A stretch of DNA of 64,000 nt, taken from the NCBI GenBank assembly GCA_028713575.1, contig JAQTOB010000001.1, positions 27,619-91,618 of the forward strand. Direction: 5' to 3'. The first letter of the stretch is position 1, and every line of letters starts with the position of its first letter. Source of the DNA: Patescibacteria group bacterium. Its GTDB lineage: Bacteria > Patescibacteriota > Patescibacteriia > UBA2591 > UBA6264. Below the pieces are notes generated by a model, which did not search any database, was not told where the DNA came from, and saw only the letters and a list, made by a program, of their open reading frames with translations. The position numbers were made by a program, and so were the translations under genes. Shown in pieces: positions 1 to 64,000 of this stretch.

Positions 1-2378
1 TGGCCTTAAAAGAATTTATTGATATGGGAATCATCGTCGTTGCCGTTCTAATTAACGCCAGCGTCGGATTTATCCAGGAATACAAAGCGGAAAAAACATT
101 CAATCATCTAAAAAAAATGGTTAATCATTCCGCCCGAGTATTAAGAACCCAAAACAATAAGCAAGAAGAACATATTATCAATAGTCAAGAAATTGTTCCC
201 GGAGATATTATTATTATTGAAGCAGGCGACATTGTCCCAGCCGACGCTCGCCTAATTGAATCCTGTAATTTAGAAGCGGTTGAATCGATTTTAACCGGTG
301 AATCAACCCCTTCAAGCAAAACAACTGATACTTTAAATCAAGGAGCCCCTCTGGCTGACAGGGAAAATATGGTTTATTCCGGAACCACCATTACTCGAGG
401 AAAAGCACGAGCTGTCGTAATTGCTACAGGAATAAAGACAGAATTGGGCAAAATTGCCAGCATGATTAAAAATACCGAAAATGATCAAACGCCTCTTCAA
501 AAAAAAATTGACCGTTTATCCAAAATAATCGGCTCAATTATTGCTGTTCTTTGTTTAGGTCTTTTTATTATCGGCTTAATCTTAGGTCGTCCGTTTCTTG
601 AAATTCTCCTCATTTCCGTAGCCGTGGCCGTCGCCGGCGTTCCCGAAGGACTGGTCATTGCCGTCACCATCTGTTTGGCCGTCGGCATGCAAAGAATCTT
701 AAAAAAGAAAGCTTTAACTAGAAAATTAGTCGCAGCAGAAACTCTTGGCTCTACTACAATAATTTGTTCTGATAAAACAGGAACTTTAACTGAAGGGAAA
801 ATGACAATCGCTCAAATTATTCCTTATAAAACAGAATCTCAAGAATTGCTGAAAGCCGGACTGCTCTGCAATAACGTGGTTATAGAAAACGAAAACGATG
901 ATTTAAAAAATTGGAAAATTACCGGAGATACAACAGAGATTGCCTTATTTCAAGGAGCAATTCAAGCCGGACTGAATAGAAAAGAATTATGGAAAAAATA
1001 TCCGCGAATTAATGAAATTCCTTTTGATTCTGAAAACATGTATATGGTTACACATCATCAAGCCCCGGACAAAAAGAAAAATATTTTATTGATTAAGGGC
1101 GCGCCAGAAAAAATTTTAAATTTAATTTCACTCTCAAGTGAAAAAAAAGAACAAATAAAAAAACAATTTGAAAAATTAACTATTAAGGGTTTAAGGATTT
1201 TGGGTTTTGCTCAAAAAACATTAAACAATAAAATTACTTTAATTGATGACGACTTAAAAAATATGAATTTTCTCGGTTTAATTGCCCTTAAAGATCCCTT
1301 GCGAGCAGAAGCTAAAGAAACCATTAATGATTGTAAGATGGCGGGTATTAGACCAATTATTCTTACCGGCGATCATCAATTAACCGCTAAAACCATTGGT
1401 CAAGAAATTGGTTTGATTAAATCAAATGGTGCTATTCTTCGGGGAGAGGATTTGGACAAACTTTCAGATAAAGAACTTGGTGAAAAAATAAAAAAAATAA
1501 ATGTTTTCGCCCGAGTTGAACCAAAACACAAAATTAGAATTGTTGATATTTTACAAAATCAAGGAGAAGTGGTCGCCATGACCGGAGACGGCGTTAATGA
1601 TGCGCCGGCCATTAAATCAGCCGATGTCGGCATAGCTTTGGGCTCTGGCTCAGAAGTAACCAAAGAAACTGCTGACGTGATTTTACTTGATGATAATTTT
1701 AAAACTATTGTTGAAATAGTAAAAACTGGTCGGAATATTTTTGACAATATTAAAAAAGTTGTTCTTTTCTTGTTTAGCGGAACTTTTACTGAATTTCTTC
1801 TTATTGGTGGACCGTTGCTCTTTGGCTTCCCGTTGCCTGTGTTAGCTGGACAAATTCTTTGGATTAATATTATTGAAGACACTTTGCCAGCCATGGCCTT
1901 ATCTTATGAAAAAGAAAATAAAGAGGTCTTGAAAGAAAGGCCACGCGGTCATCATCATGAAATCTTGGACAAGGAAATGAAATTTTTAATTTTTATTGTC
2001 GGGATTGCCACTGACTTAATTTTGTTAGCTCTTTTTGTCTATCTTTATAAAATCAATTTTGAACTGACACATATCAGAACAATAATTTTCGTTGGCTTGG
2101 GAATTGACACCCTGTTTTATGTTTTTTCCTGTAAAAATTTAAAAAAATCAATTTGGAAATATAATCCTTTTGACAATCTCTTTCTCAATATCAGTGTACT
2201 TATTGGTTGGTTAATGCTTTTAATTGCTGTTTATATCCCATTTTTTCAAAAAATTCTTAAATTAACACCGCTTTACTGGAATGATTGGTTGCTCTTAATT
2301 AGTTTAGGTTTGATTGAAATTATATTGGTAGAAATTGGTAAAATTTTTTTCATCCATCATCGTTTTAAAAAAATATGA
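1..2378 (+). CDS. P-type cation-transporting ATPase; the N-terminus lies upstream of the window and the reading frame is open back to base 3
   Basis: DKTGTLT phosphorylation motif and a TGDGVNDAPAIK hinge motif, with many TM helices. The first residues of the ORF already form a TM segment, so the protein is 5'-truncated by the window edge. Confidence 0.85.
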   Translation, partial: ALKEFIDMGIIVVAVLINASVGFIQEYKAEKTFNHLKKMVNHSARVLRTQNNKQEEHIINSQEIVPGDIIIIEAGDIVPADARLIESCNLEAVESILTGESTPSSKTTDTLNQGAPLADRENMVYSGTTITRGKARAVVIATGIKTELGKIASMIKNTENDQTPLQKKIDRLSKIIGSIIAVLCLGLFIIGLILGRPFLEILLISVAVAVAGVPEGLVIAVTICLAVGMQRILKKKALTRKLVAAETLGSTTIICSDKTGTLTEGKMTIAQIIPYKTESQELLKAGLLCNNVVIENENDDLKNWKITGDTTEIALFQGAIQAGLNRKELWKKYPRINEIPFDSENMYMVTHHQAPDKKKNILLIKGAPEKILNLISLSSEKKEQIKKQFEKLTIKGLRILGFAQKTLNNKITLIDDDLKNMNFLGLIALKDPLRAEAKETINDCKMAGIRPIILTGDHQLTAKTIGQEIGLIKSNGAILRGEDLDKLSDKELGEKIKKINVFARVEPKHKIRIVDILQNQGEVVAMTGDGVNDAPAIKSADVGIALGSGSEVTKETADVILLDDNFKTIVEIVKTGRNIFDNIKKVVLFLFSGTFTEFLLIGGPLLFGFPLPVLAGQILWINIIEDTLPAMALSYEKENKEVLKERPRGHHHEILDKEMKFLIFIVGIATDLILLALFVYLYKINFELTHIRTIIFVGLGIDTLFYVFSCKNLKKSIWKYNPFDNLFLNISVLIGWLMLLIAVYIPFFQKILKLTPLYWNDWLLLISLGLIEIILVEIGKIFFIHHRFKKI

Positions 2379-2584
2379 TGTTCATTTATATTTTATGTTT
2401 TTGTTATTATCTTAATCTTGTTTATCTTATTTAAAAATGCACAACAAATAATTAAATCTTTTCATAAAAAGAAACCGTGCTTTGTTCTCTATGTTGCTTT
2501 CATTATTATTTAATTTTTGATAAAATAGTATACGAAAAACGCACTATAAAAATTTATAGGTAACAAAAAATCATATTTATTCTT

Positions 2585-3880
2585 ATGTATATTTCACTTA
2601 AAAACCTTCAAAAACATTTAAATAAAATTGTGACCTTAAGGGGATGGATATATAATTTTCGTTCTTCCGGTTCAATTATGTTTTTGCAGCTAAGAGACGG
2701 AACCGGTTTTATTCAGGCAATTTTAAATAAATCAGATATTGATGAAAAAAAATGGATTGAGGCACAAAAAATTAGCTTAGAAACATCTCTTGAATTAACT
2801 GGAAAATTAACCATGCATCCGAAAAATAAAAATGAGTTTGAAGTGCAAATAAAAAATTTTAAAATCTATCAAATCCCTAAAGATGATTATCCGATTAGTA
2901 AAAAAGAACATGGACCTGAATTTTTATTAGATAATCGCCACTTGTGGTTACGTTCCCGTCGTCAATGGGCCATTCAACGTATTCGCGACACCTTAATTCG
3001 CGCCACTTACGAATGGATGCATAATAATAATTTTACAAAAATTGATTCTCCCATCCTAACGCCGTCCGCCTGCGAAGGAACAACCACGCTTTTTGGTGTA
3101 AAATACTTTGATTTGGGTAAGGCCTACTTATCCCAATCTGGCCAATTATATTTAGAAGCGGCTATTGCCTCTTGGGGAAAAGTTTATGATTTCGGTCCGG
3201 TTTTCCGCGCGGAAAAATCAAAAACCAGAAGACACTTAACCGAATTCTGGATGATGGACGCAGAAATGGCCTTTATAGAACATGAAGAAAATTTAAAAAT
3301 TCAGGAAAATCTTATTTCCTTTATGATTAAAAAAGTTTTAGTTGAAAATCAGGAAGAACTAAAAATTTTGGAACGCGACCCCGAACCCTTGAAAAAAATC
3401 AAACCACCCTTTTATCGGATTACTCATCAAGAAGCAATAAAAAAACTGCAAAAATTAGGCAGTAAAACAAGGGAAACCGAAGATTTAGGCGGAGAAGACG
3501 AAACAATTATAACCAAACAATATGACAAGCCCTTGTTTGTTGAAAAATATCCCGCTCAGGTAAAATCTTTTTATATGAAACGCAACCCCAAAAATCCTTC
3601 CCTTGTTCTTTGCGCCGACTTGCTGGCGCCAGAGGGTTATGGTGAAATCATTGGCGGCTCGCAAAGAGAAGACAATTATGACGAATTAATAAAAAGAATT
3701 AAAGAAAATAATTTACCTTTGGAAAACTTTAAATGGTATTTAGACCTACGCCGTTATGGGAGTATTCCTCACTCCGGGTTCGGTTTTGGATTAGAACGAA
3801 TTGTCGCCTGGCTTTGCGGCTTGACGCATGTTCGGGAAACCATTCCCTTTCCCCGACTAATTAACAGGCTAAATCCTTAA
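2585..3880 (+). CDS. asnS: asparaginyl-tRNA synthetase (class II)
   Basis: 431 aa with an N-terminal OB fold and class II motifs. Motif 3 reads HSGFGFGLERIVAWLCGLTHVRETIPFPR, which is typical of AsnRS. Confidence 0.85.
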   Translation: MYISLKNLQKHLNKIVTLRGWIYNFRSSGSIMFLQLRDGTGFIQAILNKSDIDEKKWIEAQKISLETSLELTGKLTMHPKNKNEFEVQIKNFKIYQIPKDDYPISKKEHGPEFLLDNRHLWLRSRRQWAIQRIRDTLIRATYEWMHNNNFTKIDSPILTPSACEGTTTLFGVKYFDLGKAYLSQSGQLYLEAAIASWGKVYDFGPVFRAEKSKTRRHLTEFWMMDAEMAFIEHEENLKIQENLISFMIKKVLVENQEELKILERDPEPLKKIKPPFYRITHQEAIKKLQKLGSKTRETEDLGGEDETIITKQYDKPLFVEKYPAQVKSFYMKRNPKNPSLVLCADLLAPEGYGEIIGGSQREDNYDELIKRIKENNLPLENFKWYLDLRRYGSIPHSGFGFGLERIVAWLCGLTHVRETIPFPRLINRLNP

Positions 3881-3885
3881 AACTT

Positions 3886-4206
3886 ATGAAAGAAAAAATT
3901 GAGAAAAACTCTTTTGCTCTGACGGAAAAACAGCAAAAAATAGAAAAAAATCTAAAGGACTCTTTAAAATCAATTGAAAAAATCAAAGAGACGCTGGAAG
4001 AAAAAAACTTTTTTGAGGAGGATTCCGTCAAAATTACTTCCCTTTTAAGAAAAAAATATCCTGATGCGGAAAAATACTATCTTTATCACTTAGTTGCCGG
4101 TAGCACACCAAGTCCAGAAAAATCTCTTTATTTTGACTTCCCGGGCGAAGATTCTATCTACGAAATTCTGCGAAAACTATTAAAAAACTTACTCTCCAAA
4201 TTATAA
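3886..4206 (+). CDS. hypothetical small charged protein located between asnS and aspS
   Basis: 106-aa ORF packed tightly between two genes on the same strand, lysine/glutamate-rich, with no recognisable motif. Confidence 0.35.
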   Translation: MKEKIEKNSFALTEKQQKIEKNLKDSLKSIEKIKETLEEKNFFEEDSVKITSLLRKKYPDAEKYYLYHLVAGSTPSPEKSLYFDFPGEDSIYEILRKLLKNLLSKL

Positions 4207-4217
4207 ACACAAACGAT

Positions 4218-5618
4218 ATGGAAAAAATAAAAAACATTCAAATAACGGATAATGTTGGAAAAAATGTTACTCTCCACGGATGGGTAAATGATTGTAAAAA
4301 TTTAGGGCAAATTACCTTTATTTATTTACGTGACCGTTCTGGTTTGGCACAAATCGTTTTCGCCCCCTCCGAACTTGACGATGAATCGAAAGAAGCGGTA
4401 AAAACCCTTCGGCCGGAATTCGTGATTGAAGTTAAAGGTACGGTCAACTCAAGGCCAAAAAATCAAATCAATAAAAATTTTCCTACCGGCACGGTAGAAG
4501 TCCTAGCTAAAAAACTTATTATTCTTAACCGGGCAAAAACACCTCCCTTTGAAATCAACTCCGAAAAAAAACAAATCAGCGAAAAATTACGACTGAAATA
4601 CCGTTACCTTGATTTGCGAAGAGAAAAAATAAAAAATAATTTGATTCTGCGCCACAAAATAATCAAATTTATTCGCGATTATTTAGACAAGGAAGAATTT
4701 TTAGAAATAGAAACACCGATTCTTACCAAAGGCACGCCAGAAGGAGCGCGTGAATTTATTGTTCCTTCCCGTCTTTACCCGGGAAAATTTTATGTTCTCC
4801 CGCAAGCGCCCCAACAATTTAAACAACTTTTAATGGTGGCAGGCTTAGAAAAATATTTTCAAATTGCCCGCTGTTTTCGCGATGAAGATACGCGTGGTGA
4901 TCGGCAACCTGAATTCACCCAATTGGATATGGAAATGAGTTTTATAGAAAAAGAAGACATTATGGAATTGATTGAAAAATTAATTATTTCTTTAGTAAAA
5001 ACCGTGGTCCCAAATAAAAAAATTACTACCTATCCTTTTCCTCGCCTAAATTACGATGAAATAATAAAAAAAGACAAGACCGACAAGCCCGATTTAAGAA
5101 AAAATCAAAAAGATGAAAATGAATTAGCCTTTTGTTTTATAACTAATTTTCCTCTTTTTGAATATTCAAAAAACGAAAAAAAAATTGTTTCTGTTCATCA
5201 CCCCTTTACTTCCCCCCAGCTAGAATACCTTCCTCTGTTAAAAAAAGAACCATTGAAAGTTAAATCTCAGCAATACGACCTTGTTTGTAATGGTTTTGAA
5301 ATAGGGGGCGGATCAATCAGAATTCACCAAAAAAATATCCAGAAACAAATATTTGAAATCCTTAAAATTAAAAAAGAAGAAATTAAAAGGCGCTTCGGTC
5401 ATTTGCTTGAAGCCTTTGAATATGGTGCCCCGCCACACGGCGGCATTGCTCTCGGACTTGACCGCCTGATGATGATTTTGGCCAATGAACCGAACATTCG
5501 CGAAGTCATTCCTTTCGCCAAAACTGCCGATGCTAAAGATTTAATGATGGGTGCGCCAAGCAATTTGCCAAAAGAACAAATAGAACAAGTAAACATTGAA
5601 ATTAAAAAGAAAAAATAA
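4218..5618 (+). CDS. aspS: aspartyl-tRNA synthetase, compact form without the bacterial GAD insertion domain
   Basis: Motifs FRDEDTRGDRQPEFTQLDMEMSF and GAPPHGGIALGLDRLMMIL. At 466 aa it is about 120 aa shorter than a typical bacterial AspRS. Confidence 0.85.
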   Translation: MEKIKNIQITDNVGKNVTLHGWVNDCKNLGQITFIYLRDRSGLAQIVFAPSELDDESKEAVKTLRPEFVIEVKGTVNSRPKNQINKNFPTGTVEVLAKKLIILNRAKTPPFEINSEKKQISEKLRLKYRYLDLRREKIKNNLILRHKIIKFIRDYLDKEEFLEIETPILTKGTPEGAREFIVPSRLYPGKFYVLPQAPQQFKQLLMVAGLEKYFQIARCFRDEDTRGDRQPEFTQLDMEMSFIEKEDIMELIEKLIISLVKTVVPNKKITTYPFPRLNYDEIIKKDKTDKPDLRKNQKDENELAFCFITNFPLFEYSKNEKKIVSVHHPFTSPQLEYLPLLKKEPLKVKSQQYDLVCNGFEIGGGSIRIHQKNIQKQIFEILKIKKEEIKRRFGHLLEAFEYGAPPHGGIALGLDRLMMILANEPNIREVIPFAKTADAKDLMMGAPSNLPKEQIEQVNIEIKKKK

Positions 5619-6516
5619 ATATATGCGATTTTTAAAATTAGCTATCCAAAATTTTTTTCGAAATTTCTGGCTAAGCATCACCAGTATTATTATTATGCTT
5701 TTAATGTTATTTTGCTTAAGTCTCTTATATAACTTCAATGTTATTGGTCAACAAATAATGGTTTCTTTAAAAGACAAAATGGACCTGGGTGTTTATTTAA
5801 ACCAAAATATTGACCAAAATAAAACTGCTCTTTTAATCTCAGAATTAGAAAATATGGAAGAAATTAAAAAATTGGATTTTTTTTCTCCGGAGCAATCATT
5901 AGAAAATTTTAAGGATAAACATCAAAACGACTCTTTAATTTTAAGGTCTTTGGAAACATTAAACGAGAATCCTTTTGGCGGACTGATAACCATAAAATTT
6001 CATAACCCGACGGATTATCAAAAAATAATTTCAGTTATTGAAAAACCCGTTTATCAATCCCTTATTCAAGAACAAAATTTTTATGACTACCAAAACCTGA
6101 TTCACGATTTCAATGCTATTAGTCAAAAAATAACGCAAGCTGGAATTAGTATCAGCGTTTTATTTTCCCTAATTACCGTCTTAGTAATTTTTACAACTAT
6201 TAAACTGGGAGCGCTTTCTCGGCAAAAAGAAATCAAAATTATGAGATTGGTGGGGGCTTCGGCTCACGCTATTCGTCGGCCGTTTCTGATTGAGGGCGGT
6301 TTATACGCTGGTATTTCATGGATTTTAAACATGGGAATCATTTTTTCCTTAGCTTATTTTTTCCAGCCTCGTTTACAACAATTTCTTGAATTAAATTTTA
6401 ATTTATTTAATTATTTAAAAAACGCTTTTTATTTTTGGGTCGGATTACTCGCCTTTTCTTTAGTTATTTCCCTAATCGGCAGTGGCTTAGCCATTAAAAA
6501 ATATTTGAAACTTTAA
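5596..6516 (+). CDS. ftsX: FtsX-like cell-division/ABC permease protein; the true start is probably the ATG at 5623
   Basis: Four TM segments, a large periplasmic loop and the motif MRLVGASAHAIRRPFLIEGGLYAG. The tracked start overlaps the aspS stop. Confidence 0.7.
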   Translation: MKLKRKNKYMRFLKLAIQNFFRNFWLSITSIIIMLLMLFCLSLLYNFNVIGQQIMVSLKDKMDLGVYLNQNIDQNKTALLISELENMEEIKKLDFFSPEQSLENFKDKHQNDSLILRSLETLNENPFGGLITIKFHNPTDYQKIISVIEKPVYQSLIQEQNFYDYQNLIHDFNAISQKITQAGISISVLFSLITVLVIFTTIKLGALSRQKEIKIMRLVGASAHAIRRPFLIEGGLYAGISWILNMGIIFSLAYFFQPRLQQFLELNFNLFNYLKNAFYFWVGLLAFSLVISLIGSGLAIKKYLKL

Positions 6517-6518
6517 AA

Positions 6519-7526
6519 ATGGATTTAAAAAATTTTAATTATATTCTTCCCGAAGAACTAATTGCTCAAACCTCCGCTAAGCCTCGAGATCATTCGAGGC
6601 TGATGATTTTAAACAAAAAAAAACAATCAATCAGTCACGACTTTTTCTTTAATTTAAAAAATTATCTGCCCAAAAATAGTATTTTGGTGGCTAATAATTC
6701 TCGGGTTCTCCCGGCCCGTCTATACGGAACTAAACCAACGGGTGGGAAAATCGAAGTTTTGCTCTTGAAAAAATTCAAGGGAAACGCTTGGCAAGCAATG
6801 ATTGGCGGAAAAGCGTCTCTGGGAATGCAAATATCTTTTAATAAAAATTTAAAAGCAACTATTTTGAAAAAAGAGCATCAATTAGGAATAATGAAATTCA
6901 ATCAAACAACGAAAAATTTCTTAAAAATCCTGGACAAATTAGGACAAGCCCCTACTCCTCCCTATATTAAAAGAATTTCTAATTTGAGAGAATATCAAAC
7001 AATTTACGCTAAAAAAATCGGTTCAGTCGCTGCCCCGACTGCTGGTTTTCATTTTACGAAAAAATTGATTAAAAATTTAGAGAAAAACGGATTTCAATTT
7101 TCGTTTATTACCTTGCATGTCGGATTGGGAACATTTCAACCAGTCAGTGAAAAAAAAATTGAGAATCACCGCATACATCCCGAAAAAGTTCAAGTGTCCT
7201 TAAAAACAGCAAAAATTCTCAATAAAGCAAAAAAACAAAATCAAAAAATAATTGCCATCGGTACCACTAGTGGCCGAGCATTGGAATCGTTTGTTAAAAA
7301 TAAAAAATTGCTCTATGGCAAAAAAGAAACAAAAATCTTTATTTATCCGGGATATAAATTCAAATTTATTGACGGTTTAATCACCAATTTTCACCTGCCT
7401 AAATCAACCCTCTTAATGATGGTTTCCGCTTTAGCCGGACAATCTTTGGTCCAAAAAGCATACCGACAAGCTATTAAAAAAAAATATCGTTTCTATTCAT
7501 TTGGTGATGCTATGTTAATTATCTAA
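6519..7526 (+). CDS. queA: S-adenosylmethionine:tRNA ribosyltransferase-isomerase
   Basis: N-terminus MDLKNFNYILPEELIAQTSAKPRDHSRLMIL; length and motifs match QueA. Confidence 0.85.
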   Translation: MDLKNFNYILPEELIAQTSAKPRDHSRLMILNKKKQSISHDFFFNLKNYLPKNSILVANNSRVLPARLYGTKPTGGKIEVLLLKKFKGNAWQAMIGGKASLGMQISFNKNLKATILKKEHQLGIMKFNQTTKNFLKILDKLGQAPTPPYIKRISNLREYQTIYAKKIGSVAAPTAGFHFTKKLIKNLEKNGFQFSFITLHVGLGTFQPVSEKKIENHRIHPEKVQVSLKTAKILNKAKKQNQKIIAIGTTSGRALESFVKNKKLLYGKKETKIFIYPGYKFKFIDGLITNFHLPKSTLLMMVSALAGQSLVQKAYRQAIKKKYRFYSFGDAMLII

Positions 7527-7626
7527 AGATTTTAAACAAAACGCAGTCCCGCGCCATCCGCAGGATTGGTGCGTAGATATTTATTTGGTGATATCATGCT
7601 AATATCATTCAAACGTTAAGTTTAAA

Positions 7627-7654
7627 TTGACTAATTTGATAATTTTGTTATATT
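7627..7654 (+). promoter_or_regulatory. candidate sigma70-type promoter for tRNA-Cys: TTGACT, a 16-nt spacer, then TATATT
   Basis: A near-consensus -35/-10 pair ends about 20 nt upstream of the mature tRNA 5' end. Confidence 0.35.
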
Positions 7655-7674
7655 ATCAATATAATTGAGAGAGG

Positions 7675-7747
7675 GGCCAGGTAGCCAAGTGGCAAAGGCA
7701 AGGGTCTGCAAAACCCTTATACAGGGGTTCGATTCCCCTCCTGGCCT
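7675..7747 (+). tRNA. tRNA-Cys (anticodon GCA)
   Basis: Cloverleaf with acceptor stem GGCCAGG/CCTGGCC, anticodon loop CTGCAAA and T-loop TTCGATT; no CCA is encoded. Confidence 0.85.
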
Positions 7748-7789
7748 TTTCCAATTTTCTCTAAAATTGTGAGCCAACAAAGACAAAAC

Positions 7790-8065
7790 AATTTTAGTAA
7801 GAAAGTTGAGAACCCCGCCCTTATTTTACCTTTTTGAAGATAAATATCGCTAATTTTGATTTATTGTTTTAACGCTCGCAGTGCAGTAAGGTCCTTGACG
7901 AAATTAAAATGCATTGCCTCACATTATCTTGTAAAGTAAGGCGGGGCGTTGTGTTTAACACAACTAAAAATAGAAAGGCAACCCACGCTCTAATTTTACG
8001 GATTAAAACAAGGGCGGCAAACTCGCCTTTGGCGAGGTCCTATTCGGACACTTTGCCGCAAAAGT
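7790..8065. ncRNA. candidate structured non-coding RNA of unassigned class in a GC-enriched intergenic region
   Basis: About 370 bp lack any ORF and are markedly GC-richer than their surroundings. Long-range complements (CCCCGCCC...GGCGGGGCG) and a nested hairpin (GCGGCAAA-CTCGCC-TTT-GGCGAG...TTTGCCGC) are present. No tmRNA, RNase P or SRP signature motifs were found. Confidence 0.25.
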
Positions 8066-8174
8066 AAAAAAAGAAAAAATTATTTAAAAATAAATATATA
8101 AATGGTAAAATTAGAGCGGGGTGCTCATAAATCTAACAAATTTTTATTCACTTCGTTCTAAAAATTTGAGATTT

Positions 8175-9125
8175 ATGGCAAAACTTATTCTTATAGACGC
8201 TCAAGCTGTTCTCCATCGCGCTTGGCACGCTTTACCCAAACTGACTGATTCTCATGGCCAAGTGATTAATGCTGTTTATGGATTTTCTTCTCTTTTATTA
8301 AAACTTATTAATGAACAAAACCCTGATTATTTGGTTGTGGCTTTTGACACTAAGGCGCCCACTTTTCGTCATCAAGAATATAAAGAATATAAAGCCGGCA
8401 GAGAAAAACAGCCAGCGGAATTCTACGACCAAATTCCTTTGAGTAAAAAAATTGTTGAAGCCTTTGGTCTTCCTATTTTTATTAAAGAAGGATTTGAGGC
8501 CGATGATTTAATCGGCGCCGTTATCCAGTCGCAAAAAAAGAAAAATCCGAAAATAGAGTCCTTGATTGTCAGTGGTGACCTTGATCTGTGTCAACTGGTT
8601 GGTCCCCGGACTTCTGTTTATTATCTCCGGCAAGGGTTGTCTCAAATAAAAATTTATGATCTTAAGGCGGTTAGAGAACGGTTTGAATTAGAACCAGAAC
8701 AGTTAATTGATTTTAAGGCTTTAAGGGGCGACCCTTCCGACAATATCAAAGGAATGACGGGCATTGGTCCGAAAATCGCTTTAAAATTAATTAAAAATTT
8801 TAAAACTCTGGACAATCTTTATGAGTATTTGGAAAATTGCTTTAATAAAGGAAGAAAATGTGAAATCAAACAATCTTTAGCGGAAAAGCTCTGGCAAAAT
8901 AAAGAACAAGTTCTTCGCGATAAAAGATTGGTAACAATTCAAAAAAATATTCCCGGACTGGAAGCTGAAAAAATAAAAAAAATTAATTTTGACTATAAAA
9001 AAATAAATAAAATTTTTGAAGAGTTTGGGTTTAAAAGTTTAATAAAAAGATTAATGAAAAATCATTCAAATCAATCTGTAATAAAAACAAACTTAATTAC
9101 CTGCAAACAGAACAAATTATTTTAA
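8175..9125 (+). CDS. standalone 5'-3' exonuclease (FEN/Pol I N-terminal-like, PIN plus H3TH)
   Basis: MAKLILIDAQAVLHRAWHALP..., EGFEADDLIGAV and a GIGPKIALKLI H3TH motif. The tracked ORF starts at 8121, but the ATG at 8175 matches the family N-terminus. Confidence 0.8.
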   Translation: MAKLILIDAQAVLHRAWHALPKLTDSHGQVINAVYGFSSLLLKLINEQNPDYLVVAFDTKAPTFRHQEYKEYKAGREKQPAEFYDQIPLSKKIVEAFGLPIFIKEGFEADDLIGAVIQSQKKKNPKIESLIVSGDLDLCQLVGPRTSVYYLRQGLSQIKIYDLKAVRERFELEPEQLIDFKALRGDPSDNIKGMTGIGPKIALKLIKNFKTLDNLYEYLENCFNKGRKCEIKQSLAEKLWQNKEQVLRDKRLVTIQKNIPGLEAEKIKKINFDYKKINKIFEEFGFKSLIKRLMKNHSNQSVIKTNLITCKQNKLF

Positions 9126-9281
9126 CCCCTCGCCCCTTAATCACAATGTGCCCGTAAATCGGAATATGTATAAAACCAAAAAATAATTTAAAGATTTTTT
9201 GAATAATTTAATCAATTTAAATCGCTGCAAAATCATTGCTCTATATTTGAAAGTGATTTCGCCGTAATTAAAAAGTAAGAA

Positions 9282-10343
9282 ATGATTATTTTTCTTTACG
9301 GAAAAGACGCTTATCGTTCCAAGCAAAGACTAAATGTCTTAAGGGAAGAATTTATGAGGAAAAAAGACAAAAAGGGTCTAAATGTTTGTATTTTTGAAGC
9401 CCATGAATTATCTCTTGATGAGTTGAGAAAATCCTTTTTAAGCGCTGGTCTTTTCTCAGAAAAAAGACTGATGATTATAAAAAATATCTTATTGGCAAAA
9501 ACGGCAAAAAAAGATGGGGAAAGTCGCCCCGTCCCGTCCCCTCTGCAAACAGGTGGCAACCCGCCGGAAAGGCAAAAAATTCTGTTTGAAGAAATTATTA
9601 AAATTTTAAAAAAAAACAAAAAAGATGAAGATTTCCCCGCACAGACAAAAAATGTCATTATTTTTTGGGACGAAGAGGTTAATGAAAAAAAATTAAATTC
9701 TTTTCAAAAAAAAATATTTATTCTTTTAAAAAAAGAGAGGTTTTGTGAAGAATTCAAATTATTAAATGCCGTTGAATTAAAAAAATGGATTAAAAAAAGA
9801 GTTAATAATCAAGGTTTTAAAATTGACGAACAATCTTTAACGCTATTAATTAACGCTTTTGGCAATAATCTTTGGCTGTTAAATAATGAGTTGGAAAAGC
9901 TAATGGCCTGGAAAATAACAAAAAAAGAAATTGTTTTTTCTGACCTGCAAAAATTTGTTTTCCCCGGACTGGAACAAAATATTTGGAAACTGGTTGATTC
10001 TTTGGGTCAAAAAAATAAGGCCCTGGCTTTAAAAATTCTTTCAGACCAATTTAAACAAAATGTTGATGTAGCTCAAGTTATTACCCTTCTTGCTCATCAA
10101 TATAGAACAATTATCAGAATAAAATCTTATTTAGAAAAAAATCCAATAAATAATCCTTATCAGTTGGCTAAAATCTTGTCTCTTCATCCCTTTGTGTGCC
10201 AAAAAGCTGTGGCTCAAGAAAAAAATTACAACCTTAATCAATTAAAAAAGACCTATCAGCAATTACTGAAAATAGATCTTTGGCGGAAAACTAAGAATAT
10301 TGACTCGGAAACTCTTTTAGATTTGTTAATTGCCAAATCCTGA
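9282..10343 (+). CDS. holA: DNA polymerase III delta subunit
   Basis: MIIFLYGKDAYRSKQRL N-terminus, and the length and helical C-terminal domain are typical of HolA. It carries a GC-rich in-frame insertion (DGESRPVPSPLQTGGNPPERQ). Confidence 0.65.
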   Translation: MIIFLYGKDAYRSKQRLNVLREEFMRKKDKKGLNVCIFEAHELSLDELRKSFLSAGLFSEKRLMIIKNILLAKTAKKDGESRPVPSPLQTGGNPPERQKILFEEIIKILKKNKKDEDFPAQTKNVIIFWDEEVNEKKLNSFQKKIFILLKKERFCEEFKLLNAVELKKWIKKRVNNQGFKIDEQSLTLLINAFGNNLWLLNNELEKLMAWKITKKEIVFSDLQKFVFPGLEQNIWKLVDSLGQKNKALALKILSDQFKQNVDVAQVITLLAHQYRTIIRIKSYLEKNPINNPYQLAKILSLHPFVCQKAVAQEKNYNLNQLKKTYQQLLKIDLWRKTKNIDSETLLDLLIAKS

Positions 10344-10610
10344 TTATTTTCCTAAATTATTAATTTTTTTCATTAAACGCGACTTAGTACGAGCCACGGT
10401 ATTTTTTTTTAAAATGCCTTTTTGTAACATCTTGTCAAGAGATTTCTGAATTTTTAAATAAAAATCCATCATTTGCTTTTTATCTTTATCTGCAAAGGCT
10501 TTTAAAAATTTTCGTTTCAGCCAGGCGACATTCGCTTTAACGTCTTTATTGCGTTCTGTGCGTTTTTTTGTTTGACGAAGCGCTTTCTTCGCTGATTGTT
10601 TAATCGGCAT
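10344..10610 (-). CDS. rpsT: 30S ribosomal protein S20
   Basis: MPIKQSAKKALRQTKKRTERNKDVKANV...; the start is taken at the internal Met that matches the S20 N-terminus. Confidence 0.85.
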   Translation of the reverse strand: MPIKQSAKKALRQTKKRTERNKDVKANVAWLKRKFLKAFADKDKKQMMDFYLKIQKSLDKMLQKGILKKNTVARTKSRLMKKINNLGK

Positions 10611-10700
10611 AATAGTGAACTTAAAAATCAAAAATCAAAATGAAAAATAATAATATAAATAAATTTAAAATTTCTCCTAATTTTAATGCTGTTCCGTTTT

Positions 10701-10994
10701 TTAATTATCGTAATAATCTTCTTTTTCTTCTCTTTCTCCTTCTTCTAAAAATTCCTCCTCTTTGGAAATCAATTTATCCCATTTATCGCGGCCGTCTATT
10801 AGGATATTTAATCTAGCCTTAAAATCTTCGTTAAAATCTTTTAATAATTTTGGTTCTTCCTTAAATATTCTTAAAAGATTTTCCAATGATTCCTCTGGTA
10901 AAATGGGTAAAAAAATTAACAGATCGTTCTGATCATCTGGAGAAATTTTAGAAGAATTGATAAATTCCCCCAATTTGTCTAATACTTTTGACAT
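10701..10994 (-). CDS. hypothetical acidic protein
   Basis: 97-aa glutamate/aspartate-rich ORF with no recognisable motif. Confidence 0.4.
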   Translation of the reverse strand: MSKVLDKLGEFINSSKISPDDQNDLLIFLPILPEESLENLLRIFKEEPKLLKDFNEDFKARLNILIDGRDKWDKLISKEEEFLEEGEREEKEDYYDN

Positions 10995-11030
10995 TTATTT
11001 AGCTAATTCCTTCTCAATTTATAAGCCTTG

Positions 11031-11381
11031 TTATCTCAGTTTTTTAGGATGGCAAAAAATTCTAGGTTTGGTCTCTTGGTTGATAATCTGGGGGTTTTCT
11101 TTAACTTTCATCATGGCTTCCCGACTAGTTATAAGAATCCCCATTCTATTCCTAGTCGTATGAGGATGTCTATCCATCATTTGCAAATTCTCTTGGTCCT
11201 TTTCGTTAAAAAAAACTGCCTTTTCCGGATTATTGGTCTTTTCAAGAATTTTTCTTCTTATCTCCCTGGTAGTCTGTTCTATCGCCTGTTCAATAGCCAA
11301 TTTTTCCTCCGTCTCCTCCGACCTCATTGTTGGATTTTCAAAAACATTCATATATTTATCGGCTTGATAAGTTTCCTCCAA
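11031..11381 (-). CDS. hypothetical charged protein; the overlapping plus-strand ORF 11028..11390 is judged less protein-like
   Basis: 116-aa helical, charged composition, against a hydrophobic low-complexity antisense ORF. Confidence 0.35.
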   Translation of the reverse strand: MEETYQADKYMNVFENPTMRSEETEEKLAIEQAIEQTTREIRRKILEKTNNPEKAVFFNEKDQENLQMMDRHPHTTRNRMGILITSREAMMKVKENPQIINQETKPRIFCHPKKLR

Positions 11382-11478
11382 TATCGCTAATTAATTAAAT
11401 GATATATTTATTATTTTTCTTTGTCAACTGTGGATTTCCTATCCGATTATGCTATAATACTAACATAAATTATAAACT

Positions 11479-12063
11479 TTGTCAAGAGAAATGATTTACT
11501 CGCTCCAAGGCACCATTACGGAAAAGGAAAGGGACTTCATCGTCATTGAAACGAATGGCGTTTCTTTTCAAGTTTTCGTCACCAGCTCCCTATCGGAAAA
11601 AATCAGGCTTGGACAAAACTTGAAAATTCTCACCTATCTGGAAGTAAAAGAAGACGTCCTGGCGCTTTACGGTTTTGAAAGTAAAAAAGAATTGCAATAT
11701 TTTAAATATCTAGTGGCTATTTCCGGCATCGGTCCAAAATCTGCTCTTAACGTTCTTTCTTTAATCCGAATTGAAGACCTGGAGAAAGCCGTCTTAAACG
11801 AAAAATTAGATATCTTGACCAAAGTTTCAGGTATCGGTAAAAAGACTGCCCAAAGAATAATCCTGGAACTCAAAGAAAAAATAAAAAAAACCGCTAATTT
11901 ATCCTCGTCCCAGGGAGAGGATGATTCTTTGCTCATTGATGCTCTCATGGCTATGGGCTACAGCCTTGCTCAGGCCAGAGAAACAATTAAAAAAGTTCCC
12001 CTGGAAGCCAAAGGAACTGATCAAAGACTCAAACAGGCATTAAAAATACTTTCTGGAAGATAG
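11479..12063 (+). CDS. ruvA: Holliday junction DNA helicase subunit RuvA
   Basis: OB fold followed by two HhH motifs (GIGPKSALNVLS and GIGKKTAQRIILELK) and a C-terminal domain. Confidence 0.85.
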   Translation: MSREMIYSLQGTITEKERDFIVIETNGVSFQVFVTSSLSEKIRLGQNLKILTYLEVKEDVLALYGFESKKELQYFKYLVAISGIGPKSALNVLSLIRIEDLEKAVLNEKLDILTKVSGIGKKTAQRIILELKEKIKKTANLSSSQGEDDSLLIDALMAMGYSLAQARETIKKVPLEAKGTDQRLKQALKILSGR

Positions 12064-12065
12064 GG

Positions 12066-12425
12066 CTATTTTTTGATTTTTTTCTCCGCCGCTGGTTCAG
12101 TGGATTTTTTTTCTTCCATAATTGACAAAATTTTTACTTTCGTCTGCCACTGCCGGTGTCCAACATTGCGATGATAACGAACTTTTGGCTTATATTTAAT
12201 CACGCTGACCTTCCTTCCTTTTTCTTCAGCCAAAACTTCACCTTCCACTTTTATTTTTAAAGCCGGTTTGCCGATTTCCACGCCGGTCTTTTTTTGGGGG
12301 TCAAAACACAAAAGAACATCTTTAAAAGATATTTTATTACCAGCCTTTTTATCTAATTTTTCAACCCGAAGCACGTCTCCTTCTTTAACCAGGTATTGCT
12401 TGCCCCCGGTCCTAATAACAGCCAT
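12066..12425 (-). CDS. rplU: 50S ribosomal protein L21 with a lysine-rich C-terminal tail
   Basis: MAVIRTGGKQYLVKEGDVLRVEKL... Confidence 0.85.
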   Translation of the reverse strand: MAVIRTGGKQYLVKEGDVLRVEKLDKKAGNKISFKDVLLCFDPQKKTGVEIGKPALKIKVEGEVLAEEKGRKVSVIKYKPKVRYHRNVGHRQWQTKVKILSIMEEKKSTEPAAEKKIKK

Positions 12426-12539
12426 TAAGCTCATAAATTTACACATAAATTACCTATTACTTACTTTTATATTTTAGCACATTCCTAAAATATTTCAAGG
12501 TTCGGCATCTTTTTAAAACGCCCTATGTCCAAAAAATAC

Positions 12540-13028
12540 TTATCTTTTTTTATCCACCGCTCTTTCATTTCTGATTAATATATCGGCAAGTCTCTTCTCC
12601 CGTATCTCAAACGCCCTATCCGGACGATACACAAAAACCCTTAAATCTATTTTTGAAAAAGGCAACCCGAATTTTTTTGCTTTTACTTCTATCGCGGAAT
12701 CTCTAGTATAAACATCTTCAGCGGTTAAAATAAGCACTTCGCCGGATTCAGGAAATTCCGACTTAAATTCTAGGGTGTCAATACTCCCGCACCATTTTAT
12801 TCTGGTCCCGTTTTCCATCAAGCCTCTCCCCAGCCGACTTGAAACTGTCGTCTTCCCGGCGTCAAAACTACCCCCAATAACGGCGACGATTACACTCCCA
12901 TGATTCTTTAATAAATCTAAAATTCTGGAAATGCTTTCTTTTACGCCCTCTTCAAAGGAATATTCCCTTGACTCAAATTGTTCATTTATCCGTTCAGGTT
13001 GTTTCATTTGACTCATTATAATAATCAA
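12540..13028 (-). CDS. uncharacterised small P-loop NTPase
   Basis: Walker A VAVIGGSFDAGKTT; no further family signature recognised. Confidence 0.5.
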   Translation of the reverse strand: MIIIMSQMKQPERINEQFESREYSFEEGVKESISRILDLLKNHGSVIVAVIGGSFDAGKTTVSSRLGRGLMENGTRIKWCGSIDTLEFKSEFPESGEVLILTAEDVYTRDSAIEVKAKKFGLPFSKIDLRVFVYRPDRAFEIREKRLADILIRNERAVDKKR

Positions 13029-13119
13029 TCCTAAAGACCATAAAATACTTTACTTCCCCTTCTTCTTCTAATCAATCGGCTTCAAGCTTAATTTTTCAAT
13101 CTCCGAAATAAATAAATTT

Positions 13120-15864
13120 CTATAAACTCTCTGCCTTTTCCACTCTCATTTTCCCTCCCTTTTCTAAAACCACCACGTCCCGACGATTAATCTTGCCGGT
13201 CAAAAGGGATTTTGCTAAAATGTCGCTTACTCTATTCTGAATTACTCTATTTAACGGTCGAGCGCCGAAGGCCGGATCAAAACCTTCTTCAGCCAGTTCT
13301 TTAACAGCTTCTTCTGTTACTTTTAGAATAATGCCTTTTTCTTCCAGTTGTTTAGTTAATTTCTTCAAGAGCAACTTGGCAATTTGTTTTATTTCTTCCA
13401 TCCCTAATGGTTTAAAAACAATCACACCATCAAAACGATTTAAAAACTCCGGACGAAAATATGGTTTTAATTTTTCCCTGATTAGAATTTCGGTAATTAT
13501 TTCTACTGATGTTTGTTTATTGATTTCTTCTTGAATAAAATCCGTACCGGCGTTTGATGTCCCGATAATAATCATATTGGTAAAATCAATAGTCCGGCCC
13601 AAGGCATCAGTCAATCGACCATCGTCCATTACTTGTAAAAAAACATTTAAAATATCAGGGTGGGCCTTTTCTATTTCATCAAGCAGAAGAATAGAAGAAG
13701 GATTTAAGCGAACTTCTTCGGTTAGTAATCCTCCCTTTTCTCCTCCTGGAACGCCAATTAAACGATTAATACTTGATTTCTCTTGATATTCACTCATATC
13801 TAAACGAATCATTCTGTTTTCATCTCCAAAATATACATCTGCTACGGTCTTTGCCAATTCTGTTTTTCCTACGCCAGTTGGTCCAAGAAAAAGCAAATTA
13901 ACAATCGGTTTTTTCTGGCTTCTCAACTCTGTTCTCGCTCTCCTTAGAGCCGAGGAAACCATACCAACCGCTTCATTCTGGTCAATCAAGCGCTGGTGAA
14001 TCTGGTCTTCCAAATTCAATAATTTTTCCGTTTCTTTCTCCGTAATCTTATTAACCGGAATCTTTGTTCTTTCCGCTACCAAACTGGCGATATCTTCACC
14101 CTGAACAATACTTTTTTTGCCTCTTTTGTTTTTAACCGCAATTGCCGCATCTTTTATAAGATTAATGGCCTTTTGGGGCAAAAATTGCTCGTGCAAATAA
14201 CGCGTTGATAAATCAACTGCTTGATTTAAGGCATTATAAGAAAAATAAATATTTTCTTTAGCCTCAATAAACGCAGCTTGCGTTTCTAAAATTTGAATGC
14301 TTATATTTTTTCCCGGCTCTTCCACGTTTATTTTTTTAAAAACTTCATCTAAAGATTGGCCTTCAATTAAACGCCGATATTCCCCTGGCGTAGAAGTGGC
14401 AAGAATAAAAAATAAATTCTGTTTTAAAATGCTAACCAAAATTTCTGAAATATCCAGTTCTCCTTCGGTTGTTTTAACTCCAATCATATTATGAATGTCT
14501 TTAACAAAAAGGATAATATTGCCTGAGCGAGCAACTTCGCTCAAAATAATCTGCAATCTTTGTTCAATTTCTCCCGGTCGCGAAGCACCGGCCACTAAAC
14601 TTGGCAAATCAAGGCTAACCAGCCTTTTGTCCTGTAAAATCCGAGGGACATCCTCCGACACCATTCTTCTGGCTAAACCATTGATAATCGTGGTTTTCCC
14701 CACTCCAGGTTGACCAACTAAAATTACGCCCGTCCGGCCGCTTTCTACTGCTTGAAAAATTTGTTCTGTTTCTTCGTCTCGGTCCGTACAAATTCCCAAA
14801 TAGCCACTTCGAGCCAATTGTGTTAAATCTTGACTGTGCGTATCCAGGTTTGGCGTGGCAATGGCCGTATAAGAACGATTAATCGGCCCTTTTGGTTTAA
14901 ATTTTGCCTGCCGAAAAAAATGATTTTGATAAGTTCTCAATTCTTTATAGACGGCAATCCAAAGGCAAACATTTTTTATTTCATTAAAACCAACTTCAAA
15001 ATCATAAAAAATCTCCTTAACCGGACCCTCAAATTCAACCAAAGCCTGTAATATTTCTAAGGATGATAGGCTATTACTTTTATTTTCTCCCGCTAAACCA
15101 TAAGCCATTAAAAGAACTTTTTGTGCTTCCAGACTATAAAAAATATTTTTCTTTTTTTTCTTGGGGATTCTACTCAAAACTTTAGCTATTTTATTATTTA
15201 AGGCGTCCCATTTTAAACCTAAACGATTGATTACTGAGGCGGTTTCTAAAATTTGTAAACAACCAACCAACAAATGGATTGGTTCAATTTGCTGATGTTT
15301 TAACTTATGGGCTAATTTCCTGGCCCTTTGAACAACTTTAACGGATTCTTGAGAAAAAACATTAGCAATATCTATTTTAAATTTTCGCGCCAAACGATGA
15401 GCCTGCTCCCAAGTGTCGGGAATCTTAACGTCTGTTCTAAAAGATTTGGGCCAATTCTTCCTTTTTTTGCCTTGTTCTTTCTCTAAAATATAAATAAAAA
15501 AACAATCCGTTAAAATTGATGTCCAAAATATTAAAAGAAGTTTTTCTGATTTAAAATTTAAAATGTAAATTTGGTCTAACCCATTGATAATAAATTCCGG
15601 AGCGACTACTCCCGGAAATTCTAAGATGATTTTAGCCAAAATAAGAATGCCCCAAAGCCCCAAAAAAATCAATAAAATTTTAATAATAATTTTTAAAATT
15701 TTATTTAGAAAATTGCCTATTACTTCCGGTCGATCAAAAATTTTATCTAAAAACAAAAGATGGCCGCCGAACCAAGCATAAACTTCACGGTTATGGCAAT
15801 TTGGGCATTTATTTTTCTGTGCCTGCCCCCTGCCTTTACAAATAGGACAAATGATAAACTCCAT
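13120..15864 (-). CDS. ClpB/ClpC-family AAA+ chaperone ATPase with an N-terminal zinc ribbon and membrane anchor
   Basis: Two AAA modules (VGQPGVGKTT and FLGPTGVGKTELAK, with sensor GARPLNRVIQ) and Clp-N repeats. A C-x2-C-x10-C-x2-C ribbon and two hydrophobic helices precede the Clp-N domain. Confidence 0.85.
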   Translation of the reverse strand: MEFIICPICKGRGQAQKNKCPNCHNREVYAWFGGHLLFLDKIFDRPEVIGNFLNKILKIIIKILLIFLGLWGILILAKIILEFPGVVAPEFIINGLDQIYILNFKSEKLLLIFWTSILTDCFFIYILEKEQGKKRKNWPKSFRTDVKIPDTWEQAHRLARKFKIDIANVFSQESVKVVQRARKLAHKLKHQQIEPIHLLVGCLQILETASVINRLGLKWDALNNKIAKVLSRIPKKKKKNIFYSLEAQKVLLMAYGLAGENKSNSLSSLEILQALVEFEGPVKEIFYDFEVGFNEIKNVCLWIAVYKELRTYQNHFFRQAKFKPKGPINRSYTAIATPNLDTHSQDLTQLARSGYLGICTDRDEETEQIFQAVESGRTGVILVGQPGVGKTTIINGLARRMVSEDVPRILQDKRLVSLDLPSLVAGASRPGEIEQRLQIILSEVARSGNIILFVKDIHNMIGVKTTEGELDISEILVSILKQNLFFILATSTPGEYRRLIEGQSLDEVFKKINVEEPGKNISIQILETQAAFIEAKENIYFSYNALNQAVDLSTRYLHEQFLPQKAINLIKDAAIAVKNKRGKKSIVQGEDIASLVAERTKIPVNKITEKETEKLLNLEDQIHQRLIDQNEAVGMVSSALRRARTELRSQKKPIVNLLFLGPTGVGKTELAKTVADVYFGDENRMIRLDMSEYQEKSSINRLIGVPGGEKGGLLTEEVRLNPSSILLLDEIEKAHPDILNVFLQVMDDGRLTDALGRTIDFTNMIIIGTSNAGTDFIQEEINKQTSVEIITEILIREKLKPYFRPEFLNRFDGVIVFKPLGMEEIKQIAKLLLKKLTKQLEEKGIILKVTEEAVKELAEEGFDPAFGARPLNRVIQNRVSDILAKSLLTGKINRRDVVVLEKGGKMRVEKAESL

Positions 15865-15904
15865 AAATACTTTATTAAATTCAAAACAAAATGATTTTTA
15901 TTGT

Positions 15905-16264
15905 TTATTTTAGTAAAACAATAATTTGCCACATTGCAATAATCGGCAATATTATCCAAATGACTAATAAAGCGAACCGGCTGACCGTTCCCAAAACAAA
16001 CAAAAAAAGACGCCAGACCAAAAGAATCAAGCGCATAAAAAAACTGATAATTCTCCCTGATTTTGAACGTTCTCCAAACATGGGCTTAAAAAGATGAGTA
16101 ATCATCAGTTTTAAGGCTAAGTTACGAAATAAATTGATTGTTCCTTGTCTAAATTCAGTTATTCTTTTTTTAAGACCAAAAGAATACCACCAAATCGGAA
16201 AATAAAGAACATTAATTAATGCTTTATAAAACGTTGATTTAAAAATAGCAATAAAAAAGGACAT
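15905..16264 (-). CDS. hypothetical integral membrane protein
   Basis: 119-aa ORF with three to four hydrophobic helices, packed between the PRC-barrel gene and the Clp ATPase on the same strand. Confidence 0.35.
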   Translation of the reverse strand: MSFFIAIFKSTFYKALINVLYFPIWWYSFGLKKRITEFRQGTINLFRNLALKLMITHLFKPMFGERSKSGRIISFFMRLILLVWRLFLFVLGTVSRFALLVIWIILPIIAMWQIIVLLK

Positions 16265-16273
16265 ATAAAATGT

Positions 16274-16534
16274 TTAACTCGCAGGGTCAGAAGCCAATTC
16301 TTTTATTTCTTTTAAAATATCTTTTACTAATATTTTTTTACGAGAAACGAAAATTATCTGATTGACGTCAATAATTAAACATCCTTGAAATAAATTTTTA
16401 AAGGGATTGCTACTCTTAACTAAAATTTTTTGAATCTGATATGATTCGTTATTAATTTCTAAGTCAACAACCCGTCCCAAACAATGACCGGATTGAGTAT
16501 AAACTGGCAAATTAATTATTTGAACCGACTCCAT
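16274..16534 (-). CDS. PRC-barrel (YlmC/YmxH-like) domain protein
   Basis: VYTQSGHCLGRVVDLEINNESYQIQKILVKS; the start is taken at MESVQ to avoid overlapping yidC. Confidence 0.5.
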   Translation of the reverse strand: MESVQIINLPVYTQSGHCLGRVVDLEINNESYQIQKILVKSSNPFKNLFQGCLIIDVNQIIFVSRKKILVKDILKEIKELASDPAS

Positions 16535-16535
16535 A

Positions 16536-17258
16536 TTAAATTGCAACTTTTTTTTTAAAAGCAATTTTTTGTTCAAAAATCGTGATTAAAACGCTAACCA
16601 ACCAATAAAGCATTAAACCGCTAGGCAGGGTTAAACCAATAAAAAAAGTCATTATCGGCATCATAAATTTCATTTGTTTATTCATAATAGACATCATGTT
16701 TTCATCTTTGGCTTCTTTTTGTTTAATCATTTCTTTAACTGGCTGATTGTCGGCTAAAACTTTTATCTGTAAATATTGAAGAACACTTGTGACTAAAGCT
16801 AAAATAAAATTCGGCTTAGATAGGTTTAAAATACCAAAAGCCATAACATTTAAAGTTCCGGGATTATGAATAAAAGAATAAATGGGTAAAGAAGCGTTTG
16901 TTAGCCCAACGCGGAAAACTTGAAAAACTGCAATTAAAATAGGAAATTGAATTAATAAAGGCAAACAAGAAGAAAGGGGGTTTATTTTATTTTCTTTATA
17001 AATCATCATCATTGCCTGTGCTTGCTTGTCTTTTTGGTTGGCGTACTTTTTTTTAATTTCTTCTATCTTTGGTTGTAAATCCTTTAATGATTTTTGGGCT
17101 TTAATTGATTGGCGAGATAAAGGAAAAAGTATTAATTTGACTATCAAAGTCAAAAAAATAATAGCCACTCCTAAATCATGACCCGGAATTAAATTATAGA
17201 AAACCACCAAAAGGTTTAATAATGGTTGATAAAGAATTGTTTTAAAAAATTCAATCAT
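16536..17258 (-). CDS. yidC: membrane protein insertase YidC (short form)
   Basis: MIEFFKTILYQPLLNLL...IFLTLIVKLILFPL...NPLSSCLPLLIQFPILIAVF. Confidence 0.85.
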   Translation of the reverse strand: MIEFFKTILYQPLLNLLVVFYNLIPGHDLGVAIIFLTLIVKLILFPLSRQSIKAQKSLKDLQPKIEEIKKKYANQKDKQAQAMMMIYKENKINPLSSCLPLLIQFPILIAVFQVFRVGLTNASLPIYSFIHNPGTLNVMAFGILNLSKPNFILALVTSVLQYLQIKVLADNQPVKEMIKQKEAKDENMMSIMNKQMKFMMPIMTFFIGLTLPSGLMLYWLVSVLITIFEQKIAFKKKVAI

Positions 17259-17344
17259 ATTTTCTCGCCAATGCTCAGTCAAATGCAAAATATAAATTTC
17301 AAAATGCAAAATGACAATGTAAAAATTTTTTAAATTTTAAACTT

Positions 17345-17593
17345 TTATGGTTCGTCCCATCCTCCCTTGGCCCAAGGATGACAACGAAAAACTCTTCCAA
17401 CTGCTTTAATCCCTCCCTTTATGAGTCCGTATTTCTCAATGGCCTGATAGGCATATTCCGAACAAGTCGGCTGAAACTTACAGACACCGGGCCAAGGATG
17501 TAACAAAGAAAACGGTCCATGGTCGGGAGAAAGTGTTTTTTGATAAAGACGAATTAATTTTAAAACCAACAGCTTTAACCAAGTAAATGCCAT
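17345..17593 (-). CDS. yidD: membrane protein insertion efficiency factor YidD
   Basis: FQPTCSEYAYQAIEKYG...FRCHPW. Confidence 0.85.
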   Translation of the reverse strand: MAFTWLKLLVLKLIRLYQKTLSPDHGPFSLLHPWPGVCKFQPTCSEYAYQAIEKYGLIKGGIKAVGRVFRCHPWAKGGWDEP

Positions 17594-17595
17594 TT

Positions 17596-17937
17596 TTATT
17601 GAATTAATCCTCCTTTTTTAAAAATTTTTAAAATTGCGCTTTCTATTTGTTGAAAATCTAATTCTTTAATCTTTGGTCGCGTGAGAATTAAAAAATCATA
17701 CCCTAAAACAAACTGTAGTAAATATTTTTTTAAAATGGCCCTAATTCTTCTTTTGATTTTATTGCGCATTACCGCCCTTTTATCAACTTTTAAAGAAACC
17801 GTAATGCCAAAACGAGAATAATTTAGATCATTTTTAATCCATTTTAAACTGACTTCTTGACCAAAAATCATTTTCCCTTTTTGCGCTACTCTCGCAAAAT
17901 CATTATTTTTAACCAAGCGATATTTCTTGGGTAACAT
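17596..17937 (-). CDS. rnpA: ribonuclease P protein component
   Basis: LPKKYRLVKNNDF...RNKIKRRIRAIL; classic position between rpmH and yidD. Confidence 0.8.
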   Translation of the reverse strand: MLPKKYRLVKNNDFARVAQKGKMIFGQEVSLKWIKNDLNYSRFGITVSLKVDKRAVMRNKIKRRIRAILKKYLLQFVLGYDFLILTRPKIKELDFQQIESAILKIFKKGGLIQ

Positions 17938-17941
17938 AAAA

Positions 17942-18079
17942 TCAAGGCGTCAATTTTTTTCTTGACCTTGCTCTTCTTTTCTTTAAAACATTTCTTCCGG
18001 CCTTGGTTTGCATTCTTTTACGAAAACCATGTGTTTTAGCTCTTTTTCTTTTTTTTGGTTGATATGTTCTTTTGGGCAT
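17942..18079 (-). CDS. rpmH: 50S ribosomal protein L34; not in the ORF track because it falls below the length cutoff
   Basis: Manual translation of the minus strand gives [45 protein letters not shown], which matches L34. It sits upstream of rnpA as in most bacteria. Confidence 0.85.
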
Positions 18080-18307
18080 AGGCGCTCCACTAAATTTAAA
18101 ATTAAAAAATCAAAAATCAAAATGACGTATTAAAAAACAAAAATTTCTTTAATTTCTATTTTACGTTTCAATTTTTAAGTTTATTATATCACAAATATTT
18201 AAATTAGCCCAGTGTGTATTAATTTTGCTATCATATAGATATTGGACACCTAATCTTATGGTTTCTATGCCGTGCTTCATGTTTCAATGTTGCTGTGTTC
18301 TAATGGT

Positions 18308-19825
18308 TTATCTGGCGTATTCCGTAACTCTGTTTTCCCTAACAACGGTCACTTTAATTTCTCCTGGATATCTTAACTCCTCTTCAATTCTATCGGCTAT
18401 TTCTCGGGCTAATTTATAAGCGCCCAAATCATCAATCTCTTGAGGAAGAACAAAAACTCTTAATTCACGCCCCGCTTGAATAGCATAAGCTCTTTCTACT
18501 CCTGAAAAACCTTTAGCTAAAACCTCTAATTCCTCCAGGCGTTTTAAATATTCTTCATAGGTGTCCCTTCTCGCCCCTGGTCTGGCCCCGGAAATAGCAT
18601 CAGCAACTTTTACAATAATAGCCTCCAGTGTCGGCGGATGATCTTCATGGTGAGTAGCGATAGGAATGATGACTTCTTTGGAAAGTCCGTATTTTTCACC
18701 TAAATCTTTGCCAATTTCCGGATGAGTGCCCTGTACTTCAAAGTCAATCGCTTTTCCAATGTCATGAACCAATCCCGCTTTTTTGGCTACCGCGACATCT
18801 GCCCCCAATTCATGAGCCAACATTGCGGATAAATGAGCCACCTCTATAGAATGAATCAAAACATTTTGCCCATAACTAGTGCGATATTTTAACCGACCCA
18901 AAAGCTGAATAAGCTTTGGGTCTAATCCGGCAATTCCGGTTTGATAAAGCGCGTCTTCTCCCGCCTTTCTGATATCTTTGGCTAGTTCAATTTTTGTCTC
19001 TTCCACAATTCTTTCTATTCTTGAGGGTTGAATTCGTCCGTCACTAACCAATTTTTCCAAAACCAATTTTCCAAGCTGACGCCGGATTGGATTAAAAGCT
19101 GAAACAAAAACCGTTTCCGGGGTATCATCAACAATAATCTCCGCCCCAGTTAATTGTTCAACCACTTTAATGTTTCTCCCTTCTCTTCCAATAATTCTCC
19201 CTTTTACTTCATCAGAAGGAATGGAAATAGTGGCCGTGGTTGTTTCGGCTGTATGTGCTGAAGCGTATCTTTCTATCACACCGGTAATCAATTCTTTTGT
19301 TTTTTTCTCAATTTCATCCGCTCCATATTTTTCCAATTTTTTTATTCTTCCCAAAACATCGTCTTTCATTTTCTTTTCTATATTCTCTAAAAGAAATTGT
19401 TTTGCTTCTTCTTCGCTCATTCCTGAAATTCTTTCTAATTCTTGTTTTGCTTCTTCATAAAGTTGCTTTATTTTTTCTTTAGCGTTTTCTAGGCGATTGG
19501 CCTTTTCAGATAAATCCTTTTGTCTTGATTCTAATTCAAAAATCTTTTTTTCAAAAAGCGCCTGTCTTTTATCTAAGCGGTCTTCCAAAATATTTAACTC
19601 CCTTCTTCTTTCCATTTCCTCCTTCTTCACTTTTTCTATAAATTTTAATGATTCTTCTTTGGCTTTAAAAAATATTTCTTGTTGTTTAATTTTAGCTTTA
19701 GCCAAAATATCCTTAGCCTTAGCTTCTGCTGATTCAGTCATTTTTTGACCCATCAAACGACGGAAAAACCAACCAATCAGGGCTCCAACAATAAAACCCG
19801 TGGCAATAAAAATATAGTTTAACAT
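18308..19825 (-). CDS. rny: ribonuclease Y
   Basis: N-terminal TM helix, coiled coil, KH domain (GRIIGREGRNIK) and HD domain (HSIEVAHLSAMLA...GLVHDIGKA). Confidence 0.9.
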   Translation of the reverse strand: MLNYIFIATGFIVGALIGWFFRRLMGQKMTESAEAKAKDILAKAKIKQQEIFFKAKEESLKFIEKVKKEEMERRRELNILEDRLDKRQALFEKKIFELESRQKDLSEKANRLENAKEKIKQLYEEAKQELERISGMSEEEAKQFLLENIEKKMKDDVLGRIKKLEKYGADEIEKKTKELITGVIERYASAHTAETTTATISIPSDEVKGRIIGREGRNIKVVEQLTGAEIIVDDTPETVFVSAFNPIRRQLGKLVLEKLVSDGRIQPSRIERIVEETKIELAKDIRKAGEDALYQTGIAGLDPKLIQLLGRLKYRTSYGQNVLIHSIEVAHLSAMLAHELGADVAVAKKAGLVHDIGKAIDFEVQGTHPEIGKDLGEKYGLSKEVIIPIATHHEDHPPTLEAIIVKVADAISGARPGARRDTYEEYLKRLEELEVLAKGFSGVERAYAIQAGRELRVFVLPQEIDDLGAYKLAREIADRIEEELRYPGEIKVTVVRENRVTEYAR

Positions 19826-19904
19826 AGAAACAAATTAATTAATAAAATTAATAAATAAAAGCCAAAATAATTTGGCTTTTAAAAATATATTAAAATAAAA
19901 TAAT

Positions 19905-20483
19905 TTATCTGCTGATAATTTTGTCAACCAAACCATATTTTTTTGCTTGTTCGGCTGACATATAAAAATCGCGGTCTGTATCTTTCTCTATTTTTTTTAA
20001 TGATTGTCCTGTATGCTTGGCGAGGATTCTGTTGATTTGATCTCTAATGGTCAAAATGTGTTCCGCCCTAATTTTAATATCCGCCGCCGGGCCTTCTGTT
20101 CCACCCATAACTTGATGCAACATTACCTCTGCGTTGGGTAAAACCAATCGTTTGCCCTTTGCTCCGGCGGACAAAAGAACTGCTCCCATAGAAGCGGCCA
20201 AACCGACACAAATGGTCATTACATCTGGTTTAACATATTGTATAGTGTCATAAATAGCTAAACCGGCCGTTACCGATCCTCCGGGAGTATTAATATAGAG
20301 CTTAATATCTTTATTTTTATCCTCACTAGCCAAGAATAAAAGTTGAGCAATAACAATATTGGCAACATCATCGGTAATCGTATCTCCGAGAAAAATTATT
20401 CTTTCTTTTAAAAGCCGAGAATATATATCATAAGCTCGTTCTCCTTGTGTAGATTTTTCAATAACTGTTGGAACGAGATACAT
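19905..20483 (-). CDS. clpP: ATP-dependent Clp protease proteolytic subunit
   Basis: [20 protein letters not shown]...[11 protein letters not shown]...MLHQ, giving the Ser-His-Asp triad context. Confidence 0.9.
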
Positions 20484-20654
20484 ATATAAATTAATAATTA
20501 TATTTTATTTTACTTTAATAAAGTATATCAGGATATAAATGGTTGTCAAATTTACAAAGTGGATAAACTCCTCACTAAACCCATACTCCAGATTAATAAA
20601 TTTGATGTCAATATAAATTCTAGCTCATAAATCAAGGTTTAACCCAAGATGGTC

Positions 20655-20993
20655 TTATTTTCTAATCTTATCAAAAATCTTTTCTATTTTACTGGCCCTT
20701 TCTTCTGTTTGATCAAGAACAAATCTTATTCTTGGCAGAGGATAAATGATTAATCTACGATTCAACAGTCCCTGTAAATGGCCGATTTTTTTATTTATTT
20801 CTTTTAAAATTTGTTTAGCAAAAAAAATGGGGAAAACACTCACCCAAATTTTAGATTCTAACAAATCTTGGCTGGTTTCTACTTGAGTAATAGTAATCAA
20901 AGAACCTTCCGGGGGTTCTATTTCTTTAAGAAAAATTCTACTCATTTCCCTTTTTATTAATTCGTCAATTTTTTTTGCTCTCTCTAAAGACAT
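20655..20993 (-). CDS. rbfA: ribosome-binding factor A-like protein
   Basis: Pattern R..R...I..E.....GSLITITQVETSQDL...KIWVSV. Confidence 0.65.
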   Translation of the reverse strand: MSLERAKKIDELIKREMSRIFLKEIEPPEGSLITITQVETSQDLLESKIWVSVFPIFFAKQILKEINKKIGHLQGLLNRRLIIYPLPRIRFVLDQTEERASKIEKIFDKIRK

Positions 20994-21557
20994 TTAAAAT
21001 CTAAAAATTGTAAAAGGTTCTTCGGTCAAATCAATGATAATGGAGGGTTGACCACTAAGTCTTTCGCCTTTTAATATAAAATCTGTTTGATTTTTAAATT
21101 TTTTAGCTATTTTATTAATATTCAGGTCTGGTTGAAAACCGGAAACATTGGCGCTGGTGGTGGTAATGGGCATATCTTTGCTTAATTGACGACAAATTTT
21201 TGAAGCTGGAATACGCAATCCTACTTTTTCCGAACCAGCCGTGATATTATAAGGAATTTTTTTCTTTTTCTTTAAAAGAACAGTAAAGGGACCGGGTAAA
21301 ATCGTCTTTATTAATTTTTCCTGTTTTTGGTTAACCCAAGCTAAATTTTTAATTTGTTTTAAGCTGGAAACCATTATAGAAAGGGGCTTTTTAAAGTCTC
21401 TCTCCTTTATTCTGAAAATTCTCTCTACTGCTTCTCTATTAAAAATATCCGCCCCTAATCCATAAAGGGTGTCTGTCGGATAAATAATAACTCCCCCGTT
21501 TTTAAGAATTTTTCTTGCTTTTTTTATATTTTTTTCAATTGATTGGCAAACCAACAT
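20994..21557 (-). CDS. tsaC: L-threonylcarbamoyladenylate synthase (YrdC/Sua5 family)
   Basis: GGVIIYPTDTLYGLGADIFN... Confidence 0.8.
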   Translation of the reverse strand: MLVCQSIEKNIKKARKILKNGGVIIYPTDTLYGLGADIFNREAVERIFRIKERDFKKPLSIMVSSLKQIKNLAWVNQKQEKLIKTILPGPFTVLLKKKKKIPYNITAGSEKVGLRIPASKICRQLSKDMPITTTSANVSGFQPDLNINKIAKKFKNQTDFILKGERLSGQPSIIIDLTEEPFTIFRF

Positions 21558-21567
21558 AAATTAATAA

Positions 21568-22119
21568 CTATAATCCCAATATCTCTGAAATTTTTTGCAT
21601 GGCTCGCAGACTAATTTCTACAAATTCATTTAAAGATAAATTTAATTCTTGACAGGTGGCAATCGTCTCCCGATTAACGCTTTTAGCAAATCCTTTTTCT
21701 TTGTAACGATTTAAAATGTTTTCTTTTGACAAATCTTTTATTTTTTTAGAAGGCAAAACTAAGGTAGCGGCAACAATCAAACCAGTGATGGGGTCAGCGC
21801 AAAAAAGAGCGCGAGAAATACTATCTTCTCTGGCTAAGCCGTGAATTTCATTGTGGCATTTAATCGCCCTGATAATTTCCGGTTCAAAATTATAACTCTG
21901 CAAAATTTCCGCTCCCAATAAACTGTGTTTTTGCGGATTATCTTTTGTTTGTTCGTAATCAATGTCGTGCAATAAACCAGCCAATCCCCATTTTTCTTCA
22001 TTTTCCTTAAAATATTTTGCCAATTCCTTCATTACCGCCTCTACGGCTAAACAATGTTTAATTAAATTATCGTTCTTTATTTTTTTATGAATTAATTTTA
22101 AGGCCTCTTCTCTCTTCAT
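21568..22119 (-). CDS. HD-domain phosphohydrolase (small)
   Basis: H...HD motif (HCLAVEAV...GLLHDIDYE). Confidence 0.6.
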   Translation of the reverse strand: MKREEALKLIHKKIKNDNLIKHCLAVEAVMKELAKYFKENEEKWGLAGLLHDIDYEQTKDNPQKHSLLGAEILQSYNFEPEIIRAIKCHNEIHGLAREDSISRALFCADPITGLIVAATLVLPSKKIKDLSKENILNRYKEKGFAKSVNRETIATCQELNLSLNEFVEISLRAMQKISEILGL

Positions 22120-22164
22120 AAATTTATTTCTAAATCCACTGGTTATTCGTAAATTTGTTTTGTT

Positions 22165-22857
22165 TTATAACAACTTAAAATTATTGATTATTAAATTAAA
22201 TTTATAACCTAAAAAATCAGCAGCCTGACGACAATAGGTCATTCTCTCGGTAAATATCTCAAAATATTCCATAATCGGGACATATTTACGATCTATTTTA
22301 ATGGTCAAAATAATTTGTTTTTTTTGCCGATTAACTTTTAAGTCCGATTTGGTGGCGGCATAGTTTACCCTATCATGAATATCGGTTTTAAGTTCATTTT
22401 TTGACAAATCTCTAACTCTTGAACGATTAACATCTGACTTATCAGCAATAACCACAATGGCGGAAATTGGATTTGTTAATTTCATGGTATATTTATCATG
22501 ATTGACGATTGCCTGCATGATGTGACTTAATTCCTTGGAAGAAAAATTTTCTTCCCCGCCGGAGGTGAATCCGCCTTTAGTGGAAAAAATCTGATGGAAC
22601 AAAAGCGCGCCCCAATAATGATGACGTGAACGGCCTAAAAAATTTCCCATATCATGACAAAATCCGGCGATAGCAGATATCTCCTGTCCTCTTTTACTTA
22701 ATCCTATTTCTTTAGCCATCATTTGAGCTCGACGGGAAACTAAATTAGCATGTCTTAAGCCATGTTCCGTATAACCTAAAGCATCCATTGAAATTTCAGT
22801 TTGTCTAATAAATTCCAAAACCTGAGGATGATTTTTTACTTCTTTAAATTTTAACAT
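22165..22857 (-). CDS. HD-domain phosphohydrolase
   Basis: GLRHANLV...FCHDMGNFLGR. Confidence 0.6.
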   Translation of the reverse strand: MLKFKEVKNHPQVLEFIRQTEISMDALGYTEHGLRHANLVSRRAQMMAKEIGLSKRGQEISAIAGFCHDMGNFLGRSRHHYWGALLFHQIFSTKGGFTSGGEENFSSKELSHIMQAIVNHDKYTMKLTNPISAIVVIADKSDVNRSRVRDLSKNELKTDIHDRVNYAATKSDLKVNRQKKQIILTIKIDRKYVPIMEYFEIFTERMTYCRQAADFLGYKFNLIINNFKLL

Positions 22858-22859
22858 AT

Positions 22860-23090
22860 TTATTCAATGTTTAATTTTTCTTTAATTTTTGACAAATCAA
22901 AGCCTAAAATCATTTCTCCATCAATTTCTGTAACCGGCACAGCCATTTGTCCGGTTTTTTTGATAAAATCATCTATCATCTCTTGGTTTTTGCTTAAATC
23001 AATCTCTTCAAATTCAATTTTTTTTTCTTTTAAAAAATCCTTTAATTGATGACAATAAAGGCACGCCGGAGACGTATATACTTTTATCTT
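22860..23090 (-). CDS. glutaredoxin/NrdH-like thioredoxin-fold protein
   Basis: MKIKVYTSPACLYCHQLKDFL...; CxxC active site, about 76 aa. Confidence 0.6.
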   Translation of the reverse strand, partial: KIKVYTSPACLYCHQLKDFLKEKKIEFEEIDLSKNQEMIDDFIKKTGQMAVPVTEIDGEMILGFDLSKIKEKLNIE

Positions 23091-23166
23091 CATATAATTT
23101 TTGATTAACAAATAATATGTTATTTTATCATCTTATCATCTTCCTGAGTTTTTGTCAAAATAAAAA

Positions 23167-23238
23167 TAGCCCCGAGGAGAATCGAACTCCTGTTACCAGG
23201 ATGAAAACCTGGTGTCCTAACCACTAGACGACGGGGCC
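23167..23238 (-). tRNA. tRNA-Glu (anticodon UUC), intact
   Basis: The minus strand reads GGCCCCG TC GTCT...CCAGG TTTTCAT CCTGG TAAC AGGAG TTCGATT CTCCT CGGGGCT A, a full cloverleaf. Confidence 0.85.
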
Positions 23239-23244
23239 TTAATA

Positions 23245-23499
23245 TTATTTCAAATTGAATCCTAACTTATTAAGCAAATTTTTTCTTTCTTGATAATATT
23301 TTTTTAACCTTATTTCCCTTTTCCTTGCTTCTGATTTACTATCATACTCCTCCCTATACATCATAATAAACGGTCTTCTGTTTTTATTGGATTTTGTTTT
23401 GCCGGCGTTATGCTCTTTTAATCTTTTTCCAATGTCATCAGTCATACCAATATAATAACCTGAATCCTTTAAACTTTTTAGGATATATAAATAATACAT
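23245..23499 (-). CDS. small free-standing GIY-YIG nuclease
   Basis: MYYLYILKSLKDSGYYIGMTDDIGKRLKEHNAG...; the GIY..YIG...R..H/N motif lies in an 84-aa protein. The tracked ORF 23245..23589 extends spuriously into tRNA-derived and GC-rich insert sequence. Confidence 0.75.
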   Translation of the reverse strand: MYYLYILKSLKDSGYYIGMTDDIGKRLKEHNAGKTKSNKNRRPFIMMYREEYDSKSEARKREIRLKKYYQERKNLLNKLGFNLK

Positions 23500-23500
23500 A

Positions 23501-23603
23501 CTCCTGTTACCAGGATGCCCGCCAGGGGCAGCCTGTCCGCCTACTGGCGGAGGTCCGCCTTTGGCGGAAAAACCTGGTGTCCTAACCACTAGACGACGGG
23601 GCC
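23501..23603 (-). pseudogene. duplicated 5' two-thirds of tRNA-Glu interrupted by a ~50-bp GC-rich insertion
   Basis: Identical to the intact copy from the acceptor 5' end through the variable region (GGCCCCGTCGTCTAGTGGTTAGGACACCAGGTTTT ... CATCCTGGTAACAGGAG). The T-arm and 3' acceptor are missing. The insert 23518..23567 begins CCCGCC and ends GGCGG. Confidence 0.6.
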
Positions 23604-23691
23604 AAAAATAAGAATCATTCTAACAGTTAAATATTCTAACATTTTAACAGAATTTGTCAAAGTAAAAAAATCTGTTAAAATAAGCATTGCT

Positions 23692-24798
23692 ATGAATAAC
23701 AAACAAAAATTTATTATCTTGGGTATTGAGACTTCATGCGACGAAACATCAGCCGCCCTTTTGGAATATAAGAATAATCGTTTCAAAATAATTTCCAATT
23801 TGGTTTCCTCACAGATTCCCATCCACCGAAGATACGGTGGAATCATTCCGGAAATCGCCGCCCGCGCCCATCTTAAAAATATGCCCTTAATAATCAAAAA
23901 AATTAGCCGAGAAATCAACCTAAAAAATATTGATTTAATTGCCGTTACTCGCGGTCCAGGACTAATTACCTCTTTATTAGTTGGCGTGGAAACAGCTAAA
24001 ACTTTGTCTTATCTTTTTGAGAAACCTCTAATTGGCATCAATCATTTAGAGGGGCACCTTGCCGCTAATTGGCTTCCGCCAATTAGCGGAAATCCCAAAT
24101 CCGAAGTCCTAAGCCCGAAACATATATTTCCTGCGGTGAGTTTGATTGTTTCCGGCGGACATACTGAACTCGGCTTAATAAAAAAAATGGGGAAGTATGA
24201 AAGAATTGGCCAAACCAGAGATGACGCGGCCGGCGAATGTTTTGACAAAGTCGCTAAATTGCTCAATCTCGGCTATCCAGGAGGCCCAGCCATTGCCGAG
24301 TATGCCCGTCAATGGAAATCTCAAATTTCAAATACCAAATTCCATATCTCCCTGCCACGACCGATGATAAAATCCAATGATTTTGATTTCAGTTTTTCCG
24401 GTCTCAAAACCGCTGTTCTTTATCTAGTTAAAAAAAATAAGAATAAAATAAAAAATAAAGACTTTATTAAAAATGTCTGTGCTGAAACGCAACAAGCAAT
24501 CATTGACGTTTTAATTTATAAAACCATTAAGGCGGTAAAAAAACATCAGGCCAAAAGCATCTTTCTGTCCGGCGGAGTAGCGGCGAACCGCGAATTAAGG
24601 GAACAACTGCGGGACAGCGTGGAAAAACTGTCCCCGCAACGGAATTTTTTGGTTCCCCCGAACAATCTTTGTACTGATAACGCCGCCATGATTGCCGCCG
24701 CCGGAGTTATAAGATACGGCATGCTTTCGCTGAAACAAAAAAAGGGACTGAAGAACGGGTGGAAAGACGTAAAAATCGATCCAAACCTAAGCCTGTAG
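23692..24798 (+). CDS. tsaD: tRNA N6-adenosine threonylcarbamoyltransferase
   Basis: ILGIETSCDETSAALL...HLEGHL...SGGVAANREL; Kae1/TsaD family. Confidence 0.9.
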   Translation: MNNKQKFIILGIETSCDETSAALLEYKNNRFKIISNLVSSQIPIHRRYGGIIPEIAARAHLKNMPLIIKKISREINLKNIDLIAVTRGPGLITSLLVGVETAKTLSYLFEKPLIGINHLEGHLAANWLPPISGNPKSEVLSPKHIFPAVSLIVSGGHTELGLIKKMGKYERIGQTRDDAAGECFDKVAKLLNLGYPGGPAIAEYARQWKSQISNTKFHISLPRPMIKSNDFDFSFSGLKTAVLYLVKKNKNKIKNKDFIKNVCAETQQAIIDVLIYKTIKAVKKHQAKSIFLSGGVAANRELREQLRDSVEKLSPQRNFLVPPNNLCTDNAAMIAAAGVIRYGMLSLKQKKGLKNGWKDVKIDPNLSL

Positions 24799-24813
24799 TC
24801 TTAATACGTAAAT

Positions 24814-24847
24814 AAAAACTGAGAAACAAATTCTCAGTTTTTATTTT
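24814..24847. terminator. bidirectional intrinsic terminator between convergent tsaD and the ornithine-cyclodeaminase-family gene
   Basis: Hairpin CTGAGAA-ACAAA-TTCTCAG with an A-run on its 5' side and a T-run (TTTTTATTTT) on its 3' side. Confidence 0.55.
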
Positions 24848-24873
24848 AACTCTATCTCAAATCTATATCTTAT

Positions 24874-25884
24874 CTAATTGATTAAATCCACTCTTTTACC
24901 AATTTTTTTCTTTAGGGCCATCCTGTAAACTAGCTCCGCAGTGAACAGGTCCTGAATCGCCAGGCCGGTGGAGTCAAAAACCGTGACTTCCCTATTATTT
25001 TTTCTTCCCACTGATTTTCCGCTAACCACCTGTCCTAAAGAGGCAAAAATATCCTTTTCCCTGATTATTCCCCTTTTTAAAGGCACGTTTATCTCTCCGG
25101 AATGACTGGCCTGTGCCCAGTCGTCGATGAAAATCTTGCCTTTTTTCAGAATCATGGGATCCAGTTCTTCTTTTCCCTGGGCATCGGCGCCGATGGCGTT
25201 GATGTGAGTTCCGGGTTTAATCCATTCTTTCCTGATAATCGGTTTTTCCGAAGGCGTAACTGTCACTAAAATATCCTGCTCGGCCGCCTCTTTCAAAGAA
25301 ACGCCCTGAACCTTCAGTTTTAAGGGCTTCAGTTGATTGGCCAACCAATTTATCTTTTTCTGGTTGATGTCGGAAACAAAAATTCTCTTTATCTTCCTGA
25401 CTTGGCAAATGGCGGCGATCTGGAACAGGGCTTGGACTCCAGCTCCTGCTACGCCCAAGGTTTCAGCGTTTTTGCGAGACAGATATTTCGTCGCCACACC
25501 GCCAGCGGCGCCGGTTCGCATGCCGGTGATGTAAGTGCCATCCAGTAAAGCGACAGGCCGGCCGGTTTTGGCATCATTTAAAATAATAGCGGCCATGACT
25601 GTGGCTAATCCCTTTTTCGGATTTTCCGGATGGACGTTAACTATTTTTGTCCCCGCCATGTCCAGTTCTGGAGCGAAAGAAGGCATAACCCGCAAATCAC
25701 CGTGATATTTTTTAAAATATAAATAATTTTTTGCCGGCATCTGGACTTTCTGGCGACCGTAACTGTCAAAGGCTCTTTCTACTTTCCCGATCACCTTTCT
25801 AATTTCCTCTAAAGGAATGATTTTTTTAACTTGATTCTGATTTAAAATCAAAATTTTTTTTCTCATAAAAACGAAGTTAGTCAA
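24874..25884 (-). CDS. ornithine cyclodeaminase / mu-crystallin family NAD(P)-dependent enzyme
   Basis: Rossmann GVAGAGVQA; length and conserved blocks fit the OCD or archaeal-type alanine dehydrogenase family. The GC content looks higher than that of its neighbours. Confidence 0.65.
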   Translation of the reverse strand: MTNFVFMRKKILILNQNQVKKIIPLEEIRKVIGKVERAFDSYGRQKVQMPAKNYLYFKKYHGDLRVMPSFAPELDMAGTKIVNVHPENPKKGLATVMAAIILNDAKTGRPVALLDGTYITGMRTGAAGGVATKYLSRKNAETLGVAGAGVQALFQIAAICQVRKIKRIFVSDINQKKINWLANQLKPLKLKVQGVSLKEAAEQDILVTVTPSEKPIIRKEWIKPGTHINAIGADAQGKEELDPMILKKGKIFIDDWAQASHSGEINVPLKRGIIREKDIFASLGQVVSGKSVGRKNNREVTVFDSTGLAIQDLFTAELVYRMALKKKIGKRVDLIN

Positions 25885-25891
25885 TTAATAA

Positions 25892-26275
25892 TCACTTTTT
25901 AAGAGAATCTCTTATCTCTTTGAGAATTTCTATTTCCTCTGGCGGCTTAACGGGTTCTTTTTCTTCTTTCTTTTTCAGTTTGCCAAAGTAATGAACGGCA
26001 ATGAAAATAGAAAAAGCAATGATTATAAAATCTATAATCGTATTAATGAAAATTCCGTAATTAATCGTAATTGCCGGAGCCGTTTCTGACGCCTTTTTTA
26101 AAACAAGCATCAAGTTTGAAAAATCAATGCCTCCCAAAAGCAAGCCGATTGGCGGCATAATAACGTCCGTGACCAGGGAGCTAACTATTTTTCCAAAGGC
26201 GCCACCAATAATTACGCCGACTGCCATATCAATCACATTTCCTTTTAAAGCAAATTTTTTAAATTCTTGTAACAT
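25892..26275 (-). CDS. mscL: large-conductance mechanosensitive channel
   Basis: [40 protein letters not shown]. Confidence 0.85.
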
Positions 26276-26301
26276 ATTTTTTTATTATTATATTATATAT
26301 C

Positions 26302-27006
26302 TTATTTTCCATTAAGATTGTTCCTCTTTTTGTCCGGTAAACTATTTTTGAAAAATCGCCCAAAACCTAATGCTGATAAAAATTTTAGAAAAACATTTTT
26401 CAGAAATAATCCCCTTTTAATAATAAAAAAATCTTTGAAGTGACACCATTCTCTAACATCTTCCCCTAATTTTTGGATTAACGTCAAACTGTTAACTGGC
26501 GTTTTGACTATTTTATAGTTTTTCTTATTGTTTTTTATCCAAGAAACCACATACTGTGTAGACCTCATCCATGAATCGTGAAAAAGTATGTATCCTTTAT
26601 GATTTAGCAATAAATCAATGTAATAAAAATCAATAAAAATGTCATCAAATTTATGGCCTCCATCAATAAAAGCAAAATCTATTTTTACGTTCTTTTTCAG
26701 TAACCCCGGTAAAACATTGTGTGAAAAATCATTTTTAAGATTAAGATACTTTTTCAGGCCCAATTTTTCCATATTCTCCAAACCAAGATTAAAATATAGT
26801 CCTTGTGAAGGATCTATGACATAGTGAATGCTTTTAGTTGCAGAAATGATATAAGCCGTTGAACAACCGTAAGCAAATCCCACCTCAAGTGTTTTTTTTA
26901 GATTATTATCCTTAAGAAAATTGTAAATATATTCGCCCTCTGTCTCAGTGATAGAAGTTGCCTTGTCTCCGTTAGGGATTTCTAGTTGTTGATAAATTCC
27001 GGTCAT
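26302..27006 (-). CDS. class I SAM-dependent methyltransferase (O-methyltransferase-like)
   Basis: LEVGFAYGCSTAYI...FAFIDGGH motif arrangement. Confidence 0.55.
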   Translation of the reverse strand: MTGIYQQLEIPNGDKATSITETEGEYIYNFLKDNNLKKTLEVGFAYGCSTAYIISATKSIHYVIDPSQGLYFNLGLENMEKLGLKKYLNLKNDFSHNVLPGLLKKNVKIDFAFIDGGHKFDDIFIDFYYIDLLLNHKGYILFHDSWMRSTQYVVSWIKNNKKNYKIVKTPVNSLTLIQKLGEDVREWCHFKDFFIIKRGLFLKNVFLKFLSALGFGRFFKNSLPDKKRNNLNGK

Positions 27007-27185
27007 AATCCAAAAAAAAATTAAAATTTATTAAGTTTTATATTAAAGGCTCTTCCTTAATTTTGTATATTTGCAATGTCTATAATATTATCATTTATAA
27101 CGGGGATTTAGGGACCGCCCCCCCCCTTTCTCTCTCCGCAAACTTGCTCTAGAAGAGAATTTTAGGGCGTTTTTTAAAATTTAGA

Positions 27186-27203
27186 ACTATTTCGACTACT
27201 CGG
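27186..27203. repeat. degenerate partial copy (TATTTCGACTACT) of the palindrome-bearing repeat, 3' of the transposase gene
   Basis: Shares ATTCGACTACT with the repeats at 27828 and 29151. Confidence 0.35.
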
Positions 27204-27204
27204 A

Positions 27205-27807
27205 TTAAATAAATCTTTCGTTCTTAATAAATTTCGGCTTTGGGGGATTTTTGGATTCCTCTTTAACAAATTCTATATAATCCTGACGAAGTCCTTCTAT
27301 CTCTCTTTCTCCGCTATATTCCAAAAAACGATTTCTATCAATTAAATCATCATTGTATTCCTTTTGAAAATAAACCGAAAAACTGCTCCAAAGATAATCT
27401 TCTAATTTTTTACAAAGCCCCGCCCGTAAAGCATTCAGATCAATATAGGCGCTAACCGCCCAAAAATAAGATTCTGTATTTATTAGAGAGGCATAAAATC
27501 TATCCTGAAATAAATGGCCCTTTCTTTTATATCTTCTATTAAAATATCCTGCATAATAACTATTAATGTAATGCATTATCTTGGAAACGACAACTTCGCC
27601 GACTTCTACGTATAAATGAAAATGGTTTGGAAGTAAATTATAGGAATAAAGATAAAAACCAAACATTTTTTTTGCCCTTTTCAAAATCGTCAAAAATTTC
27701 TTATAATCCTGTGGTGCTCGGAAAATACATCGTTGATTAACACCACGACAAACTATGTGATATAAAGCACCATTAGTAATAATTTTTTCCCTTGTTTTTC
27801 GGGGCAT
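27205..27807 (-). CDS. IS200/IS605-family Y1 HUH transposase of the REP-associated (RAYT-like) type
   Basis: ALYHIVCRGVNQRCIF, HUH motif LLPNHFHLYV, YAGYFNRRYKRKGHLFQDRFYASLI and YIDLNALRAGL match the Y1_Tnp / RAYT consensus. Confidence 0.8.
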   Translation of the reverse strand: MPRKTREKIITNGALYHIVCRGVNQRCIFRAPQDYKKFLTILKRAKKMFGFYLYSYNLLPNHFHLYVEVGEVVVSKIMHYINSYYAGYFNRRYKRKGHLFQDRFYASLINTESYFWAVSAYIDLNALRAGLCKKLEDYLWSSFSVYFQKEYNDDLIDRNRFLEYSGEREIEGLRQDYIEFVKEESKNPPKPKFIKNERFI

Positions 27808-27827
27808 TTTATTAAATTAGTCGATAT

Positions 27828-27915
27828 TCGACTACTTTTTAAAAATTGTCTTACAACCCGCTTCTAGTAATGATTTTAGAATGGTATTTTTAGGGGACAG
27901 TCCCCTTTTTATAAA
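27828..27915. repeat. ~90-bp direct repeat, copy A, with two perfect palindromes (AGTCGATATTCGACT and AGGGGACAGTCCCCT)
   Basis: Near-identical to 29151..29248, with 2 to 3 mismatches. It lies 20 bp upstream of the transposase start codon. Confidence 0.8.
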
Positions 27916-27972
27916 ACGACGAGGCGCGAGGAATGTGGTCGTATATGCCGTGTTGGGTGATGTAAAAAACGG

Positions 27973-28935
27973 TTATTTCAAATAGTGATTCAAATTAATC
28001 TCAACAAAAAAATATTTTTCTCCTCTTTTTGCAAGAAAAAATAAAATTCCATTTTTATCGAGTTCAATTGGATAAGCAAAAATCGCACAACAGCTGTTAG
28101 TTCTTATTTCATCAAAATCCCGAGAAATTTTTTGACCATTAAAGAAAAAAAATTTTTTTTCATCTTTTTCACCTACGAATCCTATATTGTCTTTATATGC
28201 AAATAAATGTGAACTTGCTTCAACTAAATATTTCTCATTGATCGTTTCATCATTATACCAAATATTTCGCTCCACAATTGGCGTATTCTTATCCTTCCAC
28301 TCCTTGAGATCGTAAAAAGTGAATGCGGGTGAATTTAGTATCATGCTTGCATCTTCAATAACACTTTCCGCTCCGAAATACATTTTATGGGAAAAAATTT
28401 CTTGCTCATTTTTAAAAATAGAATAATTGTCGTCGCCTTTGATGTTTCCAATAGTATAAACGTCCTTACTAAAACCATAAGATTCTGCTGTTTGTTTAAT
28501 ATTAATATTATTTATTAAATCTTTTCTAAATTCAGGGTTAATTATTAAACACCAATTATCTGGACCACATTCAGCCACTTTAAATTCCGGTGGTAGATTA
28601 TTTTTATATGCTTGCAAGCCAACTATTGAACAATTATCTTTTGTGCCATTTCTACATTCAATTTTGTATTGCAAGTGATACATTGGCGTTCGTCCCTGGA
28701 TTTCATGATTTTGGTTATACCAAAAATTTTTTCCTTGTTTTTGAAGTCGGGTTATTTCTTTTCTGATTAGTGTGAAAATATCATCAACGGTTTCACTTGT
28801 AAGAGTTGTTTCTATTTCATGGTAAATTTGAGATTGGCTATCAACGGGAATTTTATTTTCCCTGTTTTCAATTTGAGAGGTCGTGCACCCCGCTAAAAAA
28901 AATCCCATTATCAGTAGAAAAAAATATTTCTCCAT
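27973..28935 (-). CDS. hypothetical lipoprotein flanked by the direct repeats
   Basis: Signal peptide plus lipobox (LLIMGFFLAGC); cysteine-containing, with no recognisable domain. Confidence 0.6.
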   Translation of the reverse strand: MEKYFFLLIMGFFLAGCTTSQIENRENKIPVDSQSQIYHEIETTLTSETVDDIFTLIRKEITRLQKQGKNFWYNQNHEIQGRTPMYHLQYKIECRNGTKDNCSIVGLQAYKNNLPPEFKVAECGPDNWCLIINPEFRKDLINNINIKQTAESYGFSKDVYTIGNIKGDDNYSIFKNEQEIFSHKMYFGAESVIEDASMILNSPAFTFYDLKEWKDKNTPIVERNIWYNDETINEKYLVEASSHLFAYKDNIGFVGEKDEKKFFFFNGQKISRDFDEIRTNSCCAIFAYPIELDKNGILFFLAKRGEKYFFVEINLNHYLK

Positions 28936-29150
28936 AAATGTTTAATTGGTTTTATTTATATTATAAGCGAACTTTTTTATTTTGCTTAACGTCAGGAACC
29001 TCCGAAGTTTTTTTGGAACGAAGTAAAAGAAAAATTCGGGAAAATTGCAAGCTGAACAATTTTTCTTTTATCCCTTGTTATGCAAATTTAAACTATTTAA
29101 ACTAAATCGTATTGTATTACATATTTGAGAAACAACCCCTTTTGGTCCCG

Positions 29151-29248
29151 TAGTCGATATTCGACTATTTTTTAAAAATTGTCTTACAACCCGCTTCTAG
29201 TAATGATTTTAGGATGGTATTTTTAGGGGACAGTCCCCTTTTTATAAG
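29151..29248. repeat. ~90-bp direct repeat, copy B, followed by a short 3x tandem repeat GTCCC(C)TTTTTAT at 29235..29285
   Basis: Copy B carries the same two palindromes as copy A. Confidence 0.8.
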
Positions 29249-29373
29249 TCCCCTTTTTATTGAAGGTCCCTTTTTATTGAAGTAATATTGACTTCTCGTT
29301 GCCTATTAAACGAATTTTAAGTATAATGTCTTTGCTTCTTAAGTTTACCACTCTTAAAATAACAGGCAATATT

Positions 29374-29832
29374 ATGTCAATTACCCCAACCTATTCGGAA
29401 AAACAAACATTTGATTTAGGTAAAAAATTCGCGGAAAAACTCCAAGGCGGAGAAGTTATCGGTTTAACCGGCGATTTAGGCGCGGGAAAAACCGTATTCA
29501 TTAAAGGTTTAGCAAAAGGACTGAAAATTGAACAAATTATCAACAGTCCGACATTTGTTTTGATGAAATTATACAAAATCAATTCAAAATTCAAAAATCA
29601 AAATGCAAAATTACAATGCAAAATTCAAAATTTAGTTCATGTAGACGCCTATCGTTTAAATTCTAGTCAAGAATTAATTAACGTTGGCATTGAAGATTAT
29701 CTGGAAAAGAAAAATGCGATTGTTGTGATTGAATGGGGGGAAAAAGTGAAAGATATTTTGCCAAAAGACAAGATTTCTGTTAAAATAAAGTTTGGGGGGA
29801 AAAAAAATGAAAGAGTAATAAGAATAAAATAA
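29374..29832 (+). CDS. tsaE: tRNA threonylcarbamoyladenosine biosynthesis protein TsaE (P-loop ATPase) with a low-complexity in-frame insertion
   Basis: GEVIGLTGDLGAGKTVFIKGLAKGL...INSPTFVLMKLY[KINSKFKNQNAKLQCKIQN]LVHVDAYRL. The start is placed at the ATG at 29374, downstream of a TATAAT at 29322; the tracked start 29299 lies inside the repeat. Confidence 0.8.
   Translation: MSITPTYSEKQTFDLGKKFAEKLQGGEVIGLTGDLGAGKTVFIKGLAKGLKIEQIINSPTFVLMKLYKINSKFKNQNAKLQCKIQNLVHVDAYRLNSSQELINVGIEDYLEKKNAIVVIEWGEKVKDILPKDKISVKIKFGGKKNERVIRIK
29575..29640. repeat. AT-rich 'caaaat(g/c)caaaat' repeat element lying inside the tsaE coding sequence
   Basis: aaatcaattcaaaattcaaaaatcaaaatgcaaaattacaatgcaaaattcaaaattt; the same motif family as 17281..17340, 52075..52170 and 54915..55012. 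Confidence 0.6.
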
Positions 29833-29928
29833 TCCGAAAAATCCAAATATACCCGAATGTCCCTAATAAAATAATTAATTATAAATTATTCGTAGCATTC
29901 GGATAAATTCGTAAATTAGAATTATTTT

Positions 29929-32532
29929 GTGAAAACAATGGATAAACAATACGAGCCAAAAAATTGCGAAACGAAAATTTACGAACTCTGGGAAAAGAGC
30001 GGATTTTTTAATCCAGACCGACTACCGGGCAAAAGAAGAAAAAAATATTCTATTTCCATCCCTCCGCCCAACATCACCGGTTCCCTGCATATGGGACACG
30101 CCCTGAATAACACAATTCAGGACATTTTAACCCGCTACTACCGCCTGCGGGGCAAAAAAACTCTTTGGTTGCCGGGAATTGATCATGCCGGCATTGCCAC
30201 CCAAAACGTGGTAGAAAAGAAAATCTCTAAAGAAGGATTGACTCGCCATCAACTCGGCCGAGATAAATTTATAGAAAGAGTCTGGCAGTGGAAGGAAAAA
30301 TATGGCAACCTAATCTTAGAACAATTAAAAAAACTTGGTTGTTCCTGTGATTGGTCTCGGAGTAGATTCACCTTGGACAAAGAATACGAACAGGCCGTAC
30401 AAACCGCTTTTATCAATTATTACAAAAAAGGCTACATCTACCGGGGTCCTCGGATCGTCAACTGGTGTCCCCGTTGCGCCACGGCTATCTCCGACATTGA
30501 AGTGAAATACCAAGAAGAAAAAGGTGCCTTGTGGTATATTAAATACCCGTTGCTTGAAAATTCCAAATTCCAATTTCCAAATTCCAAACAATATCTAAAT
30601 TCAAAACCTAAAATCCAAAAATTTATTACGGTAGCGACTACTCGACCAGAAACAATGCTGGGAGATGCGGCCGTGGCCGTGAATCCCAAGGAAGAAAGAT
30701 ATAAAAAGTTAGTCGGCCAAAAAGTTATCTTGCCAATAATGAACCGCGAGATTCCTATTGTCGCCCATCGTTTAGTTGATCTTAATTTTGGCACTGGCGC
30801 CTTAAAAATCACGCCAGCTCATGATAAAACCGACTGGCAGATTGGCAAAGAAAATAATCTAGAAATAATCAATGTTATTGGTCCTGACGGAAAAATGTCA
30901 AAAGAGGCGGGAAAATATGAAGGCCTCTCAACTCTTGAGGCCAGAAAAAAAATCATCGCCGAACTGGAAATCTTGGGTCTTTTGGAAAAAACCGAAGAAT
31001 ACGAGCATCAAATCTCCCTGTGTGATCGCTGTCATACTCCAGTCGAACCGCAAATTTCTACCCAATGGTTCGTTCAAATGGAAAAATTAGCCCAACCGGC
31101 GATTAAAGCGGTTAAAAACAATAAAATAAAAATTATTCCCGAACGATATAAAAAGGTATATCTTGATTGGTTAAATAACATTGAAGATTGGTGCATTTCT
31201 CGCCAGCTCTGGTGGGGACACCGTTTGCCAATTTGGCTCTGCCAAACAGCAAACAAAATTAAAAATCCCTGCCTGTCCGGCAGGCAGGAAAAATTAAAAA
31301 TCAAAAACATTAATAACGATTATGTTGTTTCGGCGACTCGACCAAAAAAATGCCCATTCTGCGGACAATGCGAGATGAAACAATCGGAGGACGTATTAGA
31401 CACCTGGTTTTCTTCTGCTCTTTGGCCATTCGCTACTTTGGGCTGGCCAATCGCTTGCGCTCAAAATAAAAAATCAAAAATAAAAATTAAAAAATATTGT
31501 AAACCAATTCGCGGTACCGATTTAGACAAATTTTTTCCGACTTCTCTTTTATCCACCGACCGCGGAATCCTTTATCTTTGGGTGGCGAGAATGGTTTTCT
31601 CAAGTTTGGAATTTTTAAAAAAAATACCCTTTAAAACCGTTTACATTCACGCCACTATTCTCAATCCGGAGGGCCGACGAATGAGTAAGTCGCTGGGAAC
31701 GGGCATTGACCCCTTGGGCTTAATTGATAAATACGGCGCCGACGCGGTCCGCCTCGGTCTAATAATCCAAACCAACCGCGACCAGCAGGCCATCCGCTTT
31801 GATGAAAGAACGATTTTGGCGGCCAGAAATTTTGTGAATAAGCTCTGGAACATAAGTCGTTTTATTGAAATTTCAACAAAACAAATCCAAGATTCTAAAT
31901 CAGAAATCCAAAACAAGTCCAAGATTCTAAACTCAAAAATCAAAACATTAACTCTATCGGACAGATGGATACTTAGCCGCTTAAATTCCGTTATTGATTC
32001 AATAACAAAAAAAATCGCCGATTATCAATTCGGCGAAGCGGGGCAAGAACTTTATGAATTTGTTTGGCATGAATTTGCCGATTGGTATTTAGAAATCAGT
32101 AAATTTCAAATGGCGGAAAAAAAATTAAAAAATAACACCATTTATTGTTTAAAATTTATAATTTATAATTTATTAAAACTCCTTCATCCTTTTATTCCTT
32201 TTGTCACTGAAGAAATCAACATTCATCTTAATAATTTGACCATAGAAAAAAATGGGGTTTTGCCAGAGAAAGCAATGGAACAATTTAGTCAGTTATTGAT
32301 AGTGGCAAACTGGTCCGCCGTGAAAAGAAAATACATAAATAAAAAGATTGAATCTCAATTTGAGAAAATAAAAAAAATTGTGGCTGAAATCAGGAACTGG
32401 AAATCAGAACAGAAAATTCCTTTTAATCAGGAAGTGGAATACCAAATTCAAAAAGAAGAAAAAAATCTTTTAATCATTAAAGAGGTAAAAACCCTGGTAG
32501 AACAAATGACCAAAACAAAATTGATTTCTTAA
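29929..32532 (+). CDS. valS: valyl-tRNA synthetase with several low-complexity in-frame insertions
   Basis: HIGH motif (PPPNITGSLHMGHALNN), KMSKS motif (RMSKSLG) and the zinc knuckles of the editing/CP1 region. Insertions lie at about 30551..30625, 31261..31320, 31465..31500 and 31875..31950. Confidence 0.9.
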   Translation: MKTMDKQYEPKNCETKIYELWEKSGFFNPDRLPGKRRKKYSISIPPPNITGSLHMGHALNNTIQDILTRYYRLRGKKTLWLPGIDHAGIATQNVVEKKISKEGLTRHQLGRDKFIERVWQWKEKYGNLILEQLKKLGCSCDWSRSRFTLDKEYEQAVQTAFINYYKKGYIYRGPRIVNWCPRCATAISDIEVKYQEEKGALWYIKYPLLENSKFQFPNSKQYLNSKPKIQKFITVATTRPETMLGDAAVAVNPKEERYKKLVGQKVILPIMNREIPIVAHRLVDLNFGTGALKITPAHDKTDWQIGKENNLEIINVIGPDGKMSKEAGKYEGLSTLEARKKIIAELEILGLLEKTEEYEHQISLCDRCHTPVEPQISTQWFVQMEKLAQPAIKAVKNNKIKIIPERYKKVYLDWLNNIEDWCISRQLWWGHRLPIWLCQTANKIKNPCLSGRQEKLKIKNINNDYVVSATRPKKCPFCGQCEMKQSEDVLDTWFSSALWPFATLGWPIACAQNKKSKIKIKKYCKPIRGTDLDKFFPTSLLSTDRGILYLWVARMVFSSLEFLKKIPFKTVYIHATILNPEGRRMSKSLGTGIDPLGLIDKYGADAVRLGLIIQTNRDQQAIRFDERTILAARNFVNKLWNISRFIEISTKQIQDSKSEIQNKSKILNSKIKTLTLSDRWILSRLNSVIDSITKKIADYQFGEAGQELYEFVWHEFADWYLEISKFQMAEKKLKNNTIYCLKFIIYNLLKLLHPFIPFVTEEINIHLNNLTIEKNGVLPEKAMEQFSQLLIVANWSAVKRKYINKKIESQFEKIKKIVAEIRNWKSEQKIPFNQEVEYQIQKEEKNLLIIKEVKTLVEQMTKTKLIS
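31268..31288. repeat. GC-rich palindrome CCTGCCTGTCCGGCAGGCAGG embedded in AT-rich repeat flanks, inside valS
   Basis: A second copy (CCTGCCTGCCGGCAGGCAGG) lies intergenically at 52112..52131, with the same caaaat-type flanks. Confidence 0.6.
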
Positions 32533-32541
32533 AGAATAAAA

Positions 32542-32576
32542 AACAAGGATTAAATTTATTTCCTTGTTTTTTATTT
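32542..32576. terminator. intrinsic terminator between convergent valS and pilB
   Basis: Stem AACAAGGA...TCCTTGTT followed by TTTTTATTT. Confidence 0.5.
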
Positions 32577-32589
32577 ATTTTCTAAAAAA

Positions 32590-34302
32590 TTATTCCGCTA
32601 CCCTAAAAATCTCTTCTATAGTGGTTGTTCCTTCTAAGGCCTTTAAAATTCCGTCTTGAACCATATTAATCATTCCTTGACTTTGGGCCAATTCTCTCAT
32701 TTTATATTCTGAAAGGTCTCCTCCTAAAATAATTTTTTCAATGCTTGCATCAATAATAAAAACCTCATAAATGCCGATTCTGCCTTTATATCCTAACCCT
32801 TGACATATTTCACAGCCTTTGCCGTGATAAAATTTTAAATCATTGTTAATCTTTATTCCGGAATTCTCGGGGATTTCCGCTAAAATTTTTTTTACTTTTT
32901 CCATGTCTCCCGGCGAAATAACAATCTCTTGCTTACAATTTGGACAAATTTTTCTAACTAATCGTTGTCCAATAACCGCATTAATGGCCGGGGCTAAAAG
33001 ATAAGGCTTAACGCCCATTGATAAAAAACGAGGAATGGCGCCGGCCGCATCATTGGTGTGTAAAGTAGAAACAACCATATGCCCAGTCAAGGCGGCTTGA
33101 ATGGCAATCTCAGCTGTTTCCAAATCTCTGATTTCGCCCACCATCACCACATCTGGGTCTTGACGGAGGATAGAACGAAGCCCTTTGGCAAAAGTATAAT
33201 CTTTTGATTTGTCAACCTGACTTTGATTAATCCCTTTCAAATGATATTCTACCGGGTCTTCTAAGGTAATAATTTTTGTCTCCGGGCTGTTTAATCTATT
33301 TAAAATCGCATATAAAGTAGTCGTTTTCCCTGACCCAGTCGGACCAGTGGTAATCACCATTCCGTTTGGTCTTTCTATCTGCTGTTTTAACTTATTATTG
33401 ATTTCTTCTCTAAATCCCAATTGTTCAAAACTTAAACTAGCAACAGAAGAGCGTAAAAGTCTCATTACTACGCTTTCACCATAAGCCGTGGGAAGACAAG
33501 AAACACGAACATCAACTTTTTCTTCTGTTAAAAAAATGGTGAAACGTCCATCCTGTGGTCGGTCAACTATATTCATTTTCAATCCGGAAATTAATTTAAT
33601 ACGGGAAATGATTTGTGGCCAAAATTTTTTATTAATTTCCGCAACGTCAATTAGAACTCCGTCTATTCTAAATCTAACTTTTATTTCTTCTTCTTCGGCT
33701 TCAATGTGGATGTCTGAAGCCCTTGATTGAATAGAACTGGCTATAATTAAATTAACCAAATCAGTAATTTTCGCATTTTTAATCTCCTGATTTAAATCCT
33801 TAAATGTTTTTATTTTACTTTTAAAAAATTCTACATCTTTAGCGGTAATTTCCACTCCCTTAATGGCTTTACTAATTTTTGGCAAAGTGGCATAACGTTG
33901 ATAAACAAAATTGAAACTATGTTCAGAAATAAGATAAAGTTCTGTTTTCAGGCCATATCCTCCCTCTATTTGTTCCCTGTATTCTGCCAGGGACGGATTA
34001 TCCGGCTGAACGGAAGCCAATTTGGCCGTTTGTTCGGTCCGATAAAAACAAATTAGTTTATATTTTAAAGATTCTTCTTGAGGAATTAAACTTAAGGATT
34101 CCTGCGAAACCGGGAAATCAACCAAATTGATATATGATATGCCTATTTGTCTGGCTTGAGCGGAAATTTTTTCTTCTTTGTCCTTTAATTCAATATCAAT
34201 TAATTTTTTTTGTAATTTTTCTTGGTCTTCCGACGAACTAATGTTTGGCTTTATATTTGTTGCCTTTTGACTTTGTTTTAATAAGTCATTTATATTTAAC
34301 AT
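32590..34302 (-). CDS. pilB: type IV pilus / type II secretion assembly ATPase (PilB/GspE family)
   Basis: Walker A GPTGSGKTTTLYAIL, Asp and His boxes, and a C-terminal tetracysteine (CPNCKQE...CEICQGLGY). Confidence 0.85.
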   Translation of the reverse strand: MLNINDLLKQSQKATNIKPNISSSEDQEKLQKKLIDIELKDKEEKISAQARQIGISYINLVDFPVSQESLSLIPQEESLKYKLICFYRTEQTAKLASVQPDNPSLAEYREQIEGGYGLKTELYLISEHSFNFVYQRYATLPKISKAIKGVEITAKDVEFFKSKIKTFKDLNQEIKNAKITDLVNLIIASSIQSRASDIHIEAEEEEIKVRFRIDGVLIDVAEINKKFWPQIISRIKLISGLKMNIVDRPQDGRFTIFLTEEKVDVRVSCLPTAYGESVVMRLLRSSVASLSFEQLGFREEINNKLKQQIERPNGMVITTGPTGSGKTTTLYAILNRLNSPETKIITLEDPVEYHLKGINQSQVDKSKDYTFAKGLRSILRQDPDVVMVGEIRDLETAEIAIQAALTGHMVVSTLHTNDAAGAIPRFLSMGVKPYLLAPAINAVIGQRLVRKICPNCKQEIVISPGDMEKVKKILAEIPENSGIKINNDLKFYHGKGCEICQGLGYKGRIGIYEVFIIDASIEKIILGGDLSEYKMRELAQSQGMINMVQDGILKALEGTTTIEEIFRVAE

Positions 34303-34304
34303 AT

Positions 34305-35171
34305 TTATTCAATTATTGATTTTGCTTCGTTAATCAATTTTATTATTTTTAATTCGCTAATTTTTGTTTTTCTCTTTAAGGTTTCGTTTTTAATCATTAA
34401 CAAATCTTTACAAAAAATTATTTTTTGGAAAAAAAGTTTTTCTTTTGTCTGCCGATCCAATGACCTTAGAATGGTAATGGGATATATTTTTTTTTCTTCT
34501 ATTAAACTTTCTAAACTATTTTCTCTTGGATATTGCCACCCCAATAGCCTCATCTTTTTACATTGAGCGTATTGAATGGCCGACTCCGAAAACTTTGTAT
34601 TAGAAATTAACCAAGGGCAATCAAGTCTCTGCCCTTTATTTTCTCGCCAGGCATCATGTAAATCTAAAAATCTTGCCCAAACATATAAAGCCTCTTTTAA
34701 TCCCGAGCGAATACCCGATTTATTGTGATATTTACATTCTACCATAAAAATCTTTCCTTTGCTATGTTCCTGTTGAATTAAAGAATTAATTTCTCTTGAA
34801 GGAGACCTGGCAATAATGTCTACTTCATGTTTGGTACAAATTCCCGAAAGTATGGGAGGAAACCAAGTTTGATAACCATAAGACCTTAAAAGCCTAAGAA
34901 TAAATTCTTCAAAAATAAAACCAGCGGGGCCTAAATCTAAAATTGCCTTTTTTAAATTATATCGCGCCGCTGTAATTGGATTTTTTTGTCTTAATAATTT
35001 TAAAATCAATTTTAAAATCTCCCTGGTTTCCATATTTTCATAAACATGTCGCGTAACTTCATTGGTAATATCATTGGCAAGATTTTGGTCTGCCCCGGCG
35101 CGTAAACAGGTTTTTCTAATTTTTATAGGATTAAATCTAACCCTTTTGCCTGAAGCCTTAATAATATACAT
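34305..35171 (-). CDS. ATP-cone domain fused to an Mrr-like (PD-(D/E)xK) restriction-endonuclease-fold domain
   Basis: N-terminal segment IIKASGKRVRFNPIKIRKTCLRAGADQNLANDITNEV is ATP-cone-like. Downstream, FEEFILRLLRSYGY...HEVDIIAR...IFMVECKYH gives an E/D...ECK triad typical of Mrr_cat. Confidence 0.6.
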   Translation of the reverse strand: MYIIKASGKRVRFNPIKIRKTCLRAGADQNLANDITNEVTRHVYENMETREILKLILKLLRQKNPITAARYNLKKAILDLGPAGFIFEEFILRLLRSYGYQTWFPPILSGICTKHEVDIIARSPSREINSLIQQEHSKGKIFMVECKYHNKSGIRSGLKEALYVWARFLDLHDAWRENKGQRLDCPWLISNTKFSESAIQYAQCKKMRLLGWQYPRENSLESLIEEKKIYPITILRSLDRQTKEKLFFQKIIFCKDLLMIKNETLKRKTKISELKIIKLINEAKSIIE

Positions 35172-35300
35172 AATGGTCGCTTTACTTCAAACCCTAATTT
35201 CTAATTTCTAAACTCTAAATAATATTCTGAATTCTAAATTTAAAAACTAAAATTCAAAATCACTTTTTCCAAATTTCACTTTTTAGAATTTTAGGATTTG
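35172..35300. repeat. AT-rich degenerate 'ctaa(a/t)tt / aaaattcaaaat' repeat tract in the intergenic region downstream of the ATP-cone nuclease gene
   Basis: ctaatttctaatttctaaactctaaataatattctgaattctaaatttaaaaactaaaattcaaaatc; the units are degenerate and there are no unique spacers. Confidence 0.5.
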
Positions 35301-35361
35301 AATGTTTAAATTTGTTTAGGGCCTAGAACTTATGATTTGGGACTTCCGCGCAAAATGCGGT

Positions 35362-36729
35362 TTACTGATTATACAATCTTTGTTTAATCAAATCTACTTC
35401 TTGTTTAATCCGACTGTTTATTTCTATTTCTCTTTTTATTTTTTCATAGGCGTGCATAGCCGTGGTATGGTCGCGATTACCCAATTCCTTCCCAATTAAG
35501 GGAAAAGAAGCTCTTGTTTCTTCTCTCATTAAATACATAGCAACTTGTCGCGGGGCAACCAATTCTCTTTTTCTTGAAGAGCTAATCATTTCATTTAATT
35601 GAATCCCATAAAAATTTGCCACTGTTTCAATTAATTCCTTGTTTTGGATAAAACCTCTTTTTCCATGACTCTCTAAACTGACTAAAATATTTTTTACTAA
35701 AGATAAATCTATTTCTATTTGATGAAACTCTTGGTAAGCGATTAATTTATTAAGAGACCCCTCCAATTCCCTAACATTTCTTTGAACATGAGAAGCTAAA
35801 TATTGAAGTATTTCCTCACTTAAATCACATTTTCTCTCTTGACATTTTACTCTCAGGATAGCTAACCTTGTTTCCATGTCTGGTGGTGTAATGTCAACAA
35901 TCAACCCCCATCCTAGCCGTGAGGTCAAGCGCTCTTCAAGGGCCGGAATGTCCTTGGGCGTACGGTCAGAAGTAATCACTATTTGTCTTCCGTCTTGATA
36001 AAGACTGTTAAAGGTATGAAAAAATTCTTCTTGTGTTCTATCTTTTCCTGCCATAAATTGAATGTCATCAATCAAGAAAACATCTAATTCCCTGTAAAAT
36101 TTTTTAAATTTATCAATTGTTCCGTTGCCGATAGCTTGAACAAATTCATTGGTAAATTTTTCCGCATTAGTATAAAGAATTTTTGCCTTGGGAATTTTTT
36201 CTAAAACAGCGTGTCCTATTGCCTGAAGAAGATGAGTTTTGCCCAGTCCCACGCCCCCATAAATAAAAAGCGGGTTATATTTTTTCCCCGGATTTTTAAC
36301 CACTGCTTGGCAAGCGGCATAAGCCAATTCTGACCCCTTACCAACAACAAAATTTTTAAAAGTATAACAAATATTTAATCCATAACCATTAGTTTTTGCC
36401 ATCCCTTTTTCTGATATTTTTTCCAAATCAATTACTATTGGTTTTTGTTCTTTAGCGGGAAAAACTTGTTCAACATTATAAAAAACTTTTTTTACCCTAT
36501 TGTCTGTCGCTCCTTGTAGGGCTTCAAGAATGGCGTGATGATATTTCTTTTCCAGCCAATTTTTGGAAAAATTATTAGGAACATTAACAATAACCGTTTC
36601 TCCGCTATCTTTCAATTCCGATATACTGGTATTTTGAAACCAAGTTTTAAAATTGGCCTTGGAAATTGATAATTCTAATTCCGATAAAACAATGTCCCAA
36701 AGTTGTTTTTTATTATTTATTTCCATCAT
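35362..36729 (-). CDS. dnaA: chromosomal replication initiator protein DnaA
   Basis: AAA+ Walker A GGVGLGKTHLLQAIG, the box VII / sensor region and the C-terminal DNA-binding domain. Confidence 0.9.
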   Translation of the reverse strand: MMEINNKKQLWDIVLSELELSISKANFKTWFQNTSISELKDSGETVIVNVPNNFSKNWLEKKYHHAILEALQGATDNRVKKVFYNVEQVFPAKEQKPIVIDLEKISEKGMAKTNGYGLNICYTFKNFVVGKGSELAYAACQAVVKNPGKKYNPLFIYGGVGLGKTHLLQAIGHAVLEKIPKAKILYTNAEKFTNEFVQAIGNGTIDKFKKFYRELDVFLIDDIQFMAGKDRTQEEFFHTFNSLYQDGRQIVITSDRTPKDIPALEERLTSRLGWGLIVDITPPDMETRLAILRVKCQERKCDLSEEILQYLASHVQRNVRELEGSLNKLIAYQEFHQIEIDLSLVKNILVSLESHGKRGFIQNKELIETVANFYGIQLNEMISSSRKRELVAPRQVAMYLMREETRASFPLIGKELGNRDHTTAMHAYEKIKREIEINSRIKQEVDLIKQRLYNQ

Positions 36730-36815
36730 AATAAAATCTAATTAATTTATAGAATAATAATAACATTAATCGCTAAAAAAACAAATTATAAAAGGTTAAT
36801 AAATTGGGGAAATTA

Positions 36816-36849
36816 TGTGGATAAATTTAATTCATCATTTTTATCCATA
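36816..36849. promoter_or_regulatory. pair of DnaA boxes upstream of dnaA: a perfect TGTGGATAA (the reverse complement of TTATCCACA) and TTATCCATA (one mismatch), in opposite orientation
   Basis: Direct sequence match to the DnaA box consensus in AT-rich sequence 90 to 120 bp upstream of the dnaA start codon. Confidence 0.5.
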
Positions 36850-36919
36850 GACTTATCGCTTGCAACATTACCAAAATGTGCTAAAATATTACCAGACTAA
36901 AATGTTAAAATGAATTTTT

Positions 36920-37144
36920 ATGGCTCTACCAACACAAAAAAGATCAAAATCTCGCAAAAAAGTCAAACAATATAAAAATCGGTTAAAAAGCAAAATTCTA
37001 TCTATTTGTCCTCAGTGTAAAAAACCTCTTCTTTCTCACCATGCTTGTCCGAATTGTGGCAAGTATTCAAATAGAGAAATTTTTCAACCTCGGGCGGATA
37101 AGAAAAAAAGAAAAGAAGAAATAAAAAAAGCTAAAGAAAAATAA
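36920..37144 (+). CDS. rpmF: 50S ribosomal protein L32 with a lysine-rich C-terminal extension
   Basis: MALPTQKRSKSRKKVKQ...ICPQCKKPLLSHHACPNCGKY zinc ribbon. Confidence 0.8.
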   Translation: MALPTQKRSKSRKKVKQYKNRLKSKILSICPQCKKPLLSHHACPNCGKYSNREIFQPRADKKKRKEEIKKAKEK

Positions 37145-37153
37145 TTTAAATTT

Positions 37154-37624
37154 ATGCCCCAAAGACATTTGGCGCGAACATTTGCTTTACAGGCGTTAGC
37201 GGAATGGGATTTTAATAAATCCATGTTAAAAATTAATCTTGAAATTGAAGAAATTATTGAACGTAATTTACGTAAAGCAGCGCCGTCCAATTTTGAAGGA
37301 AAAAATTTCTCAAAAGAATTAGTTGAGGGAGTAGTAAAAAACTTAACACAAATCAATGATTATATTAAAAAATATGCCCCTCAATGGCCATTGGAACAAA
37401 TTACTTTAGTTGACCGAAACATCATTAGATTGGGGATTTTTGAATTAATTTTTTTAAAACAAACTCCGCCAAAAGTGATAATTAACGAAGCGATAGAAAT
37501 TGCCAAAACATTTGGAGAAAGAACCTCGGGCAAATTCGTCAATGGAGTTTTGGGCGCTATTTACGAAGACATAAAAATTTCATCTAAAAAAATTAATTCG
37601 CCAACCGGCGAAACCAGTAATTAG
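37154..37624 (+). CDS. nusB: transcription antitermination factor NusB
   Basis: RHLARTFALQALAEWDF...; all-helical, 156 aa. Confidence 0.8.
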   Translation: MPQRHLARTFALQALAEWDFNKSMLKINLEIEEIIERNLRKAAPSNFEGKNFSKELVEGVVKNLTQINDYIKKYAPQWPLEQITLVDRNIIRLGIFELIFLKQTPPKVIINEAIEIAKTFGERTSGKFVNGVLGAIYEDIKISSKKINSPTGETSN

Positions 37625-37781
37625 TAAAAATAATTTTCCAGAAATAGAACTTTTATCCCGTCCTTAATCTCTGATTTAATTGATTGTGTCAAACTTTAAA
37701 TCAAAATTAGGTTATAAAAAATGAATTTTTATAATTGCGGCGAGATTATTTTGTTAAAAATAACTCATAATTTGGATAATT

Positions 37782-38465
37782 ATGGAAATGGAAAAATTAT
37801 CTTTTCTTGAAGAAAAGCTTAAAATTAAATTTAAAGACAAAAATCTTTTAAAACAAGCATTGATTCATCGTTCTTATATTAATGAACATTCTAATTTTAG
37901 GTTGGAACATAATGAAAGGCTTGAATTTTTAGGAGACGCTGTTTTAGAATTAATTATTACTAAATTTCTTTATAATAACTTTGATTCTCCCGAAGGAGAG
38001 CTTACTTCTTTTCGCGCCAGCCTAGTTAACACAAAAAGTCTGGCTAAAATTTCCAGGAAGTTAAAAATCAATCAATATCTATACCTTAGTAAGGGGGAGG
38101 AAAAACACGGTCGATCTCGAGATGCTATTCTGGCCAATGCTTTTGAGGCTTTAATTGGAGCAATTTATTTAGACCAAGGATTGACAGTAGCGGAAAAATT
38201 TATTCATCAAAATTTAATCCCTTGTTTAAAAAAAATTTTAGAAAATAAATCATATAAAGACCCAAAAAGTATATTCCAGGAAGTTTCTCAAAGTGAATTT
38301 AAAATTACTCCTACTTATAAAATAATCAATGAATCCGGACCAGATCATGCAAAAAAATTTAAAGTTGGCGTTTTCTTAAAAGAAAAAATGATTACCTTTG
38401 GAATAGGTCGAAACAAACAGGAAGCCGAATTAAGGGCGGCAAAAAAGGCCTTACAAAAAAAATAA
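37782..38465 (+). CDS. rnc: ribonuclease III
   Basis: ERLEFLGDAVLELIITKFLY signature plus a C-terminal dsRBD. Confidence 0.9.
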   Translation: MEMEKLSFLEEKLKIKFKDKNLLKQALIHRSYINEHSNFRLEHNERLEFLGDAVLELIITKFLYNNFDSPEGELTSFRASLVNTKSLAKISRKLKINQYLYLSKGEEKHGRSRDAILANAFEALIGAIYLDQGLTVAEKFIHQNLIPCLKKILENKSYKDPKSIFQEVSQSEFKITPTYKIINESGPDHAKKFKVGVFLKEKMITFGIGRNKQEAELRAAKKALQKK

Positions 38466-38496
38466 ACGGAAAATTCTCCTTCATTGTTTAATAAAT

Positions 38497-40713
38497 ATGT
38501 ATCTTAAGTGTTTAGAAATAATCGGTTTTAAATCTTTTGCTCATCGGACTGTTTTAGAATTTCTTAGTCCAAGAAAAAATGACTTTACCATTACTTCAAT
38601 CGTCGGACCAAATGGTTCGGGAAAATCAAATTTAGTTGAGGCAATTCGCTGGGCCCTGGGTGAACAAAGTTTAAAAACTTTAAGGGGAAAAAAATCTCAA
38701 GATATTATTTTTTCCGGGTCTCTTCAAAAGACCCATTTAAATTTAGCCGAAGTCACACTATTTTTTAATAATGAAGACAGGGCCGCACCCATTGATTATA
38801 AGGAATTTACTATTACTCGTCGTATTTTCCGCAATGGCGAAAGTGAATATTTGATAAATAAAAGCAGGGTTCGATTGCAGGACGTTGTTATTCTTTTGGC
38901 TAAAAGTAATTTTGGTCAAAAAAGTTATAGCATTGTTGGTCAGGGTTTAGTTGATCAAATTTTGCAATCTTCGCCGGTAGAAAGAAAAAAATTTTTTGAT
39001 GAAGCAACGGGAATAAAACAATACCAAATTAAAAAAGACGAAGCAGTTAGAAAAATAGAAAAAAGTCAAATAAATCTGCAACAAGCCAATATCGCCTTAT
39101 CTGAGATTACCCCCCACCTTCGCTCTTTAACCAGACAAATTAATAAACTTGAAAAACGTCAAGAAATTGAAAATCAACTTATTCAATTACAAGAAAATTA
39201 TTACGGATCTTCTTGGCAGGACATTAATCAACAATTTATTGTTTTAAAAGAAAAAATTGAAATGAAAGAAAAAGAACATCATTTGGTTGATAAGGAGTTA
39301 AATAATATCCAAAAAGAATCGGAAAGTTTAGTTTATGAAAAAATCGGCAATCAATATGAAAAAATTCAAGAAAAATACAAACAAGCCGTTGAGCTAAAAA
39401 ATAGACAACTTGAAAAACAATCTATTGTCAATGCCCAGTTAATGTTTGAAAAAGAAAAAGAAAAAAGATGGTCGCCTAAAATTGATTTTGAAGTGGACAA
39501 AAAAATAGTTTTCTCCGATTTAAAGCAATTATCGTCTAATCAAAAAGAATTTTTAAACCATTTAGAAAATCTTTTTCATGGTCAAAATTTTGAAAAAATT
39601 AAGAAATGGGCGGAAAAAATATTTGAAAAAATAGAACAATGTTTAAAACGCTTTAATCCCGTTGAAAATGAAACTAAAAACGAAAATTTAGAAGAAAAAA
39701 AAATAAAAGAACTGGAAGAAAAAAAAGAAAAATATCAATTAGAAATTAAACGATTAGACGAGGAAACCGAAAAATTTAACAAAGAATTAAGTCAATTCAA
39801 TGAAAAAGAAAGGGAGAAGCGGCAACAACTTTTAAATTGGCAAAAAAATATTCAAAATAAACAATCTCAATTAAATGAATTGATGTATAAAATTAATGAA
39901 TTTAAAATAGATTTGGCGCGATTAGAAACGAAAAAAGATATGTTAGAAAATGAAATTAATCAAGAAATGGGACCCCGGAGCCGGGAAATTATTAACGCGG
40001 AAAAAAAACAATGGGAAATTACAAAAGTAGACCATCTTTCTGTCCAAATTTATAAATTAAAACATGAATTAGAATTAATTGGAAGCATTGACCCCGAAGT
40101 AACAAAAGAATATCCCCATATTCGTGAACGATATGAATTTTTAAGCACACAAACCGAGGACTTAAAACAGGGCATAAAATCATTAAATAAAATAATTCAA
40201 GAATTGGACCAAAAAATAAAAAATCAATTCAAAAATAATTTTCATCAAATTAATCAGGAATTTGACCGTTATTTTAAAATTATTTTCGGCGGGGGAAAAG
40301 CAAAAATCGTTCTTCAGGAACAAAAAACCGATGTAGAAGTGGAAGAAAACGAATCTTATAAAAATTCTCTTGCTGACGGAATTGACATCTTGGCCGTTCC
40401 TCCTGGTAAAAAAATAAAAAACGTTGAAGCGCTTTCCGGCGGAGAAAGAGCCCTTACTTCATTGGCTCTTATTTGCGCTGTCATCGCCATTAACAAGCCT
40501 CCATTTGTCGTTTTAGACGAAGTTGATGCCGCCCTGGATCAAGAAAATTCTTTTCGGTTTGCGGGCATTTTAAAAGAATTAAGAAAGAATTCTCAATTCA
40601 TTGTCATTACCCACAATCAACAAACCATTGAAGGGGCAGATATTCTTTACGGGGTGACTATGGGACATGACGGGGTCTCTCGTTTCGTTTCTTTAAATTT
40701 AGGAAAAGAATAA
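38497..40713 (+). CDS. smc: SMC-like chromosome-condensation ATPase, a short form with no recognisable hinge
   Basis: N-terminal head (VGPNGSGKSNLVEAIRWALGEQS), a long coiled coil, and a C-terminal signature plus Walker B (LSGGERALTSLALICAVIAINKPPFVVLDEVDAALD). Its position after rnc matches the conserved rnc-smc arrangement. Confidence 0.75.
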   Translation: MYLKCLEIIGFKSFAHRTVLEFLSPRKNDFTITSIVGPNGSGKSNLVEAIRWALGEQSLKTLRGKKSQDIIFSGSLQKTHLNLAEVTLFFNNEDRAAPIDYKEFTITRRIFRNGESEYLINKSRVRLQDVVILLAKSNFGQKSYSIVGQGLVDQILQSSPVERKKFFDEATGIKQYQIKKDEAVRKIEKSQINLQQANIALSEITPHLRSLTRQINKLEKRQEIENQLIQLQENYYGSSWQDINQQFIVLKEKIEMKEKEHHLVDKELNNIQKESESLVYEKIGNQYEKIQEKYKQAVELKNRQLEKQSIVNAQLMFEKEKEKRWSPKIDFEVDKKIVFSDLKQLSSNQKEFLNHLENLFHGQNFEKIKKWAEKIFEKIEQCLKRFNPVENETKNENLEEKKIKELEEKKEKYQLEIKRLDEETEKFNKELSQFNEKEREKRQQLLNWQKNIQNKQSQLNELMYKINEFKIDLARLETKKDMLENEINQEMGPRSREIINAEKKQWEITKVDHLSVQIYKLKHELELIGSIDPEVTKEYPHIRERYEFLSTQTEDLKQGIKSLNKIIQELDQKIKNQFKNNFHQINQEFDRYFKIIFGGGKAKIVLQEQKTDVEVEENESYKNSLADGIDILAVPPGKKIKNVEALSGGERALTSLALICAVIAINKPPFVVLDEVDAALDQENSFRFAGILKELRKNSQFIVITHNQQTIEGADILYGVTMGHDGVSRFVSLNLGKE

Positions 40714-40844
40714 AAAATAAAATAAAAAAAGGAAGTTAAGCTTCTCTTTTTTATTTTTAAAATTAATTCCTCTTCTTTTAAATATTATCAAAAATTATAA
40801 CAAAGTTATTTTCAATTCATCTTAAATTAAAAATAAAAAAAAAG

Positions 40845-41882
40845 TCAATCCCGAGCCGAAGGAATAAAAACCTGTTTAAGATTTTCAAAATCTTCTAAAA
40901 TTAGCCCCGTTCCTCTAATAATAGCGGTAGAGGGGTCGTCCGTAACAATAACCGGAATGTTTATTTTTTTTTGAATAATCTTATCTAATCCTCTTAGTTG
41001 AGCGCCACCACCAGAAAGAATAATGCCTCTTTCATAAATATCAGAGACCAATTCAGGCGGGGTCGCTTCTATAGTTTCGTGGATACCTTCTATAATGGTC
41101 TTAAGCGAAGGCATTATTGCTTCTCTAACTTGTTCTTCGTTAACTAAAATCTCTTTAGGCAGTCCCTTAACCAAATCGCGTCCCTTAACTTTAATTTCTT
41201 GATTTTTATTATTAAAGGCCGAACCAATTTTAATTTTTATTTCTTCGGCGGTTTGATCTCCTAAAAGGACTCCAAACTTCTCGCGAACATAACCGATAAT
41301 ATTTTTATTCAATAATTCACCGCCCATCTTCAAAGATTTTTTAGAGACTATCCCATTAAGAGAAATGACTGCGGCCTCAGATAATCCTCCGCCTAGTTCA
41401 ACAATAAGATTGCCTATAGATTCTTGAATGGGCAATCTAACTCCAATGGCGGCCGCGACAGGTCTTTCAACTAAAAAAACTTCTCTAGCGCCGGCCTGAA
41501 GGATTACGTCTTCTAAAGATTTTTTTTCTACCTCTGTAACATCAAGAGGAATAGCGGCAACAACCCTGGGCCGAGGAACTAAAGTAAATGTATCTCGGTG
41601 AACTTTTTCAAAAATTAACTTCAACATCTTTTCTGTAACTTCAAAATCAGAAATTACGCCGTGATTTAATGGTTTAATAATTAAAATGTGATTAGGCGAT
41701 TTGCCCATCATTTTTAAAGCATTATTGCCAATGGCAACGATTTGGTCATTTCTTAAATTAACGGCCACCACAGAAGCTTCATTAATTACTAATCCACGTC
41801 CTCGTACGTAAACGCGAACATTGGTTGTTCCTAAATCAATGCCAATATCTTTTGAGAATAAACCGAAAAATTTTTTTAACAT
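40845..41882 (-). CDS. mreB: rod-shape determining actin homologue MreB, paralog 1
   Basis: GIDLGTTNVRVYVRGRGLVINEASVVA... actin-fold motifs. Confidence 0.85.
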   Translation of the reverse strand: MLKKFFGLFSKDIGIDLGTTNVRVYVRGRGLVINEASVVAVNLRNDQIVAIGNNALKMMGKSPNHILIIKPLNHGVISDFEVTEKMLKLIFEKVHRDTFTLVPRPRVVAAIPLDVTEVEKKSLEDVILQAGAREVFLVERPVAAAIGVRLPIQESIGNLIVELGGGLSEAAVISLNGIVSKKSLKMGGELLNKNIIGYVREKFGVLLGDQTAEEIKIKIGSAFNNKNQEIKVKGRDLVKGLPKEILVNEEQVREAIMPSLKTIIEGIHETIEATPPELVSDIYERGIILSGGGAQLRGLDKIIQKKINIPVIVTDDPSTAIIRGTGLILEDFENLKQVFIPSARD

Positions 41883-41884
41883 AA

Positions 41885-41990
41885 TAGTCTCCTCTTTTCA
41901 AATTCCAAATTATAAACACCAAGCGCCAAATAAATTTTAAGATTTTTTAGATTTCAAATTTTGGTCTTTAAGTGTTATTTGAAATTTGAG
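41885..41990. repeat. AT-rich 'aaattccaaat / ttcaaatttt' repeat tract in an intergenic region
   Basis: caaattccaaattataaacacc...agatttcaaattttggtc...tttgaaatttgagattt. Confidence 0.4.
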
Positions 41991-42024
41991 ATTTATTGTT
42001 TAATATTTCCGCTCAGAATGCGGC

Positions 42025-43485
42025 CTAATAACTTTGAGCAAATAACCATCGATGTTTAGCTTGTTGACCGCAATAAATACATTTACCTTTTTGTTGTTTA
42101 TTTATTTCTTTTAATTCTAAAACGCGAGTGCTTAATTTTGTTTCTTGTTTTATTTTTTCTTCACATTCTTTTCTTCCGCACCAAAAGGCCCTAAGAAACA
42201 TTTTTTGTCCTCTAACCATTTCTTTAAATTCTTTATATTCATTGACCTCTTTAGTCATATCTCTTTTTATTTTGTCTGATTTAGACAACATATCTTTTTG
42301 AATTTTAACCAATAAATCATCTATTTCTTTTAAATTGTTGATTGAAATCAATCCTTGTTCAAAATTATCTCTTCTCACAAACCTTATTTTCTTTTGAGAA
42401 ACCTCTTCATTTCCTATCTCCAGCCTTAAAGGAACCCCTTTTATTTCCCATTCATTTATCCGATAACCGAGTGAATATTTAAATTCCCTGTCAATCTTCA
42501 CTCTTAATCCTTTGGCAACCAATTTTTCGTAAATTTTTTGACTATATTTTTCTGTTTTATCAAATTTCCCTTCTTGTTTTGAGGGAATAACCAAAATAAC
42601 TAATTGCGGGTCAGCAACTTTGGGTGGGAGAATCAAGCCTGAATCATCTCCATGAATCAAAACCAAACCACCAATTGAACGAGTAGAAAGCCCCCATGAA
42701 GTCTGCCACGGATGACATTTTTCCCCCCGATTGTCTAAAAAAGTTATATTAAAAACTTTTGAAAAATTATCGCCTAAATTATGCGAAGTGGCGGCCTGTA
42801 AAGCCTTTCCATTGGGGATCACCAATTCAATTGAATAAGTGGTTTTAGCACCAGCAAATTTTTCCTGGTCGCTTTTAATGCCTATATAAGGAGATATGGC
42901 AAAATGTTCTTTATAAAAATCTTCGTACCATTTCAAAGCCTTTAAGGCCATTGAGACTGCTTCTGCTTCTGTTTGATGAACAGTGTGTCCTTCTTGCCAT
43001 AAAAATTCCGTAGTTCTTAAAAAGGGATATGTTCTTTTTTCCCAACGAATTATGTTGCACCATTGATTTATTTTTAACGGCAAATCGCGATAACTATGTA
43101 TCCAGTCGGCAAATGTTTTATACATAATTGTTTCTGAAGTTGGCCTTAAAACATATGGTTCTGATAATTTTTCCCCTCCGGCATGGGTAACAACCGCCAA
43201 TTCCGGAGAAAATCCCTCTAAGTGTTCTTTTTCTTTTTTCAAAAGATAATAAGGAATCATCAACGGGAAATAATAATTTTTGATATCATCTTCCTTAAAT
43301 TTTTGGTCAAGCGTGGCCTGAACTTTTTCCCAAAGAGCATAACCATTGGCTTTAATAATCATACTTCCCTTTACTTCTGAATAATCAGCTAAATCGGCCA
43401 AAACAACAACATTATTATACCAATCAGCCATATTCTCTGACTTCTTGGTTAGTCCCTTTTTCCGAAAACCTTTTTCTTGTTTCAT
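42025..43485 (-). CDS. proS: prolyl-tRNA synthetase, archaeal/eukaryotic type
   Basis: Class II core plus a C-terminal zinc-binding extension ending ...CIYCGQQAKHRWLFAQSY. Confidence 0.85.
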   Translation of the reverse strand: MKQEKGFRKKGLTKKSENMADWYNNVVVLADLADYSEVKGSMIIKANGYALWEKVQATLDQKFKEDDIKNYYFPLMIPYYLLKKEKEHLEGFSPELAVVTHAGGEKLSEPYVLRPTSETIMYKTFADWIHSYRDLPLKINQWCNIIRWEKRTYPFLRTTEFLWQEGHTVHQTEAEAVSMALKALKWYEDFYKEHFAISPYIGIKSDQEKFAGAKTTYSIELVIPNGKALQAATSHNLGDNFSKVFNITFLDNRGEKCHPWQTSWGLSTRSIGGLVLIHGDDSGLILPPKVADPQLVILVIPSKQEGKFDKTEKYSQKIYEKLVAKGLRVKIDREFKYSLGYRINEWEIKGVPLRLEIGNEEVSQKKIRFVRRDNFEQGLISINNLKEIDDLLVKIQKDMLSKSDKIKRDMTKEVNEYKEFKEMVRGQKMFLRAFWCGRKECEEKIKQETKLSTRVLELKEINKQQKGKCIYCGQQAKHRWLFAQSY

Positions 43486-43490
43486 GGTGT

Positions 43491-44666
43491 TTAAAATAAT
43501 TGAATTATTTCTTTATAGGTTATGATAATTAAAATTAATAATAAAATATAAAATCCTAAATTAATTAAAATCATCTCTGTTCGGCGATTAATCGGCTTTC
43601 TTTTAATTCCCTCAATAAAAGAAAATAGTATTCTTGAACCATCCAAACCGGGGAACGGAATGATTTGAAAAGAACCAATGGCGATTGAGATTAATCCTAA
43701 AAATTGTAAAAAATAAACAATACCAATTTTTGCCACTTCACTGGTCATGGCGGCAATTCCGATTGGTCCTAACATTTTTCCGACAACTCTTTGATTAATT
43801 ACAAGGCTTTTCAAAATCATCCATAGGCCGGAAAAAATTTGAGCAATAAGAGAAATTGTCGCCTGAAAACCAAGCCCGATTGACCTAAATAAAGGATAAG
43901 CAACAATCGCCGTTTGACTTAAAGAAACGCCAATAACTCCAGATGATTTGTTTAATTCTTCTAAATCATTAAAAATGTCTTCGGCCGCAACTATATTTAC
44001 TTCTTTTACAAGCGTCTCCTTTTGTCGAATAATTTCTATATTTAAAGACTTATTAATATTTGATTTAATATAATCTTGAATCTCTTTTATGTTTTGAGAC
44101 CGTTGGCCGTCCAAAGAAACAATAATATCCCCTATTTTCAACCCGGCGATATCGGCCGGAGAATCGGGCATTATCATATCAATTTGAATCCCAACTGGAC
44201 GTAAAATTTTCCCTCCATTTACTTCTCCAATGTCTCGCGGAATGCCAATTAAAAAACAAAAAGTATAAATTAAAAAAGCGAGGAAAAAATTCATCAATAC
44301 TCCACCTAAAGCGATTAAGGCCTTTTTCCACCATGGCTGACTAAAAAAACTATCAGAATCGTTATCTTCGTCCCCCAGCTCTCCTTTAATTTTATTAAAG
44401 CCACCAAAGGGGATTAAATTTATTGAATAAATTGTATTCTTCTCTGCTTGGGTTGGTATATTTTTCCCTAAAAAAAATTTTATCTTTAATTTTTTCCAAA
44501 ATCCCAAAAACCCTGATTTATAAAAAACAAATCCCCCCAAACGGGGCGGATAGCCAAGTCCAAATTCTTCTACCTTAACTCTAAAAATTTTGGCGAATAA
44601 AAAATGACCAAATTCATGAAAAAAAACCAAAACGCTTAGACCAATAATGGCCAAAAAAATAGACAT
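43491..44666 (-). CDS. rseP: RIP site-2 metalloprotease RseP
   Basis: HEFGHFLFAK zinc motif, a PDZ domain (GLKIGDIIVSLDG) and multiple TM helices. Confidence 0.85.
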   Translation of the reverse strand: MSIFLAIIGLSVLVFFHEFGHFLFAKIFRVKVEEFGLGYPPRLGGFVFYKSGFLGFWKKLKIKFFLGKNIPTQAEKNTIYSINLIPFGGFNKIKGELGDEDNDSDSFFSQPWWKKALIALGGVLMNFFLAFLIYTFCFLIGIPRDIGEVNGGKILRPVGIQIDMIMPDSPADIAGLKIGDIIVSLDGQRSQNIKEIQDYIKSNINKSLNIEIIRQKETLVKEVNIVAAEDIFNDLEELNKSSGVIGVSLSQTAIVAYPLFRSIGLGFQATISLIAQIFSGLWMILKSLVINQRVVGKMLGPIGIAAMTSEVAKIGIVYFLQFLGLISIAIGSFQIIPFPGLDGSRILFSFIEGIKRKPINRRTEMILINLGFYILLLILIIITYKEIIQLF

Positions 44667-44905
44667 ATCAAATTTATTAAAATTTTATATCCGTTGGCTA
44701 ATTTCGCCAGTCAGCAAGAAATTAAATTTTACTGTGAATTTAAGTGCCTCGTTAAATAAACAAAAAATATAATTTATCTTTAATAAAAATAAAATAATTA
44801 ATTTCTTTAAATTTTTCAAGCATCTTTCTTAATCTTTGTCTAAAAAGGCAAAAGTTTTGTTGCTGAAATTGTAATAGCCCTGTCTTTCAATTTTAAAAAA
44901 ACATT

Positions 44906-45457
44906 TTAAATTGAAATTATTTCTTTCTCTTTTCTTTCGCCAATTAATTTCACCTCCTCTTGATAATCGCCTGCCATTTTGTCTAGTTTTTCAAAAAGGC
45001 GATATTTATCATCTTCACTTATTTCTTTAGATCTCTCGGATTTAACAATTTCTTCTTTTATTGAATCGCGAATCGCTCTTAAAGATTTTCTGGCGCTCTC
45101 AAGTTTTAAGTGTAAAATTTTAACCAAATCTTTTCTTCTTTCTTCGTTTAACGGCGGCAATGTTAAGCGAATTACTCCCTCGTTTACCATTGGTGGGGCA
45201 CCAACGTCTGACTTGGATAAAGATTTTTCAATTTCTTTAATTATATTTTTGTCCCAAGGCTGGATGACAATTGTTCTCGGCTCAGGAACACTTAAAGTCG
45301 CCAATTGTTCCAAGGGGGTTTTTGTTCCATAAACTTCTATTAAAATGTGGTTTATTAATTCAGGATTAGCGCGATTGGTTCTTACGCTTTGAATATCTTT
45401 TTTTAAAAAATCAATTGTTTTAGTAAATTCTTCTTGATGTGATTCTGTTATATTCAT
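44906..45457 (-). CDS. frr: ribosome recycling factor
   Basis: Full-length RRF pattern (IRTNRANPELINHILIEVYG...ATLSVPEPRTIVIQPWD). Confidence 0.9.
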   Translation of the reverse strand: MNITESHQEEFTKTIDFLKKDIQSVRTNRANPELINHILIEVYGTKTPLEQLATLSVPEPRTIVIQPWDKNIIKEIEKSLSKSDVGAPPMVNEGVIRLTLPPLNEERRKDLVKILHLKLESARKSLRAIRDSIKEEIVKSERSKEISEDDKYRLFEKLDKMAGDYQEEVKLIGERKEKEIISI

Positions 45458-45461
45458 AGAT

Positions 45462-46502
45462 TTATTTTGAAATATTAATTAGACCTAAATAAAGTATGTT
45501 GGTGTTAATTGGATCAATTAATATTTTATTTGGGACTCTTTTGCTAGGCAAAGACTTGGTTGTCCAATTTTCTCCGCCATCAACCGATTTATAAATTGTT
45601 TTTTGAGTCGCATAATAAATAATATCTGGATTGTGAGGATTAATTGCGACAACATAAATCTTTAACCCTCGATTGGAAGAAATTAATTTATATTCTCTCC
45701 AATTTTTTCCACCGTTTTCGGTATGAAATAATCCGTTATTTTTAACCATTAATAAGGCGTCTGAAAAATTCTGATTTAAAATAATCTGTTCTGGATTTCC
45801 CGATTGATAATTCTCTTTTAAAGAAACCCATGTTATTCCTTGGTCTTCTGAACGATAAGCCTCTTTATCTTTGGCCAATAAATAAATTATTTGAACATTA
45901 TAAGGATTGATTAATATCTGTTGCACTTCTCTTCCAAAATTATATAAATTTGTCCAACTAATGCCGTTATTTTCGCTTTTGATAAGTCGACCATCTGAAA
46001 GTCCGGCATAAATGAAATTATTAAACAAAGGATTAATCGCCAAAGATTTTATCTCCACTCCCGGCAATGATTCTAAATAAACATTTTCCCAAGTTCGATT
46101 AGCGTCCCTTGTTCTAAATATTTTTCCCTCAATGGCGACATAAACAACGTGTTTGGCCTTGGGGTCAACGGCGACAACATTGATTTTTCCATTTGGCAAT
46201 CTTCTAACCCTCTCCCATGATTCTGCCGCGTCAAAACTTACAAAAAGACCATCCCTTCTAGTCCCTAAATAGATTGTTCCTGTATCTTGAGGGTCAAAAC
46301 AAAGTTCGGTCACCTCAACATTATCTAAAATGTTATTTTCTTGTGGCAAACTTAAAAAAACCGATTTCTGTCGCCAGCGCTCCATTTCGTCAACTGATTT
46401 ATAAACACCGCCATCAAATGCCCCCCTCTCTATTTTAATACAACCGCCAGTAACAAATAAAATAAATAATAAAATTGCAATTGATCTTTTTTTCATAAAC
46501 AA
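45462..46502 (-). CDS. secreted/lipoprotein BNR (Asp-box) repeat beta-propeller protein
   Basis: Signal peptide with Cys (LFVTGGC). Repeated S/T-x-D-x-G-x-T/S-W motifs (AAESWER, GISWTN, GITWVS, GGKNWRE, GGENWTT). Confidence 0.55.
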   Translation of the reverse strand: MFMKKRSIAILLFILFVTGGCIKIERGAFDGGVYKSVDEMERWRQKSVFLSLPQENNILDNVEVTELCFDPQDTGTIYLGTRRDGLFVSFDAAESWERVRRLPNGKINVVAVDPKAKHVVYVAIEGKIFRTRDANRTWENVYLESLPGVEIKSLAINPLFNNFIYAGLSDGRLIKSENNGISWTNLYNFGREVQQILINPYNVQIIYLLAKDKEAYRSEDQGITWVSLKENYQSGNPEQIILNQNFSDALLMVKNNGLFHTENGGKNWREYKLISSNRGLKIYVVAINPHNPDIIYYATQKTIYKSVDGGENWTTKSLPSKRVPNKILIDPINTNILYLGLINISK

Positions 46503-46564
46503 AATTTTAAATTTTTATTAACCGAAATAAATAAAATTTTATATTTATTCCAATCTAATTTTTA

Positions 46565-47524
46565 TTATAAATAATTAATCAACAAATTTTCAATCGCCAT
46601 CCTGGGATTTACATTCATTGTTAAAAATAATCTTGTCTGATAAATTTCTTCAATTAAATCTTTTATTTTTTCAAATGAATAATTTTGGGATAAAATCTTC
46701 AATTGTTTAAAAAATTCTTGATTAATCGGCTCAAGGCCTAATTTTATTAACAAAATATCCCTAATAATAATCAAAAAATTTTCTAAGGCCTCTTTTTGAG
46801 GGGTCTCTGAATTTATAATCAAATCCGTTAATTTAAATTTATTGTCTGATTCATTAATGTTCAAAAGCGACAATATCTGGCTTGTTGTTTTTTTTATTTG
46901 CGTGATTTTTTCCGTATTTTTGGCAAGTTCAAGGGCTCGTCCCGGACGACCTAAAGACAATTTTAAAATTTCTGACAACTCTAATTGACTTAAAGAATGT
47001 TTATTTTTCAAATAAGCCATTATTTCCTTTGTTCCCGGAAAATTAAATTTTAAAGCCTGGCAACGTGAACGAAGCGTAGGGATAATATTATTAAAACTTC
47101 TACTAATTAAAATAATAATTGATTTTTTCGGCGGTTCTTCTAAGGCCTTTAAAAGGGAATTAGAAGCCTGTAAAGTAAGATTATCTGCTTCTTCTATTAT
47201 AGCAATTTTATAAGGGGCTGCAAATGGGGTAGAAAAAATAAAAGACTGGATTTGACGAATCTGTTCAACTCCTATTTTCTCTTTCTTCAAAGAACCATGA
47301 AGCCAAAAAATATCGGGATGAATTTTCTGATTAATTTGTTGACAAAGATGGCATTCGCGAAATTCTTCTTTACATAAGCAGAACAAACGAGTGATAAAAT
47401 GTTCCGCTACTGTTGCTTTTCCAATATTTTCAGGTCCGTAAAATAGATAAGCATGAGCTAATTGATTTTTGGCGATATTTTGCTCTAAAAAATAAATATT
47501 TTTTTGATGACCAATAATATTCAT
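46565..47524 (-). CDS. holB: DNA polymerase III delta-prime subunit
   Basis: YLFYGPENIGKATVAEHF...CHLCQQINQKIHPDIFWL; the start is taken at MNIIGHQ to avoid overlapping the upstream gene. Confidence 0.7.
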   Translation of the reverse strand: MNIIGHQKNIYFLEQNIAKNQLAHAYLFYGPENIGKATVAEHFITRLFCLCKEEFRECHLCQQINQKIHPDIFWLHGSLKKEKIGVEQIRQIQSFIFSTPFAAPYKIAIIEEADNLTLQASNSLLKALEEPPKKSIIILISRSFNNIIPTLRSRCQALKFNFPGTKEIMAYLKNKHSLSQLELSEILKLSLGRPGRALELAKNTEKITQIKKTTSQILSLLNINESDNKFKLTDLIINSETPQKEALENFLIIIRDILLIKLGLEPINQEFFKQLKILSQNYSFEKIKDLIEEIYQTRLFLTMNVNPRMAIENLLINYL

Positions 47525-47555
47525 TTTAATTCCATAAATAAAAAATCCAATAAAA

Positions 47556-48674
47556 TTATTTGATTGCCTGAAAAATTTTGTAAGTTTCAAAAGCGCATTT
47601 TTCCCAAGAAAAATCTTTAACGTTTATAAATCCTTTTTGGCGCAATTGATTAACAATATTTTCATCTCTAATCACTTTTTCCATTATTCTTGCTAAATCA
47701 TTGATGTCCTGAGGATAAAAATATAAAACTGCCGATTTACCTATTTCCGGTAAACAGCTTGATTTGCTGGAGATAACAGGACAACCGCAAGCCATTGCCT
47801 CAAGAAGCGGCAAACCAAAGCCTTCGTAAAGAGAGGGAAAAATGAAAGCTACTGCTCCATTATAAAAATAAACTAAATCTTCTTCTTTAACATAACCCGG
47901 GAGAAAAAACATTTTTTTAACCAATTCTAATTCTTTTTTTATTTTCACATAACCAAAACCGCTTCTCCCGATTAAAACCATTTTAGGAACGTTTAATTTT
48001 TTTTGTTTTATTAATTTTTTATAAGCGTTAATTAACGCAATAATATTTTTTTTACTCTCAATCCTCCCCACATAAAGAAAATACGGTTTTTCAATCTTGT
48101 AATTTTGAAGAACTGAATTTATTTTTTCCAAATCTTTTTCTTGATAAAAAACTTTTTCGTTATAGCCCTCGTGAACAACCTCTATTCTATTCTCTTTCAC
48201 TTTATAAAATTTAAGGACTTCTTCTTTAGTAAATCTTGAAGGAACGATTATTTTATTTGCCTGACGAGCCGCCCGCCAATAAACCAAATTAAGATAAATT
48301 CTTTGCCAAAGAGAATAGGCCTTTTTAAAACGTTTAAAACCTAAATCATGAATGGTTATTACTGATTTAATCGGACAAATAATCGGCAGACAATGAGCCG
48401 GAACAAATAAAATATCTGGTGGATTAAATAACATTTCTGTGGCCAGTCTTATCTGTGTCCATAAATATTTTACCGGCCAATGCAATATTTTACTCCGCCA
48501 ATTTTCAGGCAATGTTGCTAAATCATGTTTTAATTTGTCAGAAGAATATAAAATAAATTTATCCCCTTGATTTAAAGGGATTTTTTTCAATTCTTGAATC
48601 AAATAATATGAATACCATCCAATACCTGTTTTTTGTTTTTGATTAGCCCGGGAGGCATCTATTCCAATTACCAT
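47556..48674 (-). CDS. GT4-family glycosyltransferase
   Basis: EGFGLPLLEAMACGCPVISS (E-x7-E region). Confidence 0.8.
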   Translation of the reverse strand: MVIGIDASRANQKQKTGIGWYSYYLIQELKKIPLNQGDKFILYSSDKLKHDLATLPENWRSKILHWPVKYLWTQIRLATEMLFNPPDILFVPAHCLPIICPIKSVITIHDLGFKRFKKAYSLWQRIYLNLVYWRAARQANKIIVPSRFTKEEVLKFYKVKENRIEVVHEGYNEKVFYQEKDLEKINSVLQNYKIEKPYFLYVGRIESKKNIIALINAYKKLIKQKKLNVPKMVLIGRSGFGYVKIKKELELVKKMFFLPGYVKEEDLVYFYNGAVAFIFPSLYEGFGLPLLEAMACGCPVISSKSSCLPEIGKSAVLYFYPQDINDLARIMEKVIRDENIVNQLRQKGFINVKDFSWEKCAFETYKIFQAIK

Positions 48675-49681
48675 TATTTCATGGCTAAAATACTTCTTTT
48701 GTATGATTCTAAATTGTCTAAGGCCATGCCCGTTCCTCGCGCCACTGAAAGCAATGGTTCATCGGCCAAATAAGCAGGAACGCCTATTTCTTTGGTTAAT
48801 AATTTTTCAAAATTTCTCAATAAAGAACTTCCTCCGGACAAAACCATACCCTTTTCCATCACGTCAGCGGACAATTCCGGCGGCGTTTCATAAAGCACTG
48901 ATTTAACCGCTATTACAATTGCTTTTAACTCGTCTTGAATTGCCTCTGTAACGTCATCGGAATCAATGGTAATGACCCGAGGCAAACCTAAAATCATATC
49001 CCTTCCCTTAATATCTAGTTTGAGTTTTTTTTCTAATGGCAACGCTGATCCTATTTTTATTTTAACTTCTTCGGCTGTTCTTTCTCCAATCGCCAAATTA
49101 TATTTTTTTCTAATAAAAGTGGCAATAGCATAATCAAATTTATTTCCGGCGACTCTGACCGAAGTGCAAGAAACAATTCCTCCCAAAGAAATAACCGCCG
49201 CTTCGGTTGTTCCGCCGCCAATATCAATAATCATGTGGCCTGAAGCTGAACCAATTGGTATATTTGAGCCAATGGCGGCCGCAATCGGTTCCTTAATAAT
49301 ATAAGCGGCCTTGGCTCCAGCCCTCATAGTAGCGTCAACCACGGCTCTTCTTTCAGAAGAAGTACAGCCGCCGGGAACAGCTACCATCACTTCTGGACGA
49401 AAAATATTAAAACGGCCAACCACTTTACCGATGAAATACTTTAACATTGCTTCTGTGGTTTTATAATCGGCAATAACTCCGTCTTTTAATGGCTTTTTCG
49501 CCACAATTGTATCCGGCGTCCGACCTATCATCTCTTTGGCCTCATCACCAACGGCTAAAACGCTCTTATCTATAGTGGAAATGGCGACGACAGAAGGTTC
49601 ATTGGTAACGATTCCCTTATTTGGCAAATAAACAAGAATATTTGTTGTTCCTAAATCAATACCTATTTTTTTATTAAACAT
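48674..49681 (-). CDS. mreB: rod-shape determining actin homologue MreB, paralog 2
   Basis: KIGIDLGTTNILVYLPNKGIVTNEPSVVAI... Confidence 0.85.
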   Translation of the reverse strand: MFNKKIGIDLGTTNILVYLPNKGIVTNEPSVVAISTIDKSVLAVGDEAKEMIGRTPDTIVAKKPLKDGVIADYKTTEAMLKYFIGKVVGRFNIFRPEVMVAVPGGCTSSERRAVVDATMRAGAKAAYIIKEPIAAAIGSNIPIGSASGHMIIDIGGGTTEAAVISLGGIVSCTSVRVAGNKFDYAIATFIRKKYNLAIGERTAEEVKIKIGSALPLEKKLKLDIKGRDMILGLPRVITIDSDDVTEAIQDELKAIVIAVKSVLYETPPELSADVMEKGMVLSGGSSLLRNFEKLLTKEIGVPAYLADEPLLSVARGTGMALDNLESYKRSILAMK

Positions 49682-49717
49682 AAACTTATATTACTGTTTA
49701 TATAAAACTAACATTAT

Positions 49718-50767
49718 CTATTCTATTTGATTTTCCAATGTTTTTTGGCGATATTTTGAATAGCGTTTAATCAAAATAGAAATCATTGTAGCTGCCGGAA
49801 CGGCTAAAATCATTCCGATTGGCCCCGCCAACTTTCCGCCGATTAATAAAGCAAGAATAATGGCTAGGGGGTCAAGCCCTACGGCTCGATGCATTACATA
49901 GGGAGAAATTAAAGCATTTTCAATTTGTTGAATAGCAATATAAAAAATCAAAACGAATAGAGCCAATGTTGGCGACTGAGTAAGGGCAATTAAAACCGCC
50001 GGAATAGCCCCTAACCAAGGACCAAGATAAGGAATAACCTCTGTTAAGCCGGCTATAACCGCTAAAGTTAAAGGAAATTTTACTCCCAAAATTAACAGAC
50101 CAAGATAAGCTAAAGTGCCGACAAATAAACAAAGCAAGAGCAATCCTCTAGCCCAGGCACCTATTTCTTTTTGAGTTGATTCAATAAATTTATCTAAAAA
50201 ATCTTGGTATTTGCGAGGCGTTATTGAACGAATAAAAGAGCGAACTGACTCTTTTCTCACGGATAAATAAAAAGCCAAAACGAAAGACATCAAAATTGAT
50301 ATTATTTGTCCGGCCATTGTGCTTAAAAAAGAAAAAACGGACAAAGTGCTTAATGATGACTTATCAAGCCATTTATCAATAATTTCAAAGAATTGACTTT
50401 GTGAGTCAAGCTGAATATTAGCTTCCATTTTACTAAAAATCGTTTTTAAAAAATTTGGAATTTGGTCAATAAAAAGCCTTGTTTGTTCTCCTACGGCTGG
50501 AACAATTGCCAGGCCGATCAAAATTAAAATTAGTAAAACGCCCAAATAAATAAAAACCGCACCCATTAAGCGAGGAATTTTTTTACGTTCAAGATAATTA
50601 ACAATGGGATTAATAATCGCCGCCAATAAACCGGCAATTAAAACAATCAAAATAACGTCTCTTAATAAATATAATATCCAAATTGCGGCAATAATTAAAG
50701 TTATTTTAATGATTGACCATAAATCTATTTTAATTGTCGTCACATTGTGATGATTTTTTTCTTCCAT
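49718..50767 (-). CDS. AI-2E family (PerM/YhhT-like) transporter
   Basis: Eight predicted TM helices; size and topology typical of the family. Confidence 0.65.
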   Translation of the reverse strand: MEEKNHHNVTTIKIDLWSIIKITLIIAAIWILYLLRDVILIVLIAGLLAAIINPIVNYLERKKIPRLMGAVFIYLGVLLILILIGLAIVPAVGEQTRLFIDQIPNFLKTIFSKMEANIQLDSQSQFFEIIDKWLDKSSLSTLSVFSFLSTMAGQIISILMSFVLAFYLSVRKESVRSFIRSITPRKYQDFLDKFIESTQKEIGAWARGLLLLCLFVGTLAYLGLLILGVKFPLTLAVIAGLTEVIPYLGPWLGAIPAVLIALTQSPTLALFVLIFYIAIQQIENALISPYVMHRAVGLDPLAIILALLIGGKLAGPIGMILAVPAATMISILIKRYSKYRQKTLENQIE

Positions 50768-50795
50768 ATTTTTATATCTATAATTTATATTTTAA

Positions 50796-52097
50796 TTATA
50801 TCTCCTTTTTTAAAAGACGCAAGAAAATATTTTTATCTTTAATCGGCCCAATTAATGAAATATTAATATTTTTGAAAATATCTTGAGCGACGTTTTGAAT
50901 ATCTTTTCTTTGAACTTTTCTCATTTTCGCCAATTTTTCTTTCGGGGTAAAAATTTTTCCGGTTAATAGTATTTGTTTGGCATACCATCCGGCTAAATTG
51001 GCCGAATCTTCTAAATAAAGTCCAGTTGACCCTTCAATATAATCCTTTGCTCTTATTAATTCCTCTTTTGTCACTCCTTTATCTTTTATTTTTTTAAGTT
51101 CTTTTAATATAACTTCCACTGCTTCCTGTGTTTTGTTTTTATCAACGCCGGCAAAAATGCCATAATTACCAATGTCTTGATAAATATCAAAATCCGCGTT
51201 AATGGCATAGGCCAACCCCCTTTTGACCCTTACTTCTGTAAATAAACGCGAACTCATATTCCCACCCAAAATAACTAACAATAATTTAAGGGCTTCTATT
51301 TTGGGATGATTGTAATGATAGGCCAAGCCGCCCAAAGCAATCTGTGTTTGTTTTAAGTCTTTAAATAAAATTTTAACTTTATCTTTAATTTTTATTTTTT
51401 TGCGATTAAAAATTTTAAAACTTCCTTGTTTTTTTGCTCCGTGATATGGGGCAAAATATTTTTTCATTAAATTTATAACTTGCAACTTGTCTACGCCCCC
51501 GGAAATGGCGACAACCATTTGATGCGGTTGATAAAAAATTTTTTTATATGCTAATAATTTTTGGCGATTCATTTTTTTAACATCGCTTAATTGTCCGCTG
51601 ATTAATTGACCAAGGGGATGATTTTGATAAATAGTATTTTCAAAAAAATCATTAATATATAATAAAGGATTTTCTTGATACATTTTAATTTCTTCTAAAA
51701 TTACTCCCTTTTCTTGGCAAAACTCCTTTGCCTTAAAAAGCGAATTAAAAAGCATATCTGATAAGACGTTTAAGGCCGTTTCCATTTTATTATTAACCGT
51801 TTTTATCCAATAACCCGTATGGTCTTTTCCGGTGAAGGCGTTATAATTAGCGCCAATTCCATCCAATTCTTGAGCAATAGCCAGGCTAGTCGGACGTTTT
51901 TTTGTTCCTTTAAACATCATATGCTCTATAAAATGCGAAGCTCCATGCAGTTTTAAAGATTCGTGCCGAGACCCTGCCGGCAATAAAACTAAGGCCGTAA
52001 TTGTTTTGGAATTATTTTTAGGAATAATTACTAATTTTAAACCATTGGAAAGTTTTGTTTGATAATACATAGTCGCTTCGCTAAATTCAAAATGCAA
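50796..52097 (-). CDS. M16 (pitrilysin/insulinase-like) zinc peptidase
   Basis: Inverted zinc motif HFIEHMMFKGT (HxxEH). Confidence 0.8.
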   Translation of the reverse strand: MHFEFSEATMYYQTKLSNGLKLVIIPKNNSKTITALVLLPAGSRHESLKLHGASHFIEHMMFKGTKKRPTSLAIAQELDGIGANYNAFTGKDHTGYWIKTVNNKMETALNVLSDMLFNSLFKAKEFCQEKGVILEEIKMYQENPLLYINDFFENTIYQNHPLGQLISGQLSDVKKMNRQKLLAYKKIFYQPHQMVVAISGGVDKLQVINLMKKYFAPYHGAKKQGSFKIFNRKKIKIKDKVKILFKDLKQTQIALGGLAYHYNHPKIEALKLLLVILGGNMSSRLFTEVRVKRGLAYAINADFDIYQDIGNYGIFAGVDKNKTQEAVEVILKELKKIKDKGVTKEELIRAKDYIEGSTGLYLEDSANLAGWYAKQILLTGKIFTPKEKLAKMRKVQRKDIQNVAQDIFKNINISLIGPIKDKNIFLRLLKKEI

Positions 52098-52170
52098 AAA
52101 TTAAAATGTAACCTGCCTGCCGGCAGGCAGGAATGACAATTTAAAATTCAAAATAAACTCAACTTTTAAT
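52075..52170. repeat. composite repeat: AT-rich caaaatgcaaaa units, the GC palindrome CCTGCCTGCCGGCAGGCAGG, then further AT-rich units
   Basis: ctaaattcaaaatgcaaaaattaaaatgtaaCCTGCCTGCCGGCAGGCAGGaatgacaatttaaaattcaaaata; a paralogous copy lies inside valS at 31261..31320. Confidence 0.6.
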
Positions 52171-52173
52171 TTT

Positions 52174-53739
52174 TTATTCTAATTTTTCTTTTAAATACCC
52201 GGTTAACTCTGCTATAGCCACTCTTTTCTGTTTCATTGTGTCGCGGTCCCTGATAGTCACTTTTTTGTCTTCCAAGCTTTCAAAGTCTATTGTTAAACAA
52301 TATAAAGTGCCGATTTCATCTTGGCGACGATATCGCCGACCGATTGATCCAACCTCGTCATATTGAGCCGTCCAATATCTTTTAATCTCTCTAGATATGT
52401 CGCGCGCTAATTTTGTTAATTTCTCTTTTTTTGCTAAAGGTAAAATCGCAATTTTAATCGGGGCCAAATCTTTATGCAGATGCAAAACAACTTCTGTTTC
52501 TTTATTTGATTCTGTGGTGGTTGTTCGGCCACCGCCAATTTCTTCATAAGCATCTATAAAAAAGGCCAATAATGGCCGGTCCACGCCGGCCGAAGGTTCA
52601 ATAACATAAGGAATAAATTTCTTCCCATTTTCATCGCGACTAAATAAATTTTCTCCTGAAAATTTGCCATGTTGTTTCAAATCAAAATCACCCCGATTAG
52701 CAATGCCCTCCAGTTCCGACCAATTAAAGGGAAATTTATATTCCACATCTGAACAGGCCTGGGCATAATGAGCTAATTCATTCTTTTTATGCTCTCTAAG
52801 TCTAAGGTTCTCTTTTTTTATTCCTAATTTTACATACCAATCTAATCTTTCTTTTAACCAATATTGATGCCATTTTTTTGCCTCTTGAGGATGAACAAAA
52901 AATTCTAATTCCATTTGTTCAAACTCTCTGGTTCGAAAAATAAAATTGCCCGGCGTGATTTCATTACGAAACGATTTGCCGATTTGGGCGATTCCAAAAG
53001 GAATTTTTGTCCTAGAAGATTGTAAAACATTATTGAAATTAACGAAAATTCCTTGAGCCGTTTCCGGTCTAAGATAAGTTTTTTGAGCCGTTGCCTGCAC
53101 TGGTCCAATACTGGTGGACAACATAAGATTTGCTGAAGTCGGTTCAGAAAGCGCTTCTCCGCACAAAGGACAAGGAATAGCCGCCAGACCATCGGCTGAG
53201 GCAGCTATTCTGCCAATAAAATTTCTAAAATCCAAATCCGTCTGTTTAAATGTTTTATGAATATCACTAATCCAAGAAAGCGTTACTTCAGGTCTCAAGA
53301 CAAGCGCCAAATTAGGTGCTAAATCTTTTCCCTTAGTTTTCGCCCAGTTAAAAAGATCTTTGCTTGTTTTATGCCCTGCCATATCCTTTAATAATGACTG
53401 CCACCAATCGCCGTTCCAAATAAGATCATAAATTTGATCGCCGCGAAACTGCTTTTTACAAAAAGGACAAGAATAAAATGGATCTTTAAAACCGGCGACA
53501 TGACCGCTAGCTTCCCAAACTTTTGGATTGAGTAAAATCGCGCTATCAAGTCCGACTACATCTTCCCTTTCCTGGACTACTTTTTTCCACCAGGCTTTTT
53601 TAATATTATTTTTCAGTTCAACTCCTAGGGGGCCGTAATCATAACAAGAACCCAGCCCGCCGTAGATTTCCGAGGACCGAAAAATGAAACCGCGGCGCTT
53701 ACACAAAGAAACTATTTTTTCCATTAAATTTTGATTCAT
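52174..53739 (-). CDS. glyQS: glycyl-tRNA synthetase, dimeric archaeal/eukaryote-like type
   Basis: MNQNLMEKIVSLCKRRGFIFRSSEIYGGLGSCYDYGPLGVELK... Confidence 0.85.
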   Translation of the reverse strand: MNQNLMEKIVSLCKRRGFIFRSSEIYGGLGSCYDYGPLGVELKNNIKKAWWKKVVQEREDVVGLDSAILLNPKVWEASGHVAGFKDPFYSCPFCKKQFRGDQIYDLIWNGDWWQSLLKDMAGHKTSKDLFNWAKTKGKDLAPNLALVLRPEVTLSWISDIHKTFKQTDLDFRNFIGRIAASADGLAAIPCPLCGEALSEPTSANLMLSTSIGPVQATAQKTYLRPETAQGIFVNFNNVLQSSRTKIPFGIAQIGKSFRNEITPGNFIFRTREFEQMELEFFVHPQEAKKWHQYWLKERLDWYVKLGIKKENLRLREHKKNELAHYAQACSDVEYKFPFNWSELEGIANRGDFDLKQHGKFSGENLFSRDENGKKFIPYVIEPSAGVDRPLLAFFIDAYEEIGGGRTTTTESNKETEVVLHLHKDLAPIKIAILPLAKKEKLTKLARDISREIKRYWTAQYDEVGSIGRRYRRQDEIGTLYCLTIDFESLEDKKVTIRDRDTMKQKRVAIAELTGYLKEKLE

Positions 53740-53776
53740 ATATAAATATTATCAAATTTTATAAAAAAATAAATGG

Positions 53777-55012
<1,236 letters not shown>

Positions 55013-55735
55013 TTATTCAAGACGCCAATAAAAAAATTCCTTCAAAATTTTATCTGCCATTAAAAAATTTTTGTATTCAAAGTCCTGATTAATCAAACTG
55101 TCAAAATCGCGATAAAGCAATTTTTGTAAAATATTTAGAACTTCTTGACTAATTTTAGTCCCTTTTGTTTCTGTGTCTAATTCTAATTTATGTTTTAAGC
55201 AAATTATTCCTCCCTTCTTCGGACTAAAAATAATTTCTTTTCCCTTAGGAATTTTGTTGCAAAACAAACATTTTTTTATTTCAGGACAATAACCCAAAAA
55301 CGCCAAAAATTTAATTAAAAAGGCATTGCTGATAAACATGGTTTTCTGTTCTGATAAATAATTGATTTTTTCCAAAAATTTTAATATTAACGAAAAAATT
55401 TTCTGGTCAGATTGAGTTTTAATCAATTGATCTATTCTTCTAAACAAATTATTGACTTGTATCGTTTTTCTGTTGCTTTTAAATATCCCTTTAAATGATT
55501 TTTTCACCGCGCCGCCAATCAAATGAAAATTATTTCGCCCGGAAACGACCACTAAGTCCAATAAAGCGAATGGTTCAGCAACGATCGGGGCCAATTTGGA
55601 ATTGATTTTTCGTCCACCGCGCATTAAAATTTCAACTTTCCCCTCCTCTTGACTATAAAAAAAAATTATTTGATCATTTTCTCGGTAATTTTCTTTTTTA
55701 AAAACGATTCCGGACAAATGTCGTGTATTTGACAT
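55013..55735 (-). CDS. recO: DNA repair protein RecO
   Basis: N-terminal OB-fold pattern and a C-terminal zinc finger (CLFCNK...CLKH). Confidence 0.65.
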   Translation of the reverse strand: MSNTRHLSGIVFKKENYRENDQIIFFYSQEEGKVEILMRGGRKINSKLAPIVAEPFALLDLVVVSGRNNFHLIGGAVKKSFKGIFKSNRKTIQVNNLFRRIDQLIKTQSDQKIFSLILKFLEKINYLSEQKTMFISNAFLIKFLAFLGYCPEIKKCLFCNKIPKGKEIIFSPKKGGIICLKHKLELDTETKGTKISQEVLNILQKLLYRDFDSLINQDFEYKNFLMADKILKEFFYWRLE

Positions 55736-55749
55736 ATTGATTTAAAAAA

Positions 55750-57636
55750 TTATTCTTCTTTTTCTTCTACCGTTCCTCTGTTCTTGCCCCAAAAATCTTC
55801 GCTTAAATTTGTATCCAAAAAATCATCTTGAAGTAATACTGATTCATGAGTAAATCCGTCTTGACCAGTAAAAAAAATATTTTCTGTTAAAGGAATTATT
55901 TTGTTCAATTGATCAAATTTTGGAACCACTTCAACTTCAAACCCTGCCTCCAGCAAGGAATAGGGACCTCCTTGATATATGTCTATAAATGGAATATCCC
56001 AGCCAACCCCTCTGTTCTTTTCTTCATAAAGAATTAATCCGTGGCTAGTTTTTGTTTTTCCCGTCCAACTGACATTGACTGGCAGTTTTGTTTTAACTGT
56101 AACATTTTTTAAAGGATTAGTTGTATTTTTTATCCCCCAAAATATCCAGAAATATGTTTTTTCGCCCACTTGAGGAGGGAGCGGTCCGCCGCCGATAATA
56201 ACATGTTCTTCGTCATAATAACGAGCAGAAGATTCTAAAATTACATTTGTTTCTAATAATAGATTTATTTTATTTCCGAAAACACTCCATGATGTTTCGT
56301 CGCCTCCTAATTTCCCCCGAGCAATAACCTGTAATTCTATACTTGCTTGAGAATAATTATTTTTTGCGGCTTCTAAAGAATTTTTTATTGGCAAATCAAA
56401 AACAATGACCCCCTCTTCTCCTGGTTTGATTTGTTTAAAAACGGGAATTGTTCCTGAGTTCCAGCCACTATTTTCATTGGGTGAATATGTTATTGAATCG
56501 GAAATTGTATTCTTTAAAACTTTTTCGGAAATAAATTCAGGAGAATCTTGCGCCGCCCCCTGATAATAATGCCAATCTGTCTGGTAAAGTTGACCAGTAT
56601 TAAGATATTGACCTCCGGTTAATTTTAAATCTAAAATTAAATCTTGAATGCTTTGTTGGCTTTGATTTTTAAAAATCAATTCTATTGGGACAACGTCTCC
56701 CCAGGTTACTATTTGATTGTCCTTAACTGAATTATTAGCTTCTAAAAAAACATTAAATTCAAACTTTTCCAAAAAAACTTTTTTTTCTTTTTCGGTCTGT
56801 AAAAAAAATTTATCTTCGTAAAAAACGCCCGCCTGTAAATTAAAATCCAACTCATTGATAGACGGGTTAGTTAAAAAACCTTCAAATTCAAGTCCTTTTT
56901 GATTTTTGATGTTCAAGTCCTCAATTTTCCATTTAAACCACCTTTGTGAATCATTTATTTCCCATTTGACCAAATCGTCATTCGCCGGGATTGATTTAAT
57001 GTCCTTTAAAACAAAGTTTTTTGGCCAATTTAAAGTTAATTCTGTCTTTGGCAATATTTCTTGGCTGATATTTTCCAATGAAATCGTTGACTTTATTGAT
57101 TGGCCAAAAGAAGACTGTTCAGGCATCTGCCAAGTCAAAAGAATTGACGGCTTAAGCATAACTGATGAAGATAAACTTTTTTGAAAACTTGAAGAAAAAC
57201 CGGATAAATAAAAATTTAAATTACCAGTAAACATTTGGTCTTGTTCGCTCTGTCCAAATAATCGTCCTGTTATTTTTATCTCTTTTAATTCTCCTTTTTC
57301 TATTTTATCCAAAGACCAAAGACATCCTTGATTTAAAGATTGGTCACAGGCTGGTGAACTTGAATTCAAAACAAACCCTTGGGGAAATTTCAATATCACC
57401 TCTGCCCTTTCTAAATCGCGTTTTTCTTGATTTTTAATAAAAATAAAAAAAGTGTTTTCTTCTCCCGCCTCTTGTTCTGCGTGCCGATAAAACCAAAATT
57501 TAACGTCTTGGTCTTCGCTCTCTCTTTCTTTCTGATTGAAATAAAAAAGACTGATTAAACTAATTATTAAAATTAAAAATAAAGAAATAAAAATTAAATT
57601 CAAAAAACTCAGACCTCTTTTTGGCCAATGTTTCAT
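55750..57636 (-). CDS. large hypothetical membrane-anchored surface protein
   Basis: 628 aa with an N-terminal TM anchor, followed by beta-rich S/T/N-rich sequence with no catalytic motif. Confidence 0.5.
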   Translation of the reverse strand: MKHWPKRGLSFLNLIFISLFLILIISLISLFYFNQKERESEDQDVKFWFYRHAEQEAGEENTFFIFIKNQEKRDLERAEVILKFPQGFVLNSSSPACDQSLNQGCLWSLDKIEKGELKEIKITGRLFGQSEQDQMFTGNLNFYLSGFSSSFQKSLSSSVMLKPSILLTWQMPEQSSFGQSIKSTISLENISQEILPKTELTLNWPKNFVLKDIKSIPANDDLVKWEINDSQRWFKWKIEDLNIKNQKGLEFEGFLTNPSINELDFNLQAGVFYEDKFFLQTEKEKKVFLEKFEFNVFLEANNSVKDNQIVTWGDVVPIELIFKNQSQQSIQDLILDLKLTGGQYLNTGQLYQTDWHYYQGAAQDSPEFISEKVLKNTISDSITYSPNENSGWNSGTIPVFKQIKPGEEGVIVFDLPIKNSLEAAKNNYSQASIELQVIARGKLGGDETSWSVFGNKINLLLETNVILESSARYYDEEHVIIGGGPLPPQVGEKTYFWIFWGIKNTTNPLKNVTVKTKLPVNVSWTGKTKTSHGLILYEEKNRGVGWDIPFIDIYQGGPYSLLEAGFEVEVVPKFDQLNKIIPLTENIFFTGQDGFTHESVLLQDDFLDTNLSEDFWGKNRGTVEEKEE

Positions 57637-57661
57637 CGTTTTTATTTATAAAATTAAGACC

Positions 57662-58099
57662 CTATTTCTTTGGTTGCTGTTCAATACTCAGCACTACTTG
57701 AGAATCTGATTTTAATTTTTGAATGAATAAAATCTGTTGACGACTGATTTGTAATTCGCTTTCTGGTTGATGAATTTCGTCACTAACATTAACTAAAGAA
57801 ATTTGAGGCTGGACTTCTTCCCGCTCTTCGGCGGAAACTTGTTGAACCTGAAGATAGTAAACATCTTTTAGAACCAACGTCTGGGAGCTCTGTTTAATTA
57901 CATGGCCAAAATAGCTGCGGCCATTAGTTAAAAAGACAGCATACCAATCTCCGCCCCTGGGAGAAACAAAAATAGTAAAAATTAAAAAAGCAACAATCAT
58001 CACGATAATAATAATTCCTACAATCAACATAATAATGCTTTTTTTACTATTGGCTTTTTTTCTTTCTTGAATTTCTATTGTTTTTATTGCTTCTGTCAT
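57662..58099 (-). CDS. hypothetical single-pass membrane protein
   Basis: 145-aa ORF with one strongly hydrophobic helix. Confidence 0.45.
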   Translation of the reverse strand: MTEAIKTIEIQERKKANSKKSIIMLIVGIIIIVMIVAFLIFTIFVSPRGGDWYAVFLTNGRSYFGHVIKQSSQTLVLKDVYYLQVQQVSAEEREEVQPQISLVNVSDEIHQPESELQISRQQILFIQKLKSDSQVVLSIEQQPKK

Positions 58100-58143
58100 T
58101 TTAATAAAAATTAATTTTAATTAATTATTTTTTTAACCTTTAT

Positions 58144-59325
58144 TTAAGAATTCATTGTAAATAAATTTTTATAAACATTTAATGTTTCCCTGGCGCATTT
58201 ATCCCAAGAAAAATCTTTGGCTCTCTTGCTCCCCTTTTCTTTCAATTTTTTATTCAAATTTTTGTTAGTCAAAATATCATTTATGGCTTGGGCTATTTGC
58301 GCTACATTATAAGGGTCAACCAAAAAAGCGGCTTTCTGGGAAATTTCCGGCAAAGAAGAAACATTACTGGTAATTACGGGAATTCTTTTCGCCATGGCTT
58401 CAATAATCGGCAGACCAAATCCTTCATAAAGAGAAGGGAAAATGAACGCCGTGGCGCCGCTAAAAAGACGGCCCAAATCATTTGAGGGAATATAGCCGGG
58501 GACAATAATGTCTTTTTTGTATTTTGATTTTTTAATTCTTTTTCTTATATTTTCCGACTCTTGTCCTTTCCCTCCCGCCAAAACCAACTGATAGGCAGAT
58601 AAATCTTTTTTTAATGCGACCCCCCGCACTAATCCGTTTCGCCAGCGCTCATAAGCGCCGATTAATCTAATAATATTTTTTCTTTTTTCAAATGTCCCCA
58701 AAAAAAGTAAATAATTATCGCCAATTTTATACTTCTTTTTTATTTTATTTATTTCTATTGATTTCCTTTTTTTAAAAAAACGTTGGTCCAGTCCATGATA
58801 GATCACTTTTATTTTTTGTTTGTCCAAATGAAAAATTTCTTCTAAATCCTTGGCTGTTGCCTTAGAAACGGCAATTATTCTGTCCGTTTTTTTAAGAACA
58901 TCAGGAATCGTTTTGCCGAAAATTTTTGACTCCTGTCCATTGAATAACTCTGGGAGCTTATATCCGAACAAATCGTGAACCGTCACCACGCTTGACCCCT
59001 TGTAAAAAAGGGGCAAGGAAGGTGTTGGCGAATGGAAAACATCTAATTTTTCTCTCGCTAAAGCGGCATTAATTAAAAAATAAGTGTAATCATTCGGTAA
59101 TAGTTTTTTATATTGCTTAAAGGGAAAAAATTTAATTAAAACATTTTTTTGCCTGAATTTGTCAAGCCTTTTTCTTTGAACCGAACGATCAAAAAATAAA
59201 AAATAAGTGTTTTTTTTGTCTATTTTTAATAAGTGCCTAACTAATTGATATGTATAATGACCAAGCCCCGCTCCTTCACCCTTTTCTGGATTTAAAATTG
59301 TTCGGCAATCAATTCCAATTCTCAT
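58144..59325 (-). CDS. GT4-family glycosyltransferase
   Basis: EGFGLPIIEAMAKRIPVITSNVSSLPEI. Confidence 0.8.
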   Translation of the reverse strand: MRIGIDCRTILNPEKGEGAGLGHYTYQLVRHLLKIDKKNTYFLFFDRSVQRKRLDKFRQKNVLIKFFPFKQYKKLLPNDYTYFLINAALAREKLDVFHSPTPSLPLFYKGSSVVTVHDLFGYKLPELFNGQESKIFGKTIPDVLKKTDRIIAVSKATAKDLEEIFHLDKQKIKVIYHGLDQRFFKKRKSIEINKIKKKYKIGDNYLLFLGTFEKRKNIIRLIGAYERWRNGLVRGVALKKDLSAYQLVLAGGKGQESENIRKRIKKSKYKKDIIVPGYIPSNDLGRLFSGATAFIFPSLYEGFGLPIIEAMAKRIPVITSNVSSLPEISQKAAFLVDPYNVAQIAQAINDILTNKNLNKKLKEKGSKRAKDFSWDKCARETLNVYKNLFTMNS

Positions 59326-59426
59326 TTTATTTTTATTAATTTAATAACTAGACATTATCATTTTACCATATTTGAAAACAATCGCAATAGTGCTACAATA
59401 TATAGGATTATTAATTTAATAAAAAA

Positions 59427-59876
59427 ATGAAAGTTGTAGCTAATAACAAAAAAGCTTATTTTGACTACGAAGTTATTCAAACCATGGAGGCCGGAATTGT
59501 TTTGTCCGGACCAGAGGTTAAATCAATAAAAAACGGCCGAGTGAATCTTGTCGGCAGTTATGTTTATGTTGATAACAATAATGTCCCCTTGCTTATTAAT
59601 GCCCACGTTGACTTTTATCCTCCGGCGGCGCAAATACAAAAAAATTACAACCCCACCCAAACCAGAAAACTCCTTTTACATAAAAAAGAAATTTCTTCAT
59701 TAGCCGGCAAACTTAAAATTAAGGGGTTATCTTTAATTCCTTTAAAAATTTACGTTGAACATCAAATTATTAAAGTGCAAATCGGTCTGGTTAAAGGGAA
59801 AAAAAAGTGGGACAAAAGAGAATCAATAAAAAAACGGGAAATAAAAAGAAAAATTGAACAATCTTTAAAATACTAA
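59427..59876 (+). CDS. smpB: SsrA-binding protein
   Basis: NKKAYFDYEVIQTMEAGIVLSGPEVKSIKNGRVNLVGSYV. Confidence 0.9.
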   Translation: MKVVANNKKAYFDYEVIQTMEAGIVLSGPEVKSIKNGRVNLVGSYVYVDNNNVPLLINAHVDFYPPAAQIQKNYNPTQTRKLLLHKKEISSLAGKLKIKGLSLIPLKIYVEHQIIKVQIGLVKGKKKWDKRESIKKREIKRKIEQSLKY

Positions 59877-59885
59877 CAATAATTT

Positions 59886-61625
59886 TTATATAGGCCTTGG
59901 GGGTAAAATTTTAATTACTCCTTTTTTCTTTTTTTTGAAAACCGTATGACAGACATCATGAATATTCTTTTCGTTGTTTAAAAATTCTTGATAAACTTTC
60001 TTAATTATCGGATTCTCGTGCGCCAATCTTATTTCTTTTTTTCGGTCAATTTGATACAATCCTTCAGCGCGATTTTTTCTAACCATTGCATCAATGGGTA
60101 AAGGCTGGCCTCCGCCACCAACACATCCTCCGGGACAAGCCATTACTTCAAGATAATCATAAAAATGGAGATTTTTCTTAAGTTTCATTAAAATTTTACT
60201 TACCTCTCCTGTTCCATTAATAACTGCCACTTTTAAAATTTTTTTACCGATTTTAATTTTTGCTTCTTTTACTCCTTTCATTCCCCGCACTTGTTTAAAT
60301 TCTACTTTCATTCTTTTTTTACCTGTTATTATTTTCTGAACCGTTCTTAAGGCAGATTCCATAACTCCACCAGTCGCTCCATAAATCACCCCGGCGCCAG
60401 AAGGAATACCAAAAGGCATATCTAATTCAACTGGCTTAATTCTTTTAAAATCAATTTTTCTTTTTTTGAATAAATGTATTAATTCCCTGGTAGTTAAAAC
60501 ATAATCAACGGGCTTTAAGCCGTTTATTTTGAGCTCGTCTCTGGTAATCTCGTATTTTTTAGCAATACAGGGCATAATGGAAACAATGATAATATTTTTT
60601 GGGTCTATTTTTTGTTTTTCTGCCCAATAAGTTTTAATCAGTCCTCCTAAAATAATATGAGGAGAACGAACCGTGGTTAAGCAAGGAATAAATTCGGGAA
60701 AATAAAACTCAATAAATTTAACCCAAGCCGGGCAACAAGAAGTAAATATGGGTAATTTTCTTTTCTTCCGCAAAGCTTCAACTAATTCATTCGCTTCTTC
60801 TATGGTGGTAAAATCCGCGCCTACACTCACGTCAAAAACATTCTTTGCTCCTAATTTTTTTATACCCGCCACTAATTTATTGGTAACAATATTGCCGACC
60901 GGCAAGCCAAACCCTTCGCCAATGCTTGTTCTAATGGAGGGAGCAAATTGTACAACTATTGTTTTACTTTTATCCAAAAATGGTTTTTCCACATCTTCAA
61001 ATTCACCCACGCCTTCAAAACTCCCGGCCGGACAATGAACAAGGCATTGTCCGCAATAAATGCAGTCTTTATTTTTATCCCGACTGGGAATAATCCTTGT
61101 TTCTAAAAATTTTTTTTCTAATTTAAGAAACCCTACGCCCTGATTTTGACAAATTTCCACACAGTTACGGCAATCAATACATTTTGCGCTTTCAAAAATA
61201 AAAGCCGGCCCGATTTGATATATTGGATAATCTTTTTTTCTATCCGGAAAACGATTTATTTTTATTTTATATTTCTTGGCCAACTCTAAAAGTTGACATT
61301 GATAAGACCAAACGCAATCGTGACATTCTTCCGCGTGCTGAGCGAAAAGAAGTTCTAAATTAATTTTTCGCGCTCTTTCAATTTCCGGAGAATCAGTAAT
61401 AATTTTCATTTTGGGTTGCGCTTTGAGCGAACAGGCCGTCAATAACTCTTTTTTGTTTTTTTCTTTTACCAAACAAAGCCGGCAACTTTCCAGTGGTTCC
61501 AGGTCCGAATGATAACATAAAGCGGGAATCTCTATCTTATTTTCCTTTGCAATTTCTAAAATTGTCTGGTTAGCCTGTGCCCAATAATTCTTCCCGTTAA
61601 TATTTATTTTGAATTTTTTAACCAT
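59886..61625 (-). CDS. hydA: [FeFe]-hydrogenase catalytic subunit with N-terminal 2Fe-2S and 4Fe-4S ferredoxin domains
   Basis: H-cluster motifs L1 (TSCCPAW), L2 (MPCIAKKYE) and L3 (EVMACPGGCVGGGGQP), plus CxxCxxCxxxCP ferredoxin motifs. Confidence 0.9.
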   Translation of the reverse strand: MVKKFKININGKNYWAQANQTILEIAKENKIEIPALCYHSDLEPLESCRLCLVKEKNKKELLTACSLKAQPKMKIITDSPEIERARKINLELLFAQHAEECHDCVWSYQCQLLELAKKYKIKINRFPDRKKDYPIYQIGPAFIFESAKCIDCRNCVEICQNQGVGFLKLEKKFLETRIIPSRDKNKDCIYCGQCLVHCPAGSFEGVGEFEDVEKPFLDKSKTIVVQFAPSIRTSIGEGFGLPVGNIVTNKLVAGIKKLGAKNVFDVSVGADFTTIEEANELVEALRKKRKLPIFTSCCPAWVKFIEFYFPEFIPCLTTVRSPHIILGGLIKTYWAEKQKIDPKNIIIVSIMPCIAKKYEITRDELKINGLKPVDYVLTTRELIHLFKKRKIDFKRIKPVELDMPFGIPSGAGVIYGATGGVMESALRTVQKIITGKKRMKVEFKQVRGMKGVKEAKIKIGKKILKVAVINGTGEVSKILMKLKKNLHFYDYLEVMACPGGCVGGGGQPLPIDAMVRKNRAEGLYQIDRKKEIRLAHENPIIKKVYQEFLNNEKNIHDVCHTVFKKKKKGVIKILPPRPI

Positions 61626-62661
61626 TGATAATTTTTTTTATTAAACTTTTAAAAGGCAAACTTATGTTTTTGCCCAATGGGCAAAAACTTGTTTTTTCAA
61701 GAATAAAGACCAAATCATTAAAAATCTTATTATCAAATTTACTTGGAGTTAAAATTTCTTTGAGACGATAGACTCCTTCGCGACAACTCATACATTTGTC
61801 ACAATTCTCTTGACGGAAAAAATCAATCCATTTGTTCATTAAAATAAAAGGGTCTGTTTTATTAAAAGAATAAACAATAATCCCTCCCAGTCCTCTTGTT
61901 TTTTGTTTTAATTCATTTTCTAATAATATCTCCCCCGTTGTCCCTCCGACTTGAACAAAAAATTTAAAGCGGGGCCAATTTCCAGTCATTTTTAAAATCG
62001 TTTCTATGGTCAAATCCTCTGACAATTCATAAACACCAGAATTTTTAATTTCTCCGCCTAATGAATAAAATCTTGTTTTTTTATATCTCCCGTCAACAAT
62101 TTGAGGGACGAAATAAAACGTTTCTATGTTGTTAATTAAGGTTGGTAAATTAAAAAGTCCGTCAGTCGTTGGGTATGGGGGCTTTTTCCGCGGCTCTAAA
62201 CTTTTGCCTTCAATTGCCCTGATTAAAACCGTCTCTTCTCCACTGATATATCCGCCGGGTTTTTTGAATAATTTTGTGGAAAGTTTTCTGCGTTTAATTA
62301 TTTTTTCTAATAATTGTTTATATTTTTGAAAATAATCTTTCCGCAAATAAATATAAGATTCCTTACTTTTAATAACTTTAAGGGCAATTTCTATGCCCTT
62401 AATAACTTCTTCTGGATAATTTCTTAGAATAAATCCATCTTTAAAAATATTCGGGTCTCCTTCAGCTGCATTACAAATTACATATTTTTTTGTTCCGGGG
62501 GCGTTTTTAACCATCTCCCATTTTAAACCAGTAAGAAAACCAGAGCCGCTACGACCCCTTAATCCTGATTTTTTTATTTTTTCAATTATATCCAACATAA
62601 ATTGTTTTTTGTTTCCGTAATACATATTAAAAATAATACAAAAAAAATAGGATAAGGTCAA
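61618..62661 (-). CDS. compact NuoF-like NAD(P)H-binding flavoprotein/FeS subunit, the probable hydrogenase diaphorase partner
   Basis: GLRGRSGSGFLTGLKW (FMN/NADH-site motif), CNAAEGDPNIFKDGFIL and a C-terminal 4Fe-4S (CDKCMSCREG...SFCPLG). It overlaps hydA by 8 nt. Confidence 0.8.
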   Translation of the reverse strand: MTLSYFFCIIFNMYYGNKKQFMLDIIEKIKKSGLRGRSGSGFLTGLKWEMVKNAPGTKKYVICNAAEGDPNIFKDGFILRNYPEEVIKGIEIALKVIKSKESYIYLRKDYFQKYKQLLEKIIKRRKLSTKLFKKPGGYISGEETVLIRAIEGKSLEPRKKPPYPTTDGLFNLPTLINNIETFYFVPQIVDGRYKKTRFYSLGGEIKNSGVYELSEDLTIETILKMTGNWPRFKFFVQVGGTTGEILLENELKQKTRGLGGIIVYSFNKTDPFILMNKWIDFFRQENCDKCMSCREGVYRLKEILTPSKFDNKIFNDLVFILEKTSFCPLGKNISLPFKSLIKKIING

Positions 62662-62728
62662 TCTTTCAAAATTTATTTTTTTATGTTATAAATAATTATG
62701 TTTTATTTTAATTTTTAAGTTTATCAAA

Positions 62729-63514
62729 ATGAATTTTATTTATGAAAACATAAATTATAAAATAGACTCTTCGGGTATTGTCCCCAGCGGCGGAGATATT
62801 GATGAGATTAACAAAACTATTCTTATTGACCGAGGTATTCCTGAAAAATTTCATCAGGGTATTGCTGTTCACGAAATTGAAGAAAGAAAACTCCTAATGA
62901 AAGGGCATAGTTATGTTTATTCCCACAACGAAGCGCAAAAAAAAGAATTAGAATTTTATAAAAAAACCTGTGGCGAGGAAAATGCATTAAATCTGCTGGA
63001 AGAAGAAGAACTTGTTGTTTTAAGTGTTTGTTCGCGCCGAACTACGCCAAAAAAAAGTAAAATAATTTTAACCGAATCGGAAAATGCCAATCAATCGCCA
63101 ATAAAACCGATTATTGAAATAAAAAACATTAAGGAAGCGTTATTTGAAAATAAGCGTTATATTATTGATAATTCGGAAAAACTAATTGGCGCCTTGGTTG
63201 ACGTTTATGAAAAAGGCGGGATTGTTTATATTGACCGAGATGTTCCGGAGAGATTTCATGAAAGTTTGACCCTTAATGAATTAGTGACGAGAAAAAATTT
63301 AAAAAATGGAATGGGCTGGACAATGGCTCACTTAGAAGGAAATAAAACCGAAAAAGAATTTTTAGGCATTAAATATGGTCCAATGGATGGACAAAATATA
63401 TTTAACGATGAAATAAAATTTCAAAACTGGAAATATAGTAATGAAAAAAAAGAACTAAAAGAACAAGGCGGGCATAAAGTTATTTATGAAAAAGGGGAAA
63501 TTCTATCAAAATAA
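62729..63514 (+). CDS. hypothetical protein with an internal two-fold duplication
   Basis: Two related ~60-aa segments (GIPEKFHQGIAVHEIEERKLL and DVPERFHESLTLNELVTRKNL); no known motif. Confidence 0.45.
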   Translation: MNFIYENINYKIDSSGIVPSGGDIDEINKTILIDRGIPEKFHQGIAVHEIEERKLLMKGHSYVYSHNEAQKKELEFYKKTCGEENALNLLEEEELVVLSVCSRRTTPKKSKIILTESENANQSPIKPIIEIKNIKEALFENKRYIIDNSEKLIGALVDVYEKGGIVYIDRDVPERFHESLTLNELVTRKNLKNGMGWTMAHLEGNKTEKEFLGIKYGPMDGQNIFNDEIKFQNWKYSNEKKELKEQGGHKVIYEKGEILSK

Positions 63515-63541
63515 AAAATATATTATTAAATATATTTAAAA

Positions 63542-63613
63542 TCGGGGTGCCGGGAATTGAACCCGAATCACAGGACCCCCAGCCCTGCATAATAGCCTTT
63601 ATACTACACCCCG
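63542..63613 (-). tRNA. tRNA-Pro (anticodon GGG)
   Basis: The minus strand reads CGGGGTG TA ... CAGGG CTGGGGG TCCTG ... TCGGG TTCAATT CCCGG CACCCCG A, with a 7-bp acceptor stem and G37; the D-stem is weak. Confidence 0.7.
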
Positions 63614-63632
63614 CTAAAATTATAAAGACAAA

Positions 63633-63815
63633 CTAAGAAGAATTTTCTCTTTTTTTAAATGTTTTTAAACATTTAGTGCAAATTTTTATCCTCTTGCCAG
63701 AAATCTGTTTTGTTTGTAAGTTTATATATTGTCTCCTTTTGGTGGCCACATTAGAATGAGATCTGGAAATTTTTGTTTGTGGACCACGGCCGCAAATTAA
63801 ACAACGTTTTGCCAT
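63633..63815 (-). CDS. rpmB: 50S ribosomal protein L28
   Basis: MAKRCLICGRGPQTKISRSHSNVATKRRQYINLQ... with two CxxC pairs. Confidence 0.75.
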   Translation of the reverse strand: MAKRCLICGRGPQTKISRSHSNVATKRRQYINLQTKQISGKRIKICTKCLKTFKKRENSS

Positions 63816-63911
63816 AAAATTTAATTTAATCCCAATAGTATCCATTTAATCGAATCTACGGAATAAACATATTATTAATTAATATTAACAGAAAAAAAAT
63901 ATTTAGCAAGT

Positions 63912-64000
63912 ATGAAATTTTTTATTTATATTGTTATTGTTCTTTCCGCGGTTATTCATGAATATGCGCACGGTTGGACCGCTTATCAACTAGGAGATTC
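63912..64000 (+). CDS. 5' end of a membrane zinc metalloprotease-like gene (HExxH), truncated by the window end
   Basis: MKFFIYIVIVLSAVIHEYAHGW... Confidence 0.3.
   Translation, partial: MKFFIYIVIVLSAVIHEYAHGWTAYQLGD

What the first reader, a model, noticed from the sequence alone, without database searches (positions are those of the whole stretch)
34305..35171. ATP-cone domain fused to an Mrr-like restriction-endonuclease fold, next to dnaA
The N-terminal ~90 aa resemble the ATP-cone (the allosteric ATP/dATP-sensing module of NrdR and ribonucleotide reductases). The central region has a PD-(D/E)xK-type triad (HEVDIIAR...MVECKYH) typical of Mrr-cat nucleases. By inference, this is a nuclease whose activity could be gated by nucleotide levels. 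Such a protein is a plausible single-gene defence or DNA-surveillance factor and is not a commonly annotated architecture. It sits between the orphan pilB and dnaA.
Basis: inference. Interest (0 to 1): 0.55.

Follow-up and report, generated by a model that had tools for sequence, protein, structure and literature searches.

The report
ATP-cone-gated DNA nuclease beside dnaA
This gene encodes a typical member of a widespread but untested protein family that joins an ATP/dATP-sensing module to a DNA-cutting enzyme and a DNA-binding tail; its gene neighbours point to nucleotide economy rather than anti-virus defence.

Summary

E88, E116, D118, E145 and K147 are invariant in 128 representatives sharing 31-48% identity. 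The ATP-cone residues K5, G8 and K17 are conserved in at least 90% of them.

The family has about 570-1,700 clusters at 50% identity and occurs in at least 591 species genomes, across CPR bacteria, many archaea, Bacteroidota and others. Its length is nearly constant. It is absent from the phage and viral collections searched.

A defence role is not supported: there is no PADLOC hit and no recurrent defence neighbours. In this CPR clade the gene lies in a conserved dnaA-X-pilB-like arrangement. Elsewhere it precedes beta-CASP nuclease, AMP/thymidine-phosphorylase-family and PRPP-synthetase genes, or sits beside RNR and thioredoxin genes.

Best reading, by inference: an adenine-nucleotide-gated DNA nuclease tied to the nucleotide/dNTP economy. 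No biochemistry exists for any member.

The parts
34305..35171 (-). Whole gene 'X': 288-aa protein with ATP-cone, PD-(D/E)xK nuclease and (HhH)2 domains (stop codon 34305-34307)
   Evidence: ORF; Pfam; identical database protein P0001; AF2 model with pLDDT 91.8
34938..35171 (-). ATP-cone domain (aa 1-78). K5, G8, K17, T49, Y71 and K74 are conserved; V11 and N46 deviate from the family consensus
34506..34937 (-). Invariant linker LGPxGFxFE (aa 80-88) followed by the PD-(D/E)xK nuclease core (aa 79-222)
34908..34910 (-). Codon of E88, the helix-alpha1 glutamate of the PD-(D/E)xK site
   Evidence: Invariant in 55/55 and 128/128 homologues
34818..34829 (-). Codons of H115-E116-V117-D118, the metal-binding Asp motif
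   Evidence: E116 and D118 are invariant in 128/128 and H115 is present in 118/128. D118 aligns with AF1548 D38
34731..34739 (-). Codons of E145-C146-K147, the (D/E)xK motif
   Evidence: E145 and K147 are invariant in 128/128. They align with AF1548 E51/K53
34308..34505 (-). C-terminal AF1548-like_C domain (aa 223-288), an (HhH)2-type fold presumed to bind DNA without sequence specificity
35172..35361 (-). 190-nt AT-rich spacer between dnaA and X, carrying short repeats. It may hold X's own promoter and is not conserved in relatives
   Evidence: Sequence; weak promoter-like match at 35190..35161; gap lengths in relatives
35362..36729 (-). dnaA, the upstream gene of the conserved dnaA-X-pilB arrangement
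   Evidence: Pfam DnaA_N, Bac_DnaA and Bac_DnaA_C; synteny
32590..34302 (-). PilB/GspE-family (T2SSE) ATPase. Its start lies 2 nt after X's stop, so the two are probably co-transcribed
   Evidence: PF00437 at 423 bits. NCBIfam GspE and PilB at about 510 bits, below the equivalog cut-offs. Synteny

Best explanation
X is an ordinary member of the AF1548-like family. This is a compact three-domain enzyme: an N-terminal ATP-cone, joined through an invariant LGPxGFxFE linker to a PD-(D/E)xK (Mrr_cat-type) nuclease core, followed by an (HhH)2 DNA-binding tail.

Shown here: the three folds; invariance of the catalytic set E88/E116/D118/E145/K147; family-wide conservation of the ATP-cone lysines; a constant architecture across bacteria and archaea; and a non-defence genomic context.

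Inferred: it is a Mg2+-dependent DNA endonuclease held on the DNA backbone, without sequence specificity, by the (HhH)2 tail. Its activity would be switched by adenine nucleotides (ATP against dATP or ADP) bound to the ATP-cone. The switch most likely works through nucleotide-dependent changes in oligomeric state, as in RNRs and NrdR. The last helix of the cone runs directly into the helix that carries the catalytic E88.

Physiological role, also inferred: coupling DNA or nucleic-acid breakdown to the cell's nucleotide or energy state, that is, turnover or salvage that feeds nucleotide pools. In this CPR lineage the gene is probably co-transcribed with dnaA and a PilB-like ATPase, which could place its action at replication and/or on imported DNA.
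For: Domains: all three exceed Pfam's curated cut-offs. The model is confident and rigid (pLDDT 91.8, pTM 0.85).

Catalytic residues are invariant in 128 cluster representatives sharing 31-48% identity. K5, G8 and K17 are conserved in at least 90% of them, E11 in 80%, and T/S49, Y/F71 and K/R74 in about 100%.

The family architecture and length are constant, at 265-295 aa.

Context: dnaA-X-T2SSE synteny is kept down to about 50% identity of X, with gaps of 2-20 nt. A tight operon X / beta-CASP MBL / archaeal-type thymidine or AMP phosphorylase family / ribose-phosphate diphosphokinase occurs in Bacteroidota and on a Criblamydia plasmid and a Pontibacter plasmid. The last three genes of that operon are induced by microoxia in Bradyrhizobium (PMC6515984). 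A bona fide AMP phosphorylase lies next to X in a Bathyarchaeia genome. LOG-family nucleotide nucleosidase genes lie upstream of X in two CPR loci, L010 and L013. NrdD/NrdG/class II RNR or TrxR-Trx-Trx genes lie next to X in DPANN archaea.

Background: ATP-cones act through nucleotide-dependent oligomerisation in RNRs and NrdR (bioRxiv 10.1101/2025.03.28.645925; PMC4390871).
Against: No member of the family, AF1548 included, has been assayed. Nuclease activity, substrate (DNA or RNA; double-stranded, single-stranded or branched) and ligand are all inferred.

The gene neighbourhoods differ between lineages and no partner is universal. The nucleotide-metabolism theme rests on perhaps 20-25 of about 85 loci, and many of those are phylogenetically related.

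The window protein has V at position 11, where 80% of the family has the Glu that, from my own knowledge of RNR ATP-cones, contacts the adenine. It also has N46 in place of G. Its ATP-cone score is modest at 32 bits.

AF1548 itself lacks the ATP-cone, so the nuclease module can work without it.

The dnaA/pilB synteny may simply be inherited gene order within one CPR order.
Confidence: 0.5

Rival explanations
1. Structure-specific repair or replication nuclease. The pairing of a nuclease core with an (HhH)2 tail parallels XPF/Mus81/Hef. On this view X would cut stalled forks, flaps or junctions, with the ATP-cone reporting dNTP or ATP status, meaning replication stress. That would explain co-transcription with dnaA.
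Confidence: 0.2
2. Single-gene anti-phage defence nuclease (Type IV-restriction-like or abortive infection). The ATP-cone would sense the nucleotide-pool disturbance caused by infection and unleash non-specific DNA cleavage.
For: Its nearest Pfam family is Mrr_cat. Its structural neighbours include the modification-dependent enzymes AspBHI and MspJI and the cyclic-nucleotide-gated defence nucleases Can2, Card1, NucC and Cap4. The phyletic pattern is patchy, with 45-50% identity between bacterial and archaeal members, suggesting horizontal transfer. Two copies are plasmid-borne.
Against: No PADLOC model matches it. Among 139 immediate neighbours, no defence system recurs: at most 4 weak Csa3 or QueC cross-hits, 2 Cas4-like hits and 1 PDC-S02 hit. 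No methyltransferase or defence-island context appears in the clustering. In this lineage it is fixed in a housekeeping block, syntenic across relatives down to about 50% identity. It lacks the modification-reading domain of Mrr. Conservation is unusually high and the architecture unusually constant for an arms-race gene. The two plasmid copies sit inside metabolic operons.
Confidence: 0.12
3. Non-catalytic, nucleotide-sensing DNA-binding regulator, a functional analogue of NrdR for archaea and CPR. The nuclease fold and the (HhH)2 tail would serve only to bind DNA and repress nucleotide-metabolism genes.
For: ATP-cone plus a DNA-binding module is the NrdR logic, and NrdR is exclusive to bacteria, whereas this family is common in archaea. 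The gene lies next to RNR and thioredoxin genes in DPANN archaea, and at the head of operons in Bacteroidota.
Against: The complete catalytic set (E88, E116, D118, E145, K147) is invariant in 128/128 divergent homologues. That is hard to explain without catalysis. (HhH)2 domains bind DNA without sequence specificity (established knowledge). No conserved operator motif was sought or seen.
Confidence: 0.08

Closest known systems
AF1548 of Archaeoglobus fulgidus (PDB 1Y88; Pfam AF1548-like_C; COG1787/Mrr_cat group 50 of Steczkiewicz et al. 2012)
   Different: AF1548 has no ATP-cone. It is a structural-genomics protein with only a predicted function, so membership says nothing about activity.
ATP-cone regulators: the RNR activity site (NrdA, NrdD, NrdB of Leeuwenhoekiella) and the repressor NrdR
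   Different: The output domain is a nuclease, not a reductase or a Zn-ribbon. The second basic residue of the usual K-R pair is Ala or Ser across the family. This protein also has V11 and N46. Ligand binding is untested.
Mrr and other Type IV / modification-dependent restriction enzymes (Mrr_cat PF04471; AspBHI, MspJI)
   Different: It has no N-terminal modification-reading DNA-binding domain, no defence context and no PADLOC hit. It carries an ATP-cone and an (HhH)2 tail instead.
Ligand-gated PD-(D/E)xK nucleases of CRISPR/CBASS signalling (Can2, Card1, NucC, Cap4)
   Different: The sensor is an ATP-cone rather than CARF or SAVED. The presumed ligand is a primary metabolite (ATP/dATP) rather than a dedicated second messenger. 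The gene is not linked to CRISPR or CBASS genes.
XPF/Mus81/Hef structure-specific endonucleases
   Same: The domain order, nuclease core followed by a tandem helix-hairpin-helix module (established knowledge; (HhH)2 matches).
   Different: No sequence or top-ranked structural match to the ERCC4 domain. No helicase partner domain.

Membership tests
AF1548-like family (PDB 1Y88; PF22357 plus the nuclease core) | Significant full-length homology to AF1548, covering the nuclease core and the C-terminal domain | tested here: met
PD-(D/E)xK / Mrr_cat (PF04471) | Score above Pfam's gathering threshold | tested here: met
   23.9 bits against 21, E=4.9e-5, aa 87-210. This is a marginal pass, backed by fold matches to many PD-(D/E)xK nucleases
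PD-(D/E)xK / Mrr_cat (PF04471) | Catalytic E...D...(D/E)xK residues present and conserved among homologues | tested here: met
   E88, D118, E145 and K147, plus E116, are invariant in 55/55 and 128/128 sequences. They align with AF1548 D38/E51/K53
PD-(D/E)xK / Mrr_cat (PF04471) | Metal-dependent phosphodiesterase activity | not testable with these tools
   No biochemical data for any family member were found
Mrr-type Type IV restriction enzyme | N-terminal winged-helix (Mrr_N-type) domain that reads modified DNA, and a defence role | tested here: not met
   The N-terminus is an ATP-cone and no other domain is detected. No PADLOC hit. No defence neighbourhood
ATP-cone (PF03477) | Score above Pfam's gathering threshold, and the ATP-cone fold | tested here: met
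ATP-cone (PF03477) | Conservation of nucleotide-contacting residues (the N-terminal Lys, Glu and Lys of the beta-hairpin/helix 1, a Thr in helix 3, and an aromatic plus Lys in helix 4). The mapping to RNR residues is from my own knowledge | tested here: inconclusive
   In the family: K5 125/128, E11 102/128, K17 124/128, T/S49 127/128, Y/F71 127/128, K/R74 128/128. The window protein keeps K5, K17, T49, Y71 and K74 but has V11 and N46
ATP-cone (PF03477) | Binding of ATP/dATP and nucleotide-dependent oligomerisation | not testable with these tools
   Needs ITC or DSF and SEC-MALS on purified protein
NrdR | N-terminal Zn-ribbon followed by an ATP-cone; binds NrdR boxes upstream of RNR operons | tested here: not met
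   There is no Zn-ribbon and the ATP-cone is N-terminal. The NCBIfam search gave only a sub-threshold NrdD match and no NrdR match
Known anti-phage defence systems (PADLOC-DB v2) | Match to a defence-protein model and/or location among defence genes | tested here: not met
   0 families at E<=1. Neighbours show no recurrent defence system. The window's neighbours are tsaE, valS, a T2SSE ATPase, dnaA, rpmF, nusB, rnc, smc and mreB
XPF/Mus81 (ERCC4) nucleases | ERCC4 nuclease domain followed by (HhH)2 | tested here: not met

The most novel reading that the evidence does not exclude
The ATP-cone, so far known to control only ribonucleotide reduction (RNRs and NrdR), here controls a nuclease. The family would be a second, degradative arm of dNTP/adenylate homeostasis: DNA, whether the cell's own, damaged or imported (for example through the neighbouring PilB-type machinery in CPR), is cut to feed nucleotide salvage when ATP is high and dATP low, and the enzyme is shut off by dATP. 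This would help explain how CPR bacteria and DPANN archaea, which often lack de novo nucleotide synthesis, balance their nucleotide pools. It would also explain why the gene heads a hypoxia-type operon (beta-CASP nuclease, AMP/thymidine-phosphorylase-like enzyme, PRPP synthetase) in Bacteroidota and Chlamydiota.
Probability: 0.3. Interest if true: 0.72.

Novelty: new variant of a known kind. Interest (0 to 1): 0.52.

Why it matters
If the inference holds, this would be the first enzyme outside ribonucleotide reduction shown to be governed by an ATP-cone. It would also be a nuclease gated by a primary metabolite (ATP/dATP) rather than a dedicated second messenger.

The family is compact, at about 280 aa. 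Its nuclease and tail already have a crystal structure (1Y88). It is present in culturable Bacteroidota (Pontibacter, Cyclobacterium) as well as in CPR and DPANN organisms, so the hypothesis can be tested directly. It bears on how ultra-small symbionts with reduced nucleotide biosynthesis manage their nucleotide pools.

For annotation, it corrects a tempting 'restriction/defence' label: the genomic evidence points to nucleotide economy or DNA metabolism.

Tried and rejected
1. Defence island. I ran PADLOC on the protein and on 139 immediate neighbours from 77 loci, and clustered all neighbours. No recurrent defence genes appeared, so I rejected defence as the main reading.

2. Phage or mobile origin. 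The IMG/VR pattern scan found no relative and INPHARED tblastn found no match. PLSDB gave only two hits, both inside metabolic operons.

3. Universal partner gene. None was found. The neighbourhood differs by lineage.

4. Literature. I searched for AF1548, 1Y88, ATP-cone with nuclease, endonuclease, restriction endonuclease or Patescibacteria, and the NCBI product name. Only fold-based predictions for 1Y88 turned up, and nothing on the ATP-cone fusion.

5. Metal or Fe-S site from the conserved Cys/His residues (C112, H115, C146, H149, C204). Conservation is high but not absolute in the wider family: C146 is replaced by A or V in 20/128 sequences, and C22 is Leu in most. I could not read model coordinates, so this remains unexplained.

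6. oriC between dnaA and X. The 190-nt AT-rich spacer has short repeats, but it is not conserved in relatives, where the gap ranges from an overlap to 211 nt. The only perfect DnaA box lies upstream of dnaA.

7. Other pilus or competence genes in the window that might support a DNA-uptake link. None was found among 30 ORFs scanned.

Full report
**Observation**

It runs from ATG to stop at 34305..35171 on the minus strand and encodes 288 aa. It is a real gene: an identical protein is on record (P0001, 'ATP cone domain-containing protein', Patescibacteria MAG, 517-kb contig), and 1,626 homologues were found at E<=1e-3. The window is a low-GC (about 0.30-0.36) stretch of a CPR/Patescibacteria chromosome full of housekeeping genes.

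**Domain anatomy**

Pfam finds three domains, all above their curated gathering scores:
- ATP-cone PF03477, aa 1-71: 32.3 bits against 25.8.
- Mrr_cat PF04471, aa 87-210: 23.9 bits against 21.
- AF1548-like_C PF22357, aa 230-287: 53.5 bits against 23.9.

Residues 89-287 are homologous to the structural-genomics protein AF1548 (PDB 1Y88, E=8e-34).

- For the middle domain, PD-(D/E)xK nucleases: AspBHI, NucS, FokI, MspJI, LlaBIII, and the cyclic-oligoadenylate-gated Can2 and Card1.
- For the tail, the RAD51-family N-terminal domains, NusA AR2 and the RNA polymerase alpha-CTD. This makes it an (HhH)2-type, sequence-independent DNA-binding module.

A profile of the family's N-terminal 82 residues also hits the ATP-cone of Aquifex NrdA by sequence (E=0.007).

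**Conservation**

In 55 homologues sharing 47-72% identity, and in 128 representatives of 50%-identity clusters sharing 31-48% identity with X, E88, E116, D118, E145 and K147 are invariant. D118, E145 and K147 align with the D38/E51/K53 triad predicted for AF1548.

In the ATP-cone, residue counts across the 128 representatives are:
- K5: 125
- G8: 124
- K17: 124
- E11: 102
- T/S49: 127
- Y/F71: 127
- K/R74: 128

This argues that the family's cone is a working nucleotide pocket. One caveat is specific to the window. X has V11 and N46 where the family has E and G. The Glu corresponds, from my own knowledge of RNR cones, to the residue that reads the adenine. The ligand preference of this particular protein is therefore less certain.

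An invariant linker, LGPxGFxFE (aa 80-88), joins the last cone helix (R70, Y71, K74) directly to the helix that carries catalytic E88. This is a plausible route for allosteric coupling, but that is inference.

**Family size and spread**

An exhaustive HMM search of 1.84 billion cluster representatives finds 574 clusters at E<=1e-30, 1,052 at E<=1e-10 and 1,685 at E<=1e-3. Almost all are 265-295 aa long, so the three-domain architecture is essentially constant. Shorter forms of about 205-220 aa also occur, and three of the four listed (P0080, P0153, P0190) start after the ATP-cone. Some may be fragments.

They include Patescibacteria and Saccharibacteria; many archaea (Aenigmatarchaeota, Altiarchaeota, Hadesarchaea, Methanoperedens, Thaumarchaeota, Bathyarchaeia, Thermofilaceae); Bacteroidota, including the cultured Cyclobacterium lianum and Pontibacter roseus; Actinomycetota; Nitrospira; and Anaerolineales. 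No relative was found in IMG/VR viral contigs or GenBank phages. Only two were found on plasmids.

**Genomic context in this lineage**

X lies 190 nt downstream of dnaA and 2 nt upstream of a PilB/GspE-family ATPase, with all three genes on the minus strand. The following block recurs in relatives whose X protein is 50-66% identical, with gaps between dnaA, X and the ATPase gene of about 2-20 nt in most of them:

smc-rnc-nusB-rpmF <- | -> dnaA-X-T2SSE ATPase | <- valS-tsaE

So in this CPR clade X is a fixed chromosomal gene, probably co-transcribed with dnaA and the ATPase. It is not an island gene.

**Genomic context elsewhere**

I clustered ORFs from 77 loci and scanned the 139 immediate neighbours against Pfam and PADLOC. 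There is no universal partner and no recurrent defence system. The PADLOC maxima were 4 weak Csa3 or QueC cross-hits, 2 Cas4-like hits and 1 PDC-S02 hit. X itself matches no PADLOC model.

What does recur is nucleotide metabolism:
1. In Bacteroidota, on a Pontibacter plasmid and on a Criblamydia (Chlamydiota) plasmid, X heads a tight, partly overlapping operon. The order is X, a beta-CASP MBL nuclease, an archaeal-type thymidine/AMP-phosphorylase-family protein and a ribose-phosphate diphosphokinase. It is often preceded by ArsR and flanked by universal stress proteins and P-type ATPases. In Criblamydia it is flanked by phosphoketolase, glgP and acetate kinase. The MBL / PRPP-synthetase / phosphorylase trio (bll3115-3117) is induced by microoxia in Bradyrhizobium diazoefficiens (PMC6515984).
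2. A bona fide AMP phosphorylase (TIGR03327, 610 bits against a cut-off of 535) lies next to X in a Bathyarchaeia genome.
3. A LOG/TIGR00730-family gene lies immediately upstream in two CPR loci, L010 and L013.
4. In DPANN archaea, X is followed by thioredoxin reductase and two thioredoxins (L088, L009). In other loci it sits beside NrdG, a glutaredoxin-like gene and NrdD plus a class II RNR (L089), or 741 nt from NrdD (L015).
5. In Saccharibacteria it lies between mnmA and a gene cluster resembling uracil-DNA glycosylase and alaS. Those two names are read from the sequences only and were not checked against family models. In three loci it lies next to ftsZ.

**Mechanism**

Shown: the three folds; an intact and invariant PD-(D/E)xK site; a conserved ATP-cone pocket at family level; a rigid inter-domain arrangement in the model; and a non-defence context.

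Established knowledge: ATP-cones bind ATP and dATP and act by changing oligomeric state in RNRs and NrdR. PD-(D/E)xK enzymes are metal-dependent phosphodiesterases. (HhH)2 modules bind the DNA backbone without sequence specificity.

Inferred: X is a DNA endonuclease tethered non-specifically to DNA. Its activity is set by the adenine-nucleotide state through cone-mediated assembly. Its role is to link DNA or nucleic-acid breakdown to the nucleotide or energy economy. The polarity (ATP on, dATP off, by analogy with RNR) is a guess.

I give this composite 0.5. The main rival is a structure-specific replication or repair nuclease reporting dNTP status (0.2), favoured by the dnaA operon and by the XPF-like order of nuclease then (HhH)2. 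Defence (0.12) and a non-catalytic NrdR-like regulator (0.08) are less likely, for the reasons given under each rival.

**Comparison with the known**

By membership, X is an AF1548-like protein (met), carries a Mrr_cat-type PD-(D/E)xK core (met, marginal by score, strong by fold and motif) and an ATP-cone (met by score and fold; ligand untested). It is not an Mrr-type Type IV enzyme, because it has no modification-reading domain and no defence context. It is not NrdR, because it has no Zn-ribbon. It is not XPF/Mus81, because it has no ERCC4 domain.

By way of working, it most resembles ligand-gated PD-(D/E)xK nucleases such as Can2 and Card1, with the RNR/NrdR sensor in place of CARF.

**Novelty**

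The family is catalogued: there are NCBI product names, a Pfam domain and a 2004 crystal structure. In the searchable literature, however, I found only fold-based predictions that 1Y88 is a nuclease (PMC1821046, PMC1874628, PMC3424549). I found nothing on the ATP-cone fusion. The library lacks many subscription-journal papers, including the original ATP-cone description, so earlier mention of the fusion cannot be excluded.

I therefore rate it a new variant of a known kind: a metabolite-gated nuclease that uses a known sensor in a new pairing. The window's copy is an ordinary, slightly cone-divergent member. Interest is 0.52. The gene is a real, conserved and testable unknown, but it is not rare, and every functional statement beyond the folds is inference.

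Noticed in passing
window 35172..35361: A 190-nt AT-rich spacer between dnaA and X holds short direct repeats (TTAGAAAT units; AGTGAAATTT / AGTGATTTTG). In relatives the same gap ranges from an overlap or 2 nt to 211 nt, so the spacer is not conserved. It might hold a promoter or regulatory site specific to this genome.
   Followed up: partly
window 36730..36919 (DnaA boxes at 36816-36824 and 36841-36849): The only perfect DnaA box in the window (TTATCCACA), plus a one-mismatch box 17 nt away, lie in the divergent dnaA/rpmF intergenic region. This is probably the dnaA promoter or oriC region. Window-wide box counts are not above chance (22 against 16.6 expected), and the cumulative GC skew shows no clear turning point.
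   Followed up: partly
L024 8001-15451; L091 (Criblamydia plasmid) 8001-12608; L092 (Pontibacter plasmid) 1972-6597: A four-gene operon is conserved across Bacteroidota and Chlamydiota: ATP-cone nuclease, beta-CASP MBL hydrolase, archaeal-type thymidine/AMP-phosphorylase-family protein and ribose-phosphate diphosphokinase. The last three genes are induced by microoxia in Bradyrhizobium (bll3115-3117). It looks like an uncharacterised nucleic-acid/nucleotide catabolic module for low-oxygen or stress conditions.
   Followed up: partly
L087, L088, L089 (DPANN archaea), about 4300-7500 in each locus: A recurrent archaeal arrangement has DJ-1/PfpI, then DUF498 (PF04430), then X. It continues with thioredoxin reductase and two thioredoxins (L088; also L009), or with NrdG, a glutaredoxin-like gene and NrdD plus a class II RNR (L089). 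The DUF498 gene immediately upstream is unexplained.
   Followed up: partly
window 34305..35171, protein positions 11, 46, 112, 115, 146, 149 and 204: X has V11 and N46 where the family has E and G. Separately, C112, H115, C146, H149 and C204 are conserved in 79-92% of the family and flank the catalytic residues.
   Followed up: partly
window 2585..3880 and 4218..5618 (+): Two adjacent class II aminoacyl-tRNA synthetase genes share the same Pfam families (tRNA-synt_2 plus an OB anticodon domain). They are probably AsnRS/AspRS/LysRS-type paralogues.
   Followed up: no
window 59886..62661 (-): An [FeFe]-hydrogenase large subunit (Fe_hyd_lg_C with a small-subunit domain and ferredoxin-like domains) lies next to a Nuo51/NuoF-like FMN-binding subunit. 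This suggests an electron-bifurcating-type hydrogenase in this CPR genome.
   Followed up: no
window 24001..26000 and 30001..32000: GC content is 0.41-0.42 in these two 2-kb bins, against 0.30-0.36 in the other bins of the window. The second bin is inside valS. The first overlaps ORFs 23692..24798 (TsaD) and 24874..25884.
   Followed up: no
L020 and L023 (same Methanobacteriota MAG): Two copies of the family sit on different contigs of one genome bin. One of them is next to hypF. The family can evidently be duplicated within a genome.
   Followed up: no

Follow-up and report, generated by a model that had tools for sequence, protein, structure and literature searches.

Very short palindromic repeats, such as REPs, SDRs and the GC clusters of organelles, are common. 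In organelles such repeats (the GC clusters of yeast mitochondria, the PstI palindromes of Neurospora and the palindromes of Volvox) are GC-rich; they have spread through AT-rich spacers, frequently close to tRNA genes, and now and then into genes. The elements SDR1-8 of Nostoc and its relatives were reportedly described by Elhai et al. in 2008 as hairpin units of 21-27 nt that often lie within tandem heptameric repeats; they are said to show nested self-insertions and precise insertion without duplication, to have been proposed as the smallest mobile elements, to be confined to one cyanobacterial group and to have no associated enzyme. Cyanobacteria also carry short tandemly repeated repetitive (STRR) heptamers. 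The Y1 transposases of IS200/IS605 act on hairpins and insert without generating duplications.

REPs are short GC-rich palindromes (20-40 bp) that occur in many dispersed copies, some of them in genes, including tRNA synthetase genes (PMC3733652, PMC3116915); one of their ends is marked by a conserved tetranucleotide, GTAG or CGTC (PMC3733652). In the REP/RAYT system the cognate hairpin flanks a single transposase gene, and the type of hairpin is matched to the lineage of the enzyme (PMC3733652, PMC3116915). Rickettsia palindromic elements (RPEs) are palindromic selfish DNA that resides in frame within protein genes of a small AT-rich genome and is translated (PMC3733652), and short palindromic elements are also described from AT-rich organelle genomes (PMC2670323). 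In phage T4, segB is a GIY-YIG gene located in a tRNA gene cluster; a hairpin stands before it, and it is passed on as a selfish cassette (PMC2988022). A precise insertion of SDR5 into HIP1 is also on record (PMC4390886).

Here an ultra-short perfect-palindrome element, termed P, is described that has a length of 20 nt, or of 18 or 21 nt in genes. It was found twice in the window (i.e., the whole 64-kb stretch of DNA that was analysed), once within valS and once in the spacer between the glyQS stop and the start of the M16 peptidase gene:

29929..32532, plus strand, valS (valine-tRNA ligase), host gene of the 21-nt copy of P
31255..31267, plus strand, left neighbour of the valS copy, a unit AAAATTAAAAATC of an A-rich heptamer array, belonging to the target and outside the insert
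31268..31288, no strand assigned, valS copy of P, 21 nt, CCTGCCTG-T-CCGGCAGGCAGG = CCTGCCTGTCCGGCAGGCAGG, translated in frame as PCLSGRQ
31289..31307, plus strand, right neighbour of the valS copy, heptamer array AAAAATC x2.7 (TRF), present in the empty site
50796..52073, minus strand, M16 peptidase gene, downstream of the intergenic copy of P
52083..52111, plus strand, left A-rich array of the intergenic copy, taaattcaaaatgcaaaaattaaaatgtaa
52112..52131, no strand assigned, intergenic copy of P in the glyQS-M16 spacer, 20-nt perfect palindrome CCTGCCTGCCGGCAGGCAGG
52132..52157, plus strand, right A-rich array of the intergenic copy, aatgacaatttaaaattcaaaataaa
52174..53739, minus strand, glyQS (glycine-tRNA ligase), upstream of the intergenic copy

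The two copies, both of which a preliminary description had already located correctly, lie in the same orientation within similar flanks (left GCAAA(C)AAAATTAAAA, right AA(T)TTAAAA(A)TCAAAA). Its further claim that they are unlikely to have arisen by chance is borne out as well: P matched none of 100 dinucleotide-preserving shuffles of the window, and it belongs to a dispersed family. The window holds no third copy even when up to 3 mismatches are allowed; its GC-rich perfect hairpins number about eight, two of which are the copies of P. As RNA, P would form an 8-bp stem with a CCGG loop. No match to an Rfam covariance model better than E=0.16 was found around 52112, the window containing only three tRNAs at gathering score. 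Besides the window, a JGI contig and a Logan contig contain the valS copy, which makes three independent assemblies; an assembly artefact was rejected as the origin of P because independent assemblies and cultured isolates carry it.

Outside the window, GTDB species representatives yield at least 120 genome stretches with the exact 20/21-mer, spanning Patescibacteria, Bacteroidota (among them cultured isolates, with Flagellimonas, Winogradskyella and Flavivirga as carriers), Omnitrophota, Planctomycetota, Proteobacteria, Nitrospirota and other groups, and the exact 20-mer lies in 35 viral stretches, phage contigs included (for the GTDB scan and two of the viral scans, counts are among the matches listed). 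Inasmuch as only 10 positions of a perfect 20-nt palindrome can vary freely, chance or convergence among generic GC hairpins was considered, but is rejected on two grounds: three control palindromes of the same composition gave 0, 0 and 0 matches versus 35 for P; and stems of the form CCTGCCTG...CAGGCAGG enclose mostly CCGG (40), CG (16) or one-base variants of CCGG, whereas stems with swapped arms enclose diverse loops, none of them dominant. Judged from these comparisons, P constitutes a discrete, sequence-specific family whose sequence stays the same across many bacterial phyla and phage contigs. It seems to rank among the smallest mobile DNA elements known, and no literature containing its sequence was found.

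That P inserts, and how precisely it does so, can be read from sites that lack it. In relatives of 77% identity the empty valS site reads GAAATTAAAAATC|AGAAATTAAAAATC, with the heptamer array complete; opposite the copy of P these relatives show an exact gap of seven codons (protein alignment A1) or 21 nt (DNA alignment A2), and in the empty site of two of them (L158/L160) the AAAATTAAAAATC unit is contiguous with the right unit. From the exact gap and the intact array it follows that the array served as the target and that nothing but the hairpin was inserted. A relative of 96% identity carries the valS copy, in two further assemblies. The intergenic copy is identical in a contig of the same species (L161) and absent from the orthologous glyQS-M16 spacers of L162 and L163/L164. 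Both window copies are, on this comparison, recent, lineage-specific insertions, and the valS insertion is exact to the base, with neither a target-site duplication nor a loss of target bases, into a pre-existing A-rich heptamer array. Target-site duplications, which the preliminary description had suggested as a diagnostic, are not in evidence: a 12-13-nt direct repeat around the valS copy was considered as one and rejected, since it already exists in the empty site, and flank repeats are missing from about 85-90% of the 164 copies of P collected from other genomes. Across these 164 copies there is neither a universal duplication nor a conserved flank, although 11 of them show in-register 7-nt flank repeats versus 0.4 expected; within 10 positions on each side of 143 copies no conserved tetranucleotide was detected, the sole signal being an avoidance of T at position -1.

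Other loci attest to the same precision. Deleting exactly 20 nt from a phage tRNA-Met (L145) gives back a canonical 72-nt tRNA, and a full-length tRNA-Arg copy (L399) carries a solo P in its D-loop; these two are the only complete tRNAs found to carry P. Nesting of P within P occurs in the same arrangement in two unrelated genomes (L023 and L049), and P sits in the middle of longer palindromes (stem length 8 or more) four times versus 0.16 expected. Copies of 21 nt lie within long ORFs more often than those of 20 nt (7/17 versus 10/87; Fisher p=0.007), and an 18-nt variant occurs in ileS of a relative; that is, copies inside genes tend toward lengths of 18 or 21 nt and are translated, so that the reading frame is kept. 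Within valS itself there are four A-rich inserts of low complexity, in which relatives differ by indels, and its copy of P lengthens a variable part of the protein by seven residues; both window copies are probably near-neutral passengers. The intergenic copy may also serve as a terminator-like hairpin behind glyQS.

A clue to what might move P came from clustering the ORFs in its neighbourhood: among 2,955 such ORFs every family was confined to 6 or fewer of about 155 loci, yet the clustering pointed to small GIY-YIG nucleases. A GIY-YIG ORF lies within 150 nt of 5 of the 164 genomic copies, versus about 0.6 expected. Conversely, among 80 loci fished with the GIY-YIG protein alone, 29 contain P or a near-variant (up to 3 mismatches), a proportion biased upward by the inclusion of three P-adjacent nucleases in the fishing alignment, P itself being outside the query. 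At 21 of the 80 loci an exact P lies 36-115 nt upstream of the GIY-YIG ORF, and the density of exact P at the fished loci is about 125 copies per Mb. Here P usually splits the D-arm of a partial tRNA copy, at a consistent position on the edge of the D-loop in at least 6 tRNA isotypes; the nuclease gene follows just downstream and abuts an intact copy of the same tRNA. On this evidence the D-arm of a partial tRNA copy near a small (~80-90 aa) GIY-YIG gene is the most characteristic location of P outside this genome. Moreover, 28 of 30 P-type cassettes fall into one protein cluster, which holds none of the other hairpin type, so that hairpin type evidently co-varies with nuclease lineage. A tRNA 'intron' was rejected as an identity for P, because its excision at D-loop sites yields no intact tRNA, the sites being partial copies upstream of GIY-YIG genes. 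The pseudo-tRNAs also gather a second 20-nt hairpin unit (TCCGCCnnnnGGCGGACAGG).

The cassette proteins (~77-91 aa) consist of the catalytic domain only, no separate DNA-binding domain being found in them. The solved structures closest to the cassette nuclease are UPF0213 (E=1.8e-17) and SLX1 (E=2.5e-6), a structure-specific endonuclease, with I-TevI far weaker. The window contains one cassette of the same family, whose hairpins are of a type other than P:

23167-23603, minus strand, GIY-YIG cassette as a whole
23167..23238, minus strand, intact tRNA-Glu(TTC), 6 nt past the GIY-YIG stop codon
23245..23499, minus strand, small GIY-YIG nuclease ORF of 84 aa (Pfam PF01541, 59.9 bits, cutoff 22.6), of the tRNA-Glu/hairpin-pair type
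23500..23603, minus strand, partial tRNA-Glu copy (nt 1-35 at 23603..23569, nt 36-53 at 23517..23500)

GC hairpins, forming a block of 51 nt (23568..23518), split the partial copy in its anticodon loop; they comprise TCCGCCaaaGGCGGA, TCCGCCagtaGGCGGA-CAGG and a third hairpin. The same layout recurs in many metagenome loci and in a relative (L163), where the hairpin is compensated (TCCACC/GGTGGA); the window's GIY-YIG protein has 457 metagenome relatives. Among annotated phages and plasmids no such cassette was found, only distant GIY-YIG homologues (<45% identity), nor was any literature found that describes a GIY-YIG/split-tRNA cassette.

The reading preferred here, to which a probability of roughly 0.55 is assigned, is that P is a self-contained insertion hairpin and that its solo copies are orphans mobilised by a family of GIY-YIG nucleases. 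The solo copies of the window would then be orphan, non-autonomous hairpins: an SLX1/UPF0213-like GIY-YIG nuclease would cut DNA at exposed single-stranded or hairpin-loop positions, and the P hairpin would be copied or ligated into the cut site, either strand yielding the same element because P is self-complementary. The relation of P to GIY-YIG would parallel that of REP sequences to the RAYT transposase, with a different enzyme. Mobilisation by these nucleases, which we infer, has several observations against it: about 97% of genomic copies of P have no GIY-YIG gene nearby; the clustering showed no protein family common to more than 6 loci; the window's only GIY-YIG is of the tRNA-Glu, TCCGCC...GGCGGA-pair type, outside the P-linked clade; and the valS and spacer targets are unlike a tRNA D-arm. 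Within tRNA copies P might just as well act as a hairpin that regulates the cassette, or be tolerated since the copy is dispensable. A bolder form of the preferred reading, which is possible but has the odds against it, is that P and sister hairpins such as TCCGCCnnnnGGCGGA(CAGG) are non-autonomous partners of undescribed, selfish mini GIY-YIG nucleases that colonise tRNA genes by duplicating their 5' part and that place 20-nt hairpins, by cut-and-paste or by copying, in loops that are exposed and in A-rich tracts that are single-stranded.

It is unlikely, although the best alternative, that P moves independently of both the GIY-YIG and the Y1 enzymes as a very small SDR-like element (e.g., through an RNA or oligonucleotide intermediate and host enzymes), its presence in cassettes reflecting a preference for hairpin loops in dispensable tRNA copies. 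Its size, hairpin, embedding in heptamer arrays, nested self-insertion and location in palindrome centres match SDRs as these are described above. The precise SDR5 insertion and the accumulation of the second 20-nt hairpin unit in pseudo-tRNAs point the same way. Such independence leaves unexplained, however, why hairpin type tracks nuclease lineage and why exact P is so dense beside GIY-YIG genes, and it names no candidate machinery.

Somewhat more doubtful still is the proposal that P is a REP-type element moved by a Y1 (HUH) tyrosine transposase through peel-and-paste on a single-stranded hairpin, a candidate for which is encoded in the window:

27205-27807, minus strand, RAYT-like gene, 200 aa, Pfam Y1_Tnp 59 bits, best NCBIfam match REP_Tyr_transpos 64.6 bits

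Peel-and-paste likewise leaves no target-site duplication, the protein matches both models, and REPs are known inside genes, including tRNA synthetase genes (PMC3733652). Yet the REP_Tyr_transpos score falls below the curated cutoff of 80; the gene is flanked not by P but by a different, GTAG-headed hairpin (GTAGTCGAtatTCGACTAC at 27818 and 29151); P has neither a GTAG/CGTC head nor a conserved flanking tetranucleotide; and a RAYT-like gene lies within 8 kb of only 2 of about 155 P loci, whereas it is GIY-YIG genes that are tightly and positionally linked to P. The score, the different flanking hairpin and the rarity near P led to the rejection of RAYT as the main mobiliser.

It is very improbable that the copies of P arose or were selected in place as functional hairpins (a terminator, an mRNA stabiliser or a binding site for a dimeric protein) and that their spread is convergence. 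GC hairpins are rare in this genome, and a simple scan for terminators accepts the intergenic copy when run on the strand of glyQS (stem of 8 bp with 6 GC pairs, tail rich in T), the region of this copy folding somewhat better than shuffles (z=-2.1); on the minus strand the terminator-like hairpin is followed by TTACATTTTAATTTTT, the tail being interrupted (TTACATTTTA). The valS copy, by comparison, sits within essential coding sequence and has an A-rich tail, and most copies of P lack a T tail; the empty sites of relatives speak for insertion rather than gradual evolution; and neither the composition-matched palindromes (0 versus 35) nor the swapped-arm stems behave as convergence would have it. 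An origin in place is largely refuted.

The A-rich surroundings of P are of a different nature. The 'caaaat' sites that the preliminary description listed elsewhere in the window do exist, and are degenerate tandem arrays with a 7-nt period (AAAAATC, AAATGCA, AATTCAA, AAATTCC, CTAAATT), 16 of which occur in the window, whereas 30 Markov-2 simulations gave 2.2 on average and never more than 5:

29581..29632, plus strand, longest heptamer array, AATTCAA x7.6, inside tsaE and translated
10623-10648, 17281-17347, 18105-18122, 30558-30588, 31463-31496, 35194-35260 and 54936-55015, other heptamer arrays

These arrays are heterogeneous and microsatellite-like, with different unit sequences and no defined ends, rather than copies of an element. 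The preliminary description had placed them 'often at gene ends'; they occur immediately ahead of minus-strand start codons and, in addition, within coding sequence (four times in valS, and in tsaE). The reading of the preliminary description, a composite MITE/REP-like unit of AT-rich 'caaaat' arms and a GC hairpin with hairpin-less members elsewhere, can draw on the similar flanks and shared orientation of the two window copies and on the recurrence of AT-rich arrays across the window, but is scarcely credible, given that the empty valS site retains the whole array without the 21-nt hairpin (alignment A2 refutes the model), that the arrays differ in unit and lack ends, that P has quite different flanks in other genomes, and that there are neither terminal inverted repeats nor a duplication. 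Two findings had been named as telling against that unit, a palindrome limited to two copies and the want of consistent flanks: the latter is what we find, whereas the palindrome is far more widespread than had been expected.

P offers an exact 20-nt sequence that is searchable in any genome, with filled and empty sites defined to the base in both an essential gene (valS) and a tRNA. Genome annotators should recognise P, inasmuch as it and its variants produce pitfalls: spurious small ORFs (LPAGRQ, PACRQA), split tRNA predictions and extra residues in housekeeping proteins. The catalytic-domain-only GIY-YIG nucleases related to SLX1, with their recurrent, unusual tRNA-gene architecture, provide a testable candidate enzyme family. 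If the link between P and the nuclease were causal, it would represent a new hairpin-nuclease partnership, parallel to REP/RAYT and extending across phyla and phages, and a route for small insertions into conserved proteins and tRNA genes of streamlined genomes. Should selfish mini GIY-YIG nucleases be responsible, P would be the smallest known mobile DNA common to bacterial phyla and phages, and could explain part of the protein insertions and of the heptamer-array dynamics in CPR genomes.

How, then, does P compare with known systems? Its nearest analogues are REP/RAYT, the SDRs of cyanobacteria and mitochondrial GC clusters. The preliminary description likened the palindromes to REP/MITE-like mobile DNA, and in mobility the likeness is apt: they behave like very small mobile or insertional DNA. 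The identity with either class fails. MITEs have a body of about 70-300 bp with terminal inverted repeats, whereas P has no such repeats, measures only 20 nt (its valS insert being exactly 21 nt) and makes no target-site duplication. RPEs share with P a palindromic nature and in-frame, translated residence in a protein gene (valS), but are about 100-150 bp long, CGTC-tagged and genus-specific, whereas P is 20-21 nt long and cross-phylum. Organelle GC clusters are likewise short, GC-rich palindromes in AT-rich surroundings; they form organelle-specific families without a shared sequence, whereas P is bacterial and viral and tied to GIY-YIG cassettes. The window's 'caaaat' units resemble STRRs in being degenerate tandem heptamers, above chance in number and a landing place for a hairpin, and differ in being AT-rich, variable in unit, situated in a CPR-type genome and present also inside coding sequence. 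As in free-standing homing endonucleases of the segB type, a GIY-YIG gene lies beside tRNA genes with a hairpin ahead of it; Seg proteins, however, have a DNA-binding as well as a catalytic domain, whereas the proteins here (~84 aa) are catalytic only and nearer to UPF0213/SLX1 than to I-TevI. We know of no counterpart to a duplicated tRNA copy split by a hairpin. With SDRs, to which P is likened by their descriptions rather than by sequences, it shares a hairpin of ~20 nt inserted precisely and without duplication (valS, phage tRNA-Met), a location in heptamer arrays (both window copies) and nesting of P within P (L023, L049); it differs in spanning many phyla and phages and in its link to a nuclease cassette. 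With REP/RAYT, finally, P shares a short GC-rich palindrome (20 nt, within the 20-40 bp range) that is sometimes found in genes, a single enzyme gene with its cognate hairpin beside it, and a hairpin type matched to enzyme lineage, here that of a nuclease. It departs from REPs in lacking a GTAG/CGTC head, in not adjoining the window's RAYT-like gene and in being embedded in a partial tRNA copy; its linked enzyme is a GIY-YIG (SLX1/UPF0213-like) protein rather than a Y1 HUH transposase, and, whereas a REP is as a rule specific to one species, P is the same from phylum to phylum.

The palindrome P, an exact, GC-rich perfect palindrome of 20 nt (21 nt in its valS form), occurs in the window at precisely the two positions claimed in the preliminary description:

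31268-31288: P copy 1, CCTGCCTGTCCGGCAGGCAGG, within valS, in frame as PCLSGRQ
29929-32532, + strand: valS, which carries P copy 1
52112-52131: P copy 2, CCTGCCTGCCGGCAGGCAGG, in the spacer between glyQS and the M16 peptidase gene
52174-53739, - strand: glyQS, whose stop codon is 42 nt from P copy 2

The M16 peptidase gene starts ~38 nt past P copy 2. The flanks of the two copies are similar when read in the same orientation, and the valS copy is seen in three independent assemblies. Dinucleotide-preserving shuffles of the window contain no copy of P, and the window itself holds no degenerate copies when up to 3 mismatches are allowed; among the ~8 GC-rich perfect hairpins within these 64 kb (~33% GC), the two P copies are the strongest. 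Directly past the intergenic copy (52132-52140) lies the motif GGAATGACAA (here aggAATGACAAt), which is also found directly 3' of GC hairpins at loci of unrelated genomes (L014, L047 and L076).

Both copies are solo, lineage-specific and precise insertions into heptamer arrays. In the nearest ValRS (P0001; 96% identical, on a 517-kb contig) the seven P-encoded residues are present as in the window; in a 77%-identical ValRS (P0002) the corresponding segment is IKN-QKLKI, versus IKN-PCLSGRQ-EKLKI in the window. Because the DNA of relatives at this site (GAAATTAAAAATC / AGAAATTAAAAATC) has a gap of exactly 21 nt relative to the window, and because removing the palindrome from the window's valS yields ATT AAA AAT CAA AAA TTA AAA ATC (i.e., IKNQKLKI), the insertion is base-exact. 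The A-rich array in valS is the target and not part of the element: the empty site keeps the array and the 21-nt hairpin alone was inserted, so that the composite of AT-rich arms and GC hairpin originally proposed is not borne out. Nor did the search for target-site duplications, likewise proposed there, reveal a general one among 164 unique copies of P, which also share no conserved neighbouring tetranucleotide; a 12-13-nt direct repeat around the valS copy was rejected as such a duplication, since it already existed in the empty site. The array-bearing segment is itself missing from more distant ValRS sequences. The intergenic copy is identical in a contig of the same species, while relatives with GlyRS identities of 81% and 74% lack it in their orthologous glyQS-M16 spacer; it may double as a terminator-like hairpin, and both copies are most likely near-neutral in this genome.

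Over window positions ~31450-31690, valS resembles the 77% relative more than the 96% one, and an A-rich insert there, encoding IACAQNKKSKIKIKKYCKP, is without counterpart in the latter; the stretch looks like a recombination tract, which would make valS a mosaic. The window's GlyRS has 521 aa, versus ~440 aa in many Patescibacteria relatives, whose alignments cover just 64% of it; the window's protein accordingly has an insertion of ~80 aa, common to a subset of relatives.

The AT-rich sites that had been listed as further members of the element are real, though not as copies of a single element: they are degenerate tandem arrays with a 7-nt period, whose units differ in sequence (AAAAATC, AAATGCA, AATTCAA, AAATTCC, CTAAATT). 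The window has 16 period-7 arrays, a strong excess, since Markov-2 simulations average 2.2 and reach 5 at most; the arrays are a genuine feature of the genome. They lie directly 5' of the start codons of minus-strand genes and also within coding sequence (four in valS and one in tsaE, the latter translated and conserved in a relative). They are comparable to the STRR of cyanobacteria, which are heptamer repeats.

As an insertion element, P is discrete, ultra-short and widely distributed. Scanning one genome per GTDB species gave at least 120 stretches with the exact 20/21-mer, and 35 stretches of IMG/VR contigs also have it, some contigs carrying 3-6 copies. The GTDB matches listed come from Patescibacteria, Bacteroidota (including cultured Winogradskyella, Flagellimonas, Longitalea and Flavivirga), Omnitrophota, Planctomycetota, Proteobacteria, Nitrospirota and others. 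Because a perfect palindrome of 20 nt leaves only ten positions free, three control palindromes with a half-site composition equal to P's were tested; they gave 0, 0 and 0 matches. Among the matches listed, CCTGCCTG...CAGGCAGG stems are common, and so are those with the arms swapped; only the former have a dominant centre (CCGG, 40; CG, 16; plus one-base variants of CCGG), whereas the latter enclose diverse 6-8-nt loops. P thus forms a discrete family that comes in lengths of 16, 18, 20 and 21 nt. No match to P was found in Rfam.

P is, moreover, the hairpin that marks one clade of mini GIY-YIG cassettes linked to tRNAs, which typically consist of a small GIY-YIG nuclease ORF, a hairpin-split partial tRNA copy upstream and an intact tRNA downstream. 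Clustering of the ORFs near P yielded no family common to more than six loci, and brought to light a small GIY-YIG ORF directly after the palindrome at L070, L044 and L152; such an ORF lies within 150 nt of P for 5 of 164 copies, versus ~0.6 expected (p ~5e-4). When metagenome contigs were searched with the GIY-YIG protein alone, 457 relatives were found and 80 loci kept. An intact tRNA (Glu, Ser, Lys, Leu or Gln) begins 1-44 nt past the stop codon at 37 of the 73 loci with enough downstream sequence, and at 25 of these 37 GC hairpins interrupt a partial copy of that tRNA lying upstream. P is present, exactly or with at most 3 mismatches, at 29/80 loci--a fraction inflated by the choice of queries, three of the five proteins being from P loci--and at 21 of the 80 an exact P lies 36-115 nt 5' of the ORF. 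Within tRNA copies P almost always occupies the 3' edge of the D-loop (GGTA/GAGC, GGATA/GAAT) or else lies 2 nt further in (GGTAGA/GCG), and the D-loop position holds in copies of at least six isotypes. The module of P-split tRNA copy and ORF can repeat in tandem ahead of the intact tRNA, the ORF stop codon falling within the tRNA copy that follows; at one locus a second, complete tRNA-Arg is interrupted solely by P, in the D-loop. The type of hairpin follows the lineage of the protein: a single protein cluster takes in 28 of 30 cassettes of the P type and none of the 'hairpin-pair' type. The proteins comprise the catalytic domain only and are nearest to UPF0213 (E=1.8e-17) and to SLX1, a structure-specific endonuclease (E=2.5e-6); I-TevI is far from them (E=0.007).

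The window has a cassette of its own:

23603..23569, - strand: partial tRNA-Glu copy, nt 1-35
23568..23518, - strand: GC hairpin block of 51 nt, three hairpins, in the anticodon loop
23517..23500, - strand: partial tRNA-Glu copy, nt 36-53
23499..23245, - strand: GIY-YIG ORF, 84 aa
23238..23167, - strand: intact tRNA-Glu, 6 nt past the GIY-YIG ORF

In a relative the cassette is laid out in the same way and its hairpin is compensated, TCCACC/GGTGGA replacing TCCGCC/GGCGGA. ORF finders absorb the hairpins of the window cassette (23167-23603) and so predict too long an ORF, 23245..23589. A second 20-nt unit, TCCGCCnnnnGGCGGACAGG, sits between nt 12 and 13 of a P-bearing pseudo-tRNA-Lys (L413/L415 ~1425-1445); this unit type also occurs in the window cassette, at 23531-23550. 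Two exact 16-nt GC palindromes are likewise dispersed among P loci from different genomes, sometimes less than 30 nt from P: TCCGCCAGCTGGCGGA (L014, L019, L021, L038, L047), which resembles the hairpins of Glu-type cassettes, the window's included, and CCCGATAGCTATCGGG (L061, L072, L082, L085). This suggests that several ultra-short hairpin element families share the same hosts.

About 10% of the 164 unique P copies lie in register within heptamer arrays of genome-specific sequence, and 7-nt flank repeats surround P in 11 cases versus 0.4 expected. A few copies are central in longer palindromes (stems of at least 8: 4 versus 0.16 expected), and identical P-within-P nesting occurs in two unrelated genomes. 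At loci below 50% GC, 7 of 17 21-nt copies are in long open frames, versus 10 of 87 20-nt copies (p=0.007); an 18-nt variant, CCTGCCTGCGCAGGCAGG, flanked by ATTTAGA and AGATTTAGA, lies in the ileS coding sequence of the relative with 81% GlyRS identity (L162 5849-5866). Both the 21-nt excess and the 18-nt form fit selection for frame preservation. A phage tRNA-Met carries P in its variable loop; ARAGORN predicts 92 nt and an extra arm with P, and a canonical 72 nt without it. The related phage contigs L122 and L145 have this same insertion, and 13 nt of the T-arm adjoining P are lost in L122; deletions beside the hairpin may be the source of the many truncated tRNA copies.

Solo copies of P would, on this evidence, be orphan, non-autonomous hairpins whose spread depends on a structure-specific GIY-YIG nuclease. 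Since P is self-complementary, the hairpin is identical whichever strand supplies it; the insertion of P into loops and A-rich single-stranded tracts, leaving no duplication, would agree with a mechanism of nicking and ligation or of copying. Two facts count against nuclease-dependent spread: ~97% of P copies have no nuclease gene nearby, and the nuclease encoded in the window goes with the other hairpin type. Alternatively, P could serve as a regulatory hairpin within cassettes, much as T4 homing endonuclease genes have upstream regulatory hairpins (PMC2988022). The REP/MITE-like reading first put forward fails, since P lacks the GTAG/CGTC head by which REP superfamilies are defined (PMC3733652) and any general target-site duplication, and since the window's RAYT-like gene, of a kind found within 8 kb of P at only 2 of ~155 loci, carries its own, different hairpin:

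27205-27807, - strand: RAYT-like Y1 protein gene (Pfam Y1_Tnp, 59 bits; NCBIfam REP_Tyr_transpos, 64.6 bits, below the cutoff of 80)
27818-27834 and 29151-29167: GTAG-headed hairpin GTAGTCGAtatTCGACTAC, flanking the RAYT-like gene

A half-site, TCGACTAC, lies on the opposite side of this gene, at 27192. Each GTAG hairpin starts a copy of a 97-nt direct repeat (98% identical; 27818-27914 and 29151-29247) that ends in a terminator-like hairpin, AGGGGACAGTCCCCTTTTT; the repeats bracket an unannotated 320-aa ORF (27973-28935) without Pfam or NCBIfam match, and are followed by a 17-nt tandem repeat, CCCCTTTTTATTGAAGG (x2.9, 29235-29282). Between this ORF and tsaE (window ~28950-29300) the 96%-identical relative has ~2.6 kb extra (L156 7123-9440), encoding an HNH endonuclease, an 85-aa protein and a phage-type integrase, all three absent from the window.

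In the literature searched, no paper contains the P sequence or describes the hairpin-split-tRNA/GIY-YIG cassette; in annotated phage and plasmid records, the homologues are distant ones only, named 'GIY-YIG nuclease family protein' and lacking the cassette architecture. Very small palindromic mobile DNA is already known, as REP/RAYT, Rickettsia RPEs and organelle GC clusters; Elhai's SDRs are reportedly another instance. What appears to be new is the identity of the P sequence across phyla, the split-tRNA-copy architecture and the partnership with GIY-YIG nucleases, which, as inferred here, would parallel that of REP with RAYT.
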